DNA from: Azolla caroliniana
Lineage: Eukaryota; Plantae; Polypodiophyta
DNA: 64,000 bases
NCBI GenBank assembly: GCA_043228905.1
Contig: JBHGNT010000016.1
Span: 9,114,001 to 9,178,000 of the forward strand
Direction of reading: 5' to 3'
The notes under the pieces were generated by a model. The model worked only from the letters and a program-made list of their open reading frames with translations. It did no database searches and was not told the DNA's origin. Made by a program: the position numbers and the translations under genes. This document shows, piece by piece, positions 1 to 64,000 of this stretch. How positions within the stretch are numbered: position 1 is the first letter of the stretch; each line of letters opens with the position of its first letter.

Positions 1-1419
1 TAAAGATTTAGAAGACACAAGTGAATGAGAAGGAAGTTTGGAACATTGAATAAAATGTTTACAATTATTAAGTTCAAATGTGATTGAGTGATTAACCCAA
101 TCAATGGACAAAGAAGGGTTTTTATTAAAAAACCAAGGATATCCTAAAATGACATCTGCGGATTGTAATTTCATAACATGAAAGTCAAGCTTCTCCAAAT
201 AAGTATCTATTTGAATTGGCAGTTGACAAACAATGCCACTGATGTATTGAACGTTTCCATTTGCCATGTGAACTTGATAGATATGATCACTTGCGTTTAT
301 GTGGAGCTCCATTTGCTGCACAAAGTGATCATTAAGAAAATTGTGAGAACTACCGGAATCAAACAAAAAATGTGCTTGTGTTCCATTGATATATCCGACT
401 GCTCGGAGTAAATCATTAGGTCCCAGTAAATGTGAAGGAAAAGTGCATTCACATAAACTTAAGTGATTGGTATGAACTTCAACAATATCAAAAGACTCAC
501 CTGTGTGACTCGTAGATTTGTCTTGAGGAGGGGTGTTCATTGACTTCCTCTCAAGACGACGACAGGTATCCTTTGTGTGGCCCCGTTTCTTGCAATATGC
601 ACAGAAGAGGTTCGGTTTCTTTGAGTCGCGGTCAAGAGTGTCACTGGATTGCTTACGTTTCCCAATGAACTTGACATTCGGAGTTTTGGCGAACTCAGGT
701 TTATTGTGGTCTTTCTTGGAAGTCCTATGGTATCGCAGCACAATGTTGATGGCTTCCTCGAAAGTTGTGGGGTCCTTGTCATGGACAATCCAATGATAAT
801 CCCCATTGGGAATACCATTCAAAAAACAAGCGACAAACCATTTCTCACCCGTAAGTCCCGATTTTTGGATCTGGGTCCGAGCGTGATGCACATAATCCTC
901 GAGAGAGGTAAATGGCTTACTAGACAATGTGAGCAAGTGTTGCGCTTGTTCGGTTTGAGAAGGTGGCTGCAAGAATTGTTTCTTAAAAACATCAACGAAA
1001 CCTTCCCAAGTTGTGGGTAAGTTTTTTGCGGTCCTTAGGCCACGCCACCAAGCAGCAGCTCGGCCACCTAACTCACGACCGACATAACCAATTTTTACTG
1101 CATCGGGCTTGGGATGAAGCTCAAAGTGAGACTCCCAACGACCAAGCCAAGTGCTAATAGCCTCCTCGGTTCTTTCTTTCTTATCTCCCTTGAAAGGCGT
1201 GACTACGAAGGAAGGTTCACCTTCTTTCTTGGACTCAATAGTTAATTCTTGGAATTTCTTTTCCAATGCCATATTGGCCTGTCTCATTTCGGCCAATTGA
1301 TTCAAGGTAGTAGTGAGCAATTGCTCAATAGTGATCTCAGCTTGTGTGCGAGATGCGGATTGGGGTTGAGAGGTCTCATTTGGAGAGATCGTTCCAACTG
1401 CGTTCAAAACTTGTTCCAT
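1..1419 (-). CDS. gag-pol: Gag-protease polyprotein, partial, open to the window edge
   Basis: Manual translation from ATG at 1419 (MEQVLNAVG...) has no stop to position 1. Contains Gag motifs RAAAWW and PTTWEGF, zinc knuckle CAYCKKRGHTKDTC, protease FLFDSGSSHNF and VILGYPW. Absent from the ORF track, presumably because no stop lies in the window. Confidence 0.9.
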   Translation of the reverse strand, partial: MEQVLNAVGTISPNETSQPQSASRTQAEITIEQLLTTTLNQLAEMRQANMALEKKFQELTIESKKEGEPSFVVTPFKGDKKERTEEAISTWLGRWESHFELHPKPDAVKIGYVGRELGGRAAAWWRGLRTAKNLPTTWEGFVDVFKKQFLQPPSQTEQAQHLLTLSSKPFTSLEDYVHHARTQIQKSGLTGEKWFVACFLNGIPNGDYHWIVHDKDPTTFEEAINIVLRYHRTSKKDHNKPEFAKTPNVKFIGKRKQSSDTLDRDSKKPNLFCAYCKKRGHTKDTCRRLERKSMNTPPQDKSTSHTGESFDIVEVHTNHLSLCECTFPSHLLGPNDLLRAVGYINGTQAHFLFDSGSSHNFLNDHFVQQMELHINASDHIYQVHMANGNVQYISGIVCQLPIQIDTYLEKLDFHVMKLQSADVILGYPWFFNKNPSLSIDWVNHSITFELNNCKHFIQCSKLPSHSLVSSKSL

Positions 1420-2416
1420 GATGCACGCTGTGGGTATGCAATAAAATAAGGAGGTTCAGAAAATACACAAGCAAAATGAATGCTTGAAATTTTGATTGAA
1501 AGAACTTTATCCAAGAAAGTATCTCATGTCTTTACCCCTCTAGACATATGAGATGTGATTCGAGATCCGATAACTATGGTAACACTATGGTGTTTTAAAA
1601 ACCATGGGGGAAAACATAGCTAAGATGTATTTCTCGGATCTCTATCTTGAGTAATCATGGCGGCTCCCCGAGGCTCAACCATGGTTCTTACATCAATGAA
1701 ATTTCCTAGATAGCCTTATATTAATGCCAACCCATCATGTATTATATAGTCGAGAAAGTGTATTACGTGAAAAAACAAGTGCACTCACAAGTAATATTCT
1801 AGTCTTGCGAGCAATAAGCAAACGTGATGATAAAATGATAAAATAAGGCACTACTCATAAGAGTTAAGTAGTGACGAAAACAAGGGTAAAAAAAAAAGAA
1901 CCCATGTGTTACCTACGAAAAAAACAATGTCACAAATAAATGGGAAGTGCAAGGTATGCACATATACATCCCAATATGATTGTTATAACTTGCACAATTG
2001 TGACATAAGCCACAAATTGATACAAGTGATGACGGTGTTGTGCGCAAAGATGTAATACTCAATCCATGAGTAAAACATCAATAAGGGAACTCATATGGTT
2101 TTACTCGTTTTCTAAGGCTTGATGATAAGAGTTAAACCTAGATGACCCGTTGAAAAAAAAATCGTTCAACAAGCCACTCCATACGAAAAATTAGTCTACA
2201 CGTAAAGGTTACATTAAAATAAACGATGTAAATACTTTATACATGAAAAGGAAGTGGAAAAAGGAGAGTTAATTGTGGGCGGGTAAATAATAATTACTAG
2301 AAAATCATATAAGTGAAACAATACTTATGAAATTAAAATTTAATTAGAATAATCAACAATTAGGTGTATGGAATCAAACATGCCCTAAGATACGAAACCC
2401 TAGGGTAGTTGACATG

Positions 2417-2740
2417 CACCTCCTCAAGACCACCACATATCCCTAGAATCGGCCAAGTAATGGCTAATTAAAGTGGAAAGTGGCATAGGTAAGTGACATA
2501 TACCTCGTCAAGGCCACATCATCCCTTAGAATCGGCCAATTGATGGCTAATTAAAAAGGAAAGTGGCATATGTAAGCTACATATACCTTGTCAAGGCCAC
2601 AACATCCCATAGAATCGGCCAATTGATGGCTTAATAGAGAGTAGAGTGGCATAGGTAGGCAACATACACCTCGTCAAGGCCACATCATCCCTTAGAATCG
2701 GCCAAGTGATGGCTCGATAGAGGGGAAGAGTGGTATACTC
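2417..2740. repeat. Tandem repeat, about 83 bp x4, in the Gypsy 5' leader
   Basis: AGAATCGGCC recurs at 2445, 2528, 2611 and 2694; followed by two roughly 119-bp units at about 2728-2926. Confidence 0.9.
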
Positions 2741-3159
2741 AACATCATATGCAAAACGGCCATGAGATAAGCGTGTGCGATTAGAGCAAACACGCTCGAC
2801 CCAATGCACAAGAATAATTATTATCGTAAGAGTTCAAGAGAGGAGAGAGTGGGATATATATCGCAATATACAAAAGGCCATGAGTTGAGCGTGTGCAATT
2901 AGTGCAAACACGCTCGGCCCGATGCATAATAATAAGTAAAATCGTAGCGTAGTAGGAGGTAGAAAGAAATAGAATAAAACGTAATACCAATTTGATTCGA
3001 CCATAAAGAACGCATAATAGAAAAAGAGAAGAGATCAAAAAAGAAGAATACCGGGTTTAGAGTGTTGTTTTGATCCTGGGAAGGGCATGACGAGCCTTGT
3101 TAGATCCCCCTCGCTCACACGCAAAAAACATCAAAACAACAAAAAAATTGTTAGTAAAA

Positions 3160-3171
3160 GCTCTGATACCA
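3160..3171 (-). promoter_or_regulatory. Primer binding site, tRNA-iMet
   Basis: TGGTATCAGAGC on the minus strand, 1 nt from the LTR end. Confidence 0.92.
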
Positions 3172-3653
3172 CTGTTAAGAGTCTATTACTAATCAATAGA
3201 CCAAATCAAGTAAAAAGGAAGAAAATAGATTGGATAGAAGAACCCGTTCCACCCGACCACCCCCGAGCTATGATCTAGACATAGCCAACCTACCACCGAC
3301 GTCCCATACCGCCGGATATTAGGATGACTAATACCTTGGAAGAGATAAACACGATCGTCGAGACGAAAGCCTAGCCCGCACCACCGGTGTCTACGACAGC
3401 AGCCTTCCGACGTGATGATCCTTATGAGGGTAGCTAAGCCTCATATTTATACCTTTTCCTAGGCCCCTTGAATAGACGTGCCTTTCTAAAAGGCTCTCTA
3501 TTCATTGGTTGTCTAAATCATGATAGTGCATGCACATATCATTCATTCTATCCAATCATTAGTCCCCTTTTTAATAATAGTGAACATACCCTTCACTAAT
3601 GTAAATATTAGTGACCTACCCTCACCAACGTTATGTGTACATAACAGGCTCGA

Positions 3654-4932
3654 TGTCGTGAAGATTTTCGGCAACGGTGAGAAGATCACGTAAAAAGGAA
3701 AAACAGAAAGGGGTGTACTTTCGCACTTCTCTCACTATTTTCTTCTCAGTGAGTTATCCCACAGATATATATGTAGCTAACATGACTCTCTCTATATAAA
3801 GACTCACTTGTCTCACACATATATATGACTATGTATAAATATATATGTGTGTGTATTTGTCTGAACTTTTGTTCGGTTGACAATTCAATTGAATCCTATT
3901 TCGACTTTTCGGTCGATTTCGGCAGCCGACTCCCGTTTCGGCTTTTCGGTCGATTTCGGCAGTTGATTCTTGTTTCGCCTTTTTGGACGATTTTGGCCAA
4001 CTGACTCTCATTTCGGTTTTCTCGGTTGATTTCGGCCAATGGACTCTCATTTCAGCTTTTTGACCGACTTCCCCCACAAGGAGGGACAACCTTACAGAAC
4101 AAACACAATTGACTTACCACAAAGCCAAGTCATTTCTTAAAAAAGTTGTATTTTCATCATTATACTTTTTCATATGTCAATTCTCATACATGAGATCTTG
4201 CATGAGTGACATGGTTATCATGCATCACATGTAAAGCATGAGCACCAAATGGCAACCATGCATCACATGCATTGTATGCATGTGTTGCATCCTCACATGC
4301 ATCATATGGATGGGAGCATCTATAAAAGAGTGGAGAGGAAAAAAAGAAGGAAACGGGGGAAGGAATCAATCAATTGATCAAGAAGCTATGTACTGAATCA
4401 AGAAATTAATAACAAGAAATCTAATTATCTTTTTGGTGATGTATCTTGTCTCTTAAAATTGAAATCTCTTTCTCAATCTCTCTCTCAATCTGTCTCATAA
4501 TTGGAATCTCCTAAATAATTGGAATCTCCGTCTCTATCTTAAAGCATGAGCGCCAAATGGCAACCATGCATCACATGCATTGTATGCATGTCTTGCATCC
4601 TCACATGCATCATATGGATGGGAGCATCTATAAAAGAGTGGAGAGGAAAAAAAGAAGGAAACGGGGGAAGGAATCAATCAATTGATCAAGAAGCTATGTA
4701 CTGAATCAAGAAATTAATAACAAGAAATCTAATTATCTTTTTGGTGACGTATCTTGTCTCTTAAAATTGAAATCTCTTTCTCAATCTCTCTCTCAATCTG
4801 TCTCATAATTGGAATCTCCGTCTCTATCTTAAATACTTTCTTGCTAAAGCTAGTACAACCTTTGAATCCTTCTAGTCCAGGACCCCGGTGGTCCCTCTTC
4901 ATTTTCGCGAACACGAGAGGATTTCCTTGACA
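3654..4932 (+). mobile_element. Solo LTR of the TGTCGTGAAG Gypsy clade
   Basis: Starts TGTCGTGAAGATTTTCGGCAA like the LTRs at 46189 and (reversed) 53925 and 60044; ends ..CTTGACA; flanks TCGA and ACGT do not form a clean TSD. Confidence 0.75.
4233..4830. repeat. Near-perfect tandem duplication of about 300 bp including the LTR TATA box
   Basis: AAAGCATGAG..TCTCTATCTT at 4233-4540 and again at 4541-4830. Confidence 0.92.
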
Positions 4933-4936
4933 ACGT

Positions 4937-6755
4937 TGTAATGAGATCTTCTTGTATCTTGAGTGTTGTAGAGAGAGAGTTACATAGAAATAAAGAACTT
5001 CTATTGTAACTCGAATCTGTGTCGATCTACTATTTTCCTCCTTGTTGCATATCTGTGTTGTTTGCTACATACATATACTTGGAGGTCCTCATACTTCCTC
5101 GCATCTATCAGAACACCTTTTTGTTCAGCTGGTGTCAGAGCGACTCGCTATTCAGCAACAACAAAAAGACTGAGAGAAGAGGAACCCTACAACTGAAAGA
5201 AAACACCAGGTCAATAAATCTCACTTCTAAAGAACATGGCTTCAACATCTGGAATAGGAGTTGAAATCCAAAAGTTCGACGGCAAAAACTTTGTCTTGTG
5301 GAAGGAGATGATGCAAGATGTGTTGATCATTAGAAGATAGGTTGCAGCCATTCGACATAGCAAAAAACCTGGTTCAATGTCAGTTGAAGAGTGGAGATCA
5401 ATAGACGAAATCATACGCTCCACCATTCGAATGCACCTGGCCAAAAACGTCTACTTTAGTATGGCCAAAGAGACGACAACATTCTTGTTGTGGGAGTAAC
5501 TACAGGCTGTGTATAAGAAGATGTCCTCATCTTCAAAACTGATATTGATCTGACAACTATTCAACATGAAGATGAGAGAGACTGATCAAGCAATCTCCCA
5601 CATCAACACCTTCAACCGGGTGTTGTTTGAACTCTCCTCCCAAGGGATCAACTTCCAAGAAGAAGTGAAAGCCCTTGCTCTCCTATCGAGCTTGTTGGCG
5701 CATTGGAAGGTATTCTACACGACTTTTGCCAACAACAGCCCTAGGCTAAACTTGGAGGAAACTATCAGCCAAATCCTCACGGAGGATATTTGGTGAAAAT
5801 CGATGGGACACACCATCGATGAGTCAGCAAAAGCCCATCACTCAACTGAGTCGATCAACGGATCCAATCGATCGAGAGAACAAGCCAATAGATCCGGTCG
5901 AAACACTAGTCGATCAAAAAAGAGGGGAGACTGACAACGGTCGAAGTCGAGAAATAACCGACTAGGTGATTTCTACATTCATTGTAGAAAAGCCGGTCAC
6001 AACTTTTTCGACTGCTGGTCAGCGATTCAAGCGGAACCAAGGACGATCTGACTCAAACCGCTCTTCAGTCGGCAACCAAATCAATGTTGCCGACTCCCAA
6101 TCAGGAGAAATCCTCTCTCTAGAGGACTCGATGATTGGAGAAGTCCTCTACAGTGCACAAGTCACACACACATGGTTACTAGTCTCCGGTGCCACATTTC
6201 ATGTAACCCCAAACATTGAATGGTTTTTGAACTATTTGGCCGATGCCAGTGTCATCGTCCGACTTGGCAATGGGCAAGAGTGCATACTTGCTGAGATCGA
6301 AGAGGTCCCCATTCGATTGCCGAATGGCAACATGATCACCTTGCAACAAGTTTGGCATGTACCCGATCTAAAAAGGAGTATGGTCCCCATCCGCATGTTA
6401 GCCAAAGACGGACACCGAACGACTCTCAATGAGTCGACATGGATGATCAACCAAGGAAATCTGAAGATCGGAAGCAAACACAAGTACAACAACTTATATC
6501 CAATTATAGCAATCAATCCAGAAGGGGTCGTGAATGTAGCCGAATTGACCGACCCGAACTCATGGCATGGCCGACTTGGTCATATGTCGCAAGCCGGATT
6601 GGACCGACTAATGGCGGTTGGCTACATTCCGAAACTCATGGCAAAGACAGACTTCTATGAGCATTGTTGATACGGGAAGTAGACCCGAAGTCCGCACTCT
6701 TTCCATTATGAGATGCTACAACAACCCCTAGAACTGATCCATACTGATGACATAT
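4937..6755 (+). mobile_element. Copia element A, 5' part (LTR remnant, PBS, gag, PR, start of integrase), degenerate
   Basis: PBS TGGTGTCAGAGC at 5130-5141; MASTSGIGVEIQKFDGKNF from 5236; protease-like WLLVSGATFH; GAG-pre-integrase WHGRLGHMS; ends at LELIHTDDI; in-frame stops. Confidence 0.88.
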
Positions 6756-7826
6756 TGAAGGGATTCGATCACAGATCTGTGAGAAAGATTAATTGCGAAA
6801 TACACAATAATGTGGAAAAAATTGGAAAAAAGCAAATGCATAATACACAATATTTAACGTGGAAACCCTAAACGGGGAAAACCATGGGAGAACAAATATT
6901 CCACTATACACAGAGAATACAAAGAACAACTACAACTCTTCTCTGATGCTTAGTGGATAACCACTTAGGTTTCTTGGTAGGTTCACTAAACTCTACCGCT
7001 GCTCTTTCACTCTCTTTTCTTCACACTACAACACAACTATAGAAACTCTAAAATCTGCATCTACTATTCTACACCTCTATTTTCCCTAAGTGTATTTATA
7101 CTTATACAAAGTATGGGCTATTTACAAATGTAGCCATTGCTACTATCATTCCAATTATTGTAGTAATAGTTAATCAGCCGACTGGTCGGCTAGTCAATTC
7201 GACTAGCCAACTCTTATGTCGACTGTCCAGTCGGTCTGACTAGTCGGCATTGTCGTCGACCATCTGGTTGACCCGACTAGTCGGGGACTAGTCGGTCGTG
7301 GCTACAAATTGGATCACGTATATGTTGTCGACTCTCCAAGTGGACTCTTTGTCATCGACTATCGGCCCTCAGCCCGACAAGTCAGTTGTTCCTTGTCTTC
7401 GACTGTCGGCTCTTCCCATAGGAGGGACATATTGCTAACAAACTCCCCCTTCACTCCTATGGGTGGAGTCGGTTAGTCCTGTCTTCTATCGACAGACTCT
7501 GAGTTTTTCCATCGGTAGGTTCTTTGTCAGCATGTCGGATCCATTTTCGTCAGTATGGATCTTCACAAGGGGTAAACTTCCTGTCATCCACCTTTTCCTG
7601 CAACAAGTAATACCTCATGTGTATGTGCTTGGCCCGGGAGTGGTACGCAACATTCTTGGCTAGATGTAAGGCATTTTGGCTGTCACAATGAAGCAAGAAC
7701 TCCCTTTGCTTCATTCCTAACTCACTGAGAAAATTTCTCATCCAAATAAGCTCTTTGCTAGCCTCTACCGCTGCCATATACTCTACCTCTTTGGTCGACA
7801 AGGTCACAGACTTCTGCAGTTGTGAC

Positions 7827-8347
7827 TATCACGACACAATGACATAAAATATATAGTTGGTGAGGATTGAACCTACAATCTCACAACAACAAGATATCAT
7901 GCTCAACCATTTTAATATGAGCATGCATTTATACATAACCGTTTAGTATTTTGTAGTCTAGCATATAATACATTTCAGAATCAGAATATTCTAGTCATTA
8001 GTATATTCTAGAAATATTGTACGGTATATTCTAGAGATATTTCTCGAGTATATTCTAGAGATATTCAATCTTGGAACTTGTATAAATACTTGTAACCTCC
8101 TTGGTCCCTTTCAAGGGATTGAACGCCAGTCACTGACACACCAATCTAGTATTTCTCATTCTTTCCATCTTGTCTCCTTCTTCATCTCTGTCTTCATGCT
8201 CTCCATAGCTTCCTAAGTTCATAGTCTCATCACTCATAGCTTCTAGAGTTCCTAGCCTCGTCACTTCCAGTCCACATTTGTAGCCTTATCGATCATAGCC
8301 TCACGATCCATGCTCTGTCGTAGTCCGCAGTTGGTGTGTCCATGACA
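7827..8347 (+). mobile_element. Solo LTR, 521 bp, with 5-bp TSD GTGAC
   Basis: T(A)TCACG..CATGACA termini; GTGAC at 7822-7826 and 8348-8352; host frame GAMSWQSQLQK is restored on removal. Confidence 0.88.
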
Positions 8348-9466
8348 GTGACTGCCACGACATTGCTCCCCTTGCATATGTCATCACGTTCCCTGAAGTG
8401 GATCGAGTTGAGTTTACATCCCCTGACATGTCCGAGTCAATAAACCCTTCAAGCAAAGGTTTTCCAACACCATACCTAAGACACACCCTCGAGGTGCCTT
8501 CCAAGTACCTAGCAATGGGCACGGTTTCGGCTCAAACCGAATCGAACTGAACCGAACCGTTAAACCGTAGCTTAACGGTTTATCGGTTCAAAATTAAATA
8601 ATGAGTTTGGTTTGGTTTAAGGAATGTAAGTTCAGTTTGGTTTCGGTTCAGTTTGGTTTAGGGTTTATCGGTTTTATCGGTTTACCGGTTTCTATTAATT
8701 TGGTTTGGTTTATAGGTTCTTACCCTACCCCTAAAATTTCAATTTTATACCCTTCCTATTTTTACTATGGGCATTGGGCATTGGGTAGTAGACTAGTAGT
8801 AAGTACAAACTACAGTGGGTAACTGAGTAGTGAGTACTAAGTAGGTTGTATTTACATACTACTATCGAATGGACGAGATTCAGGAGGTGCAGGCGGCACT
8901 GTGCAGGCTGAGGCGGCAACGACTAATCACCACTTCACTACTCTTCAGACTCTAGAGTGCAGACTTCTAAGTTCTAATCGTTTTCTTTTCTCCACTCCTC
9001 AATTATCCATACTTCAGTTCTCTTGTTGTTGTTATTGCGGCCTATAACACAGGTATGATTCATGAATCAAACAGAACTTTTGCTAGCATCCATGATCCAA
9101 GAAGAAGATTGCTTCATCCTTACCAATTTGTAATGCATCCTTTTGTGACTGTAACTTTTATTGATGTCCCATTCGATTTACATCCATACCATGTATATTT
9201 TTAGGGGAAAATCTTTATGCTCACAATCGTTTATTGATGAGATATGTAGATAAGGTATTTGTTTATTCTAAGAGGGATAATTATGAGACCCAATCTCTTT
9301 ACTTACAACTCATTATCGTAAGGCACTTAGATTGTTTGTATCATAACATATAACCACCAAAGCCATTATTTTTCGATACATAAAATTTGTCCTACCTTAT
9401 GGTACATCTAATGAGTTAATATCCACACATACTTGATCATGACCCCCATTCTATCTCAACAACTTT

Positions 9467-9808
9467 GAAGATTGTACGACATGAGCTCATTCATTTTGTG
9501 AAGAGTCCATTCTGTAGAGGAAAGAATGCAAACTTCCCTCACCCTGTGCCACATGGGGCAATCTCACATGTAAGAACTTGGAAGATTGTACAACACATTG
9601 AGCTCATTCATTTGTGAAGAGTTCATTCTTTTGTCTCTTTTTAGAGGAAAGAATGCAAGCTTCTCTAGCCCCTTGGGCCAATCTCATATGTAAGAAATTT
9701 AAGGATTGTATGACATGAGCACATTCATTTTGTGAAGAGTTCATTATTTTGGCTCTTTATAGAGGAATAATGCAAGCTTCCCTCACACCTTGGGGCAATC
9801 TCACATGT
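9467..9808. repeat. Tandem repeat, about 117 bp x3, inside the hAT
   Basis: GA(A/G)GATTGTA..GCAATCTCA(C/T)ATGT units start at 9467, 9581 and 9701. Confidence 0.85.
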
Positions 9809-10136
9809 TATTTGATTCATCTTTTTTGTGATATTGCATAACGATGGCCCCTCCTACATATGGTATATTATGACCAACCCTTGTCAAATGCATTTGATTG
9901 ATATACACAATTGATTTGAAACCAAGGTCTCTATTTCTGTTTACTACGAGCAAGCATGCAAGTGATATAGGTTGGATTTTGGCGGTCAACAGGCATCGAT
10001 GCGATAGCACCAATTTTCCCTGATCACAGGGAGCCATTGGATAGATAGTTATCCTGTCCATAGCTATCTTATAACGCTAACTAAACTAAGCTAAACTTAG
10101 ATGTTATGCAGCCTTATGTTAGGTGTAGAGAGAGAA

Positions 10137-10139
10137 ATA

Positions 10140-10186
<47 letters not shown>

Positions 10187-10304
10187 ATGTCTGTATATAT
10201 GTATATGTATATATGTATGTATATATGTATATGTATATGTATATATGTATGTATATATATGTATATGTATACAGTATATGTATATATATATATATAGATA
10301 TGTA
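10137..10304. repeat. (TATATG)n/(TA)n microsatellite
   Basis: Read directly from the sequence. Confidence 0.97.
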
Positions 10305-11488
10305 TAACAATATATGTATTATGTAAGTCTATAACAAACTTGGAGGCATAAAATGGTCCCCTCTTTTGAATCTCTTTTCGAGTCAAGAGGCCAATAGATC
10401 GATCGGCCCATTTAGGAGAAAAAACACGACTCTTTTTTGAGAGTGGGGTGAATCCTTGTTTTCCCCTTTAAGTTCATCCTTTTGGTTGTTCTGAAATCAA
10501 GCATAATCTGCCTCCTTGAGGATGTCTCTAGACTCTATACAAAGAATGCAATGCTGAGCATGCGAGAACTACAGATTTTCCACGGATGAAGTGATCAACC
10601 AAAGCATCATGTAGCACCTCTAGCCATGGTATTTTGTCATCGTTGGTCAAGGGAATGCCTCCCCTCATCTTCTATGTTGGAAAATATATTGATTTACCAA
10701 TCATTTGGTCATATGCATCAAGTTTAATTCGATTATGAAATTGAATTTAATCACAATACACTAGATCACTGAAACATAACCCAAAATGTGCATATCAATT
10801 GCAAATCATTTGATGTGATACTTGACTTCGGAGAAAGAAAGAGAGATTACATTAAAATCTCTAATGTCCATACTAGTATTCAACTTGTATGGAGCTTAGA
10901 CATTGACATTCCATTGAGTTTTCTGTTTTGATCTACCTAAATGTGATCATTGGAATTTGGAAAGATGATCAAATTATTTTTGGAGTAGGTTGTCAAAAGG
11001 CATGGTCATTAAAATTATAAGATAACTACATTGTAATGTAGGGATAACCAATCCATTTGATAATTGTTGTTAAATGATTGAGAAATAGATATTCACATTA
11101 GTTTGGCATTACCAAAATGAGAGGGATTATGAGAACATAAGATCGACACTAAGTGCATGTTCATTTCTTGACATGTAACTTTTACACAAATAGCGTTTAT
11201 ACTTAATAATTTCATAAAAGTTGACTCCCATACCTTCTAATGTGCTAATTGAAGTGTTTACATATCTTTCTTTCTCCGAAGTGTAACAATTTATCTTTTT
11301 ATGTTAACATGTCTTGCTTTCTTTGAAGTGTTTATAACAATTTGGAATTATGGTCTTGCTGAATGTTTGCCATTGGTCATAATGGTTGTTTTTCTGTTCT
11401 TAGCTAACTTAGCAAACTTTCTACTTCATTTATTTATCTCATTATCATGTATTTGAAATGTGCTAATTAAACTAATTGAATTTTATAG

Positions 11489-13597
11489 GAACACCATAAA
11501 AAGGAATCATCATCTCAAACTAATGTTGCAATGGACTCATCTTCAATTAATGTTAGTCGTGGGTCAACAAGTAGCTCAAGCAAAAGGCAATGGACATCAT
11601 GGACAGATGCTCACATCATATTTTATATGGATAATGGCACACCTCGATGATGATGCCATCATTGCCATGTTTGTTGGTCTTCTACAACATCCACAGGCAC
11701 TATAGCCAAGCATTTAGTAGAAAAGCATCGTTTATCAAGTGACCCAGACCAAAATTTAGGTATATCACAACACATTCAATCGTTAATTGAGTATGCTAAA
11801 GTATCTCATGTTTTAGCGAAGAAAATTGATGGTGTCATCATGAAGTATATTGTGAAGGGAACATTGCCCCATGTACATGTGGAATCACCTGAATTTAAGG
11901 AGTTAATACAACAAATTGTACCCGGATATCAAGTAAAGACAAAACGCACGATTAAGCGTTCCATCCTAGAAATGTATGTGGTGTTGCGCCATCAGGTGAT
12001 AGATTTGCTATCGAAATGCCAATCAAGATTTTCCATAACTTTTGATGGTTGGTCAAATAGTAGTCTGATGGGCTTCTACTCAGTGACACTTCATTGGGCA
12101 TGTCATGAGACAGCAAGCTCGAGGTCAATGTTATTGGATTTTGCGCATGTATTTCCAGGTGTTGGATCAAGGAAGCGTTGTGCACATGCTCTCTTTGTTT
12201 GACTTTGATCCTTTGATATTTCTAGTTGCCTCTTAGCTACAATTTTTGATGGAGCGAGTGATCCACAAGTAGCTGCAAAGGAGTTGAGCATGTTGTTACA
12301 AGATAAGCATGGTAAGGAAATTTTGGCTCCATCACATATGTTAAGATGTATGGTACACACTTTTCAGTTGGGTATCAAGGTAGCATTAGAGGTTATTTCA
12401 CCCTCAACAGAAAAGTTGAGAATAATGCTCCATACTATTAGATCTAGCAAGGTTCGAAGGGAAGCGTTTAAGAAGTATGCTAGGATGGTTGAACATCATG
12501 AAAGGGAACCCCCAAGGCTTGATGTTGTTAAAAGATGGAATTCTACCATGGAAATGTTTAGGTAAGCTATCAAGGATAGAGATGTATTGAATTTTACAAT
12601 TTTAGATTTAACAATATCAAGTGATTTCAATGGTTATGTCTTAACCGGAGAAGATTGGAGTCACATACATGCCATGGAGGAATGGCTAGATACACTGGCC
12701 GAGGTTTCTACTTTTCTGGGAGGGTCAAGATATCCCACATTATCACTAGCATCGCTAGCATATAATTGTTTACTAAATCATTGCAATCAATTTTTAGATT
12801 CTTCACTTCCAAGATTATCTAGATTCACCCAAGTGGTGCTTCAAAGAGCGTTTGAGAACTGCTTACAATATTTAATTAAGTATCAAGAATCGTTAAAGTC
12901 TATTCCATCTTGCATAACAATGTTTCTTGATCCTAGGTAATGCTTACTTTTATGTTGTACAATTGTAATCATGATTTTTGATTTGAGTTTAAAACCGTTT
13001 TATTTGTTTTATAGATTGCCTCTTCCAAATAATCATACAAAAAGAGAGTTAGATATTAAGTTGGTTGAAAGCATGATTGAGTCCCATTATCACTCGTTCA
13101 CGAGTGATGTTGAACCACGTTCGGCTTCAACCACAATACATAAAAATGATAAGAACTCTAAAATTTGGAGGTTAATGGGTGTAAATAATAAAAGTCTTGT
13201 TTCTGATTCATGGTAAGAAATTGAGCACTGTATGAGACTTCCTTCGGCTGGCACGGACAAGGATCCTTTACAATGGTGGAATGATAATAAATTTGCAATG
13301 CCTTCACTATATAGGATGGCATGTGATTACCTCACTATACCAGCATCATCAATACCTGCTGATGAGGCTAATTCAACAACAAAAATGACCTTTGATAACA
13401 GGATCAAACTACATTCATGCACTTTCAAAGCTGAAATGTGCATTCGATCAGGGATTGATGTTTTAAAAGAATGTAATGTTCAGTTGATAGATAATTTTCA
13501 CACCACTTATGCAGAACTAACAATGAATTTGGATGATCTTGTTGCTGAAGACGAGGTAATAGATTACATATTACTTGATAGTCAAAAGAAAATTAAG
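11489..13597 (+). pseudogene. hAT transposase, intron-containing, several nonsense changes
   Basis: BED-like CHHC..HLVEKH; SITFDGWS; CMVHTFQL; LDVVKRWNST; FLDPR; dimerisation domain DPLQWW..DYLTIPASS. GT-AG intron 12937-13014 keeps the frame; in-frame stops present. Confidence 0.9.
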
Positions 13598-15412
13598 GTG
13601 TGCATACTTGTTACTTGGTTGTTTTTTATTTGAGTCTTTACTTAAAATATTTTTATTAATAATTACTTGTTTTTATGTATTTTATATGTACAGGAATCAT
13701 GTTGATTTTTGACAAGTTAACGACAATAGTGGTTGCAATTGGAGATCTTCAAAGTCATTGTAATTTTTATTATATATTGTTTACTATTTTGTTTTTTATT
13801 CGATTCTTTAAATTTGTTATTACGAATTACTAAATTCTTTTGCGTATTTTATACTTTCAGGAATCCCTTATTCAAACATTGGAAACAAAAAGTTGTATTA
13901 AGTTTACATATATGGTCTTACGGATTTGGAACTCTATTATATGGATTGTTGTTCTTAAGTTACATATATGGATTGTTACATATATAGATTTGAAGTTTGA
14001 ACTCTATTGTATGGATTTTTGTTATCGTTCCAAAAAACATTTATCTTTTTATGTTATATCTTATCATTTTCACAAATTAGCAATTTTCAGAAAATGTGTT
14101 GTAAATTTCTGAGATTTTATAGTGTTCTTTGATTTGGTTCAATTTATAGTTTCATGTTGGTTGGATTATGTCAAAAATAATTTGGTTTGGTTTGGTTTTG
14201 ATTTTTGATAAACCGGTTCAGTTTGGTTCTACATTTTACATAACCGGCTTGGTTTGGTTTGGTTTGGTTTCAAGGTCAAGAAACCGAAGCGAACTGAAAC
14301 CGAACCGCGCCCATTGCTACAGGTACCTAAGTATCCACTTTACTCTGGCCAATGTTCTCGTCCTAGATTACTCATGTATCATCGTACTACTCCCACAACA
14401 AATGCTATGTCTGGTCTCGTACAAACCATAGCGTACATCAAATTGTTGATGGCCAAGGCATACGATACTTTCCTCATCTCAACCTTTTCTGTCTCCCTTC
14501 TTAGGCATTACTTAGCATTCATCTCACAATTTGTCGGCAACACAGAGCTAACCGGCTTCGCTTCTGACATGTTGAATCTCTCCAAGATCTTTGTCATATA
14601 CTTATCTTGTGACAACCACAACACTTTCTTAGTTCTATCCCGAACTTTGTGCATCCCCAAAATCTGTTTGGCCGGTGTCGTAGTGTATTTTGTACACTAC
14701 GTGAAAAACTTATAAAGTACCAATTTAATAAATATGAATAAATAGTAGAAAATATTAAAATTTATATAACATGCATAGGGCAAGATTCGAACCTTGCACC
14801 TCCATGTTAATAATGTAATGTCTTACCATTACACTAGCATTTCATTTGTGTTTAAAAATAGATGTTCCACATAGAAAGCTTAGTTCACCTAGGATAAACT
14901 TTAGTTAAAAGAAAACGCATGCTAAAAGAAAAAGCTACACATGCACATCTAGCGTGCATGAACGCTATAGTTGATAAAAAAAAACGCACAAGTTAGAAAA
15001 AGCATGATCACTTTAGATAAAGCATATAGTCTATCTATAGGAAAAGCATGGGGTCTATAGTTAGAGAAAAAGCATGGATTACTAAGACTTCCTCATCACT
15101 ACATAAGGATGGGAAGCACAATGTAATTGTGTGTGAAAAATATTTGGAAATTGGATATATTTCCTAAAACACCAATTAATAAACTATACTCGTGGGATTC
15201 ACGAGATTTCTATATCTTTCTCTATCAATCTAAATACATATTCTTACATAAATATTAATCAATAAAATACATTATACTTGTGGGATTCACAAGTTTCTAA
15301 TAATCTATCCATTACTAGCCTCATCTCATATTCTTCTTTCTCCTAGTCCAAAACCCCAGTGGTTCCCACCCGACTCACGCAAACGATCCGGAGTCGAAAA
15401 GCATGACACAGT

Positions 15413-15430
15413 TGGTGAACCCGACGTGAA
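15413..15430 (+). promoter_or_regulatory. Primer binding site, tRNA-Trp
   Basis: TGGTGAACCCGACGTGAA matches the complement of the plant tRNA-Trp 3' end (recalled, not searched); identical 18-mer on the minus strand at 58840-58857. Confidence 0.85.
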
Positions 15431-15446
15431 GACGGGTGGCAAGGAG

Positions 15447-17228
15447 ATGGAGGCTCAACAAGCTAACAATATGATGGCGATGTTCGAACGAATGCTACAA
15501 GAACAACGCGAGATGTCGGAGATCACGACAGTAGTACAACGGCTCGTGCAACAGAACGGGCAATTCGATGGAAAGGACGTGTCACGCTATCTACGTGACT
15601 ACAAAATGGAGATGTTGCGATATGGTATCTCAGAAAGATTGCAAGTGTTATCTTTCAACCGGGTGGCTACGGATGAGCTTCAAGAGAGAATCCACGAGGT
15701 ACGGCAACAAAGCCCGATGTGGGAGTCCTTTGAAGAAGCTATACGAGACACATATGACTATCTAAGACCGAAGCGGACGAGGACATGGTCCACGAACGGC
15801 GGTCAACAGTGGGTGAAAAGCGGCCACCGACTACCACCGAAGGAGAGCTTGATGCGGAAGGGTTCGGAGATGCATGAAAAGTCGCAAGTCGACATTGAAG
15901 GGGAGCTTAAAACCGAACCAAAGTCGAGGCCAACAAAGGATGAGGAGGAGGAAGATCAAGGACAAAAGGGTATCCCCACACCGGTTCCAGAGACTTCGGC
16001 GGTTGTGCCCGTGCACCAACGTGAGACCGGAGAGACGAAATGTGTCGGCGGAAAAGTGGAGGACCGGAAGGGCAACGAGGAAGACAAAGTAAATGAGCAC
16101 GAACGAAGGGATTCCTTCACCATTGTTTCGGAGACTTCGGTACTCGAGCCCGGGTGTCGACATAACACCGAAGATAAGGAAAGTGGCGGCAACGAAACGA
16201 AGGTCGAAGCCGATGCATACGAAGGAGAGATAGCCAAGGAGAATATGGCTATGGGTGAAACAACGGAAGATGATAATACCGAGGATTCCTACCCACTAAT
16301 TCTAGAGACTTCAGCGGTTGTGTCCGAGAACCAACGTGAGACCGGAGAGACGAGAGGTGGCAGCAAGGAAGGTAAAGTCCGAAGCCGGTTCGGATGGAAG
16401 ATGATCCATCTGAAATTCCGATGTAAACAAAAGCATGACAACGCGAAGGTCGGGTCTACGATGGGAGAAGCATGTAATACGGAGCACGCACTACGGCACC
16501 AAAAGAAGCACGTGCTACGGCGTAAAAAGAAGCACGCGCTACGGTGCAAAAAGAAGCATGCACTACGGGGTAATACGACGCATGCACTACGATGGAATAC
16601 GAAGCATGCGCTACGGCCTAATACGACGCATGCGCAACATCGAGAAATAAAGCATGCATTAAAGCCGCACAAGGACCTAACAGCGAGCGCGTATTCGGAG
16701 GTCGACATCGACGCGTGGGTAGAACCTACGGAAGACAAGCGCGGAGTGGAGAGAGACAACACACCGAGATGCTCAAGAGTACCACAAGGGACCATGACAA
16801 CCACTCATGGCAATGCAAAGAATGAACGAAGATTATGGTGGATCGGATGGCGACAATGGTTCGGGTGGAAAGATTGGATGTGCTCAAAATGGAGAGACAA
16901 AGCCGACATAGCAAGAGAAACGGAGGGTACTACAAGTAAAGAAGAATTACGAGGGCTGGTAATTGGAGACTGGATAGAGCCTGCAATCGAACAAAACTGG
17001 AAACCGGGCGAAGTCGACAACCAAAAACGGGAGACCGAATGGGGCCGACAACCAAAAATGACCAGCGACGAAACCAACCATGCAGAGAATGGACGGACGA
17101 GACTAACAATCACCGACAACTTCGGCACATACCGGAGGATGTGCGGGTTCGGAGGGGGCGAGTGTCGTAGTGTATTTTGTACACTACGTGAAAAACTTAT
17201 AAAGTACCAATTTAATAAATATGAATAA
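15447..17228 (+). CDS. Gag N-terminal domain fused to a long novel charged, repeat-containing tail (593 aa)
   Basis: N-terminus GQFDGKDVSRYLRDY resembles GQFDGRNVTKFLDAY of the Gag at 58445-58804; uninterrupted frame, stop lies inside the 3' LTR. Confidence 0.8.
   Translation: MEAQQANNMMAMFERMLQEQREMSEITTVVQRLVQQNGQFDGKDVSRYLRDYKMEMLRYGISERLQVLSFNRVATDELQERIHEVRQQSPMWESFEEAIRDTYDYLRPKRTRTWSTNGGQQWVKSGHRLPPKESLMRKGSEMHEKSQVDIEGELKTEPKSRPTKDEEEEDQGQKGIPTPVPETSAVVPVHQRETGETKCVGGKVEDRKGNEEDKVNEHERRDSFTIVSETSVLEPGCRHNTEDKESGGNETKVEADAYEGEIAKENMAMGETTEDDNTEDSYPLILETSAVVSENQRETGETRGGSKEGKVRSRFGWKMIHLKFRCKQKHDNAKVGSTMGEACNTEHALRHQKKHVLRRKKKHALRCKKKHALRGNTTHALRWNTKHALRPNTTHAQHREIKHALKPHKDLTASAYSEVDIDAWVEPTEDKRGVERDNTPRCSRVPQGTMTTTHGNAKNERRLWWIGWRQWFGWKDWMCSKWRDKADIARETEGTTSKEELRGLVIGDWIEPAIEQNWKPGEVDNQKRETEWGRQPKMTSDETNHAENGRTRLTITDNFGTYRRMCGFGGGECRSVFCTLREKLIKYQFNKYE
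16475..16666 (+). repeat. 24-bp x8 in-frame tandem repeat encoding (KKKHALRx)-like units
   Basis: Units such as TAAAAAGAAGCACGCGCTACGGTG. Confidence 0.92.
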
Positions 17229-18075
17229 ATAGTAGAAAATATTAAAATTTATATAACATGCATAGGGCAAGATTCGAACCTTGCACCTCCATGTTAATAA
17301 TGTAATGTCTTACCATTACACTAGCATTTCATTTGTGTTTAAAAATAGATGTTCCACATAGAAAGCTTAGTTCACCTAGGATAAACTTTAGTTAAAAGAA
17401 AACGCATGCTAAAAGAAAAAGCTACACATGCACATCTAGCGTGCATGAACGCTATAGTTGATAAAAAAAAACGCACAAGTTAGAAAAAGCATGATCACTT
17501 TAGATAAAGCATATAGTCTATCTATAGGAAAAGCATGGGGTCTATAGTTAGAGAAAAAGCATGGATTACTAAGACTTCCTCATCACTACATAAGGATGGG
17601 AAGCACAATGTAATTGTGTGTGAAAAATATTTGGAAATTGGATATATTTCCTAAAACACCAATTAATAAACTATACTCGTGGGATTCACGAGATTTCTAT
17701 ATCTTTCTCTATCAATCTAAATACATATTCTTACATAAATATTAATCAATAAAATACATTATACTTGTGGGATTCACAAGTTTCTAATAATCTATCCATT
17801 ACTAGCCTCATCTCATATTCTTCTTTCTCCTAGTCCAAAACCCCAGTGGTTCCCACCCGACTCACGCAAACGATCCGGAGTCGAAAGGCACGACACCGGT
17901 CCAAGATCTTTCATGGCAAATGATTTGCCTAGTGCTTTCTTCAAGCTCACGATCCTCTTTGTGTCTTGTCCGAATATCAACATGTCATCCACATATAATA
18001 AGAGAATCAAGAAGTCACCTTCATTGTACCTTTTCACAAATACATAGTGGTATGCCTGTGTTTTGTGGAACCCGT

Positions 18076-19040
18076 TGTCGTGAAGTTATTGCTTCACGAT
18101 GTCAAAACAATGTGAAAAATCTATAGAAAGAAATTTCCTATATGGAGCTTGTGACGAGGAGCATGTGCAAATTTTTGTCTCGTGAATTGGACTTTAGGAG
18201 CCCAAGATACAAGCTTCAGAAGGATTAATGTTACTCGGGACACAAATGTAATTATGTCAAAAGGGGAAGTCGAAATTAAATAAGGGTTATTTTTGTAAAT
18301 TCTCAAATGTATAACTACAAAATCGAATTTGTAGAATACATAAATAAAAATAAATAGATAAATAATATACAATAAAAAAAATAAAAATAAAAAATAAAAC
18401 CTACATGAGGCAGTTGACAAACCGCCTCAGGAGGGTGGTAGGGCGGTTGACCACCCTATATAAGCCACGCCTATGGTGGCTAAAGAGAAAAGAGGAGAAA
18501 GAGAAGAAAAGGAAGGAAAAGCGAGTGAAGAAGCTCGCGTGGGTGTGGGACGCAGAGCTCGCCAAATAAGATGGTGACCTACATAAATCAAGACAAGAGT
18601 TAAAGAAAAGAAAGGAGATATAAGAAAAGGAAGAAGTTGAAGTGGTGTATCTCAAATGCCTCTTTGTAAACAAAAGGTTGTGAGTTTGAATCCTCTTAGA
18701 ATAACTTCTTTTGGTAATCAAATTTTGTAATATAAATTTAGTATATATAAAGTGAAAGACAAAGACAAATAAATGGAAACCAAGGAGATTGAAGTGGTCT
18801 ATCACAAATGCTTCTTCTCAAATAGAGTTTGTGAGTTCAAGCCTTGCCAAGTAACTTTTGGCAAATGAATATTATAAGTGGTTGTTTTACAAATAAAATT
18901 CTTTTCGCGACAACATCACATTTATCTTGCCTTCTCGGCTTCTTGTCATTGCACCATCTGCGATTATGCGTTTTCACCCCGATCATCCCCGAGTCACAGA
19001 ACCCTGACGGTTGCGACACACAACCACAATCTTCTCGACA
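18076..19040 (+). mobile_element. Solo LTR, 965 bp, TGTCGTGAAG clade, with 4-bp TSD CCGT
   Basis: TGTCGTGAAG..CTTCTCGACA; CCGT at 18072-18075 and 19041-19044; host frame FMMEHGFHK is restored on removal. Confidence 0.92.
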
Positions 19041-21047
19041 CCGTGTTCCATCATGAAGGATTCAAACTTCTTGTATCATTAATGTGGAGCTTGTTTCAAC
19101 CCATACAAGCTTTTCTTCAGTCAACACACCAGGTTCTCTTTCCCTTTCTCCTCAAAGCCTTCGGGTTGCTGCATGTAGATTTCTTCATCTAGCTCCCTGT
19201 GCAAGAATGTTGTTTTGACATCCAACTGTTCGATCTCGAGATCCATGCTAGCAGTTATGCTCAGAACAATTCTGATTGATGTCATCTTTACGAATGGTGC
19301 GAATATTTCATCAAAGTCGACACCCTTTTTTTGTTGAAAGCCCTTCACCACTATGCAGGCTTTATATCTGGGTGTGGTGTCGACTTCTCTAGTCTTCACC
19401 TTGTAGACCCACTTATTCCTGAATGCTCTCTTACCTTTTGGTAACTCTACTAGGTCACAAGTGTAATTTTTGTGCAAGGAATCCATCTCGTCTTGCATTG
19501 GACTCAACCATTTTTCTTTGTGCTCATTGGCTATGGCTTCTTCATAGCACTTAGGTTCACCTTCATTAGTCAAGAGGATGTATTGACTGACATATGTGGT
19601 CGGTGCTCTCTTTTCTTTGAGTGGATATCTCCTTCCACCCGTTGTCAGCTCCGGTTCAGATGTCTTTGTTGACTCTTCTCTTGGCACAGGTTCATACATG
19701 TCGATTGGTTGTCGATGGTCAACTAACCCTGACTTGTATTCATCGATCAACTTCAATAGGTCTGCCGACTCCGACTCATCTGTATTTGTCGGTTGTTCTG
19801 AGTGGAACAACTTGGATTTGGCTATGCCGACTAACTATCTTCGAACAACTAATTGTGTCGGTTTGACCGATCTTAAGTCAATGGTAGTGGGAGTCAAATG
19901 GGATGTCATTTCCAAGACTTGTTGCTTCCATTCCTCAATCGTCTTGTCTTACAAGAAGACCACATCCCGACTCCTCACTACCTTTTTGTTGACTAAGTCC
20001 CACAACTTGTAGTTGAACTCGTCCTTCGAGTATCCCATGAATATGTATGGTCTCAACTTACCGTGGAGCTTCGACCTCTGATCCTTAGCCACATGCATAT
20101 ACACTAAGCATCCGAACACCCTCAGGTGTCGGTAGGAGACATCATTTCCTGTCCACACCCTTTGTAGGTCATCACCTTTCAATGGCACTGAGGGAGACCT
20201 ATTGATCAAATAAACAATTGTGTACATCGCCTTAACCTAGTACGATTTTGGCAACTTAACATGCGACAACATGCTCCTTACTCTCTCCATGATTGTTCGA
20301 TTCATCCTCTCTGCAAGCCCATTCAACTTAGGGGTCTTCGACATTGTGTATTCGATTCAAATACCTTGGCCCTTGTAGTATTCTTTGAACTTCCCTCTAT
20401 ACTTGCCACAATTGTCTGTTCGAACAACCTTCAACTTTTGACTCGACTCTCTTTCAGCCCTTGCCTGGAACTCTTTAAAGAATGATAGGACTTGATCTTT
20501 CGACTTTAGTACGAAAGCCCACAACTTTCTACTGTAGTCGTCAATGAAAGTTACAAAGTACTCTCCACCTCGATGTGATGAAGCATCTACATAGTACACG
20601 TGGGCGTGCACTAGTTCCAGTATAACTTCTCTTCTTCTTGGTGGTCTTGTGTGGAATGCAGTTATGTTCTACTTTCCGACTAAGCAGTTGACACACTTCT
20701 CTAAGTGCACTCCTTTCACTTCTGGGAGAAGTTCCTAGTTGGCTAGGATATGCATTCCTTTTTCACTCATGTGGCCGAGCCTCTTATGCCATAACTCTCC
20801 ACTCGAGTCACCTGCCACATTTACTTCTGACTTGCACAGTCGGGCATGTATCATGTACAAAGTGCCCTCTTTCTGTGCTCGGGCAACTATGAAGTTTCCA
20901 CAACAGAGCTTCCATTTGCCATTTCAGAAGCTACCACTGTAGCCTTCGTCATCCAACCTTCCAGTCGATATTAGATTCAATTTGACCTCGGATTTGTAGC
21001 TATGTACAAGATCTCCTCTGCATTTGTAGCTATGGCTGATGTGCCCA

Positions 21048-23580
21048 CTCACCTCTATCAGCCACTATCTTGCCGATCCATCCATATCTGCAAATAACAT
21101 CTTCAAGAAGGAATCTACATACTGATGATGTCTCCTTAGTTCTCAATGCTCGCCCTTCAACTTGATTGGTAAGCTCCTCTCTTGCGAGCACAAGATACTT
21201 CATTTGCCATCGCCCCATTGGCATCATTACAATGTCCACCATCCACTTGTAATGCATAGCCAATAGGTAAGTCAGATGAAGTTCATCTCGATGGCGAACA
21301 TTCGAAAACATTTAACATTCCTTACATGTTTCCACGCAAGCTGCTACATCCTTGTAGATGCCCGGCCACCAATATTTCTCCTTAAGCTTCGCGAACGTAA
21401 CTCATATTCCTCGATGGCTTGCTCAAACACTATCATGAAATTTAGACATTAGTTTTTGTTGGTCTTCCAACTTGTAGACAACTCACATTGGAGTCCCATT
21501 CTTCTTCTTCGCATGCCTCCAAAGAGCTCCATCCTTAAGGAAATACTTGTACACCTTATTCCGAATTCGGTGGAAGTCTTCTGTCGACCAAGATTCATCT
21601 CTTTGGAGAGAACTCAGGCATTTTCCGATCTCCACGAAATTCACCTTCGTAGTCCTCTTCTATGAAAGTAGTTAGCACCTGAGCATAGGAACTTGTAAAG
21701 AAGTCCAAGCCAACATCCTCTTCATTAGAATGTTGATCTTCTTCTCTGTCGTATCTCGCTCGTGATAGCATGTCTGCATTACTCTTCCCAGCTACATGAC
21801 GGATCTCCGGGTTGAGTGATTTGATATATGCGACCCAACGTAACATGGCAATATCTAGTGTACTGCAACTAGATATTATGCCCAAGATTATGACTTCTGC
21901 TCCAATCAGTAGTCACGATCAGACTTGATCGCCGATACGATTCCCCACAACTCCCTCTTTACTTGGGCATACCTTCTTTGCCTGTCACTTAACACTCTCA
22001 TGCCAAACGGAATTGTGTATCGGTTGCAATCATCGTCTTCTTGGTTGATAACCCATTCGATTCTAGTTGGACTAGTATCCACGGTCACGAAAATGGGCTT
22101 GTCTTCTGAATAGTCCATCTTCCATAATTAGGTGTCTCCATCAATAATTTCTTCAGCCTTCGGATGGCGAAAGTATGCTCGCTCGTCCATTCAAACCTCT
22201 ACTTCTTCTTTAGCAGATTGTACAATGGCTCAACAATGTGGGTATAGTGTGGAATCCAAATATGATAAAACGCGCATGCTCCAAGGAACCTTCGAACCTC
22301 CGTTTGGGTTACGCATTCTTCTTTCATGTCTTGGATCGCATTCACCTTGGATAGCGAAGGCTTCCGGCTGTATGCTCCACACAAGTGACCTACCACCAAG
22401 ATCTATGGTTGCCCGAATGCGGACTTTTCTCCTGAAAATGTCAAATTCGCATCTTCGAGCCTTTGTAGCACCTTCTCGCAATCCTTCACATGATCTACAA
22501 TGAACTTTGTGCATCCATCCTTATCTTTCGATTCATCCTTCTTCTCATCCAAACATCCTGTTATTGGAATATCATCCAAGAAGGGCATTGTGATTCCCGG
22601 GATGCAATCCTTCAAGAACTTGTTCATGGCATTCACCATATGTGCCACCGAGTTCGTTCCACCTTGAGGTAAGGTACACATCCGCACAAGCCCGATCGTA
22701 GTCCTCATGGTTGTAATGTCACGACTGTTGACTGCCAACTGGAATTGACCGTATCTAGAGTAGAGATCGCCAATGGAGTAGATGGACCGGCCCGCAAACG
22801 GCTTGGCATATTCATCCACACTCGGACCGATTCCAACATTCCGAACAATCACCTTGTTTAAGGGTTGAAGATCTTGGATGAATTGCAACGATCCATTCTT
22901 CTTTGGCACTGTGAACCACCTATTAGAATAAGGAGCATTTGATGGTTCCATAATTCCCATATTCACCTTCTCCTTTAATAGCTTGATCAGTTTCGATAGG
23001 TGTGCTCTCGGAACTAGTATCAGTTTCAAATTCCAAGGCATATGTGTCACCGTGAAGGTCACCATCGGTTCTATCGTCCTTGGATCACCACATCCGATTT
23101 CCTATAAGGAAAATGCGAAAGGCTTCCCATATCTTTCAAGCATTCCGTGGAACATTCGCTCCTCTTTAGGGAGGAGAAAATCCTCCCTTCCAACTCGTAG
23201 CTTTTCTTTCGTCGCTTTAGTGAAGACGTGACCTATTGTCTTCAGATAACTATCTTCTGGTAGCAGAACTGCAACCGGATTGATCTTCCTATCCACATTT
23301 TATATTTTGTGTTGACTTCAGCTTCCTCCATCAAGATGCCTCGATGATATTCATTGATGACAACGTACATGTTGACGGAGTTAACCAAAATCACATGTTG
23401 ATCGCGAGGATAGCTCAAGTCCACAACTTCCTCGATTTCGCCGATGGTGTCGTTAAATGAGGCTTCTTCCAGAATATGAATCATGAATTCTTCTTCTCCG
23501 ATTATGCTTTCTTCTTTCAACACCTTCTCAAAGTCTTGTATCTGACGATTTTCACATTATTGCCGAAAATCTTCACGACA
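21048..23580 (-). mobile_element. Deleted Gypsy (Trp clade): RT-RNase H-INT fragment fused to the first ~35 bp of its 5' LTR
   Basis: RT LPQGGTNSV..FLDDIPI (22403-23065); close paralog of 54919-56538; LTR terminus ..AAATCTTCACGACA at 23546-23580. Confidence 0.88.
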
Positions 23581-26500
23581 ACGGTGGAGAAAGTTTTGGA
23601 GAAAATGGAGAAACCAATCAAGATAAACCTGTGCCGACATGATAGGGAACAACTGGAACCGGTGCCGAAGGCCCACAGGAAACTGTGGAAGAGGAGGAGA
23701 TGAAGAAACCCTCCAGCGTCGGCCGAGGCAACGCAAATACGAGCAACATGGGGAAGAATCGGGTTCGGGAAACGACAGTACACTAATTTCCCGCTCAACA
23801 GTGGTGGAGCCAAGACCGGAGGTAGAGACAACAGAAAGGCCAGAAGTGGTGAGCATGGTTCAACATGAACCAGACAAGGAACGACATACATCACCGGGTC
23901 TTCAGACACAACTATAGCATGAAGAGCGCCGACCGGAACGAACACCAGAACAAGAAGGGCCGGTTACACCGAGGTTCGGAGAGGAGCAAGGATGGATGCA
24001 AGAGCCAGTACGATAGTTCAATGTGTTGAAAGAAATCGTTTGGTCAAATCGGAGTGTATATGAACTACGCGCTGAAATATGAATCACACAAGGATGCTAG
24101 AAAACAAGTTCAAACAACTATGCACAGAGATTTACGTGGAAACCCTAAAGCGGGGAAAACCACGTGAACCGATCTTTAGTATAGACAGTGGATATACAAC
24201 AACAGAGAGGATTACAACACTCTTCCGAGTGGATCAGCCACACAGGGCTCTTCGCATTTGTTGTTACTCACACAACTATGGTGCGGCTCACACTTCTCTC
24301 TCACTCACTTTGCACACACACACTCATAGTTATGTTCTCTTCTATTCTGTATCTTAAGGTTTTCCCTAGTTGCATATATATTTACACAACTTTCTGGCTA
24401 TTTACATACCTAGCCCTCATGGGGCGCACATTGAGACTATTTACAAGTATAGTCTCCCGATTTGGCTATATACATGATTCTGGTTTCGGCCTCGGCCGAG
24501 TCCCTCATCAACTCGGCTCCTCTCTCTCCCCATCTAGAGTGATCTGTTTCCTAACATCATCATTATTATTACCATAATAATAATAACAATCGAATCACTG
24601 TTTTCGACCCTTCGACAGTCGGCTTTCCGAACAGTCGGCTCTTCCTCCCACTGGAGGGACATATTCCCAACACATTGTACTCACAGAACACGGAACCTAC
24701 CGGAAATGGCTGGAGTGGCACGGAAAGCAGGTTTCCGGTGTGGTTGACCGGATGGAAGCAGAATGAAGGCGAGAGCCGGAGAAGGCCGAACGGTTGTTGG
24801 CAGCAACCGAGGAATTATAAAAGGCCTAGAATCAAGAGGAGTTGGCCAAGATCAAGGAATTAGCTAAAATTATGGCAAACATGGGCCAGGGCACCAATTC
24901 AGAAATGGAGTAGGTAGAACCGGAAAATATACAAAAGCAAGCTCCAAAAAAAGAAGCAGAGCCGAAGGCGAGCACAACCCCGGTAAAAGAACGTGAGCGG
25001 GAGAAGGAAATGCAAATGCTAAAAGACAAATTTGCCGCTCAAGAGGAATTAAAGGAGAGAGGGAGAGAACTGATGAAGAAATCCGAGGAGGAGAAGAGGA
25101 GAACCAAAGAGAGTCTTTGGAAGATTCAGGGAAGTTATGACAGGTTGAAAGATGAGAAGGATAGCCTGCTGCAAGAGAAGGATAAGTTGTGGAGGATGGC
25201 GGAGACAGATATCAAAAGGCTAAAGGAAGAGATTCGACAGTAGAAGGATCGGGATGATCGATTGCAGTCGTAGGTCAACCAATGCATAAAGCTGGAAACG
25301 GAGGACTTCGAGAAGTTTTACCGGGAGCATAAGTAGGTGGTGGCGGAACACAAGAAGTTGGGGTTGGATTATGACTAGCAGCAAGAGAAGCTCAAGGAGG
25401 CCCAGACGGAGTTGAAAGAGAAAACAGAGGCATTGACGGACCAAAGATGGATGATGGGGGAGACAACGACAAAGGTGTTGGAGGAGGTGTCGAAAGAACG
25501 AATGGAGCTTACGTCGCAACTCTATCAGGAGTTAGAACGGGAAAAGACGGTGTTGGATAGGGTGCAAATGACCTACCAAACCAAACTGATGGAGTATGAA
25601 GTGCAAGCTAAACCAAATGACCTCATCAAGCAGCTAAAGAATGAAAAAGCAGCCACGGAAGACAAAGTCAAAATGGGCATTGGAAGAATTCGGATGCTGG
25701 TAGGAGCATGGAGGGACTAGACGAAAACAAGAATAGTCCACTGTTCAATGATAGTTTGGCATCAATGGTTGAATGAAGCGGCAGAACTCCAACTACTCCG
25801 AGCAGATGCGGCAAACCGGAAGGATAGAGACAATTTCTATAAGATGGATGAGGGAAGCATAGTCACCATCTAGGAGGAATTGTCGGAGGATTTTTATGCC
25901 TTGGCTGACACATAGATAGAGGAAGTTCGGAAACTCCTCAACGGACTTGAAGATGATCAACTCGATGTGCAACTACAACTGGAAGGATATGAGTGGGAAT
26001 GCCGGAGGAAAGAAGCTGCACGGCGGGCGGAGCAAATCAACATTAATGATGAGGAGTAGCCGACAGAGGGAAGACCCCAACAACCAGAGTTGGAGTCGGA
26101 TCAGCAGATGGAAAGCGCTGGAACGAGCCAGATAGAAGAGGCCAGAATGGAAAAGATGGAAAGCACCAAAACGGAGACAGAAGGAGTCAGAACCAAAAAG
26201 ACGATGGGAGCTGGACTAGGACAACAATTGTCTCAACAACCGAAGCAACAACAACAGATGGAAGAATGTAAAAGATTATGTGCGGAAGCAATAGAAAACC
26301 AAACACACAGAAAATATGCAGGTTTAATGGAGAGCTCGAGTATACACAGTATGCGGGAGAGACAGCGAGAGAACACACAGAAAACTCAATTCAAAAAATA
26401 CTAACTCTGTACATACACCATGCTCAGTGAGACCTTTTATGCAAGCCCTGACAATCGGGCTGACACAAGTACTGACAGTACTTGACTGCTCATAAATGAG

Positions 26501-27225
26501 CCTTGACACTCACTCCCAAAATTATTCCTTATGAGGAATATCTCTTTAACGGCCTTTCGGTTTACGCACCAATACGGCCTCTTGTTACGCACCGGTTTGC
26601 GTACTGGTTTACGCATCCGTTTTACACACCAGTCCGGCCTAACCGATCGGTCCCAACCAATCCGGTTCTCGGCTTGCACAGCCGATCCGGCTAATGTTGA
26701 GCTTGTATCTCAACAAAGAAGAACCGTTCAAGCCCTTGGATTAGAGTATACTGGACATGGTCGATGAAGACTAAAGGAGCTAACCCATGGGTTCGACGTG
26801 CAATACATTGTCCCACGGGCGTGCCATGTGTTGGCCAAGAAGTATGTTCCGGACAAGTAATATGGACGGGGATGAGTCGGAGTATAATAATATAATTAGT
26901 AGCATAATTATTAGTTAAGTAATATTATAGGAACGGACGGATCCGGATAGTTGTACCGATCTGAATCCGCACCGATTGATAGTCGGTAGGTGTTTCTGTT
27001 CTTAATTGTTATACCTCGTTTACTTGCCGTTCGGTGCTTAAACTCTTAATCTTATGCGTGTTATAATTAATCGATTGTGTAATAAATAATCCGGAAGACA
27101 TCCGGGAATAGTCGGATCGGAATCGGATAAAAACCGAATAGCATCCATATCCTAACCACCCCTTTGGAGAAGTGTTTCGGAACGGATACCCTGTGTTTGT
27201 GGCTAAGTCCAGCCCAGGAAAAACA
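23581..27225 (+). mobile_element. Athila/Tat-like Gypsy, 3' part: degenerate coiled-coil extra ORF and 3' LTR (26829-27225)
   Basis: E/K/Q-rich ORF fragments homologous to the reverse complement of 43650-46188; LTR TGTTGGCC..AAACA. Confidence 0.72.
24024..24672 (-). mobile_element. Copia solo LTR, 649 bp
   Basis: TGTTG..CCCAACA; end GGAGGGACATATT as in LTR 6756-7440; TSD CAATG / CATTG. Confidence 0.85.
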
Positions 27226-28158
27226 TATAGAAACCACCTGGTCAACTATTTCTCGATTTCAACGCTATCAGTCCCCCCTCTTTCTCTGTCGATTGGTGTT
27301 TCGACCAGTTCTTTCAGCTTGTTCTCTTGATCGGTCAATTTGTCTGATCGACTTAGTCAAGTAGTGGACTTCTACTGACTTGTTGGTGGTGAGTCCCATC
27401 GATTTTTGCCGAATGTGCTCCGTGAGCACTTGTTCGTTTGTCTCATCTAGATTTAGATTTGGACAACTATTGGCAAAAGTCGTAAAAAATACCTCCCAAC
27501 TCGCCCGTAAGCTTGAAAGGAGGGTAAGGGCTTTACCTTCTTCTTTGAAGTTTATCCCTTGGGAGGATAGTTCAGACAACACCCGGTTGAAGGTGTTGAT
27601 GTGAGAGATTGCAGGATCCGTCTCTCTCATCTTCATATTGAACAATTGTATGAGCTTTGATGAGGAGGACTTCCTTTCATAAACGGCTTGGAGCTTCTCC
27701 CACAAGGCAAAGGACGACGTCTCTTTGGCCATGCTTAAGTAGACGTTCTTGGCTAGATGCATTCGGATGGTTGACCTAGCTATTTCTTCCAGGGAGCCCC
27801 ATTCGTTTGCTATCATCGAAGCTGGCTTGTTGGTGTGCCATATTGCCTCGATTTGACACTGGATGGTTAGTACATCTTGCATCATCTCCTTCCATAGGAA
27901 AAAGTTTTTGTTGTCAAACTTTCAGATTTCTACTCCTATGCCGGATGTTGAAGCCATGTTTTGTTGGAAGTGAGATTTGTTGATCTGGTCCTTTTCTTCA
28001 GCCGTTTATTCTCTTCTCAGATTTATGCTACTATTGTTGTTGAACCGCAAGTCGCTCTGATACCACTTGTTGAGTATGGAGTGAATAATGTGGAATTTGA
28101 GGACCTATTGGTTAGTCAGACAAGCAAGATGTATAGCAGATGGACAAGTTAATTATGC

Positions 28159-28245
<87 letters not shown>

Positions 28246-28460
28246 TATTTGCTCAAAAGAAGACTATATTGCATCCCTATTGCATTAACCTTCGAACCAC
28301 TTTACAATGCTTAGGCTCTCACTTATATAGTTAGGGTAACTTAGCCTTAACTATGAGGACGTGTTCACACTAAGAAACAAGTGGGTAGAGTGGGACTTTT
28401 AGCCTAGCAGATCGGACCTAGATTTCCTTGATTAGTCATAGGAATATTAATAGATTAGCT
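27226..28460 (-). mobile_element. Copia (family of element A) 5' fragment: LTR, iMet PBS, gag
   Basis: GCTCTGATACCA at 28054-28065; LTR from 28068 (its far boundary is approximate); gag ORF 27268-27885 is homologous to 5236-5960. Confidence 0.85.
28161..28242. repeat. (AG)41 microsatellite inside an LTR
   Basis: Read directly from the sequence. Confidence 0.97.
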
Positions 28461-29243
28461 AGGTGTCAGGAACTATGAATGAGCTAGTTGTACTTGTGTC
28501 AGTAGTTTTGTATAAAAGGTGCTCTGTGAGCACATTGCAATTATGTCGACAAGCCATAGAGAAAAGCCTTTGTCTTCCAGACAAGAAAAGAAAGGAACAT
28601 GGACAGATGAATGGATAGCTCCCTTTTGTTGGAAAAACTTGACAGGAGCAATTATGCATGTTGGGCAATCAATACCTACTTGGACACAACTATTGGAGCT
28701 ATGTGGAAGGAGCAAACGAGGTACCACTAGAGCCAACACATAGAGAATTCCTAGCTTGGGAGCAAGCAACATGTCAAGTCTTGTACTGCTTCGCCTCATG
28801 TTGGCACGACCAAATGCTTGGGTACATCAGGGATGAAAAGTTGCCGAAGGATGCCTGGGGGGAACTTGAAGAGGGTCTTTGCTGCCAACACCATAGCTAG
28901 TAAGTTGCAACTCAGATATTTGCTCACCAACATCCGGCAAGGAAGTACATAGGTATATTGACTATACCACAAAGATCAAGGAGATTTGTGATGCATTCAG
29001 CTCCATTAGCGTGATGGTGGAGGAAGACGAGATGGTGCAGATCTTCCATGGTGGATTAGCTCACAAATACAAGTCGATTCGGACAACAATCTGCACAAGA
29101 GAGAAGCCTTCGTCATTTTTTGACTTGCAGTCAATGCTCCTTGTAGAGGAGAACCACATGGGTGCATCAACGAGCACACACGCCGATAACAAGATGTTTT
29201 ACACGAAGGGAGATATGCATTGTGGTTGTGGTGGATGAGGTGG

Positions 29244-32200
29244 TGTGATGTTGATCACGACGTACGCGTGCAACGGAAAAGAAAGTTGTGAATTCGGGAA
29301 GTAAACATCGAGCTTCTTGTCAAAGGAGGAGAAACGAAATAGCTTGTATTGATAATTCAAAGATGATTACAATAGTATTTCTTGCCTATCTGATTACAAT
29401 CATATTTCACGTCTATATTTCCTCCCCTTGATATTATTACTCACCCCCCGTTTTATACATGAGGAAGGAGGGTGCATTAGTGCCAAGTGTCACCCATGCA
29501 TAAGAGGCACCCACATTAGTAGGTAATAACTTTAATAGCTAAAATACTTGATAGCAGTAGGATAATAGCAAAAATGTGCTGTGAATAGATTTTTGTCTTT
29601 AAAAGTGGGTAATAGCTTTAATAGCTAAAATACCTGATAGTGAAAATAACAAAATGTGCTGATGATAGGTATTTAGCTTTAAAAGTGGGTAATAGCTTTA
29701 ATAGCTAAAATACCTGATAATGATAATAGAAAAATGTATTGTAGGTATTTAGCTTTAAAAGTGGGTAATAGCTTTAATAACGAAAATACCTGATAGTGAT
29801 AATAGCAAAATGTGTTGATAATAAGTATTTAGCTTTAAAAGTGGGTAATAGTTTTAATAGGTTAAATACTTGATAGTGATAATAGCAAAATGTGCTTTGA
29901 ATAGGTATTTGGCTTTTTGATATTATGTGATAGTGGACAATAGCTTTATTAGCTAAAATACCTGAGAATAGGTATTTAGCTTTAAAATATTCTACTTTGA
30001 TATTATGTGATGGCGGGCAACAACTTTATTAGCTAAAATACCTCAGAATAGGTATTTAGCTTTAAAATATTGTACTTGATATTATGTGATAGTGGGAAAT
30101 TATAGCTTTATTAGCTAAAATACTTGAGAATAGGTATTTAGGTTTTAAATATTTTACTCGATATTATGTTTTTTTGTAGATTCAACTAGGTATTTGCACA
30201 TAATATTATCATCCTCTGGTGACTGATTCTTATCAAGTTATTAGCTATTGCTTAGCTAAAAAACCATTTACAAAAGATTTGAATTAGTTCGTATAATGTA
30301 GTAGAGGTTATTTTCTCATCGTGGCACGAAAACGTAACCACATCCTCCCCCACTAGACCTACGCATTCTCTGGCATGCATCAACAAACATCTCCTTCTTC
30401 AGCTTCATGGATGTCGTCTTCACTAAGGAAGTTTGTGCTTTGATCTTCCCTTTTCTTGAATACGTTAATTTGCTTCCCTGCAATCGGCAACCTTAAAGCA
30501 GCTCCATCCATTTCAGTTAGGAAATAAGTTACATTTTTATTTACTTGTCTAATGACATATGGTCCATAGCATCTTTTGGCAAACTTGCAAGACGTACTAT
30601 GTTCGTTATCCAAGATGCTATCATATAGTATGACGCAATCACCTTCTTGGAGCTTTCTTCATTGAAGGCGATGGGCTTTGTAAAATCCTTCTTTGTTTCG
30701 TAGTTGACATTGTTTCATCCTTGCTATAGCTATTTGAACATCTTCATCTCTTCTTTCTAGTTGTCTTATTCTAAGAGCAAGAAAATCTCTTCTTCTTCTT
30801 CTTCTTCTTCTTCTCATCCATTGTATTAGAGAAAGCATTGATTGTTTTATTAATTGGAAAACATTTTAGTAGGGAACGGAAAGCTTTGGGGCCATTGTGT
30901 CCTTGCCCATCAATGATCCTATTTAAAAATGCAACTCATAAGATGACATATCATGTCCACACGAGTTAATTCATAATTCTTCTTTATTTCTATCCTGCTC
31001 CTGCCTAACAATAAGAAATTGAACACTCCGTTTACCATCGGTACTTCGAATCCTACCATATGTCGAACCACCTTCAAGCACCTTCGTCTCCATCCTAGAA
31101 GATGTGATGTATGGTTGACCAAGAATCACTGGGTATGACAAAGTATTTTGGATAATGAAATGTTGTTCCATTGGCCCATCTCCAATGGTGATTTTGATGT
31201 TCGGGCAAGCTCCATGAAGTTCCTCGGTCATTGAATTGGCCAATTTTACCCTCCACCCATGATCCGTTTCCATTGGCCATCCGCCTTTCCTGTAAATATC
31301 ATAAGAAATTAGATTAATTTCTAAGTCTTGGTCGATTAAGGCCAGGACGGGATCTTCAAGGTTTCCAATATTCATGGGTGTCTCAGTTGTTGCTCTCGCC
31401 CAATGTTTCTTAGCATAATAGCTTTTTAGCTCTTTCGGCTTCTCTTCAAAAGTTATCATCACTATAGGTTGTGTACCAACAATGGAAGAGCTTGGTTCAC
31501 CTTTGATGACTTCCAACGTTGATTTCTTCACTTCACTTCCTAGGTTTTCAGTGGCTTCAATACTTTGTCGTTTACTTTTAATCCCATCTATTATTGCATC
31601 ATGAAATTCCTTTTTAACTATGCCCAAAAGCTCCCTCAAGGAAAGCTCCACCTTGCTATTTAAAATTCTTTCTTCCAATACTTTTTTCAAATCTGTTGAA
31701 GTTTCAATATCTGATAATAATCTGAAGTTGGGACTTTTCTTATCCTTACTTTTTTCAACGTCTGGGCTTACTATTTTCAGATTTTCTATCTCCATCTTTT
31801 TAGCGCTTCTTGGCTCCCACTTCTTGTTTTCATTTTCTGCCCTTTTTCGTTTCTCTTCCATGACCACTTCATGGGCTTGGTTTGTTGCAACCTTCGCAAA
31901 AGCTAAGAGGCCATCCATTGGATCTTCCCACCCAATATCGCTTCGGAAAACATCACCTCTAGACTTCAAGTTTTCAAACTCAATTTTACCCTTTCTTGCA
32001 GTTTTTTAAATACATGGCCAAAAATCAGATTCGGATCCTCATTCACCAACATGGATGACTGTAGTTGTTGGTTGATAGATAGCTTGTGTCCTAGTTGTTT
32101 CCGCATCCTCCATGATCCTTCTCATACCACCTCTTCTAAAGTTTACTTCAGAGAGATAATCAAGTTTCAAAAGAATGAATCTTACAATCTTTGAAGAATA

Positions 32201-33536
32201 TCACTCCTCTATCTATCGCTTCTTGATAGTTATCACACCCTCCTCTTGAATGGTTGACGCTATCACACCATATGCATCTTCTTTTAGAATCTTTTTGGGG
32301 TTGTGAGGATTTTTCTTCTTGTAGCCTTGTAACTTGTAACTTACCCAATCATTAGAACTTGTTGCGAGTTCAAAGACTCTATTTCTCAAAGGGAGTTCAA
32401 CCATCCTCACAAAATTCATTTGAACATCATGTTGGTTTAACCCTTTACTTCCCATCTCAGTAACATATACTTGTAGGAATTTAGATATATTTTTACCTTC
32501 AAAGAGACCTATTTTCTCTACAAGCTTTTCAATAGCATGATCGATTCGTTGAAGAGCAGTTGCACGTTCTTCGGTTTGCATCATTCTTTCAATCATTTGC
32601 AACATCACGTTGATTTGTGGCTCCACAATGACTTCTTGGTTGATTCGTGGCTCCGAACTACTTGTTGGTTCTCCATCTCTCTTAACTTCTCTGGTTCACC
32701 ACTATGATGTTGATAATGGCATACGTGTGCAATGGAAAAGAAAGTTGTGAATCCAGGAAGTAAGCACCGAGTTTCTTGTCAAAGAAAGAGGAGGGACGAA
32801 ATAACTTCTATTGATAATTTCGAGTTGATTATAATAGTATTTCACATCTATATTTCCCCCCCTTGATAAGACTACTCACCCCCCTTTTATACATGAGGAA
32901 GGAGGGTGCATGAGTGCCAAGTGTCACCCATGCATAAGAGGCACCCACATTAGTAGGTAATAACGTTAATAGCTAAAATACTTGATAGTGATATTAGCAA
33001 AAATGTGCTTTGAATAGGTTTTTGGCTTTAAAAGTGGGTAATACCTTTAATAGCTAAAATACCTGATAGTGATAATAGCAAAATATGTTGATCATAGGTA
33101 TTTAGCTTTAAAAGTGGGTAATAATTTTAATAGGTAAAATACCTGATAGTGATAATAGCAAAATGTGCTTTGAATAGGTATTTGGCTTTTTGATTTTATG
33201 TGATAGTGGGTAATAGCTCTATTAGCCAAAATACCTAAGCATAGGTATTTAGCTTTTAAAATATTTTACTTGATATTATGTGGTAGTAGGCAATAGCTTT
33301 ATTAACTAAAATACCTGAGAATAGGTATTTCGTTTTTAAAATATTTTACTCGATATTATGTTTTTTCGTAGATTTGACTAGCTATTTACACATAATATTA
33401 TTATCCTCTAGCAACCAATTCTTATCAAGTTATTACCTATCGCATCGCTAGACAACCATTTACAAAGAATTGAATTAGTTCGTATAATTACGCAGAGGTT
33501 ATTTTCCCATCGTGACGTGAAAACGTCATGGCAACA
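29244..33536 (-). mobile_element. Internally deleted Gypsy (Trp clade) with tandem-repeat-rich LTRs
   Basis: LTRs 29244-30342 and 32703-about 33536; PPT 30343-30351; short PBS TGGTGAACC at 32693-32701; gag, PR (ALIDQDLEINLIS) and INT C-terminus present; RT and RNase H absent. Confidence 0.85.
29520..30170. repeat. About 80-bp and 70-bp tandem units with internal hairpins inside the LTR
   Basis: AAAAGTGGGT at 29601, 29681, 29757 and 29837; GCTAAAATACCT..AGGTATTTAGC inverted pairs; fewer units in the partner LTR (about 32960-33360). Confidence 0.9.
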
Positions 33537-34367
33537 GATCGACACGCAACAGAGGCGGCCAACATGAGCAGAACCAGAGGCACAAAGGAAGTGCCAACAA
33601 CAGTGGACCCTCCACAAATAGGGGCAGTCAAGGAGGTGTCGGGAGCCAGCAAGGGAAAGCCACGAACTATAGTGGTCGAAAGGGTCACAAGGAGACCGAG
33701 TGTTGGAAGAAGAAATTAGATTTGGAGAAAGCCTAATCAAGTGGAGCTGACTTCGAGAGATGGCAGTGTTCACACTACGCGAAAGGTTCCTGGGCGAGTC
33801 AGAACGGGCCTTGCCTTCATCATGAAGCACAAGGCCAGTTCGATGGCGGCGAGCACCTCAAAATTGTAGGAGGTGTGGTGTGTGGATTATAGTGCTTCCA
33901 ATCACATGGCGAGGCATGAAAAGGTTGAAACAGAATGCTTGCACTATGGCCGAAAGGGCCATAGAGAAAGTGAGTGTTGGAAGAAGAGAGCTGATTCAGA
34001 CAAAGCCGGATCGAGCCGGAAAGACGCGAACAGGCGTCATCGATCGCACTTCGCTGGAGGCTCTGAGAGAGCCAGGTCGGGACCCGCCCTCGTCATGAAG
34101 CATAAGGCCAACTGGATGAGAGTATCTGATTCGAAGTTGGAAGAAGTTTGGTATGTGAACTCTGGAGCTTCAAACCACATGATGAACCACAAAGAGTGGT
34201 TCTCCTTTCTCGAGAAGCCAGAGAAGTCAGGGGTAGTCGAAACTGGGGACACACCCCACATCCCATCGTGCACATCTGAGGATTTCCTCTGTGCCATGTG
34301 GGTCAGAAGGGAATCATGAGGAATGTCCTGCATGTACCGACAATCACCAAGAACTTGGTGTCGGTTG

Positions 34368-37300
34368 TGTTGGGAAATCGGTCCCTCTAGATGGGATCCG
34401 ACTGTGAATGAAGAGATCCAGAAACCGGACCGGATGGACCTGGTGAGAATCGGAAGAGAAGACAGATTTATAAATATGTCTTGAGTAAGCCTATTGAGGC
34501 TACATTTGTAAATAGCCCTAAGTTCATATAGGTATAAATATGACTTAGGGCAATCACTTTATGTGAAAGTGAGAGTTGTATATTATAGCTGTTCATATCG
34601 TTGTAACTGCTGTACAGAGATAGATAGAGAGGGAGAGAGTGTGAGATACAAAGCGATACTCTGTTATAACCGCCGGTTGGCGAAGATATAGAGCTCGAGG
34701 TCGTTGCCTCTGAGGCTCTAATTGTACCTTTCTCCTATAGTGATAGTTGGAGTCTATAAGCTCCCGTGGTTTTTCCCATTTAGGGTTTTCCATGTAAACA
34801 TCCTATGTATTTCCTTTGTGTACTCTCCACTTCCCATTTCTGTGTTCTCCATTCTCATCGAAGTGATTCAAGACTCGGTTGTGGCTGAGCAATATTCCGC
34901 GTGATTCTCTTCAAACTGGTATCAAAGCGAACAACACAGGAACTGGAAGAATTGTTCGGCGGCATATTTAAGCTCACCGGCTCCAACTACTCAGTGTGGA
35001 AGTCGAAGATGAGGGATATGATGGTGGTTAAAGATCTTTGGTTGCCGGTCGATGCCACAATGTGGGAGGTGATGCACATGAAGACTACGACAGACATCTG
35101 GTGATTCATCAACATGAGCCTATACAACAACTTCAATGAAGAGAGCAAGGCTCATGAACTCTGGGAGAAGATCGACATCATGTTCCAGAACAAGAATGTC
35201 GTTAATCAGGTTTCGGTATTTTGGAAGCTAGTGAGACTTTGGTACCAGGAGGGCTCCAGTATGGCGGAGCACATGAATGCCTTCCAGGGGCTGATACATC
35301 AAGCAACCTCATTGGAAGTACCTCTCGCCGATGAGGTACTCGTATTGCTCCTACTCGATTCCCTCCTAGATAGCTGGGAGACGTTAGTTGTCACGTTGGG
35401 CAACACCGAGCCGGGAGGAAAGCAGTTATCCCTAGCAAGGGTAATATCAAGCTTGCTAGATGAAGAAGCTCGCCGGAAGGACCAGGAGTCCGGAACCGAT
35501 CCGAAGGCCTTGGTCACAGAAGATGACCACAACCAGGGAAGAGGCCGGTATCGGAGTCCCCAAAACCGGGACAAATCGAGGACGAGGTCGAAGTCAAGGG
35601 GGACCACGTGCTTCTATTGCGGGAAGCTGGGACACTTCCAAAAGAACTGTCGGCATTTCTGGAAGGAGAAAGGAGACTCACCTCAAAAAGTATGGACCAG
35701 TAAAGAAGTATCTTACCGGCATCCGAAGGTGTTCGGGTGTCTCGCATATGTGCATGTTGCAAAGGACAAGAGAGCAAAGCTAGATCCAAAGTCCATGCCA
35801 TGCATATTCCTTAGATACGGCAATGATGAGTTCGGTTACCGGGTGTGGGATCTGGTCGGCAAGAAGGTGTTCTGGAGTCGGGACATAGTCTTCATGGAAG
35901 ACAGGACCATGGCTGACTGGAAGTCGGAGAAGAAGATGATCAACTCCGGATCATCCAATGAAAATCGGCCTGAGGACACAAGGACCTACTCGGTTGAGAA
36001 CCGGATGTTAGATGGTAAATGGATGACACTTGATTAACCGGCCGGATACGGACAGGAATCCGAAACGACCGAAGAAGAAGACAAAGAAGAAGAAGAAGAC
36101 ACCAGAATCAAACAAGATTTCGAGACGGAGGAACTGGTAGTTAGAAACCAGGGACGGAGATATCCTCTCCGGGAGAGAAGAGCCCCCCGGAAATTTCCGG
36201 ATACAGAGCATGTGTTGCTAACCGATGAGGGGGAGCTGGAAAGCTTCGAAGAAGCAAAGAGAGACACACACAGCTGCAAGTGGTTGAGTGTCATGCAAGA
36301 TGAGATGGATTCCCTGCATGAGAACCACACATATGAATTGGTGGAGTTACCGAAAGGAAAGAGGGCACTCCGGAACAAGTGGGTGTACAAGCTGAAATCG
36401 GGAGACGCTGGAAATCCACCAAGGTATAAGGTCCGAATCATGGCGAAGGGCTTCCAACAGAAGAAAGGAGTGGACTTCAATGAGATCTTTCCCCCGGTAG
36501 TAAAGATGGCATCCATCCAGACGGTATTGGGCATAGCGGCAAGCATGGACCTCGAGGTAGAGCAACTGGACATCAAGACGGCATTCCTACATGGCAACCT
36601 CGAAGAAGAGATCTACATGCATCAACCAGAAGGATTTGAGAAGAAAGGGAAGGAGCACATGGTGTGTCGGCTGAAGAAGAACCTATACGGACTGAAGCAA
36701 GCTCCCCGGCAATGGTATCGGAAGTTCGAATCCTTCATGACCGACCAAGAGTACCACAAAACACAAGCCGATCACTATGTGTTTGTGACGAAATTTGACG
36801 GAGGAGATTTCTTGATACTCCTATATGTGGATGATATGTTGATCGTCGGAAGAGACCAACTCAAGATACGGATGCTGACGAAGGCCCTGAATTGGACCTT
36901 CTCAATGAAAGACTTGGGAACAACAAGACAGATATTGGAAATGCACATCATCCGGGACCGATCGAAGAAGTTGTTGTGGTTGTCACAGGAGAAGTACGTG
37001 ACGAAGGTGCTTCAACGGTTCAACATGTCGGAGGCGAAGCTGGTCGGATCGACACTTCCGGCAAACTGCAAGCTGTCCATATGCCTCTGCCATCGGAAGC
37101 TTGATGTACGCGATGGTATGTACCCGACCGGATATCGGATATGCAGTCGGAGTGGTGAGCCAGTTCATGAGCAATCCTGGCAAAGAGCATTGGAATGCAG
37201 TCAAGTGGATACTCCAATACTTGAAAGTTACCTCGAGTATGTGCCTCCGGTTCGGCTCCGATAATCCCCAACTTGACAGATTCATGGATTTGGATATGTC

Positions 37301-38282
37301 GGCTGATGCGGATACTAGCCAGTGTACATCCAGATATGTCATGACTTATGCAGGGGGAGCTGTATCATGGCAGTTGAGGCTGCAGAAGATGGTTGCGTTG
37401 TCAACCATGGAGGCGCGCGTACATGGCAGTTGTAGAAGCCGGCAAGGAGATAATTTGGATCAAGGACTTCATCGGAGAGCTAGGGATCCAACAGGAGGAA
37501 TACCAGCTCTACTGCAACATTCAAAGTGCCATCCACCTTGCAAAGAATGCGACCTACCATTCCCGGACGAACAATATCCAACGGAGGTACCACTGGATTT
37601 GGGAGAGAGTAGAAGATCAAGAGTTCATGCTGACAAAGATCTACATGGAGGATAACGGGTCGAATATGCTGATCAAGGTGTTAACGACCGACAAGCTGGA
37701 CGCGTGATGAAAGCGAATGAGGCTGATAAGACATCCCATGCCGGAGTAAAGTGGTACATTGCTGGGAAATCGGTCCCTCCGGATAGGATCCGGCTGTGAA
37801 TGAAGAGATCCAGAAACCGGATCGGATGGACCCGGTGAGAACCGGAAGAGAAGATAGATTTGTAAATATGTCTTGAGTAAGCCTATTAAGGCTACATTTG
37901 TAAGTAGCCCTAAGTTCATGTAAGTATAAATATGAAAGTGAGAGTTGTATGTTGTAGTTGTTCATATCGTTGTAACTGTTGTACAGAGATAGATAGAGAG
38001 GGAGAGAGTGTGAGATATAGAGCGATATTATGTTGTAACCGCCGGTTGGTGAAGATACAGAGCTCAAGGTCGTTGCCTCCGAGGCTCTAATTGTACCTTT
38101 CTCCTATAGTGATAGTTGGAGTTCGTGGGCTCCCGTGGTTTTTCCCATTTACGGTTTTCCCCGTAAACATCTTGTGTATTTCCTTTGTGTACTCTCCACT
38201 TCCCATTTCTGTGTTCTCCATTCTCATCGAAGTGATTCAAGACTCGGTTGTGGCCGAACAATATTCCGTGTGATTCTCTTCA
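34368..38282 (+). mobile_element. Two-LTR Copia (Tnt1/Tork-like) lacking PR and integrase core
   Basis: LTRs 34368-34913 and 37760-38282; PBS TGGTATCAAAGC at 34917-34928; gag zinc knuckle CFYCGKLGHFQKNC fused in frame to post-INT VFGCLAYVHV; RT 36212-37080; RNase H to 37707. Confidence 0.92.
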
Positions 38283-39764
38283 AACGGTCAGATCGTAGAT
38301 CAAGGTATGTAGGTCCGGTTCACTCACCATGGATGCTTCATCGAGGAGGAAGGCCGAATCATTGCGCAAGGGCGCCGGGATGGAAGAATGTTCATCCTCG
38401 AAACTAATGATGTTGGCACCGCTATGTTTGCAAAAGGACAAAAGGTCAAGTTGCATATCGACCTCTGGCATAAGTGAATCAACCACATCAACTTTCGCAA
38501 GCTTTAGGAGTTACAGTCAGAACACATTGTTTTCGGACTGCCGAAGTTCACTGGCCGGAAAGGCCAAATATGTGAAGCTTGCCAACTCGGGAAGCAACAC
38601 AGGCTTCCATTCCCCAACGAGATGAATCAGAACTGGAATCGGCTTGATCTTATACATTCGAATGTGTGGGGACCGGCACAAAACGTGAGCATTGGCAGGA
38701 GTCAGTATTTTGTCTCCTTCATCGACGATTTCAGTCTCCACGCTTGGATCTATCTGATCGAGAAGAAGAGCGAAGTCCTCTCTTTCTTCCGGGACCTAAA
38801 GAATCATGTAGAGCGAGAAACCGGAAGGAAGATTAAGTGTTTGAGATCGGATGGCGGGAGAGAGTACTTTCCGGCCAGTTCACTAGTTTCTGTAGACCAA
38901 TGGAATTCGCCGAGAGTTCTCCTGCAGATACACGCCGGAGTAGAACGGCGTGGTTGAACGTCGGAATCAGACGTTGCTAGAAGTGGCGAGGGCAATGCTG
39001 GAGCAGAAGAGCATGCCCCGGATTTAGTGGGCTGAAGCAATTCAAACCACCGTTTACATACAAAATCGGATATATGCGTCAGGGAGAAAGGTGTCGCTAC
39101 ACGAATTGTATTTTGAGTTTAAGCCGAATTTGGCTCACCTTCGGGTATTCGGCAGCATTGCATATGTGCATGTGCCGGAGGAAAAGTGAAGGAAACTAGA
39201 TGCAAAATCCGAGAAGTGCATCATGGTTGGCTACTCCAACGAACAGACGGGGTATAAGTGCTACAACCCCCGTTTGAAGCAAGTCCGAGTTAGCCGTGAT
39301 GTTTTCTTCGACGAATCAGCATCTTGGTACCTCGCATCACCCAAACCTGAGCCGATTGCTATGAATGAGGCGACAAACTCTGGCACAGAGGAAAGCGTTG
39401 CGGAATCTAAACGACGGGATAGTCTCACTTCCCTCCGGATCAGTGAAACGAATCTGGATTGGTAGAGTTGGAGCGGTCAACTAGATGACAAGCTGGCGAG
39501 TAGCGAAGACTCAATCGTGCTCTCCCTGCGGAAGGAACCAAGGAGATGGTTCACACGCAAAGAGAATGGGAAGCAAAAGATGCTGGAATATGACAACGGT
39601 AGGGAGGAGTCGAATTGGAGCGAATCCGACTCCGGAAAGCAAGAAGACGGATCTCTGGAGAAGAGGTCGGAGTCAGCCAAGAGGGCCATCAAATCGGCAG
39701 AGCAGAAATTGCGCTGATCTATCCGCCAAAAGCACCCCATAGTTTGATACAGATATAACGAGTA

Positions 39765-39880
39765 TATGGCGCATCATTATGCGTACATTGTGAAGGTGGC
39801 AGCAGTCCATGATCCGGAGAGCTATGGCGCATCATTATGCGTACATTGTGAAGGTGGCAGCAGTCCATGATCCGGAGAGC
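39765..39880. repeat. Perfect 58-bp tandem duplication in Copia B pol
   Basis: TATGGCGCATCATTATGCG..GGAGAGC at 39765 and 39823. Confidence 0.95.
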
Positions 39881-42253
39881 TACGTAGAAGTGGCTAAGGT
39901 TCCGAACTGGTAGAAGGCCATGGAGGAAGAGATGCACACGCTCACGAAGAATGAGATGTGGAACTTGGTGGATGTACCGACAGGAATGAAGGCAATTGGT
40001 TGCCGGTGGGTATACAAGATCAAATACAACATTGATAGCTCCGTCAACCAGTACAAGGCCCAGTTAGTGGCAAAGGGCTACGCGCAATAGCACGGCATCG
40101 ACTACGATGAGATGTTCGCGCCGATCGCAAAGATAAAAACCGTCTGTGTCTTGCTTGTCGTAGCAACGGGGAAGGGGTGGCATCTACATCAAATGGATGT
40201 GAAAAATGTGTTCCTACAAGGTGATCTTGAGGAATAGGTATATATGGTCCAACTTCCCGGATTTCAGTCCGGAATGAACACGTTGGCCGTTCTCCGACTG
40301 AAGAAGTCCCTTTACGGACTCAAGCAAGTGATGCGTTCTTGGAACGTGAAAATCACGTAGCGACTGTGTCGGATGGGGTTTGCCGCGTCGAAGTCAAGAC
40401 TCTTCACTTTTCATCCGGTGAGGTCGGAACGGGCCGGTAAGCATTTTGCTTTATGTTGATGATTTAGTCATCACCGGCGCCGACCTGAACTAAATCGACC
40501 GCGTCATGTCCGAACTCGCGACATCGTTTGACATGAAGGGTCTTGGGGACCTTCATTACTTCCTTGCGATCGAAGTGATCCACACTCCAGAAGGCATACT
40601 GGTCAGTCCACACCACTATGTGTTGAGTATGCTGTTCAAATTCGGTATGATGGAATGCAAGTCCGTCTCGACTCCTCGGGATAGGAATGTGAAGCTCCGC
40701 CCCGACTCCAGAATGGCATGCGACACGGAATGGTTCCGACAAATAGTCAGAAGCCTCATATATCTGACCACCACTCGACCAGACCTTAGTTATCCAGTCA
40801 GACTGATTAGTCAATTTATGGCGCATCCAACTGTGGAGTACCTTCAGTGCACACACCGAATACTCAGGTACGTTAGCGACACTAAGGATAGGGGATTGAT
40901 GTATCAGACTGGTGTGGCCAGACAACTTGTTGGCTTCACGGATGCCGATTGGGCCGGAAATGTCGACGATCATAAGTCTACATCCAGATATGCGTTTTCA
41001 CTTGGAAGCATCGCGGCCACCTAGAGCAGTAAGAAGCAGTCGACAGTAGCACTGTCGAGCATCAAGGCCAAGTACTGAGCGGATCTTGCGACATGCGAAG
41101 CCATATGCCTCAAGAGGCTCCTTAAGGATCTGCAGTTGGAGGTGTCCAATCCGATGACGATCTACTACGAAAACCTCAGCAGTAGTCGGTTGGCGAAGAA
41201 CCTCGTTTTTCACACTCGGACCAACCACATTGAGGTGCACTACCATCTTCACCAAACCTCTCGGCCTGGACAAGTTGCAACATTTTTCGAAGATGCTTGG
41301 TCTTCAACGTCTTGACATGCCATACTTGAGGGGGAGAAAGAAGGAGGAAACTATAACAGGAACTGGGAAAACCGGCAAAGGCACCGGATAAGCAACTAGA
41401 GAGAAGTAAACAACCGAAACAAGGGGAGACAAGAAGAAAAAGGGAGCCAAGTCAATTGAAGAAGTCGGCACATCCGAACAAGTTGAAACAAGCGGCAATG
41501 ACAGAAGAGTCAAGAAGGACAGAGCTGACAGGAAGGAGAAGGCCAAGACCCGAACGTGGTCTGATGTTGTGAAGGGCCTGAAGATAGAGGACGAATTGGA
41601 GACAACCAATCAGACAAGAGGTGGAACGAATCGGAGGCACTCGGTTTGGAAGAGGTGTTTGATTTGGAGGAACATGATCAACTGAAGGTGAAATGGATGA
41701 GGAGGTAGCAGAAGTTGATACTGACACGTAGGAACCGACAGGTCGAGAAGCGCCTAAGTGGCAACAACGAAGGAGCTGAGATGGGCCTTATGAGCAAACA
41801 AGCCGATCAAGAAGGTCAAGGTGTGCGGGACCAGACGGGTGGAAAGCTGAACTGGATGGGTCGAGGAGGGCGAATGAGGTGGGAAGACGCCAAGAGGAGT
41901 TGGATGCAAGGTTCGACAGACACTAACTCAGTGATCCGACCTCAAGTTGAGCATGAGGGAGAGTGTTGAGCGGACAAGCTCAACTGGATCCGGATCAGTA
42001 TCCAGAACGAAGAACCGGATAGGTATCCGAAACCAAGAGCCGGATCGGATTGTAACCGATAGGCCATTAGAGGTCTACAATCTTAACCGAGAACGTAGGC
42101 AGATTCCTTGGAATTAGTGTTAGTCACTCATATGAACATTGAAGTACATGTTAGTACTTCTATCAGTCCTTTATCGACTTTTATAAAAGTGCTCACTGAG
42201 CACATTGTATCTACAACGAGTGTTATTATTCTGAATTGAGTTTATGCTATTTT

Positions 42254-42289
<36 letters not shown>

Positions 42290-42370
42290 GTGTATTCAAG
42301 CTTTTCATTAAACCTCCATTCTGTGTTCTGTTGTTATCTGGACTAGCCGGTTTGTCTTAGCTTCCGTACA

Positions 42371-43136
42371 ATATCTTTTTCACCGAGTATATAGACATGG
42401 TTTTTCAGATATAGGATGCAAACTTCTGGTACCACATCCCCGACACTTGTTTTAAGCCGTAAATGCTTTTCTTGAATCGACATACGAGGTGACCTTCCTC
42501 CCTCGTAGCCGAGAAGCCTACCGGTTGAAACATGTAGATGTCTTCTTCCAGATCTCTGTGTAGGAATGTCATCTTTACGTCCATCTCCTCGAGCTCTAGG
42601 TCTTCTGTCGCCACGACCCCAAGTAGGAGCCGAAGGGCGGTCATCTTGAATATTGGTGAGAATATCTTGTCGTAGTCGACCTCATGTTCCTGTTTGAATC
42701 CCTTTGCGACGAGCCCAACTTTGTATTTGGGCTTCTCCGAATCGAATACATTTTTGTATTTGAATACCCATTTGCAGTGTAGCACCTTCCTTCCAGCTGG
42801 TAGTTCGACCAACTCCATGTATTGTTCTGATGGATCAAGTACATCTCGGACCTCATGGCTTGTAGCCATGTGTTGGCGTCTGCTGCGGCTATGGCTTCCT
42901 TGTAGGAGCTCAATTTGCCTGCGTCCGTGTACTTGATGTAGTCTAGGCTTGGTGAATAGGACTCTGTCGGCCTTTTGACTCATGTGGATCTTTTGGGTGC
43001 GGATTTTGTTGTTTCGATTTCATCAGTCGATTCAGTCGACCCATTGGTATTTTCTTGAACCACCTCCAGGAGTCCTTCAGGATGACTCGCCCCTGTAATA
43101 CGATTTCTGCGATGTCAAATCATCTTCCCCTGTTGT
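42371..43136 (-). pseudogene. Copia RT N-terminal fragment (probable 3' part of element A)
   Basis: ELVELPAGRKVLHCKWVFK..EMDVKMTFLH..KSIYGLKQ in ORF 42405-42983. Confidence 0.85.
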
Positions 43137-46100
43137 TGTCACCGGCTGGACAAGCCACTAACAGAGGGTGTCCCTTTAGAACACTTCACCAAAGGGGTGG
43201 TATGGTAAGGAATGTGCAGACCGCGATACAGGACCGATCCTTCCCGGAGCGCTCCAGAATGATTAACTTGATACACGCATATGATAATCACAGTAAGTGC
43301 AGAATGGTAGTAACAAGATACACAATATGTAAAGACACAACACTTCTCTATTCATTATCCATTGTCAATTACATCATCTCCGGATCCTTTTATAGGTATT
43401 TGGTTGTGCTACAAACCGGTGCCAACCGGCAATTGGCTACGAACCGGTCCAGATCCAGTTCGGCATACTGATTCCAGGTCTGTCTGTCCGATCTTATAAT
43501 TATCATAACGATCTTATAATTATCATAATTTCTCTAATTACAACTCCCAAAACCGGCTCCCTTTTCATACTCTAGCCTAACCGGCCAACAAATGGCACAC
43601 CCGTGGGACAATACATTGTACGTCGAACCCATGGTTAGCCCCTTCATTCATCCTCCAAAATGTCCAAAATGCTTTGGTCTAGGGGCTCCAACGGTTCATC
43701 GGATAGTTGCTCCATCGGCTACTGTTGTTGCTCCTCCGGTTGTAGTTGCTGTTGTTGTTGTTGTTGGTCTTCGGCCTACTCTTCCTCTCTAGCTCTATCC
43801 GTATCCGGCTCTACTGGTCCCGACGCTCCTGACTCCACCTCCTCCGTCCTTGGCTCCTCTTGCTGCTACACTGGGGCTTTGTCTGCCTCCTCCGATTTGA
43901 CTTCTTTTAGCTGTTCCACTTGGTCTTCGTTTGGTTGGCCTCCTCCGGTCGCGGCTACATTCGGTGGCTGCTCTGGAGATTGCTCTCCATCACTGATGTT
44001 AATTGCCGCCGACATTTGCGATGCTATCTATTGTCTTCGCTCTCGTTCGTATCGCTCAAGCTGAAGTTGAGTGCCAAACTGGTCATCTTCTAGCTGTTCT
44101 ACCAACTGCCTAACAGTTGCCAATTGTTCCCCTGCTAGGGACAAGAAATCGTTCGACAACTCCTCCTAGATGGTTACAATACTCTCCGCATCCATCTTGT
44201 AGATGTTGTCACCATTCTTTCTCCAGTTTTCCGCATCCGCTCGCAATGTCTGTAATTCCACTACCTGTTGTGCCCATTTTGAACACCATTGCACTGAGCT
44301 TTCACCAATCATACTCTTTGTTCGTTCTTTCCATCCTAGCACAATGGCGCGGATCTGGTTGAGCCCCATCTTGGATTTGTCCTCCACAGCCTACTTTTCC
44401 TCCTTTAACTTCTTTATCAAGCCCGTGGTTGCTTGTGCTTGCACCTCATATTCCAGGATTTTAGTTTGATAAGTGGTTTGAACTCTGTTCGGTCCCTTGC
44501 TGCTTCTTCCAGTGCCTTTGCGATGTCGACTGCCTTGGTCCATTCTTTTGCCAATGCCTCCGTCACCCTGTTGACTTCCTTTCGGAGTTCCCCTAGCTTC
44601 TCCTACTGTCGGTCACCTTCTGCCATCAACTTCTTGTGCTCCGTATCCAAATACTTGTGATCCTAGTGCAGTTGTTCAAAATCCTTCATCTTCTGCTTCA
44701 GCTTTTACTTTATTTGGCGTCTTCCCCATCTTTCTGCTGTTAGAGTTCTTCCTTGAGCCGCTCGATTTCGGTCTCCACCGATCGCCGGAGCTTATCCTTC
44801 CCTTGTAGCAGCTTCTCCTTTTCTTCCTTCAACCGGTCATTTACTTGGTAGCTTTTCCGGAGATTTTCTTCGAGTCTTCGTTTCTCACCCTCAGCTGCCT
44901 TCTTCTGCTCTCATTCTCTAGCCCGCAAGGCCTCCTGGGCTTCTAACTCTTCCGTGAGAGTGGAGAGTTCTTGCTCCCATGTGATGCTTGTGTCCGGTGT
45001 TGTAGGAGCTAGCGGCGGGTTATCTGTCTACTCAATCACCGACGCCACCGGTTCTGGGCCTATTGGCCCCTGATTGACATGTCTGGCCGTGTCTGCTTTG
45101 GCCTTCTCAATTTCTTCCTCCATGCTCCGGATCCTTGACTGGGCCTTCTCGAGTGCTTTGGTTGTGGTGAACAACCGATCCCGTTGTGCTCTCTCTCCCG
45201 CTTCAATTTGGCTTACAACCCCGACCACCTGCTCTCCGATCCATCGAAGCCATTGACTGTCGGTACTTTGTTGCCTTGCCAGTTCCAGTGTTGGCTCTGC
45301 TCTCGCCACCACCCCTGGTTGGATTGTTGTTTCTAGCGGCAACTCCTCTTCTTGTTGTGCCTGCTGACCCGATGAGATTGGTACTTCTCTTGCCATTACT
45401 GGTTGATCCAGCTCGGTTTCCTTCATTGGCTCTGGTTCCTCGAAGTGGGGTGTCGGTGTGCTGTCTTTTACCGGTCCCAATTTGTTCCCCTTTGGCTCTG
45501 TGTCGCTTCTCTTCTGACAACGTAGGGGAGTGTCAGCGTTTTCTTCCTCTGCCTCCTCCTCTTGCGTTCTCATGTTTATCCCTTGAGCCAAGTTAGGCGG
45601 CTCTTGCTCTTGCCTACGCAATTCGATTTTGAGAGGCCTAACCGGTTGTGCTACCGGTGCCTCTGTCTTCGTAGGCCTCTTCCGACTGGGTTGCTCCTTT
45701 CCTTTCTGTGATGAGCCTCCCTCTGTCCAACCGAGCGCGTGCTTGGAAAGGAGTAGTTTCTGCTTTGATGGCTTGTTTGGCGTCGTATCGGCCTTTCAGA
45801 CCCGTAGCTTTGCCCTTTAATGTCAGCACTGGCGGTACAAGGAGAGTGAGACATTGAGCCACTGTTGTTTGTCCACACCTTCTTGCTGTCTACCACCGAT
45901 TGTATGGCCGCTCACAAACAATCAGTGATGATTACGGGTCAATCCACCTTTACCCCTTTCTATGTTGCGATGATGAAACCAACTTTGTTCTTTGGCATTG
46001 TCGGGAGTCGGGGGTGCACAAACCCATACTCGTGGAGCCCCTGAGCTACTTCTCGGAACAAGGCATCGTTGCCGCCCTGTGTCCGGTACGCTTTGCTGGC

Positions 46101-49100
46101 CAGGGAATACTCCCCGAAGAAATTCGTCAGCGTCTCTGGGGACTCTCAATGGAGTAGGTCCCTCCTTCTGGCAATCCGATGAAAGCGCTGTCGTGAAGAT
46201 TTTTGGCAATGGTGTGAAAATCAAATAAAACTACAAAAAGATGGAGGTCTTCAAGAGCTTTCAAATGTGCTTTACCACATAAAAAACGGACATCTAAGTG
46301 ACAAGTTATGTGGGAGTGAAGTATGAGAAGGAAGAAGAGAAAAATAAAACTGTGAGATATCCCACGTAGACAGGAAATAAGGATCTCACCATATATAAGG
46401 TAGAACAAAAGCTTTTATCTTTGTGTCTATGTGTGGAGCATAGAGATTTAAAGGTGACTTGAACTAAGCTATTGGATGAATGGGTGTGGCCTGACTACTT
46501 GCGAAGGTTTTGCCCAAGCAAAACCGGACCGGCAACGTAACCGGAACCCGGACCCAGTGACCGAACGGTAACCGGCGAACCGGCGTCATCTGGCGGCATC
46601 CAACATCCGACGTCATCTGGCATCCGGCGACCGGATAGATATATAAATAAATAAATAAATATATGTATACACATATATATATACACAAAGAGTGCAAGTG
46701 TAGATTTGAACCTTGCACCTCCAAGTTCAGAGTCTATAGGCTTACCACTAAGCCAAGACATTTTCTTGAAATAATATTTTTATCATTGTAACTTTAAATG
46801 TAAATTCTCATACATGAGAGCTAAAATGAGTGACGTGGTTATCATGCACCACATGTAATACATGAGTGCCAAATGGCAAACATGCATTTTATGCATGTCT
46901 TGAACCCTCAAATGCATGAGGGCATCTATAAAAGAGGGGATGAAAAAGATCAAAAGGGGGAATTTTTGTAATGTAAATTTTTTGGAACCTTTGTACTTGA
47001 TATTAAAATTAAAATTAAAAGTAAGAAATTCATTATCCAGTTGATGATATATCTTGTCTCTCAAAAACTCTCTTTTTCAATCTATCTTAAATCCTTTCTC
47101 GCTAACTCTAGCGCCAACTTCGAGTCCTTCTGGTCCAGAACCCCGGCGGTGCCACCTCACGATCCGCGCATAGTGACGTATCTTCACGACAACACGGATA
47201 GCATCCTCCATGATTACTTCTAGGTCGATCTTTTTCGCGACCTTTTCTGCTTCTTCGTGCGGAGATGCCTCTGCTGTCCATAAGAAACCCTCCAAGCCAT
47301 GTTTGTGAACCATTTCTTGGCCGTCGCGGAAAGCGCCATGGGCTCCAGCGTGTCCTCTGTTGCGGTGGTGGTGGAGAGCTTTGGTGTGCCTGTGGTGGCT
47401 TCTGGTGTTTTCCTAATCACCTATATCCGCCTCTGTGTGCTAAGTGCTCTATGTTCGCGAAATGAGAGAGACTCTGTTATGCGAAGGTTTTGTGTTCCCA
47501 TTCTTGCCGCGTTTTCTCGAGTCCCGCACCGTTCTTACGAAGGTTTTGTGTTCCCATTCTTGCACGTCGTGTCTTTTAATAGTGGTTGTGTGCCGCATGG
47601 TGGGCTTTAAATGCCTTACGTCACACCGTTTCAAGGCGCCCGTTCATTTTTTTAATGGCCTACATTTTATTTAATTTTTCCGCTTGCATGGTGGCTTTAC
47701 TCCTCGCCCTTGCATGATGTTTTTTTCTTTTTCTTTTTCGTGCGTGGTATTCTAAACCCTTGTATCCAGCAACACTGGATCCGTTGTATGTTCCTCCTCC
47801 TGGTTGCCGGTTATCTGCTTGCCGTTCCCGGTTCCTGTTTCGGCATCCGGTTGTCTAAATGGGTTCCGCGGCATTAGTCCGTAATACGCGTTCCTAGCTT
47901 ATACGAGCCGTTAAACTCTCGTGTTATCCAGTAAGGTCCAGTCCACCAAAACCGTAGCTCTCCCGGCATTTTGCCCATCCGGGTCTGAAATACTAACACC
48001 GTCTTGCCGATTCCGAACCTTTTCTCATTCCCTTTCCGGTGCCGGTCAACGAATGCTTTCCGTCATCGTTGCTCGAGTTCCAACTGCAAAATGCTAGCTT
48101 TCCGGTGTTCTTCTAATTCGCACAATGTCGTTAATCGAATTTTCTCCTATTCCTTCTCACTTAACTTTTCCCGTACTTGAATCCGCAAACTCGGAATTTG
48201 AAACTCTATCGGCATGACCGCTTCTAATTCGAAAGCTAAATGGAATGGTGTTGTCTGAATACTTGTTTTGTAGGCGGTTCGGTAACCCCACAACACAAGG
48301 TTTTGTTGGTGGATTCGGCCAATCCGTTGGCTTGTGGATAGTAAGGTGTACTTTGCTTGTGTACGACCGCATAAAATGTCATCAAGCTCTCTACTACTTG
48401 ACCGAGGAAATGTCCTCCTTGATCACTGATCAGTTCTATTGGGCATCCATACCGGCACCAAATGCACTCGTATAGGAACTTGGTCGTTGAGGCCGCGGTA
48501 TTATCCCGGAGTGCCTTTGCTTCCACCCATTTGGCGCAGTAGTCTGTTGCTACAATGATATACCGGTTCCTAGTCCGCATTGCCGGAGGTTTGAATGGTC
48601 CGACGAAGTCCAATTCCCATTTTTGAAACGACTCCAGTGGTAACACCGGCTGGTGTGGCATCCTTGCTTGTTCCGTTGGTTGGCCCATCCGTTGACATAA
48701 GTCGCATTCCTTTGCATACCAAATCGAGTCCTTCATTGTTGTAGGCCACCACAATCCACTTCGCCATATCTTCTTTGTTGTTGCTTCTCCGGCATAATGT
48801 CCTCCGGTGACTCCACAATGAGCTTCCCGTAAAATTGTCTCCTTTTCATCGCTCTAAACCGCTCTTCGCCATATACCGTCCGCTCCCTTGTGGTACAACG
48901 TATCCTTCAGTAAATAAAAATGTCAGCTTTGTACCACCAACCACGTCCGTTTGTCCCGGTTTAGTTCTTCCGGAGTCAATCCGGTGCTTAAAAATTGATG
49001 CATATTCGTCAGCCATTTATCTTGCTCGGCCACCATCCCGTCCACTGTATTCTTCGCTATTACCCTGAATAGTTGCGCATCCGGAAGGTCGTCTTTGACG

Positions 49101-51720
49101 CTGTTGCCAGCCTCTCCGGATTCTGACCGGCTCAAATAATCCGCGACCGCATGTTGTACTCCCAATCTCTGGTAAATCTCGAATTCGAACTACTGTAGAA
49201 CCAGCGTCCATCGTGCTAGCTTGCCGGTTAGCGATGCCTTGGCAACCAAGTAAAGTAAAGCTGAATGATCTACGTGGAATGAGAATTTCCATCCTAGCAA
49301 ATAGTGACGGAACTTTGTTACGTTGTATATCATTCCCAAGGCTTCCCTTGGGAGAGCTTCCGATTGGCGTGGTAAACCGGCTGGTACCACTTTGGTTCGG
49401 TGAGCTGCATAAGAATGTTGCCGATCGCGATATCCAATGCATCCACAAACAAATGAAATTCCTTTGACCAATCCGGGGGTTGTACGACCGGTGCTTAAGA
49501 CAACATTATTTTGAGCGCATTGTATGCCTTATCCTCCGGTTCTGTCCATTGGAAAGGTGTCGGTGTACAACTGCGTGTAGTGGTGTCACAAGATCGGCCA
49601 AGTATCGGAGCATCCGGCTATGCCAACGGATTTGCCCTAAAAACCGGCTTAGAGCTTTGGCGGTTGTTGGTGCCAGTGCTTTCAGCAATCCCATCCTTAC
49701 TCACAATATAGCCTAGTAGTGTGCCGTTGGTTACCCCGAATACGCATTTCGCCAGGTTCAAACTTCGCCGGTAACCTCTGCATTTCTCCAGGTATAACCA
49801 GAGATGGTCAAGATGTTCTCCTTTCCTGCTGCACACCGCAAAGTCATCCAAGAACAGTTGCATAAACGCTGGGATAAATTCCCCAAAAATTTCCATGATG
49901 ATTCGTTGGAACGTTGCCGGTGCCATGTTTAGTCCAAACATCGTCAAGAACCGCTACAAAGACACCCCATTCGGTGACGAATGTTGTTTTCTCCTGATCA
50001 TCCGGGTGCATCCTGATTTGGTTATACCCACTAAATCCTTCGAGGAAGCTATACACCTCGTGGCCTGCTACTACATCCAAGACTCCATCCGTGAATGGGA
50101 GTGGGAATGCATCAGTGACAGTGGTAGCATTCAATTTCCGGTAATCTACACAGACTCGGATCTTTCCGTTTTTCTTCGGTACCACCACGATCGGGCTTAG
50201 CCAGGTGGCTTTCTTCACCGGCCGGATGAACCCAATCCGCAGCAACTTATGAATCTCTTCTTTTACTTTAGCAACGTAATTCGGATTCATCCGGTAACAT
50301 CTCTGCGCTACCGGCTACCGGTAACTGAATCTGGTGTTGATATAATTGCGGGTCCCGTTCCTGCATGTCTTCATATGACCACGCAAATACGTCCATGAAT
50401 TCTTTCAATAATGTGATCATTGCCGATTTCTCCTCCCGTGGCATTTCCTTGGCCACCTGCACCGATCTTGCCTCTTCGTTGGTTCCCAAATTCACTTCTT
50501 CCAATTGTGATGCTTTCACCCATTCTGATACCACCATCTCCCGCTCTAGGGCCTCTTGTGCTTGTCGTAGTTCCCAGATCGCGTCCCTATCCGGTTCCTC
50601 ACCGGCATCCTCCGGTTGCCCAATATATGGGGACACCGCCTCTGCTACGTCTACTTCGAACAGAGGGACTATCCCTGGGTTTTCATCAAGGTAGCAATCT
50701 ACCTCCTCATCGGCAAGCCCTTCCAGCATATTCACGCTTTCGGCATATAACAATGTTACTTCCTTGCCTGGGCCCGCTTGAGGGTGCGTGGGTACTCTGA
50801 CCTTAGTTTTCCCACTTTGAAACGTAATGTTGTTCTTTTGCCAGTTCTGTTTGATGTGGGCGGTCTGTAACGATGGTCATCCCAACAATAGTGGGTATGC
50901 TCCCTACGCATAAAACTGGAAGACGATGGCAGAAATCCAGAATGCATGGCCTCAGATTATTACCTCCAAATCCCGGATCAATCTAGCCGATCATACTGAG
51001 TTGGTGTCTGCCATCCGGAGCCAAAACGGGCATGGTTCCCATTCTTGGATTCCAAGAGTGTTGCATGTTCGGAGGCTAATTACGTTTACTCCCGACCCGC
51101 CATTGATGATAATGGTGGTGATTGCGGGACTGCTGGTATCGACCACGGCCGGCCCTTCCTCCGGATTTGAAAAGAACATCGGAGCTGATGTGGGGTTTGG
51201 TGGGGCCCATGCTGATTTTAACCCATCGGTGAATCAGGGCACCAATTGGAGTAACCGACCCAATGGTAGCATGATCTGGCATTCTTGTAATGCCCACCAG
51301 TGGGGTTATCCTATTGCGTCATCTCTGTAGGTTCCTCCAATGCGTTCCTTTGCTCCTTCAGTTCAGTAACATTCTGTTCTTTTGCTTTTCAGATCCACTT
51401 CATAGTTTGTTTGTAGATAGCTTCCTAAGCTTCCCATTCAAACATCTTTCCCTTCGATTTAGTGGTGACTTGCTGGATGTCCGCCACTTCCGCAACCACC
51501 ATGTTGACTGCCGGTCATTTGTCGTGACTCTTTACTAGACATTGGTTGCTGTAGTGTCCCTCCTGGCGGCAATAGTAGCAATACGCCTTCCATGTATTGC
51601 TAGACTTTGCTTTTTGCATGTTACCTAGTTGAAATCCGGATTCCAGCCGGTTAGGCTCCTCTACTCTTCTTTGTTCCGTTTGAGCACTAGTTATGCTTCG
51701 GTCCAGCTCTCATTGGTAAA
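43137..51720 (-). mobile_element. Athila/Tat-like (non-chromovirus) Gypsy: gag end, PR, RT, RNase H, partial INT, extra coiled-coil ORF, 3' LTR
   Basis: Zinc knuckle CYYCRQEGHYSNQC near 51540-51585; RT WLSPIVVVPKKNGKIRVCVDYRKLN..FLDDF; INT KWELDFVGP..YYPQANGLAE; E/Q-rich ORF pieces 43650-47420; LTR 43137-43590 with minus-strand TATAAAAGG. Confidence 0.85.
46189..47191 (+). mobile_element. Solo LTR, about 1 kb, TGTCGTGAAG clade
   Basis: TGTCGTGAAGAT..ATCTTCACGACA; homologous to the reverse complement of 58866-60044; flanks GCGC / ACAC. Confidence 0.9.
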
Positions 51721-53404
51721 TGTTACCGGCTGGCAAGAAGGCTTAAGGAGGTCCAAATCAGAGTGTGAAAAGGAATAGTTTATTTGGGAACTGTTGTAAT
51801 TAGTAATCTTAAAATATATAGTAATATATGAGAAGATGTGGACGGACGGACCGGAATCGGTATGCCGATCCGGATCCGGAACGATCCCATAAAGGTGTCG
51901 GTTGGCACCGTTTTGTATTTCGCACCGGAGACCTATATAAAGGCCCGGTTACAATGTAATAAGGAGCGGATAATTAATAGAGCTTATTGTCTTAATCTCC
52001 CAGTGTTGATTACCCGTTCTGTATACATTGTTATATCTTATGTGTGTTAATTATGGATTTCTAAGTAACCAATTAAGGTCTAATTAAGCGTTGTGCTGTA
52101 AGTCATTCTGCCAGACGGCCCAGTTACGGAGAGAGCACGAAGACTTGCTGAACGGAGAAGGCGGCAAGAGGCTTTCCAACAAGCAGCGGAAGAAATCCGA
52201 ACGGATCAATCATTTTCCAAAGTGATCCGAAAAGTGGTGGAGTCGCTCCGTCTGCAAAAAAACGCCTACTCGGACGAAGGAAGCAGCTTAAGCAGCCTCC
52301 GGGAAGTGGAAACCCTTCTCCTGGCCTTGGCCGGAAGAGACGGCGAATCCGAAGCATTTTCAGCGCTGGAATCGGATTCGGAAGGGGGTTACCGCGCGCA
52401 CACGAACTATCGCAGCAGTAAGGACACCCCAGGAGGACCGGAGGACGAGGAGTCGGATACATTACCGACACCGGAACCAGAGTTGGCAGACCGGGAACCT
52501 CCAAATGTAATAAGCCTCCGGGCGTGCGATGCTCTTGGAATCCAAGAGTGGGAGCCATGTCCGTTCTGGCTCCGAATGGAGGACACAAGCTCAGTGCGAC
52601 CGACTGGATTAATACGGGACTTAGAAGTAACCATCGAGGGCCACACATTTTGAATCTCAACCGTAGTTCTCCAGTTGCAGGCTTCAAGGAGCGTACCCAT
52701 TATTGTTGGGACACCCTTGGTTAAAGACGGCACACATCAAGCTGAACTGGAGGAGGAATATGATTACGTTCTGGCGGGGAAAAGGGAAGGTACGGGTACC
52801 AACACAACCAAGGAAGGGCACCGGCAAGGATCTGACACCGTTATATGCAGAGTGCATCAATATGCTGGAAGGATTAGCAGACAAAGAAGACGATCAGTAC
52901 TTGTAGGAGAACCCGAAGATTGTACCCCTATTCGAAATTGACGTCGCCGAAGCGGTATCACCCTACTTATTGCAACCGGACGGAACCGAAGCGGAACTGG
53001 ATAAAGAAGCAATCTGGGAGTTACGGCAGGCGCAGGAGGCGTTCGAAAGAGAAATGGCCGTATCACAACGCGTAAAAGCGTCTCAATTAGAAGAGCTAAT
53101 ACTAGGAACGGCGGAGGAGGCAAAACCGGTGCACATCGCCAAAGAAATGAATGTAGAGAACAAAACGGCGATAATCACATTCAACGAGTTTCGCGACGTA
53201 TTTGCCTGGTCTTACGAAGATATGAGAGGGCTGGATCCTCAGTTGTATCAGCACCAGATACATTTGAGCAAAGACACCAAGCCGGTAGCACAACGTCGGC
53301 ACCGGATGAAGCCAAACTACGCCGCCAAAGTCAAGGAGGAAATCGACAAAATGCTGAGGGTTGGCTTCATCCGTCCCGTAAAGAAAGCTACCTGGCTCAG
53401 CCCG
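51721..53404 (+). mobile_element. Second Athila/Tat-like copy, 5' part with deletions (LTR about 51721-52127, gag piece, PR, RT start)
   Basis: 52500-53404 is closely homologous to the reverse complement of 50190-51090 (WEPCPFWLRM, NYAAKVKEEIDK); the LTR shares GGTTGGCACCG..CCTATA with 43137-43590. Confidence 0.82.
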
Positions 53405-54918
53405 ATCGATGCCGCCGGATGCTGTCGGTTACCGGTGCCTCGCCGGATGCCGTCGTCTCACCGGCGCCGGATACCGGTGCCGCCGCCGGATGCCGGATTG
53501 CCGTCGGATGCCGCCGGATCACCGGCTCCATCGCCGGTCCGGTTTTGGTTGGCCAAAACCCTTTACGAGTAGCTAGCCCACCTCCACTCTAGTTCAAGTT
53601 ACCTTGAACTCTCTATGCTCCACACATAGACACAAATATAATATCTTTTGCTCTACCTTATATATGATGAGAGCCGTATTTGTCGTGCCTATGTGGGATA
53701 TCTCACAATTTTCTCTTTTCCTTTTACAAACTTTATACCCTCATATCTTGACATTTAGTTGTTCGTTTCTCGTGTAATAAAGTGCATTCGAAACCTCCAT
53801 CATTTTGTACTTAGATATTAAATTTATTTAAAATGTTATCTTCACAATTATTGTATTATGTGATTCATACTCGATTTCGTACGTTTTATGTGATTTTCAC
53901 ACTATTGCCGAAAATCTTCACGACATCCACCCCCATCAAACCGCACGTCCACTGGTACGTGCCAAGAAGAGAGAAGGTGAGATTTCGGCTACGATGATCA
54001 ATTAGATTCCTCCAGGTCAACTTTTACATCCGCCCTATTATGTTCATCGTCCAGGTAATCGAGGTCAGGATCCTTGTCTTGTCTTTTCTTGAAAATCTTT
54101 ACTCTTTTTCCCGCAATGGGTACGACTAACCTTGATCCGTCTAGTTCCGCAAGGTGGTATGTGGCATTATCGTTGGCACTTGTCACCACATACGGCCCGA
54201 ACCATCCTCTTGCGAATTTCCTTGTTGTACTGTGTTGATTGTCAAGGGTGCTATCGTAAACCAAAACCCAATCCCCTTCTTCAATCTTATTGGGACGAAG
54301 TCGATGCGTGTTGTCGAACCGAACCTTGTTCTTTACTCAGGCTGCCTTTATCATCTTTCGCGCTTTTTCTAATTTCTTTCGGATTCGTAGGGCCTCCTCC
54401 TTTGTCAACGAAGCATCTGTCGTCAATGTTCTTAGGAATCTACCGATGAGTAACCACTCTCCTTCGTACTCGTTCTCGTTGAAGGCGTGGAGGGTTTGCG
54501 TGTCCTGGTCTTCTGCCGACAATTGAGCCATCTTGAAGAAGTCGAGGGAGACATCTTCATCTTCCGAAACCATGTTACTTCCATTTGAAAATCTTGCCCT
54601 CGACAGCATGTCAGCCATGGCGTTCTTCTTCCCTGCAATGTGACGGATCTCTGGGTTTAAAGACTTGATGTAGGTGATCCACCTTAGCATAGCAAGATCT
54701 GGGGTCGCACATCCCGAGACCATTCCGAGAATTGGGAGACAATCTGTCTCTATTATCACTTCGGACCCGATCAGGTAATCTTTGTCCATCTTCACTGCCG
54801 ACACAATACCCCAGAGTTCCCGCTTGACTTGGGCATATCTTTGTTGCCGTTCGCTGAGAACCTTTGCTCCGAACCGGATGGCATATCGCGCATTATCTTC
54901 ACCTTCTTGATTGATGAC

Positions 54919-56538
54919 TCACCCGATTCCGGTTGGGCTCGTATCTACGGTCACGTAAATTTGTTTCCCTTCGGCATAGTCGGCCTTCCTTAGTGCCAGA
55001 GCTTCAAGAAGCAGTTTCTTTAATCTTTGCATCGCCTTTGTGTGCTCGTCTCGCCATTCGAACTTTATTCTTTTCTTTAGTAGTCCATATAACGGTTTGG
55101 TGACATGAGCGTAGTGAGGAATCCATATATGATAAAATGCGCACGCTCCAAGGAACCTTCGAACCTCCGTTTGGTTTTCGCATTCTTCTTTCATGTCTTG
55201 GATTGTGTTCACTTTGGATGGCGAGGGCTTCTGGCCGTATGCTCCACACAAGTGACCTACCACCAAGATCTCCGGTTGCCCGAATGCGGATTTTTCTCCC
55301 GAAAATGTCAAATTCGCATCTTCGAGCCTTTGAAGCACCTTCTCGCAATCTTTCATATGATCCGCAACGAACTTTCTACAACCTTCCTTATTTTTCGATT
55401 CATCTTTCTCCTCATCCAAACATCCTTTTATCGGAATATCATCCAAGAATGACATCGTGATGTCCGGAATGCAATCCTTCAAGACTTTATTCATGGCATT
55501 CACCATATGAGCCACCGAGTTCGTTGCGCCTTGGGGCAAGGTACACATCCGCACAAGCCCGATCGGAGTCCTCATGGTTGTAATGTCCCGACTCTCGATC
55601 GCCAATTGGAATTGGTCATATCCGGAGTAGAGATCGCCAATGGAGTAGATGGACCGGCCCGCAAACGCTTCGGCAAATTCGTCCACGCTCGGACCGATTC
55701 CGGCATTTCGAATTGTCACCTTGTTGACGGGTTGAAGATCTTGGATGAATCGCAATGATCCATTCTTCTTCGGCACCGTTAACCACCTATTGGAATAAGG
55801 AGCATTTGACGGTTCTAGAATTCCCATACTCACCTTCTCCTTTAAGAGCTCGATTAGCTTTGGAAGGTGAGCTCTCAGAACCGGTATCGGTTTCAAATTC
55901 CAAGGCACATGAGGTACCGTGAAGATCACCATCGGCTCTATAACCTTTGGGTCGGCGCATCCGATTTCTCGTGGGAAGAATGCGAAAGCCTTCCCATGTC
56001 TCTCAAGCATATCGCGAAAAATTTGCTCCTCTTCAGGGAGAAGGAAATCCTCCTTTCCAACTTGTAGCTTCCCCTTCATCTCTTTGGTGAAGACATGACC
56101 TATCTTCTTTGGATCTCTTAAGCTTGGATCGTTAGCGACTTCCTTAAACTTTTGCCAGCTATCTTCCGGTAGCGGAACCGCAACTGGCTTGATCTTCTTA
56201 TCCACCATTTTATATTTGGTGTTGATGTCAGCTTCCTTCATCGAGATGCCACGACGGTATTCATCGATGATAGCGTACATGTTGACGGAGTTAACCGAAA
56301 TCATGCGTTGATTGTGAAGATAGCTCAAGTCCACGACGTCCTCGATTTCGTCGATGGTGTCGTTAAATGAGGCTTCTTTCATAATATGAGTCACGAACTC
56401 TCCTTCTTCTATTATGTTTTCTTCTTTCAGCATCTTCTCAAATTCTTGTATCCGGCGCTTGTGCTTCTTGTCGGGTAGTACTAGTTTACATGCGCCACTA
56501 GGTGTGACACATGTTGCTTCTCCTCGCAATCCACGCAC
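54919..56538 (-). pseudogene. pol: Gypsy reverse transcriptase, 539-codon open segment
   Basis: DLYSGYDQ, LPQGATNSV, FLDDIPIKG and VRRFLG motifs; stop and frameshifts elsewhere in pol. Confidence 0.92.
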
Positions 56539-57025
56539 TCTTCTTTCTCGTGGGGTCTTGTGATTGCTCGGACTATTTGTGCCCCATGCTTCAATAGTCC
56601 GCTCTAAAAATCCGAGGATTCGCCTCCGAGACTATCTCGATTCCTTTCATGATTGGCTCACACCGTTAGGAATTGGACCGATCTTTGGTTGTCAAGACTC
56701 TTTATTTGTGCAAAGGCTGCTCCATTATCGAACACTTTGGTCTCCATCCGAGATGATATGATATAAGGTTGCCCTAGGATGACAGGATGTGACGCCGATT
56801 CTTGTACGAAGAAGTGTTGATCCATCTCCACATCCCTGATCGTGACTTTGATATTGGGACAAGCTCCGTACAAGTCCTCCGTAGACTTTGTTGCTGCGCA
56901 AATCTTCCATCCGTGGTTTGTATTGATTGGCCATCTTCCCTTTTTGTAGAAGTCGGTTGACATGAGGTTGATCTCCAAGCCGTGGTCGATCAAGGCTACC
57001 ACGGTCTCTTTCTTCTCTCCAATCT

Positions 57026-58804
57026 TCACCGGTGTCTCCGTTGTCGCTCGTGCCCAATGAGGTCGAGTATAGTGGATTCCACCATATCTTCATCGACTTC
57101 GTCTCTTGCCATCGTTATGGCATTTGTTTTTGCTTTTTGCGGCTTCTCTTCTTCCTCGTTCGATTGTTGTCTCTTTCTCTTTACAAGGTCCACAATCGTG
57201 TCATGGAACTCCTTCGTAATGCCAAGCAATTCCCTCAAGGACAAAGTTATGTGGCTATCAAGAACTCGTTCTTCGAGAATATTCTTTAGGTCCGTTGTCT
57301 GCTCTATGTCCGACCTTAGCTTATAGGTAGGTATAGTCCTAGTCCTCCGAGCGGGCTCTTCGACACCAACCTTCACGGGCCGCACCGTTTCTTCAACTTG
57401 TATGCTCGGCTCCCCTTTTCGGCTTGATTCTCGTTCCTCCGATTGTAAAGGTCGACTCGTCTCCGCATCGTCCTTCTTTTTCGCGTTCCTTGTTTCATGT
57501 ATTTTAGATGGGCCTTGCTCTTCTATTCTCTTTCTCTTTTCTTCGACGAACACCTCGTGGTTGTCGCACATCACCTCTGCGAGTATGGTGTTGTCGTCCA
57601 TCGGATCCGACCACCCGGTTATGCTTTGCACGCTTCGGTCCGCAAGCTCTACCTCGTTCGATGTGACTTTTCCCTTCTTCTCATATTCGAGAACGGAAGT
57701 CCAAAACTTTGCTCCCGCTCTAGCAGCTTCAGTCTTGTCTTTCCCGACTCTTATTCCGGCCGATGCAGCATAGTGCATCGCATCCACATGAGTCGCATCG
57801 GCATCCTCCATAGATTTCTTCATTCCTCCTCTTCCAAAATTCACCCGTAGGGGTCTTCTAGTCTCGCTTGAGCAGATCATGTTGTCCTCTATGTATACGA
57901 TATTTTGTCGAATAGCCTCTCGAAGGCTCGCACAATCCCTTTTCATGTGCTCCATGCTATCGCACCACACGCATCTAAAGGGTTCTTTTCCTTTAGGCCC
58001 CCAACGATTCATGTTGGCTAGCGTGACCTTCTCGAACTTCTTCGCTAGCTCTTCAATGATGTCGTCATCAATCTTCTTTTCTTCCACGTTACTTTGTCTT
58101 GGCGGCTCAGCTACTTTCGGCGGTCTTGCTTTCTCCGTGGTAGTCGATCCCGTCAAGTCGGTGTCATCAACCCATTGGCGATGCTTGTCGAGCCTATTGC
58201 ATGCCCGCTTCACCGCGATCCAGTCCACTACGAGCCCATTTGCTTGGGTATCATCTTCGAGAAGAGTTCCCAACTCCCGTCTATCCTTTATGTCCACGGC
58301 CTTCAAGAAGTACAAAGTCTTGTCCTCTTCAAGCAACACTTGGTCCGTGTTGAGGAGACGACTAAACATCTGGTCGAATTCGTCGTACACCCTCGAGACG
58401 CTCATCTTCTTATTCTTCTTCTCTATCCACTTCATCAGGGCATGTCAAGTCATCCTCGTTGAGTCTTCAGTCACGAACTCCGCTAGTATCGTTTTCTCGA
58501 ACTCGGACCATGTTGTCTTACCTTCTTGAAGCTCGATGACACATCTTTGGATGTTGTTGGCGGCAACTCTCTTGAAGCTTGCGATTTGACGTGCCTCGGA
58601 CACGTCCCTCTGATTCATCTCCCTTCTATATGCATCAAGGAACTTCGTAACGTTCCTTCCATCGAATTGGCCCTCGAGCTCTACGACACGATCGACAGCC
58701 TTCTCCACGCTCGCGTCGTTGTCCCGAGATCTCATCATTTGCTCGACAATTAGCATCATCCTTTCGAGCTCTCCTGCTTGGTTGCTTGAGGACGCCATCT
58801 CCAA
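57026..58804 (-). pseudogene. gag: Gypsy gag, one stop and one frameshift
   Basis: CVWCDSMEHMKRDC knuckle; follows the PBS directly. Confidence 0.88.
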
Positions 58805-60110
58805 GTATTAATCTCGACTTGATCCTTCCTACCGCCTCTTTCACGTCGGGTTCACCACTTAATTATGTCGTGAAGATCCGTCACTACGCGCGGATCGTGA
58901 GGCGGAACCGCCGGGGTTCTGGACCGGAAGGATTCAAAGTCGGTACAAGCTTTGGCGCAAGCTTTAGCGAGAAAGTACTTAAGATAGATTGGGAAAGAGA
59001 GAAGTTGAGATTACACGATTGAGAGAGATTGATTGAACTTTTAACTTTAGATTTAACAAAATAAGTTACACGATCAATTTGATAACGAATTTCCTCTTCT
59101 TAATTTCATAACAAAAAAACCATGTTTTTTCTCCTCCCCCTTCCTTCTTTTATAGATGCTCTCATGCATATGATGCATGTGAGGGTACAAGACATGCATA
59201 AATTGCATGTTTGCCATTTGGCGCTTATGTATTACATGTGGTGCATGATAACCATGTCACTCAGTTTAGCTCTCATGTATGAGAATTTACATGTAAAAGT
59301 ACAGTGATAGAAATATAAATTCAACTAAATAGCATGGCTTAATGGTAAGCCAATTGACTCCGAACTTGGAGGTGCAAGGTTTGAATCCTTACTTGCCCTC
59401 CTTGTATATGTATATATATTTATATATTTATTTATCTAGTCGCCGGTTCGTCGGATGCCGTCGGTTGCCGTCGGATACCGGTGCCGCCGTCGGATGCCGT
59501 CAGTTACCGGTGCCTCGCCGGATGCCGTCGTCTCACCGGTGCTGCCGCCGGATGCCGTAGCCGGATTCCGTCGTCTCATCGGCGCTGGATACCGGTGCCG
59601 CTGCCGAATGCCGGATTGCCGTCGGATGCCGCCGGATCACCGGCTCCATCGCCGGTCCGGTTTTGGTTGGCCAAAACCCTTTACGAGTAGCTAGCCCACC
59701 TCCACTCTTAGTTCAAGTTACCTTGAACTCTCTATGCTCCACACATAGACACAAAGATAATATCTTTTGCTCTACCTTATATATGATGAGAGCCATATTT
59801 GTCGTGCCTATGTGGGATATCTCACAATTTTCTCTTTTTCTTTTACAAACTTTATACCCTCATATCTTGACATTTAGTTGTTCGTTTCTCGTGTAATAAA
59901 GTGCATTCGAAACCTCCATCATTTTGTACTTAGATATTAGATTTATTTAAAATTTTATCTTCACAATTATTGTATTATGTGATTCATACTCGATTTCGTA
60001 GATTTTATGGGATTTTCACACTATTGTCGAAAATCTTCACGACACCGTAAAGGTGCCGGTTGGCACCGTTTTGTATTTCGCACCGGAGACCTATATACAG
60101 GCCCGGTTAT

Positions 60111-60701
60111 CCAGGTGTATAGAATACTACGGTAAATTCTCACCACGGGATATTATATGGTCATGCCTGTAACACATGGGGTGCCAACTTGGTCCTTTTC
60201 TCCCTGGGGATGAATGCATAGGCTTCGCATCCGAATATACAAAGCCTATCCTAGGTCGGTTGTTTGCTTGACCATAGTGCATGTGGCACTTCGAACCTTA
60301 TTGCTTTCGATTGTGATAGGTTTATCAGGGAAACTGCCATCTGCAACGTTTCAGCCTTGCTAGAGCATTATCTTCACCCTCTCCTGGATCGTTCGGTTGA
60401 TCAGTTCAGCCACTCCATGTGCATGGGTGTGTATGGAACAATCGTTTGGTGTCGGATCCCTGTGTCAGACAGGTACTGTTTGAAGGCTCGGGAGGTATAC
60501 TCACCTCTGTTATCGGATCAAAGTGTCTTCACTTGGTATCCAGATCGGTTCTCCAGTTCGAGTAACCATCGAGCAAAGATCTCGAATGCTTCGTCTTTTT
60601 ACCTAATCGAATAGGCCCAGAATTTCCGTGTACAATCATCGATGAAATTGATGAAGTATCGGGAGCCACCTAGTGATCTTTCAAGCATCAGCCTACATAT
60701 G
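60111..60701 (-). pseudogene. Copia integrase core fragment (continuation of element A)
   Basis: Minus strand reads ICRLMLERSLGGSRYFINFIDDCTRKFW, continuing LELIHTDDI at 6755. Confidence 0.85.
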
Positions 60702-61588
60702 TGTTAGGAATATGTCCCTCCTATGGGAAGAGCTGACAGTCGATGACAAGGAGGAGTCAACATGGAGAGTCGATAACATATATGTAATCCAAGTCGAAGA
60801 CATGACTGACTAGCTGGGTCAACGACAGTGCGACTAGTCGCCGACTAGAGAGTCAACATAAGAGTCGTCTATTCGAATCGACTAGTCAACCAGTCGTCGG
60901 TTGATTAACTTCTACTACAATAATAGGAATGATAGTAGCAATGGCTCCATTTGTAAATAGCCCATATTACGTATAAGTATAAATACATTTAGGGCAAACA
61001 TAGAGGTGTAGAACAGTAGATGCAAATTAGAGTTTCTGTAGTTGTGTGATGTAGTGTGAAGAAAAGAGAGTGAGAGAGTGTCCGCAGAGTTTAGCGAACC
61101 TGCCAAGAACCCTAAGTGGTTATCCTATGAGCATTTGAGAAGGGTTATAACTATTCTTTGTATTCTCTGTGTATAGTGGAAGATCTGTTCTCCCGTGGTT
61201 TTCCCCGTTTAGGGTTTCGACGTTAAACATTGTGTATTGTGCATTTGCTGTTTTTCAATTTTTTCCGCGTTATTGTGTATTTCGTAGTTGATCTTTCTCA
61301 TAGATCTGTGATCAAATCCCTTCAAACTGGTATCAAAGCAAGAGGTGCAAAGATGGAAGGAGGTGTGAGCGGCTTCTCAAGAATGATGGTCCTGAACTCT
61401 CAAAACTATGCAGACTAGAAGATCTCTTCATATTTCAAGACCTGTACGAGCCCATCGATAGAGTAGAAATACCCACGGGGGTGTTAGATTCTGAATGGAA
61501 ACTTCTGAACAGAAAGGTGGTGGCCACCATCAGAAAATGTGTTGTTGTAAGTGTCCTTCAACATGTGGCGAACGACACAAATGCCTAT
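60702..61588 (+). mobile_element. Copia 5' end (LTR 60702-61324, iMet PBS 61328-61339, gag start 61353); probable 5' end of element D
   Basis: LTR is homologous to the reverse complement of 6756-7440; TGGTATCAAAGC; MEGGVSGFSRMMVLNSQNY. Confidence 0.88.
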
Positions 61589-64000
61589 GGGTAAAAGCAT
61601 GCGAGTGGAAACACTATTTATAGCTAACTAGCTACTAAAATGGGCATAGCTAATTAGCTTTTTGTTTAGCTAGTTTTTTGTGGGAAAATCATAAGGATGG
61701 TTTACAAAATTTTATGTTTTATTAGTTAAATACATGTCATTTAATTTATGAGAATACCCCAAATATTTGAACTTTGGTTTCTGACGTAGTGGAACATGGG
61801 GAATAGTGCCATCATCTAAGGTCGACTTGAATGTCATCAAATTCTTGATAATCCTGAGTTTGAGTTTGAGTTTGAACTCCAAACAGATGGAGTACTCTGA
61901 GCATGAACACAGATGAAGCCCCCGCAGCAACACAAAAACTCTGAGATCGACGTTGCACTTTCAGAGCTACAACACACGAGCAAGTCGATCCTCGTCCAGG
62001 TATGTATCAGTTACATATTAAAATAAAAATAAAAAATCCTTTCTGATAACTATCTGTTACTTTGGTGCCTGTTCATCTTTCCCAAAAATCGAATAGGGCG
62101 AAGTCATTGGAATCCCAAACAAGGATGTATCAAAGATCGGGGTGTAGCAACAGGTGTTTTTCTGATTGACAGAATTTCGTAGTACGGTTGATTTCTGCCT
62201 TTAGTGATGATTAGGGTTTGTGTTTCCCTTAAGTGGTTTAGGGTTTTTGATTACATATTTCAAATTGCAAGTTTTTGGTTACAAATTTCTAATTACAAAT
62301 TTCTGATTACTGTCGCAATCTGTTGTAATTTTGCACCAATTCTCATGACCATTTCTGATTAGGGTTTCTGATTTTTTAAGTGGTTGATTTCTGATACATG
62401 TTGAAAAGGACAGATTACAAATTTCAGATTACTATCTCAAAGTGTTGTAATTTTGCACCTAATTCACATTAGAAATTCTGTTTTTGCACCAATTCTGATT
62501 ACTAATTTTCTATTTCAGGTGGCTCGTTCCTCCCTATCCTAGAGTGCTAAATTTCGCAAAATTTTGCGAGACAAAGGAGGACTTTCACAACATATATAGT
62601 CTGTCGCTCGAAGGTATTGACCCTACTGTTCTAACTGATAGATTGATTAGTGATGTAGATTGGATGTCAGTATATAAAGTGCCTAGAGTGAAAGGCAAGG
62701 TCAAGCTCAAGCATGTACGATCGGACCTGTACGACGACTACATGAGACTGCACCAAAAAGTACATCAAGAGATCCTGGTCAACAACGAGTTGTCCGTTTC
62801 ATTTGCTAGATTTTTTGCATACGAGTATTGCAAAACAATGAAGGAATCTCGTGACCCTGAAATGTACAGGGTAGCTTGGGCAAATTATGGTGAGGCATCA
62901 GTAGAAAGATGTTAGAAGATGGGGGAGCTTGCAACAAAAAATGGCAAGATTTTGGAGCATGGTAGTTTATGATGCAACTGCCGACTCCCAACAAACCCGC
63001 AAGTATACGCCACACCGACACACAATGAAAGCCAATGTTGATGATACATGTGAGACATTGATTAGCTATATGCTAAAAAATGTCCATGAAGCCTGTGAGA
63101 CATTGGAGTTTTTTAAGACTGATTTAGAGAAAGCAACGTTGGTTGCTGCGATGGAGAGCAAAGTCACTTTGGCAGTTACAACAATAAAAAATAAGATTCA
63201 GGTACCTATTGTTTTGCTAATATGTAATATGTTATAAATAACTTGTACATGAAAATGTGCTACTGAGGCATTATTTGGAACAGGTTGCTCAACATGAACT
63301 TGAAATTGAGGGGTCGCTAGATCCCCAGCGGAAAATTCAACTACAGACAGAGATCCAGGTTCTTTCAATGAACCTGGACCTTCTAGGTGTAAATACTATC
63401 GTTGATTACAATTTGGAAAAGCTACAAGTAAGTAAATGATTCTTGTTTCTTGTTGTTGTATCTTCCTCATTAAGAAATAATTAATCGGTAAATTTCTCGG
63501 CTATGTTGAAGGAACTATACTCCCGTCAAGAACAAGTAGTTAGCTGCCTTAAGAAGCAGTTACATTTTGCGGAGGGGATGGTAAGGAGTAGACAAGAATT
63601 GGACCTGAATATTCTTGCTCCCTTACCAAATGAAGGAGAACCAAGAAACGATATATTAACTGTTCAAGTACGTTGCATCGCTTCTAGATTACGTGTAGAG
63701 CACAAATCTGCTACTCTGTTGGTTCACCTACAACCATGCCAGCACACATACCATATCGTTTGTTTTCAATATGCCTATCGCATTGCTGCATTCTGTTTGG
63801 GGGATTGTAGTATAGCTCTCCCAAATGAGTGGAGAAAACACACAGGTAAAATTGCTGCTTGTAACAATAGTGTAGCTAATTAGTTCCATCTTTGCTAATT
63901 AAGTAAGTTGTATAAAGTGTGGAAACTATTTAGCTATTATGGTTGTAGCGTAGTAGCTAATTACCTAACATGTAGTTAATTCGCAAAGTGGTAGCTAATT
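61589..64000. mobile_element. Probable DNA transposon (MULE/Harbinger-like?) inserted into Copia gag; other end not in the window
   Basis: Copia gag stops abruptly at GGGTAAAAGCATGCGAGTGGAAAC; TAGCTAA-rich motifs near 61610-61680 and 63870-64000; no second TIR or TSD visible. Confidence 0.45.
61887..63883 (+). pseudogene. Four-exon gene for an unknown protein with coiled coil and C-terminal RING-H2-like finger
   Basis: Phase-consistent GT-AG introns 62000-62518, 63202-63283 and 63428-63511; C-x2-S..PCQHTYHIVC..C-x3-C; nonsense codon in exon 1 and a stop plus frameshift near 62915. Confidence 0.6.

Follow-up and report, generated by a model that had tools for sequence, protein, structure and literature searches.

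Just before the 3' LTR of a clade of plant Ty3/gypsy retrotransposons lies a short motif that repeats the 3' part of a host tRNA-Arg(UCU), split by a hairpin. It is a real cis element under selection, situated in the PPT position of a recently active retrotransposon clade. The reading that we favor, with a probability of about 0.7, is that the whole clade has dropped the PPT and that host tRNAs prime both strands, with two arginine isoacceptors used by the youngest family and with a hairpin-split site that binds the tRNA only as a DNA copy. Judging from the sequences, the motif would probably be a second PBS, on the opposite strand, from which host tRNA-Arg(UCU) primes plus-strand DNA instead of the PPT. 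Such a tRNA-primed plus-strand step is apparently undescribed. No description of it or of the motif was found in the literature within our coverage, outside of which lie most subscription papers, bioRxiv supplements, and the element-level data of PMC6317226, and the available part of a work on moss TEs (PMC7466625) makes no mention of tRNA or PPT.

The motif and its partner copy in the window

The window, that is, the whole 64,000-nt stretch of Azolla caroliniana DNA that was analyzed, contains two copies of the motif, named here copy 1 and copy 2. The motif string quoted in an earlier, sequence-only reading of this DNA was found on the plus strand at window 26782-26836 (copy 2), and the features of both copies are as follows.

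24700..26300 (ends approximate), plus strand: remnant of the coiled-coil 3' extra ORF of copy 2, with many stops
26305..26715, plus strand: foreign repeat, likely the LTR of another element, inserted between the ORF remnant and the motif
26787..26796, plus strand: T-arm box, equal to host tRNA-Arg(UCU) positions 49-58, with G49 reading A in copy 2; within it, 26789-26796 reads GGGTTCGA; in minus-strand DNA, the complementary sequence would bind T stem and loop of the tRNA
26797..26809, plus strand: 13-nt insert between tRNA positions 58 and 59, decayed in copy 2
26810..26826, plus strand: tail GTCCCACGGGCGTGCCA, the tRNA-Arg(UCU) 3' end 59-76 including CCA, minus one C of the pair at 65/66; usual PPT position
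26827..26828, plus strand: 2-nt spacer TG between CCA and LTR
26829..27225, plus strand: 3' LTR of copy 2 (TGTT...AACA); homology to family copies stops at about 27225
43134..43590, minus strand: 3' LTR of copy 1, far end uncertain (43131-43137)
43591..43592, minus strand: spacer TT of copy 1
43593..43630, minus strand: motif of copy 1
44178..46133, minus strand: extra ORF remnant of copy 1, the span of two tblastn matches
47889..51233, minus strand: decayed PR-RT-RNase H-INT of copy 1, on the strand where the motif reads as tRNA; belongs to the motif-bearing RT clade

Both copies are truncated; copy 2 lacks the 5' part of the element, and 1072 nt separate its ORF match from the motif, compared with about 600 in relatives. 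The two copies are equal at 34 of 38 nt in the motif core and at 47 of 52 nt over a wider stretch. A strict motif pattern has 573 exact matches in the host genome and none when reversed, which is far above chance. ARAGORN found no tRNA gene in the window, so no complete cloverleaf is present, and Rfam gave no match at 26600-27300.

The sequence-only reading had placed the motif on the strand of the coiled-coil ORF, abutting the 3' LTR; this is borne out by PR, RT, and INT of copy 1 and by gag-pol of full-length relatives, all of which lie on the motif strand. The LTRs and neighboring DNA had been described as clearly diverged. This is correct for the LTRs, between which BLAST aligns only a 60-nt stretch close to U5's end (83%) and a few bases at the start, but too strong for the neighboring DNA, as ~65 nt upstream of the motif also align (79% over a 119-nt block). 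The claimed conservation of insert and spacer holds for their length but only in part for their sequence: 3 of the 13 insert positions are different, and copy 2 has TG as its spacer where copy 1 has TT.

Further repeats were noted in the window. Inverted pieces of the PR region (70%) and an inverted piece of a family Y LTR (51816-52053) disrupt the 5' end of copy 1 at 50188-53408. Two arrays of ~80-nt AT-rich repeats (29246-30335 and 32705-33526), resembling long terminal or subterminal repeats, surround a two-ORF stretch. A 658-aa frame at 15252-17228 contains a 24-nt tandem unit repeated seven times (16474-16665) and sits between 735-bp direct repeats that are 99.7% identical.

Architecture of the motif-bearing elements

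The order of parts in these elements, which was observed directly, is 5' LTR, tRNA-Arg PBS of 10-13 nt, gag-PR-RT-RH-INT, 3' extra ORF, motif, 2 nt, and 3' LTR. In copy E3 (L047+L048), two LTRs (95%) enclose gag-PR-RT-RH-INT and the extra ORF on the tRNA-sense strand of the motif, the motif immediately precedes the downstream LTR, and another tRNA-Arg site occupies the ordinary PBS position after the upstream one. Copies E9 and E14 of the young family Y have 420-bp LTRs that are 100% and 99.8% identical, with TG...CA ends and 5-bp TSDs. Pfam domains RVT_1, RT_RNaseH, Integrase_H2C2, and rve scored above their cut-offs and the protease below. The 3' extra ORF is intact in young families, where it encodes 920-980 aa with a coiled-coil C-terminal half (L045:994-3942, L242:202-2970), and matches no Pfam family above cut-off. 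When 40 further 10-kb regions were inspected, both LTRs and pol were present in 11, all in the same arrangement; pol lay on the motif strand in 21 of the 40, gave only opposite-strand matches in five, which we read as nested or neighboring elements, and was not matched in the rest. The possibility that the motif is a plain 5' PBS accompanied by an antisense ORF was ruled out by the full-length copies, in which gag-pol lies on the tRNA-sense strand and a separate PBS is present.

In a set of F2 copies chosen by the LTR start alone, a PBS follows 14 of 30 LTRs and the motif precedes the other 16, so that it is confined to 3' LTRs, with none in front of 5' LTRs. No PPT was found before the 3' LTR: the 15 nt preceding it average 8-9 purines, with a maximum of 10 (73 copies). 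The spacer, whose length of 2 was fixed by the regular expression used, reads TG at 62, AG at 51, GG at 42, and otherwise at 4 of 159 loci.

The 5' PBS matches host tRNA-Arg(UCG) or (UCU) over 13 nt in family Y, E3, and F2, the type in Y being UCG. Its match to the tRNA reaches 18 nt in copy E13 and in nine distinct UCU contexts with gag downstream; among the UCG 18-mers (85 matches in all), 30 of the 30 retrieved follow an LTR end after a 5-7-nt AT-rich spacer and none after 2 nt. The 5' site, often extended in this way, behaves as a minus-strand PBS. A search for undeleted tails located 2 nt upstream of an LTR gave 13 matches, none of them a motif repaired in place, with the insert kept and the C restored. 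Read-through copies of tRNA at U5 ends, from 56 nt to nearly the whole molecule, are fixed beside LTRs at L347, L105, L354, L099, and L031, and they indicate that read-through of A58 occurs also on the minus-primer side.

The motif as a tRNA fragment and its conservation

In comparison with the L038 gene plus CCA, the motif equals tRNA-Arg(UCU) positions 49/51-76 in the tRNA's own (gag-pol) sense, from which it departs by one missing C at 65/66 and by 13 nt inserted between A58 and G59. The host tRNA-Arg(UCU) genes were located by pattern, and ARAGORN confirmed 7 of 12 loci. A58 of tRNA is methylated and stops RT; in keeping with such a stop, the tRNA match ends at 18-19 nt in 23 of 30 undeleted copies retrieved with a pattern that required at least 18. 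Changes that distinguish whole families in the tRNA-pairing parts remain compatible with wobble pairing to the tRNA (T55C in 24 of 27 E copies and G69A in 30 of 30 F2 copies); the F2 motif also has a T60G mismatch to it, and in family Y1 only box positions 51-58 are kept. Genes for tRNA-Arg(UCU) and decayed copies are clustered, in places 0.5-1.5 kb apart, at G000:C4:19.35-19.66 Mb, C11:693-703 kb, and C22:1.43-1.50 Mb.

Conservation was assessed on copies chosen by the extra-ORF protein, blind to the motif, in three families, with the window-family and E sets each including their own query copy; sampling based on A1 gave only F2 among the 30 loci retrieved, so two further protein queries were added. 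The motif lies within 1.5 kb in 23 of 30 copies of the window family, in 27 of 30 of E (two more having the tail only), and in 30 of 30 of F2. In the window family, identity is 83% in the motif, 73% in the 100 nt upstream, and 67% in 100 nt of the LTR; these values come from ungapped copies (22 in the window family, 21 in E, and 30 in F2), and the dropping of 8 and 9 copies somewhat inflates motif identity. The F2 flanks are 94-95% identical. Between families, identity is 78-85% in the tRNA-derived part and 49-83% in the insert, whereas the LTRs, at 50-53%, are at the level of a shuffled baseline (54%). The motif thus exceeds its flanks both within and between families, contrary to the condition under which the sequence-only reading would have been refuted, and the earlier claim of a functional cis element under selection rather than a chance tRNA capture is upheld by this conservation as well as by the covarying hairpin. 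Short non-coding derivatives (L220, L226, L240, and L253; metagenome contigs) consist of a 330-bp LTR, a 10-nt PBS, ~2.2 kb of internal sequence, and the motif, and occur in tandem. The 43 metagenome stretches belong to one assembly series and include the same families, so they supply extra variants and no evidence of another species; viral contigs gave no match.

The hairpin

The insert folds as a 4-bp stem with a 3-nt loop, lengthened by pairs 58:60 and insert-1:59. Its covariation was observed directly in 70 distinct cores from 159 loci, obtained with a regular expression that restricted which letters could occur at 58, at 60, and in the T stem. Stem pair 3 is A-T in 42 and G-C in 28 cores and never mismatched; stem pair 2 is G-C in 33, T-A in 33, and mismatched in 4; and pair 58:60 is A-T in 54, C-G in 14, and mismatched in 2. 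In 13 chosen variants, both sides change in four of six hairpin pairs, and the three T-stem pairs (GGG/CCC) are invariant. Slid controls were paired at only 26-50%; relatedness inflates the shuffle test. Wobbles lean to the RNA strand, with U-G at the base in 28 loci of the commonest F2 core and, at stem pair 1, G-T in 14 versus A-C in 7 of 70 cores. Folding, which the sequence-only reading had proposed as a check, gave the 40-nt motif RNA alone no excess stability over shuffles (z from -1.47 to +1.32 in six of six variants). When the minus strand was cofolded with tRNA 46-76, with RNA energies standing in for those of the RNA:DNA hybrid, pairing formed on both sides of the looped-out insert in six of six variants, giving a three-way junction. 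From its sequence, the hairpin may also help the RNA to detach from its DNA copy, a role that would agree with the wobbles on the RNA side.

Host tRNA sequence fixed at U3

If a tRNA starts the plus strand and sometimes stays unremoved, host tRNA sequence is expected upstream of U3 in the native register, and this is seen at three independent loci, where the host tRNA sequence, not the element's variant, is joined to the U3 start over the 2-nt spacing. The first (G000:C2 12.00-12.02 Mb) has 57 nt of exact tRNA-Arg(UCU) with CCA, followed by TG, 5' LTR, PBS, and gag; its LTRs are identical at 418 of 419 positions, it belongs to family Y, with its own PBS for the UCG tRNA, and it is present in three copies via local duplication. 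The second (G000:C16 17.527 Mb) is an LTR-LTR junction of F2, found twice in tandem, which reads U5, spacer, an exact 18-mer in tRNA sense ending at A58, AG, and U3; F2's own motif differs from the tRNA at three places in that stretch. At the third (L352), ~64 nt of tRNA with three substitutions are followed by TG and a U3 like that of the window family. In addition, an 18-mer is joined to an internal site at L108/L361, and tRNA 13-58 is fused to the motif at L186/L359. Sites L098, L123, L135, and L349, which also have exact tRNA and a 2-nt spacer, were considered as U3 events, found to lie at U5 ends, and left out of the count. The sidedness of the tRNA copies is thus an observation. However, only three clean U3-side events (plus one ectopic and one hybrid) stand against several hundred copies, and these events could reflect side reactions, with some other primer normally acting at the site. 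HIV LTR-circle junctions, according to the available parts of PMC11680205 and PMC13332604, also carry insertions.

Retention of the element's own motif with foreign DNA upstream was not found with patterns that span ~40% or 12% of possible flanks in two families. These searches returned four matches (the F2 junction twice and two unrelated), none with two further patterns, five matches (the three host-tRNA copies and two indel variants), and four matches that are native copies.

Chimeras of another kind were seen at L087, L088, L086, and L097, where the sequence passes from an LTR end through an 18-nt PBS copy into the antisense of a 3' motif, continuing into family Y sequence in the first two and into motif-like insert and box in the others. 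They may have arisen when second strand transfer went to the wrong site, a complementary one; the missing C or the switch to UCG could keep such events in check. At G000:C8:19460356-19460389 and G000:C597:62-116, two tRNA-Arg(UCG) 18-mers are arranged head to head, one on each strand, and may represent fold-back or circle junctions.

Proposed mechanism and alternative explanations

In the mechanism that we propose, tRNA-Arg (UCG or UCU, depending on the family) would prime the minus strand at the 5' PBS. RNase H would then clear the RNA, and the minus-strand DNA copy of the motif would bind a second tRNA-Arg(UCU) via positions 61-76 and 49/51-57, with the insert looped out as a hairpin opposite A58-U60. 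From the CCA end, RT would synthesize DNA across the 2-nt spacer and on into U3. Normally the tRNA would be removed, and the motif would be inherited from the RNA rather than corrected to the tRNA sequence; upon failed removal, the minus strand would copy the tRNA and leave host tRNA sequence at the U3 end. From the sequence, both central steps are likely: a host tRNA would form a three-way junction with the motif's copy in minus-strand DNA, and plus-strand priming would proceed through the spacer. In favor of this mechanism count the position of the motif with no PPT, its recovery in motif-blind samples, the host tRNA sequence at U3, the wobble-compatible family changes, the T-stem pairs that stay invariant while the insert stem covaries, and the cofolded junction; against it count the RNA-side wobbles in the hairpin, the T60G mismatch of F2, and the shortened box of Y1.

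The main rival, which we regard as unlikely, although it has clearly more in its favor than any other, is a cis-encoded tRNA mimic: the element's own RNA, folded into a T-arm-like hairpin that ends in a 10-nt CCA tail, would survive RNase H and prime the plus strand as a PPT does, the host tRNA being only an occasional substitute. The hairpin covariation, including the change from A58:T60 to C58:G60, and the wobbles that favor the RNA strand agree with it. So does the 5' PBS, which at only 10-13 nt indicates that a short hybrid next to an intact T arm is enough for RT, and so does the presence in copy E3 of all four RNase H acidic residues, at the positions that we take to be theirs. However, the 40-nt RNA folds no better than shuffles, and T55C breaks the T-loop U, presumably universal in tRNAs at position 55. 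Moreover, within the flanks and the two families covered, no element motif retained with foreign upstream DNA was recovered by the kind of search that did recover a host-tRNA case.

Priming by a host tRNA is also to be preferred to a pairing of the motif with the element's own 5' PBS, in self-priming, circularization, or dimerization, with the plus strand starting otherwise. Families E, F2, G, and X do have a tail that is the complement of their 5' PBS, but the match is weakened in F2, the abundant young family Y keeps a UCU motif though its UCG-type PBS shares only TGGC with it, and the missing PPT is left unexplained; we consider this improbable. Slightly less probable still is an RNA polymerase III B-box promoter, a tRNA-processing signal, or a decoy, as in tRNA-bearing TRIMs. 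The motif does contain GGTTCGA, and the available part of PMC10886601 describes tRNA-like promoter sequence in Helenus TRIMs; however, the B box is split by the insert, the A box and the 5' half are not kept, family E has TCC for TTC, the motif, located outside the LTR, has its CCA end in a fixed register with U3, and the ARAGORN and Rfam searches of the window were negative.

The two weakest explanations are both very improbable. An inverted element, whose RNA would be antisense to gag-pol and have the motif as its real minus-strand PBS, is suggested by the other strand, which reads LTR end, 2 nt, and TGG..., just like a PBS, yet the end extended to 18 nt is the separate gag-sense PBS after the 5' LTR, in the UCU and UCG copies alike (9 contexts and 30/30), and the missing C is kept in the 573 matches and not repaired in place. 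A neutral relic of an old tRNA capture would suit the uniformity of young families throughout, as in the flanks of F2, but not a motif that is conserved between families even though their LTRs are no more alike than shuffles, changed in a compensatory manner, and kept together with the PBS in short non-coding derivatives (L220, L226).

Priming of the plus strand from an element-encoded PPT is regarded as invariant among LTR retroelements and retroviruses. If the favored reading is true, then a successful, recently active clade without a PPT would show that a tRNA:DNA hybrid can serve RT as a starting point for DNA and that removal of a tRNA can define U3 ends. The motif offers a defined 40-nt substrate for in vitro work. 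Annotation tools that seek a PBS and a PPT would mis-orient or miss these elements, and the elements would expose two sites to silencing by tRNA fragments.

Comparison with known systems

The motif families group as a single RT-RH clade (100/99) in a tree of 43 rows that includes two long outgroup branches. The nearest named protein is from Adiantum, a fern, which points to a plant, likely a fern, as host. The proteins of the motif families are 36-39% identical to named angiosperm proteins, which lie apart in the tree and which we take, from a motif, to be Athila-like. Among the Ty3/gypsy traits, TG...CA LTRs with a TSD, the order PR-RT-RH-INT, and a PBS after the 5' LTR are present and a PPT is not. 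No Pfam match to aRH or to a chromodomain was obtained in the RT-RH and INT frames of E3, aRH having been looked for between RH and INT. These features place the clade among non-chromoviruses near Athila, whose definition its PBS type and missing PPT do not fit, as its lack of aRH does not fit that of Tat.

With Athila, Tat, Ogre, and Retand, as described in the available parts of PMC6317226 and 10.64898/2026.03.20.713144, the motif families share GAG-PR-RT-RH-INT, a 5-bp TSD, a length of about 10 kb, a 3' extra ORF, and an AT-rich spacer before the PBS. They resemble Athila, in these same accounts, also in having no aRH, and Ogre/TatIII in having a tRNA-Arg PBS. Athila differs by its PBS for tRNA-Asp (72%) or tRNA-Asn (12%) and its conserved PPT junction, where the motif families have tRNA-Arg and no PPT, and the Tat clades (TatI-III, Ogre, and Retand) by the aRH that they carry and that was not seen here between RH and INT. 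Phygy and Selgy have a 4-bp TSD, a PBS for tRNA-Trp or tRNA-Ala, and no extra ORF, in contrast to the 5-bp TSD, Arg PBS, and 920-980-aa ORF found here.

Helenus, Ajax, and Cassandra TRIMs, so far as the available part of PMC10886601 describes them, are likewise LTR retroelements with small-RNA-derived sequence. Theirs, however, lies inside the LTRs and is read as a Pol III promoter, with PBS and PPT both present, whereas the motif lies outside the LTR in elements that have no PPT.

Like Ty3 and HIV-1, as portrayed in the available parts of PMC5371799 and PMC13332604, these elements have a tRNA-primed minus strand at a PBS after the 5' LTR, TG...CA ends, and a short spacer from the plus-primer site to U3. 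In Ty3, too, the PBS is usually not perpetuated from the tRNA (PMC5371799, in part). The difference is that the plus strand of Ty3 and HIV-1 starts at an element-encoded, RNase H-resistant PPT, and here a tRNA-sense sequence takes that position. The closest parallel to the split site is the bipartite PBS of Ty1 and Ty3, which the available part of PMC5371799 describes for the minus strand only: it is also divided into acceptor-stem and T-arm parts, in Ty1 with a small loop between them. That PBS is antisense to the tRNA in the RNA and serves minus-strand priming, whereas the motif is in tRNA sense and could bind a tRNA only as DNA.

Follow-up and report, generated by a model that had tools for sequence, protein, structure and literature searches.

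A copy of a tRNA 3' end in the place of the polypurine tract: putative tRNA priming of both strands in an Athila-like retrotransposon lineage

Priming of the second DNA strand from a polypurine tract (PPT) is treated as general for LTR retrotransposons and retroviruses. Among the described systems closest to the elements reported here, the yeast retrotransposons Ty3 (PMC5371799) and Ty1 (PMC7969010) possess a primer binding site (PBS) that is bipartite but use a PPT for the plus strand, according to the available portions of these papers, and a PPT-primed plus strand is likewise described in the available portions of reports on Arabidopsis elements (PMC7197481) and on Retand (PMC11963269). For plant elements, the excerpts of Neumann et al. 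(2019; PMC6317226) give the Athila PBSs as complementary to tRNA-Asp for 72%, to tRNA-Asn for 12% and to tRNA-Ala for 4%, and make the aRH domain the defining character of Tat; the element table and the FASTA file of the same work may contain members of the lineage described below. A full-text literature search, in which subscription papers are thinly covered, returned no description of a tRNA-primed plus strand or of an LTR element devoid of a PPT.

The window, that is the whole 64-kb stretch of Azolla caroliniana DNA analysed here, is a nest of decayed insertions. Two of them, called copy 1 and copy 2 and both lacking their 5' LTR in these 64 kb, carry a tRNA-like site directly inside their 3' LTR. 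The features on which the argument rests are the following.

26787 to 26826, plus strand: tRNA-like site of copy 2, downstream of a same-strand remnant of the extra ORF.
26829 to 27225, plus strand: 3' LTR of copy 2, the end of which also continues with 5-6 nt and a short PBS in Logan contigs.
43137 to 43590, minus strand: 3' LTR of copy 1 (TGTT...AACA; TATA-like box near 43390), with an 82% match to locus L028 across site and LTR.
43591 to 43592, minus strand: 2-nt spacer of copy 1 between the CCA and the TG of the LTR; the TG lies at the same distance in 35 of 36 sites.
43593 to 43609, minus strand: the 3' T-stem strand, acceptor strand, discriminator and CCA of the tRNA, copied as positions 59-65 and 67-76 with base 66 absent, as read from the sequence.
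43610 to 43622, minus strand: 13-nt insert between tRNA positions 58 and 59, forming a 4-bp hairpin with a 3-nt loop, from pairing and covariation in 22 distinct sites.
43623 to 43632, minus strand: the 5' T-stem strand and the T-loop of the tRNA, copied as positions 49-58, from sequence comparison.
43900 (approximate) to 47522, minus strand: decayed extra ORF of copy 1, on the same strand as pol and split by a solo LTR.
46189 to 47191, no strand given: solo LTR of an unrelated Tcn1-like family inside the extra ORF, with no clean target-site duplication.
47889 to 51616, minus strand: copy 1 from the end of gag through the PR region, RT and RH to INT, in decayed form and collinear with aa 549-1837 of polyprotein P0123.
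51721 to 53407, plus strand: related LTR piece (TATA on the plus strand, 3' end lost), then a gag N-terminus and a PR-RT fragment; the polarity of the LTR is that of the coding sequence.

Other elements share the window. A Tcn1-like gypsy element (53432-60044, minus strand), whose LTR parts are 96% identical, contains GCCG-rich repeats and a DUF4100 domain; its purine tract is normal and a TGG-type PBS is lacking after its 5' LTR. Related to it in the window are an older copy, near 21000-24500, and the solo LTR at 46189-47191. At 15252-17228 (plus strand), an open frame of 658 aa with no Pfam match lies between 735-bp direct repeats (14675-15409 and 17162-17896) that are 99.7% identical, and this region is possibly a young non-autonomous LTR element. 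The LTRs of a copia element (34368-38285) are 88% identical and its PBS is of the tRNA-Met type; the stretch inspected upstream of its 3' LTR, which may be decayed, showed no clear purine tract.

The LTR of copy 1 runs from 43590 (TGTT) to 43137 (AACA) on the minus strand, with copia host DNA beyond it. The whole site that precedes it (43593-43632, minus strand) corresponds to tRNA positions 49-76, CCA included and base 66 omitted, split by the 13-nt insert, and its 3' part is a CCA-terminated segment of 17 nt (43609-43593, minus strand). With up to 2 substitutions allowed, this 17-nt core finds 2 matches in the window as against 1 in 200 shuffled windows. The longest purine run in the last 20 nt upstream of the LTR is 3, whereas the Tcn1-like element of the same window, which serves as a control, has a normal purine tract abutting its TG. 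Judged by its sequence, the site is a copy of a tRNA 3' end.

The occurrence of the site elsewhere was assessed by one metagenome scan with the site pattern. The scan gave 33 loci, 28 of which were of plant type and were kept; L007, L008, L016, L017 and L018, with a different spacing and no LTR start, were dropped as chance matches. A second scan allowing 2 substitutions gave 36 sites, both window sites included. The TG of the LTR, which lies outside the scan pattern, is found exactly 2 nt past the CCA in all but one of these 36 sites, across LTR families with differing starts, and the 2-nt spacer itself is variable (GG 23, TG 8, AG 2, and TA, CG, TT). In 36 of 36 sites the purine run in the last 20 nt does not exceed 3, and no PPT abuts the 3' LTR. 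An extra base at position 66, although permitted by the scan pattern, is present in 0 of the 28 plant-type loci; the tRNA-matching columns were mostly fixed by the pattern, so that their invariance is partly built in. The scan pattern had no match in viral contigs, and a shorter pattern had one prokaryotic match. In Logan contigs of three DNA runs, the depth at the site is the highest of 30 bins in X1 and X4 and the second-highest in X3, which means that the site is common to many families, the depth being no copy number. One locus (L009) shares a 97%-identical stretch with the window, so that the contigs are probably those of the same host, or of a close one, and do not represent independent taxa; metagenome contigs can collapse LTRs, and many are redundant assemblies of one family. 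As it appears from these alignments, the tRNA 3'-end site is a real, conserved and lineage-wide replacement of the PPT.

Five of the metagenome contigs (L003, L010, L011, L022 and L024) contain tandem units with a common LTR, or different families joined at the site or the LTR; these joined units may be real tandem arrays, recombinants or the result of assembly collapse.

The meaning of the site depends on which LTR it precedes. The related polyprotein P0123 (1901 aa; 87% identity in INT) aligns collinearly with the minus strand from 51616 to 47889 (aa 549-1837), and at 48296 the alignment jumps from aa 1680 to aa 1702, which corresponds to a 21-aa deletion within the integrase. The extra ORF comes next on that strand; the solo LTR splits it, but its L027 counterpart aligns in order to either side of the break (aa 88-159 and 173-265). 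Gag or pol of the lineage is present in only two of the 28 plant-type loci (L005 and L027), and in neither is the polarity opposite: L005 has pol, the tail of the extra ORF, a decayed site and the LTR on one strand, most of pol being deleted, and L027 reads site, LTR, short PBS and gag, the latter identified by a Retrotrans_gag match (E 1.9e-5) and 47-50% identity to P0123. Since pol and the extra ORF are collinear on the same strand and no locus shows the opposite polarity, the LTR at 43137-43590 is the 3' LTR and the site occupies the place of the PPT. The preliminary description had argued as much from the minus-strand orientation of pol, extra ORF and TATA box, and its reading of a T-arm, acceptor strand and CCA interrupted by a 13-nt insert and a 1-nt gap agrees with the sequence, the gap being the missing base 66. 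It had also taken the junction at about 48290 for a deletion across which the linkage had to be inferred; because the 21 missing residues lie inside INT, 48290 is not an element junction, the idea of a chimera at that point is rejected and the weak point disappears.

This bears on the suspicion that the association is an artefact of nesting, in which an unrelated plus-strand LTR with its PBS would have landed beside a minus-strand pol. The surroundings lend themselves to it, with a decayed nest, no 5' LTR in either copy and a solo LTR without clean target-site duplication in the extra ORF. However, INT, extra ORF, site and LTR are collinear in copy 1, the same order recurs in copy 2, L003, L005, L020 and L028, and PBS and site are found at opposite ends of single contigs, so that this explanation is largely refuted already and its probability is close to nil. 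Among the sequences read, no autonomous copy is complete at both ends.

In L027 (positions 19-924, minus strand) the extra ORF and its upstream region are antisense to gag and to the site, unlike the sense extra ORF of the window (43900-47522), L003, L020, L028 and L030; the L027 arrangement is an inverted cassette or a rearranged copy.

The other LTR junction was read in the relatives. In one family that gave no gag-pol hits, nine contigs (L002, L003, L011, L012, L022, L024, L029, L031 and L033; hereafter the L002 family) carry TGGCACGCCC 2 nt after the AAACA end of the LTR, a PBS of 10 nt that fits the same tRNA end. Seven of the nine each span the PBS, the internal region and the 3' site; some contigs of the family are collapsed circles (L002). 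The 5' LTR of L031, which has host flank, is 85.6% like the 3' LTR of that contig, and in L012 host DNA follows the 3' LTR; both have paired LTRs, one LTR of each being cut short, and no target-site duplication is legible. In L027 and L030 a decayed version of this PBS lies behind a 5-nt spacer. For the LTR family of the window, the evidence comes from loose contig ends in four Logan runs (three samples) aligned to the LTR end of copy 2: among the rows listed, which mix PBS and host flanks and whose majority lines agree at 0.39-0.94, the AACA end of the LTR is separated by 5-6 nt from a TGG-type PBS, which reads TGGCGACCAC where the rows are clearest. In 58 viral loci, 38 tRNA genes end in the complement of this sequence; most of them are for Arg, with Asp, Trp and others besides. 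Each LTR junction is thus a tRNA site that faces inward, and the element runs from the 5' LTR and the short PBS through gag-pol and the extra ORF to the long tRNA copy, 2 nt and the 3' LTR.

Three further observations concern these junctions. The 5' spacer measures 5-6 nt in the window family, L027 and L030 and 2 nt in the L002 family, the 3' spacer being always 2 nt. L033 is a non-autonomous element with both tRNA sites in which two pieces captured from host genes, one of DUF3474 (desaturase N-terminal-like) and one of LRR type, lie at 1353-1853 and 3484-3957 (minus strand); its contig coverage of 36 suggests many copies. At window positions 27150-27224, three runs have a contig with a tandem duplication of the LTR end, joined by 28 other letters.

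The 5' junction weighs upon the view, also raised in the preliminary description, that the coding region is inverted relative to the replication signals. In its simple form this view falls because no antisense purine tract abuts the 5' LTR, the signal found there being a sense PBS. A more elaborate form would make the long site the true PBS of an antisense genomic RNA, gag-pol being expressed from the other strand. Compared with the 10-nt 5' site, the long site is indeed more like a full-length PBS with an additional T-arm box, L027 has its extra ORF antisense to gag, and bipartite PBSs are documented for Ty1 and Ty3 in the available portions of PMC5371799 and PMC7969010. Nevertheless, the purine tract that such a genome would need at the other LTR is replaced by a sense PBS, and the TATA-like box of the LTR, gag and pol are all on one strand; we consider this form improbable, and it would still need two tRNA primers because of that sense PBS.

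The comparison of the two junctions also bears on whether the site is a primer at all. In the L002 family its last 10 nt are the exact complement of the 5' PBS, and it could therefore pair with that PBS and circularise the RNA, much as the 5'-3' cyclisation sequences that the available part of PMC7969010 attributes to Ty1, or it could act as a tRNA-fragment decoy, the plus strands starting imprecisely or at an unseen signal. In the LTR family of the window, however, the 5' PBS fits a different tRNA end, and only its first 4 nt are common with the complement of the site; moreover, the fixed 2-nt distance to the LTR and the absence of a PPT are left unexplained. A non-primer role is accordingly very unlikely in our estimation, and the two LTR junctions of the window family likely use different tRNAs.

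The tRNA that was copied can be approached through viral genes. A phage tRNA-Arg(TCT) gene (locus L036) reads at positions 49-76 as the site does, save for the insert and base 66; copy 2 differs from this tRNA at position 49 only and copy 1 at positions 49 and 70. A phage tRNA-Glu (L035) has a 3' end similar to the site. The GTGGG strand opens the T-arm in 30 of 30 viral loci retrieved with an Arg(TCT) anticodon-arm pattern, which fixed part of that strand. Natural tRNA-Arg ends fit the tRNA sites, and so do some ends of tRNA-Glu, Asp and Trp, the genes compared being viral. The host partner, which we take to be tRNA-Arg(UCU), is consistent with L036. ARAGORN detected no tRNA in the 64-kb window and none in the 33 metagenome loci, Rfam gave only a chance match on the site (E 4.3), and the literature search found no printed plant tRNA-Arg sequence matching the motif.

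The structure of the site distinguishes its two components. In 22 distinct sites, 94% of the cells of the 4-bp insert hairpin are paired and both-sided changes occur at three of its four pairs; the covariation score of the whole structure is 0.224, which 0 of 500 shuffles reached in a control that ignores relatedness. As aligned, the tRNA-matching part keeps its sequence and the insert keeps its structure alone. The closing pair of the hairpin is G-U in 6 of the 22 sites and A-C in none, and U-G is frequent in the outer helix. These pairs are possible in RNA and not in minus-strand DNA, and favour a fold of the element's own sense RNA; they may also be explained by C-to-T decay and by the T-rich upstream region.

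Such a fold is central to the most serious competing explanation, which we hold to be possible but rather doubtful. According to it, the primer would be self-encoded: the element's own RNA would survive RNase H, refold into a T-arm-like structure with a 10-nt tail on the cDNA, be cut after the CCA and be extended because it mimics the tRNA-PBS initiation complex, the site being a structural replacement of the PPT. Besides the G-U and U-G pairs, which suit the sense strand, the sense RNA of the window family is predicted to be able to lengthen the T-stem to a helix of up to 9 bp, and the prediction for the tRNA at the short 5' PBS is a T-arm that stays folded, the tail alone being paired, which is the shape that such a mimic would copy. 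On the other hand, pair 49-65 is broken in 12 of the 22 sites and the T-stem is missing from the predicted sense fold in 8 of the 22. The element's own RNA would pair with the cDNA whatever its sequence, so that the exact CCA and acceptor identity need a separate explanation, and a precise cut would be required ahead of a variable 2-nt spacer.

The model that we favour, with moderate confidence, is that a host tRNA anneals to the minus-strand cDNA and primes the plus strand; its priming steps are those that we infer from the anatomy. The synthesis of the minus strand would begin as usual, a tRNA priming at the 10-nt 5' PBS. The clearance of the RNA by RNase H would then expose, on the minus-strand cDNA, the complement of the long site, with which mature tRNA-Arg would pair over about 27 nt, its base 66 forming a bulge and the hairpin of the template a loop at the border of positions 58 and 59. 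The 3'-OH of the CCA, located exactly at the position of the PPT end, would start the plus-strand strong-stop DNA, after which the primer would be removed by RNase H and the 2-nt spacer trimmed by the integrase. Since the site would pass on through the RNA rather than be copied from the tRNA, the missing base and the insert would persist. The predicted pairing of the template with the 3' part of the L036 tRNA extends over 26-27 nt, base 66 forming a bulge and the insert a loop; its energy is -45 to -57 kcal/mol, as compared with -12 to -17 when the template folds on itself (RNA parameters, which overstate the values for RNA/DNA). The modified base m1A58 blocks pairing, and the insert falls at the 58/59 border. 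The four catalytic positions of the P0123 RNase H read D-E-D-D by eye; a tRNA paired with DNA is itself a substrate of RNase H, which counts against priming by a host tRNA.

On balance, we lean towards a wider picture of a high-copy Athila-like lineage of seed-free plants that would have abandoned the PPT and in which host tRNAs would prime both strands, by means of two different tRNAs in the family of the window and of a three-way junction on the minus-strand DNA, the non-autonomous members keeping both sites together with captured host gene fragments. If so, a tRNA or its mimic allows a reverse transcriptase working on a DNA template to fix the left end of the cDNA, and these elements offer a test system for the choice and the removal of plus-strand primers by RNase H. 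Annotation tools that expect a PPT, or that take the strand from the best PBS, may miss or invert such elements. In that case tRNA fragments could, moreover, target them on both strands.

The position of the lineage follows from its coding capacity. RT, RH and INT come after gag and the PR region, the LTRs are of the TG...CA type, and a PBS follows the 5' LTR, directly in the relatives and through the loose contig ends in the LTR family of the window, all of which is proper to Ty3/gypsy. P0123, P0128 and P0134 contain RT, one RH and INT, with gag in P0123 and P0128. The aRH profiles PF00075 and PF13456 are absent from these three polyproteins and both present in the Andrographis control P0175, and the polyproteins of the lineage gave no chromodomain hit. 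An extra ORF after pol, spanning about 3.6 kb and with no Pfam match in the pieces scanned, combines with the lack of aRH and chromodomain as in OTA/Athila, and the element resembles an Athila-like Ty3/gypsy by these sequence characters. Of the initial Athila/Tat-like assignment, the Athila-like part therefore stands, while the Tat part is abandoned because the close full-length polyproteins have no aRH. Membership in Phygy/Selgy, which are short, have no extra ORF, use a tRNA-Trp or tRNA-Ala PBS and make a 4-bp target-site duplication, is rejected in view of the presence of the extra ORF. The 5' PBSs fit Arg-type ends best among the natural viral tRNAs compared, from which the host set may differ. 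Relatives of the INT that bear a name belong to Adiantum, a fern (45-67%), to Riccia, a liverwort (47-55%), and to Tanacetum (41-46%); in a quick tree of 48 rows, drawn without REXdb references and leaving out hits with <150 aligned residues, the INT of the window sits in a starred group of environmental proteins, apart from the Tanacetum elements.

Compared with known systems, the lineage shares with canonical Ty3/gypsy elements, as they are generally outlined, the common TG...CA LTRs, the tRNA PBS after the 5' LTR and the gag-PR-RT-RH-INT order, but the RNase H-resistant purine tract that primes their plus strand gives way here to the copy of a tRNA 3' end. It is like the Athila/OTA non-chromoviruses in its single RH, its lack of aRH and chromodomain and its long 3' region with an extra ORF; however, the Athila PBS is mostly of the tRNA-Asp type and here apparently Arg-type, and the Athila description in the excerpts of PMC6317226 includes no 3' tRNA site. 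With Tat/Ogre/Retand, where according to the excerpts of PMC6317226 and PMC11963269 a tRNA-Arg PBS is common (tRNA-Arg or tRNA-Lys in Ogre, Retand and TatIII), it shares extra ORFs between pol and the 3' LTR and perhaps the Arg type of PBS, but the aRH and the ordinary PPT reported for that group are both lacking here. Self-priming in Tf1, Tcn1 and TAR (PMC6317226, same excerpts) is a precedent for an element-encoded RNA primer, although these elements self-prime their minus strand from the 5' end of the RNA and the Tcn1-like element of the window has a purine tract. A likeness in pairing exists with Ty1 (PBS, BOX0 and BOX1) and Ty3 (5' PBS and a U3 segment), in whose published outlines acceptor and T-arm are likewise paired and the template is looped out between the boxes. 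In Ty1 and Ty3, however, the sites complement the tRNA on the genomic RNA and prime the minus strand; in the present lineage the long site is tRNA-sense on the RNA, and for that reason a tRNA could bind it on the minus-strand DNA only.
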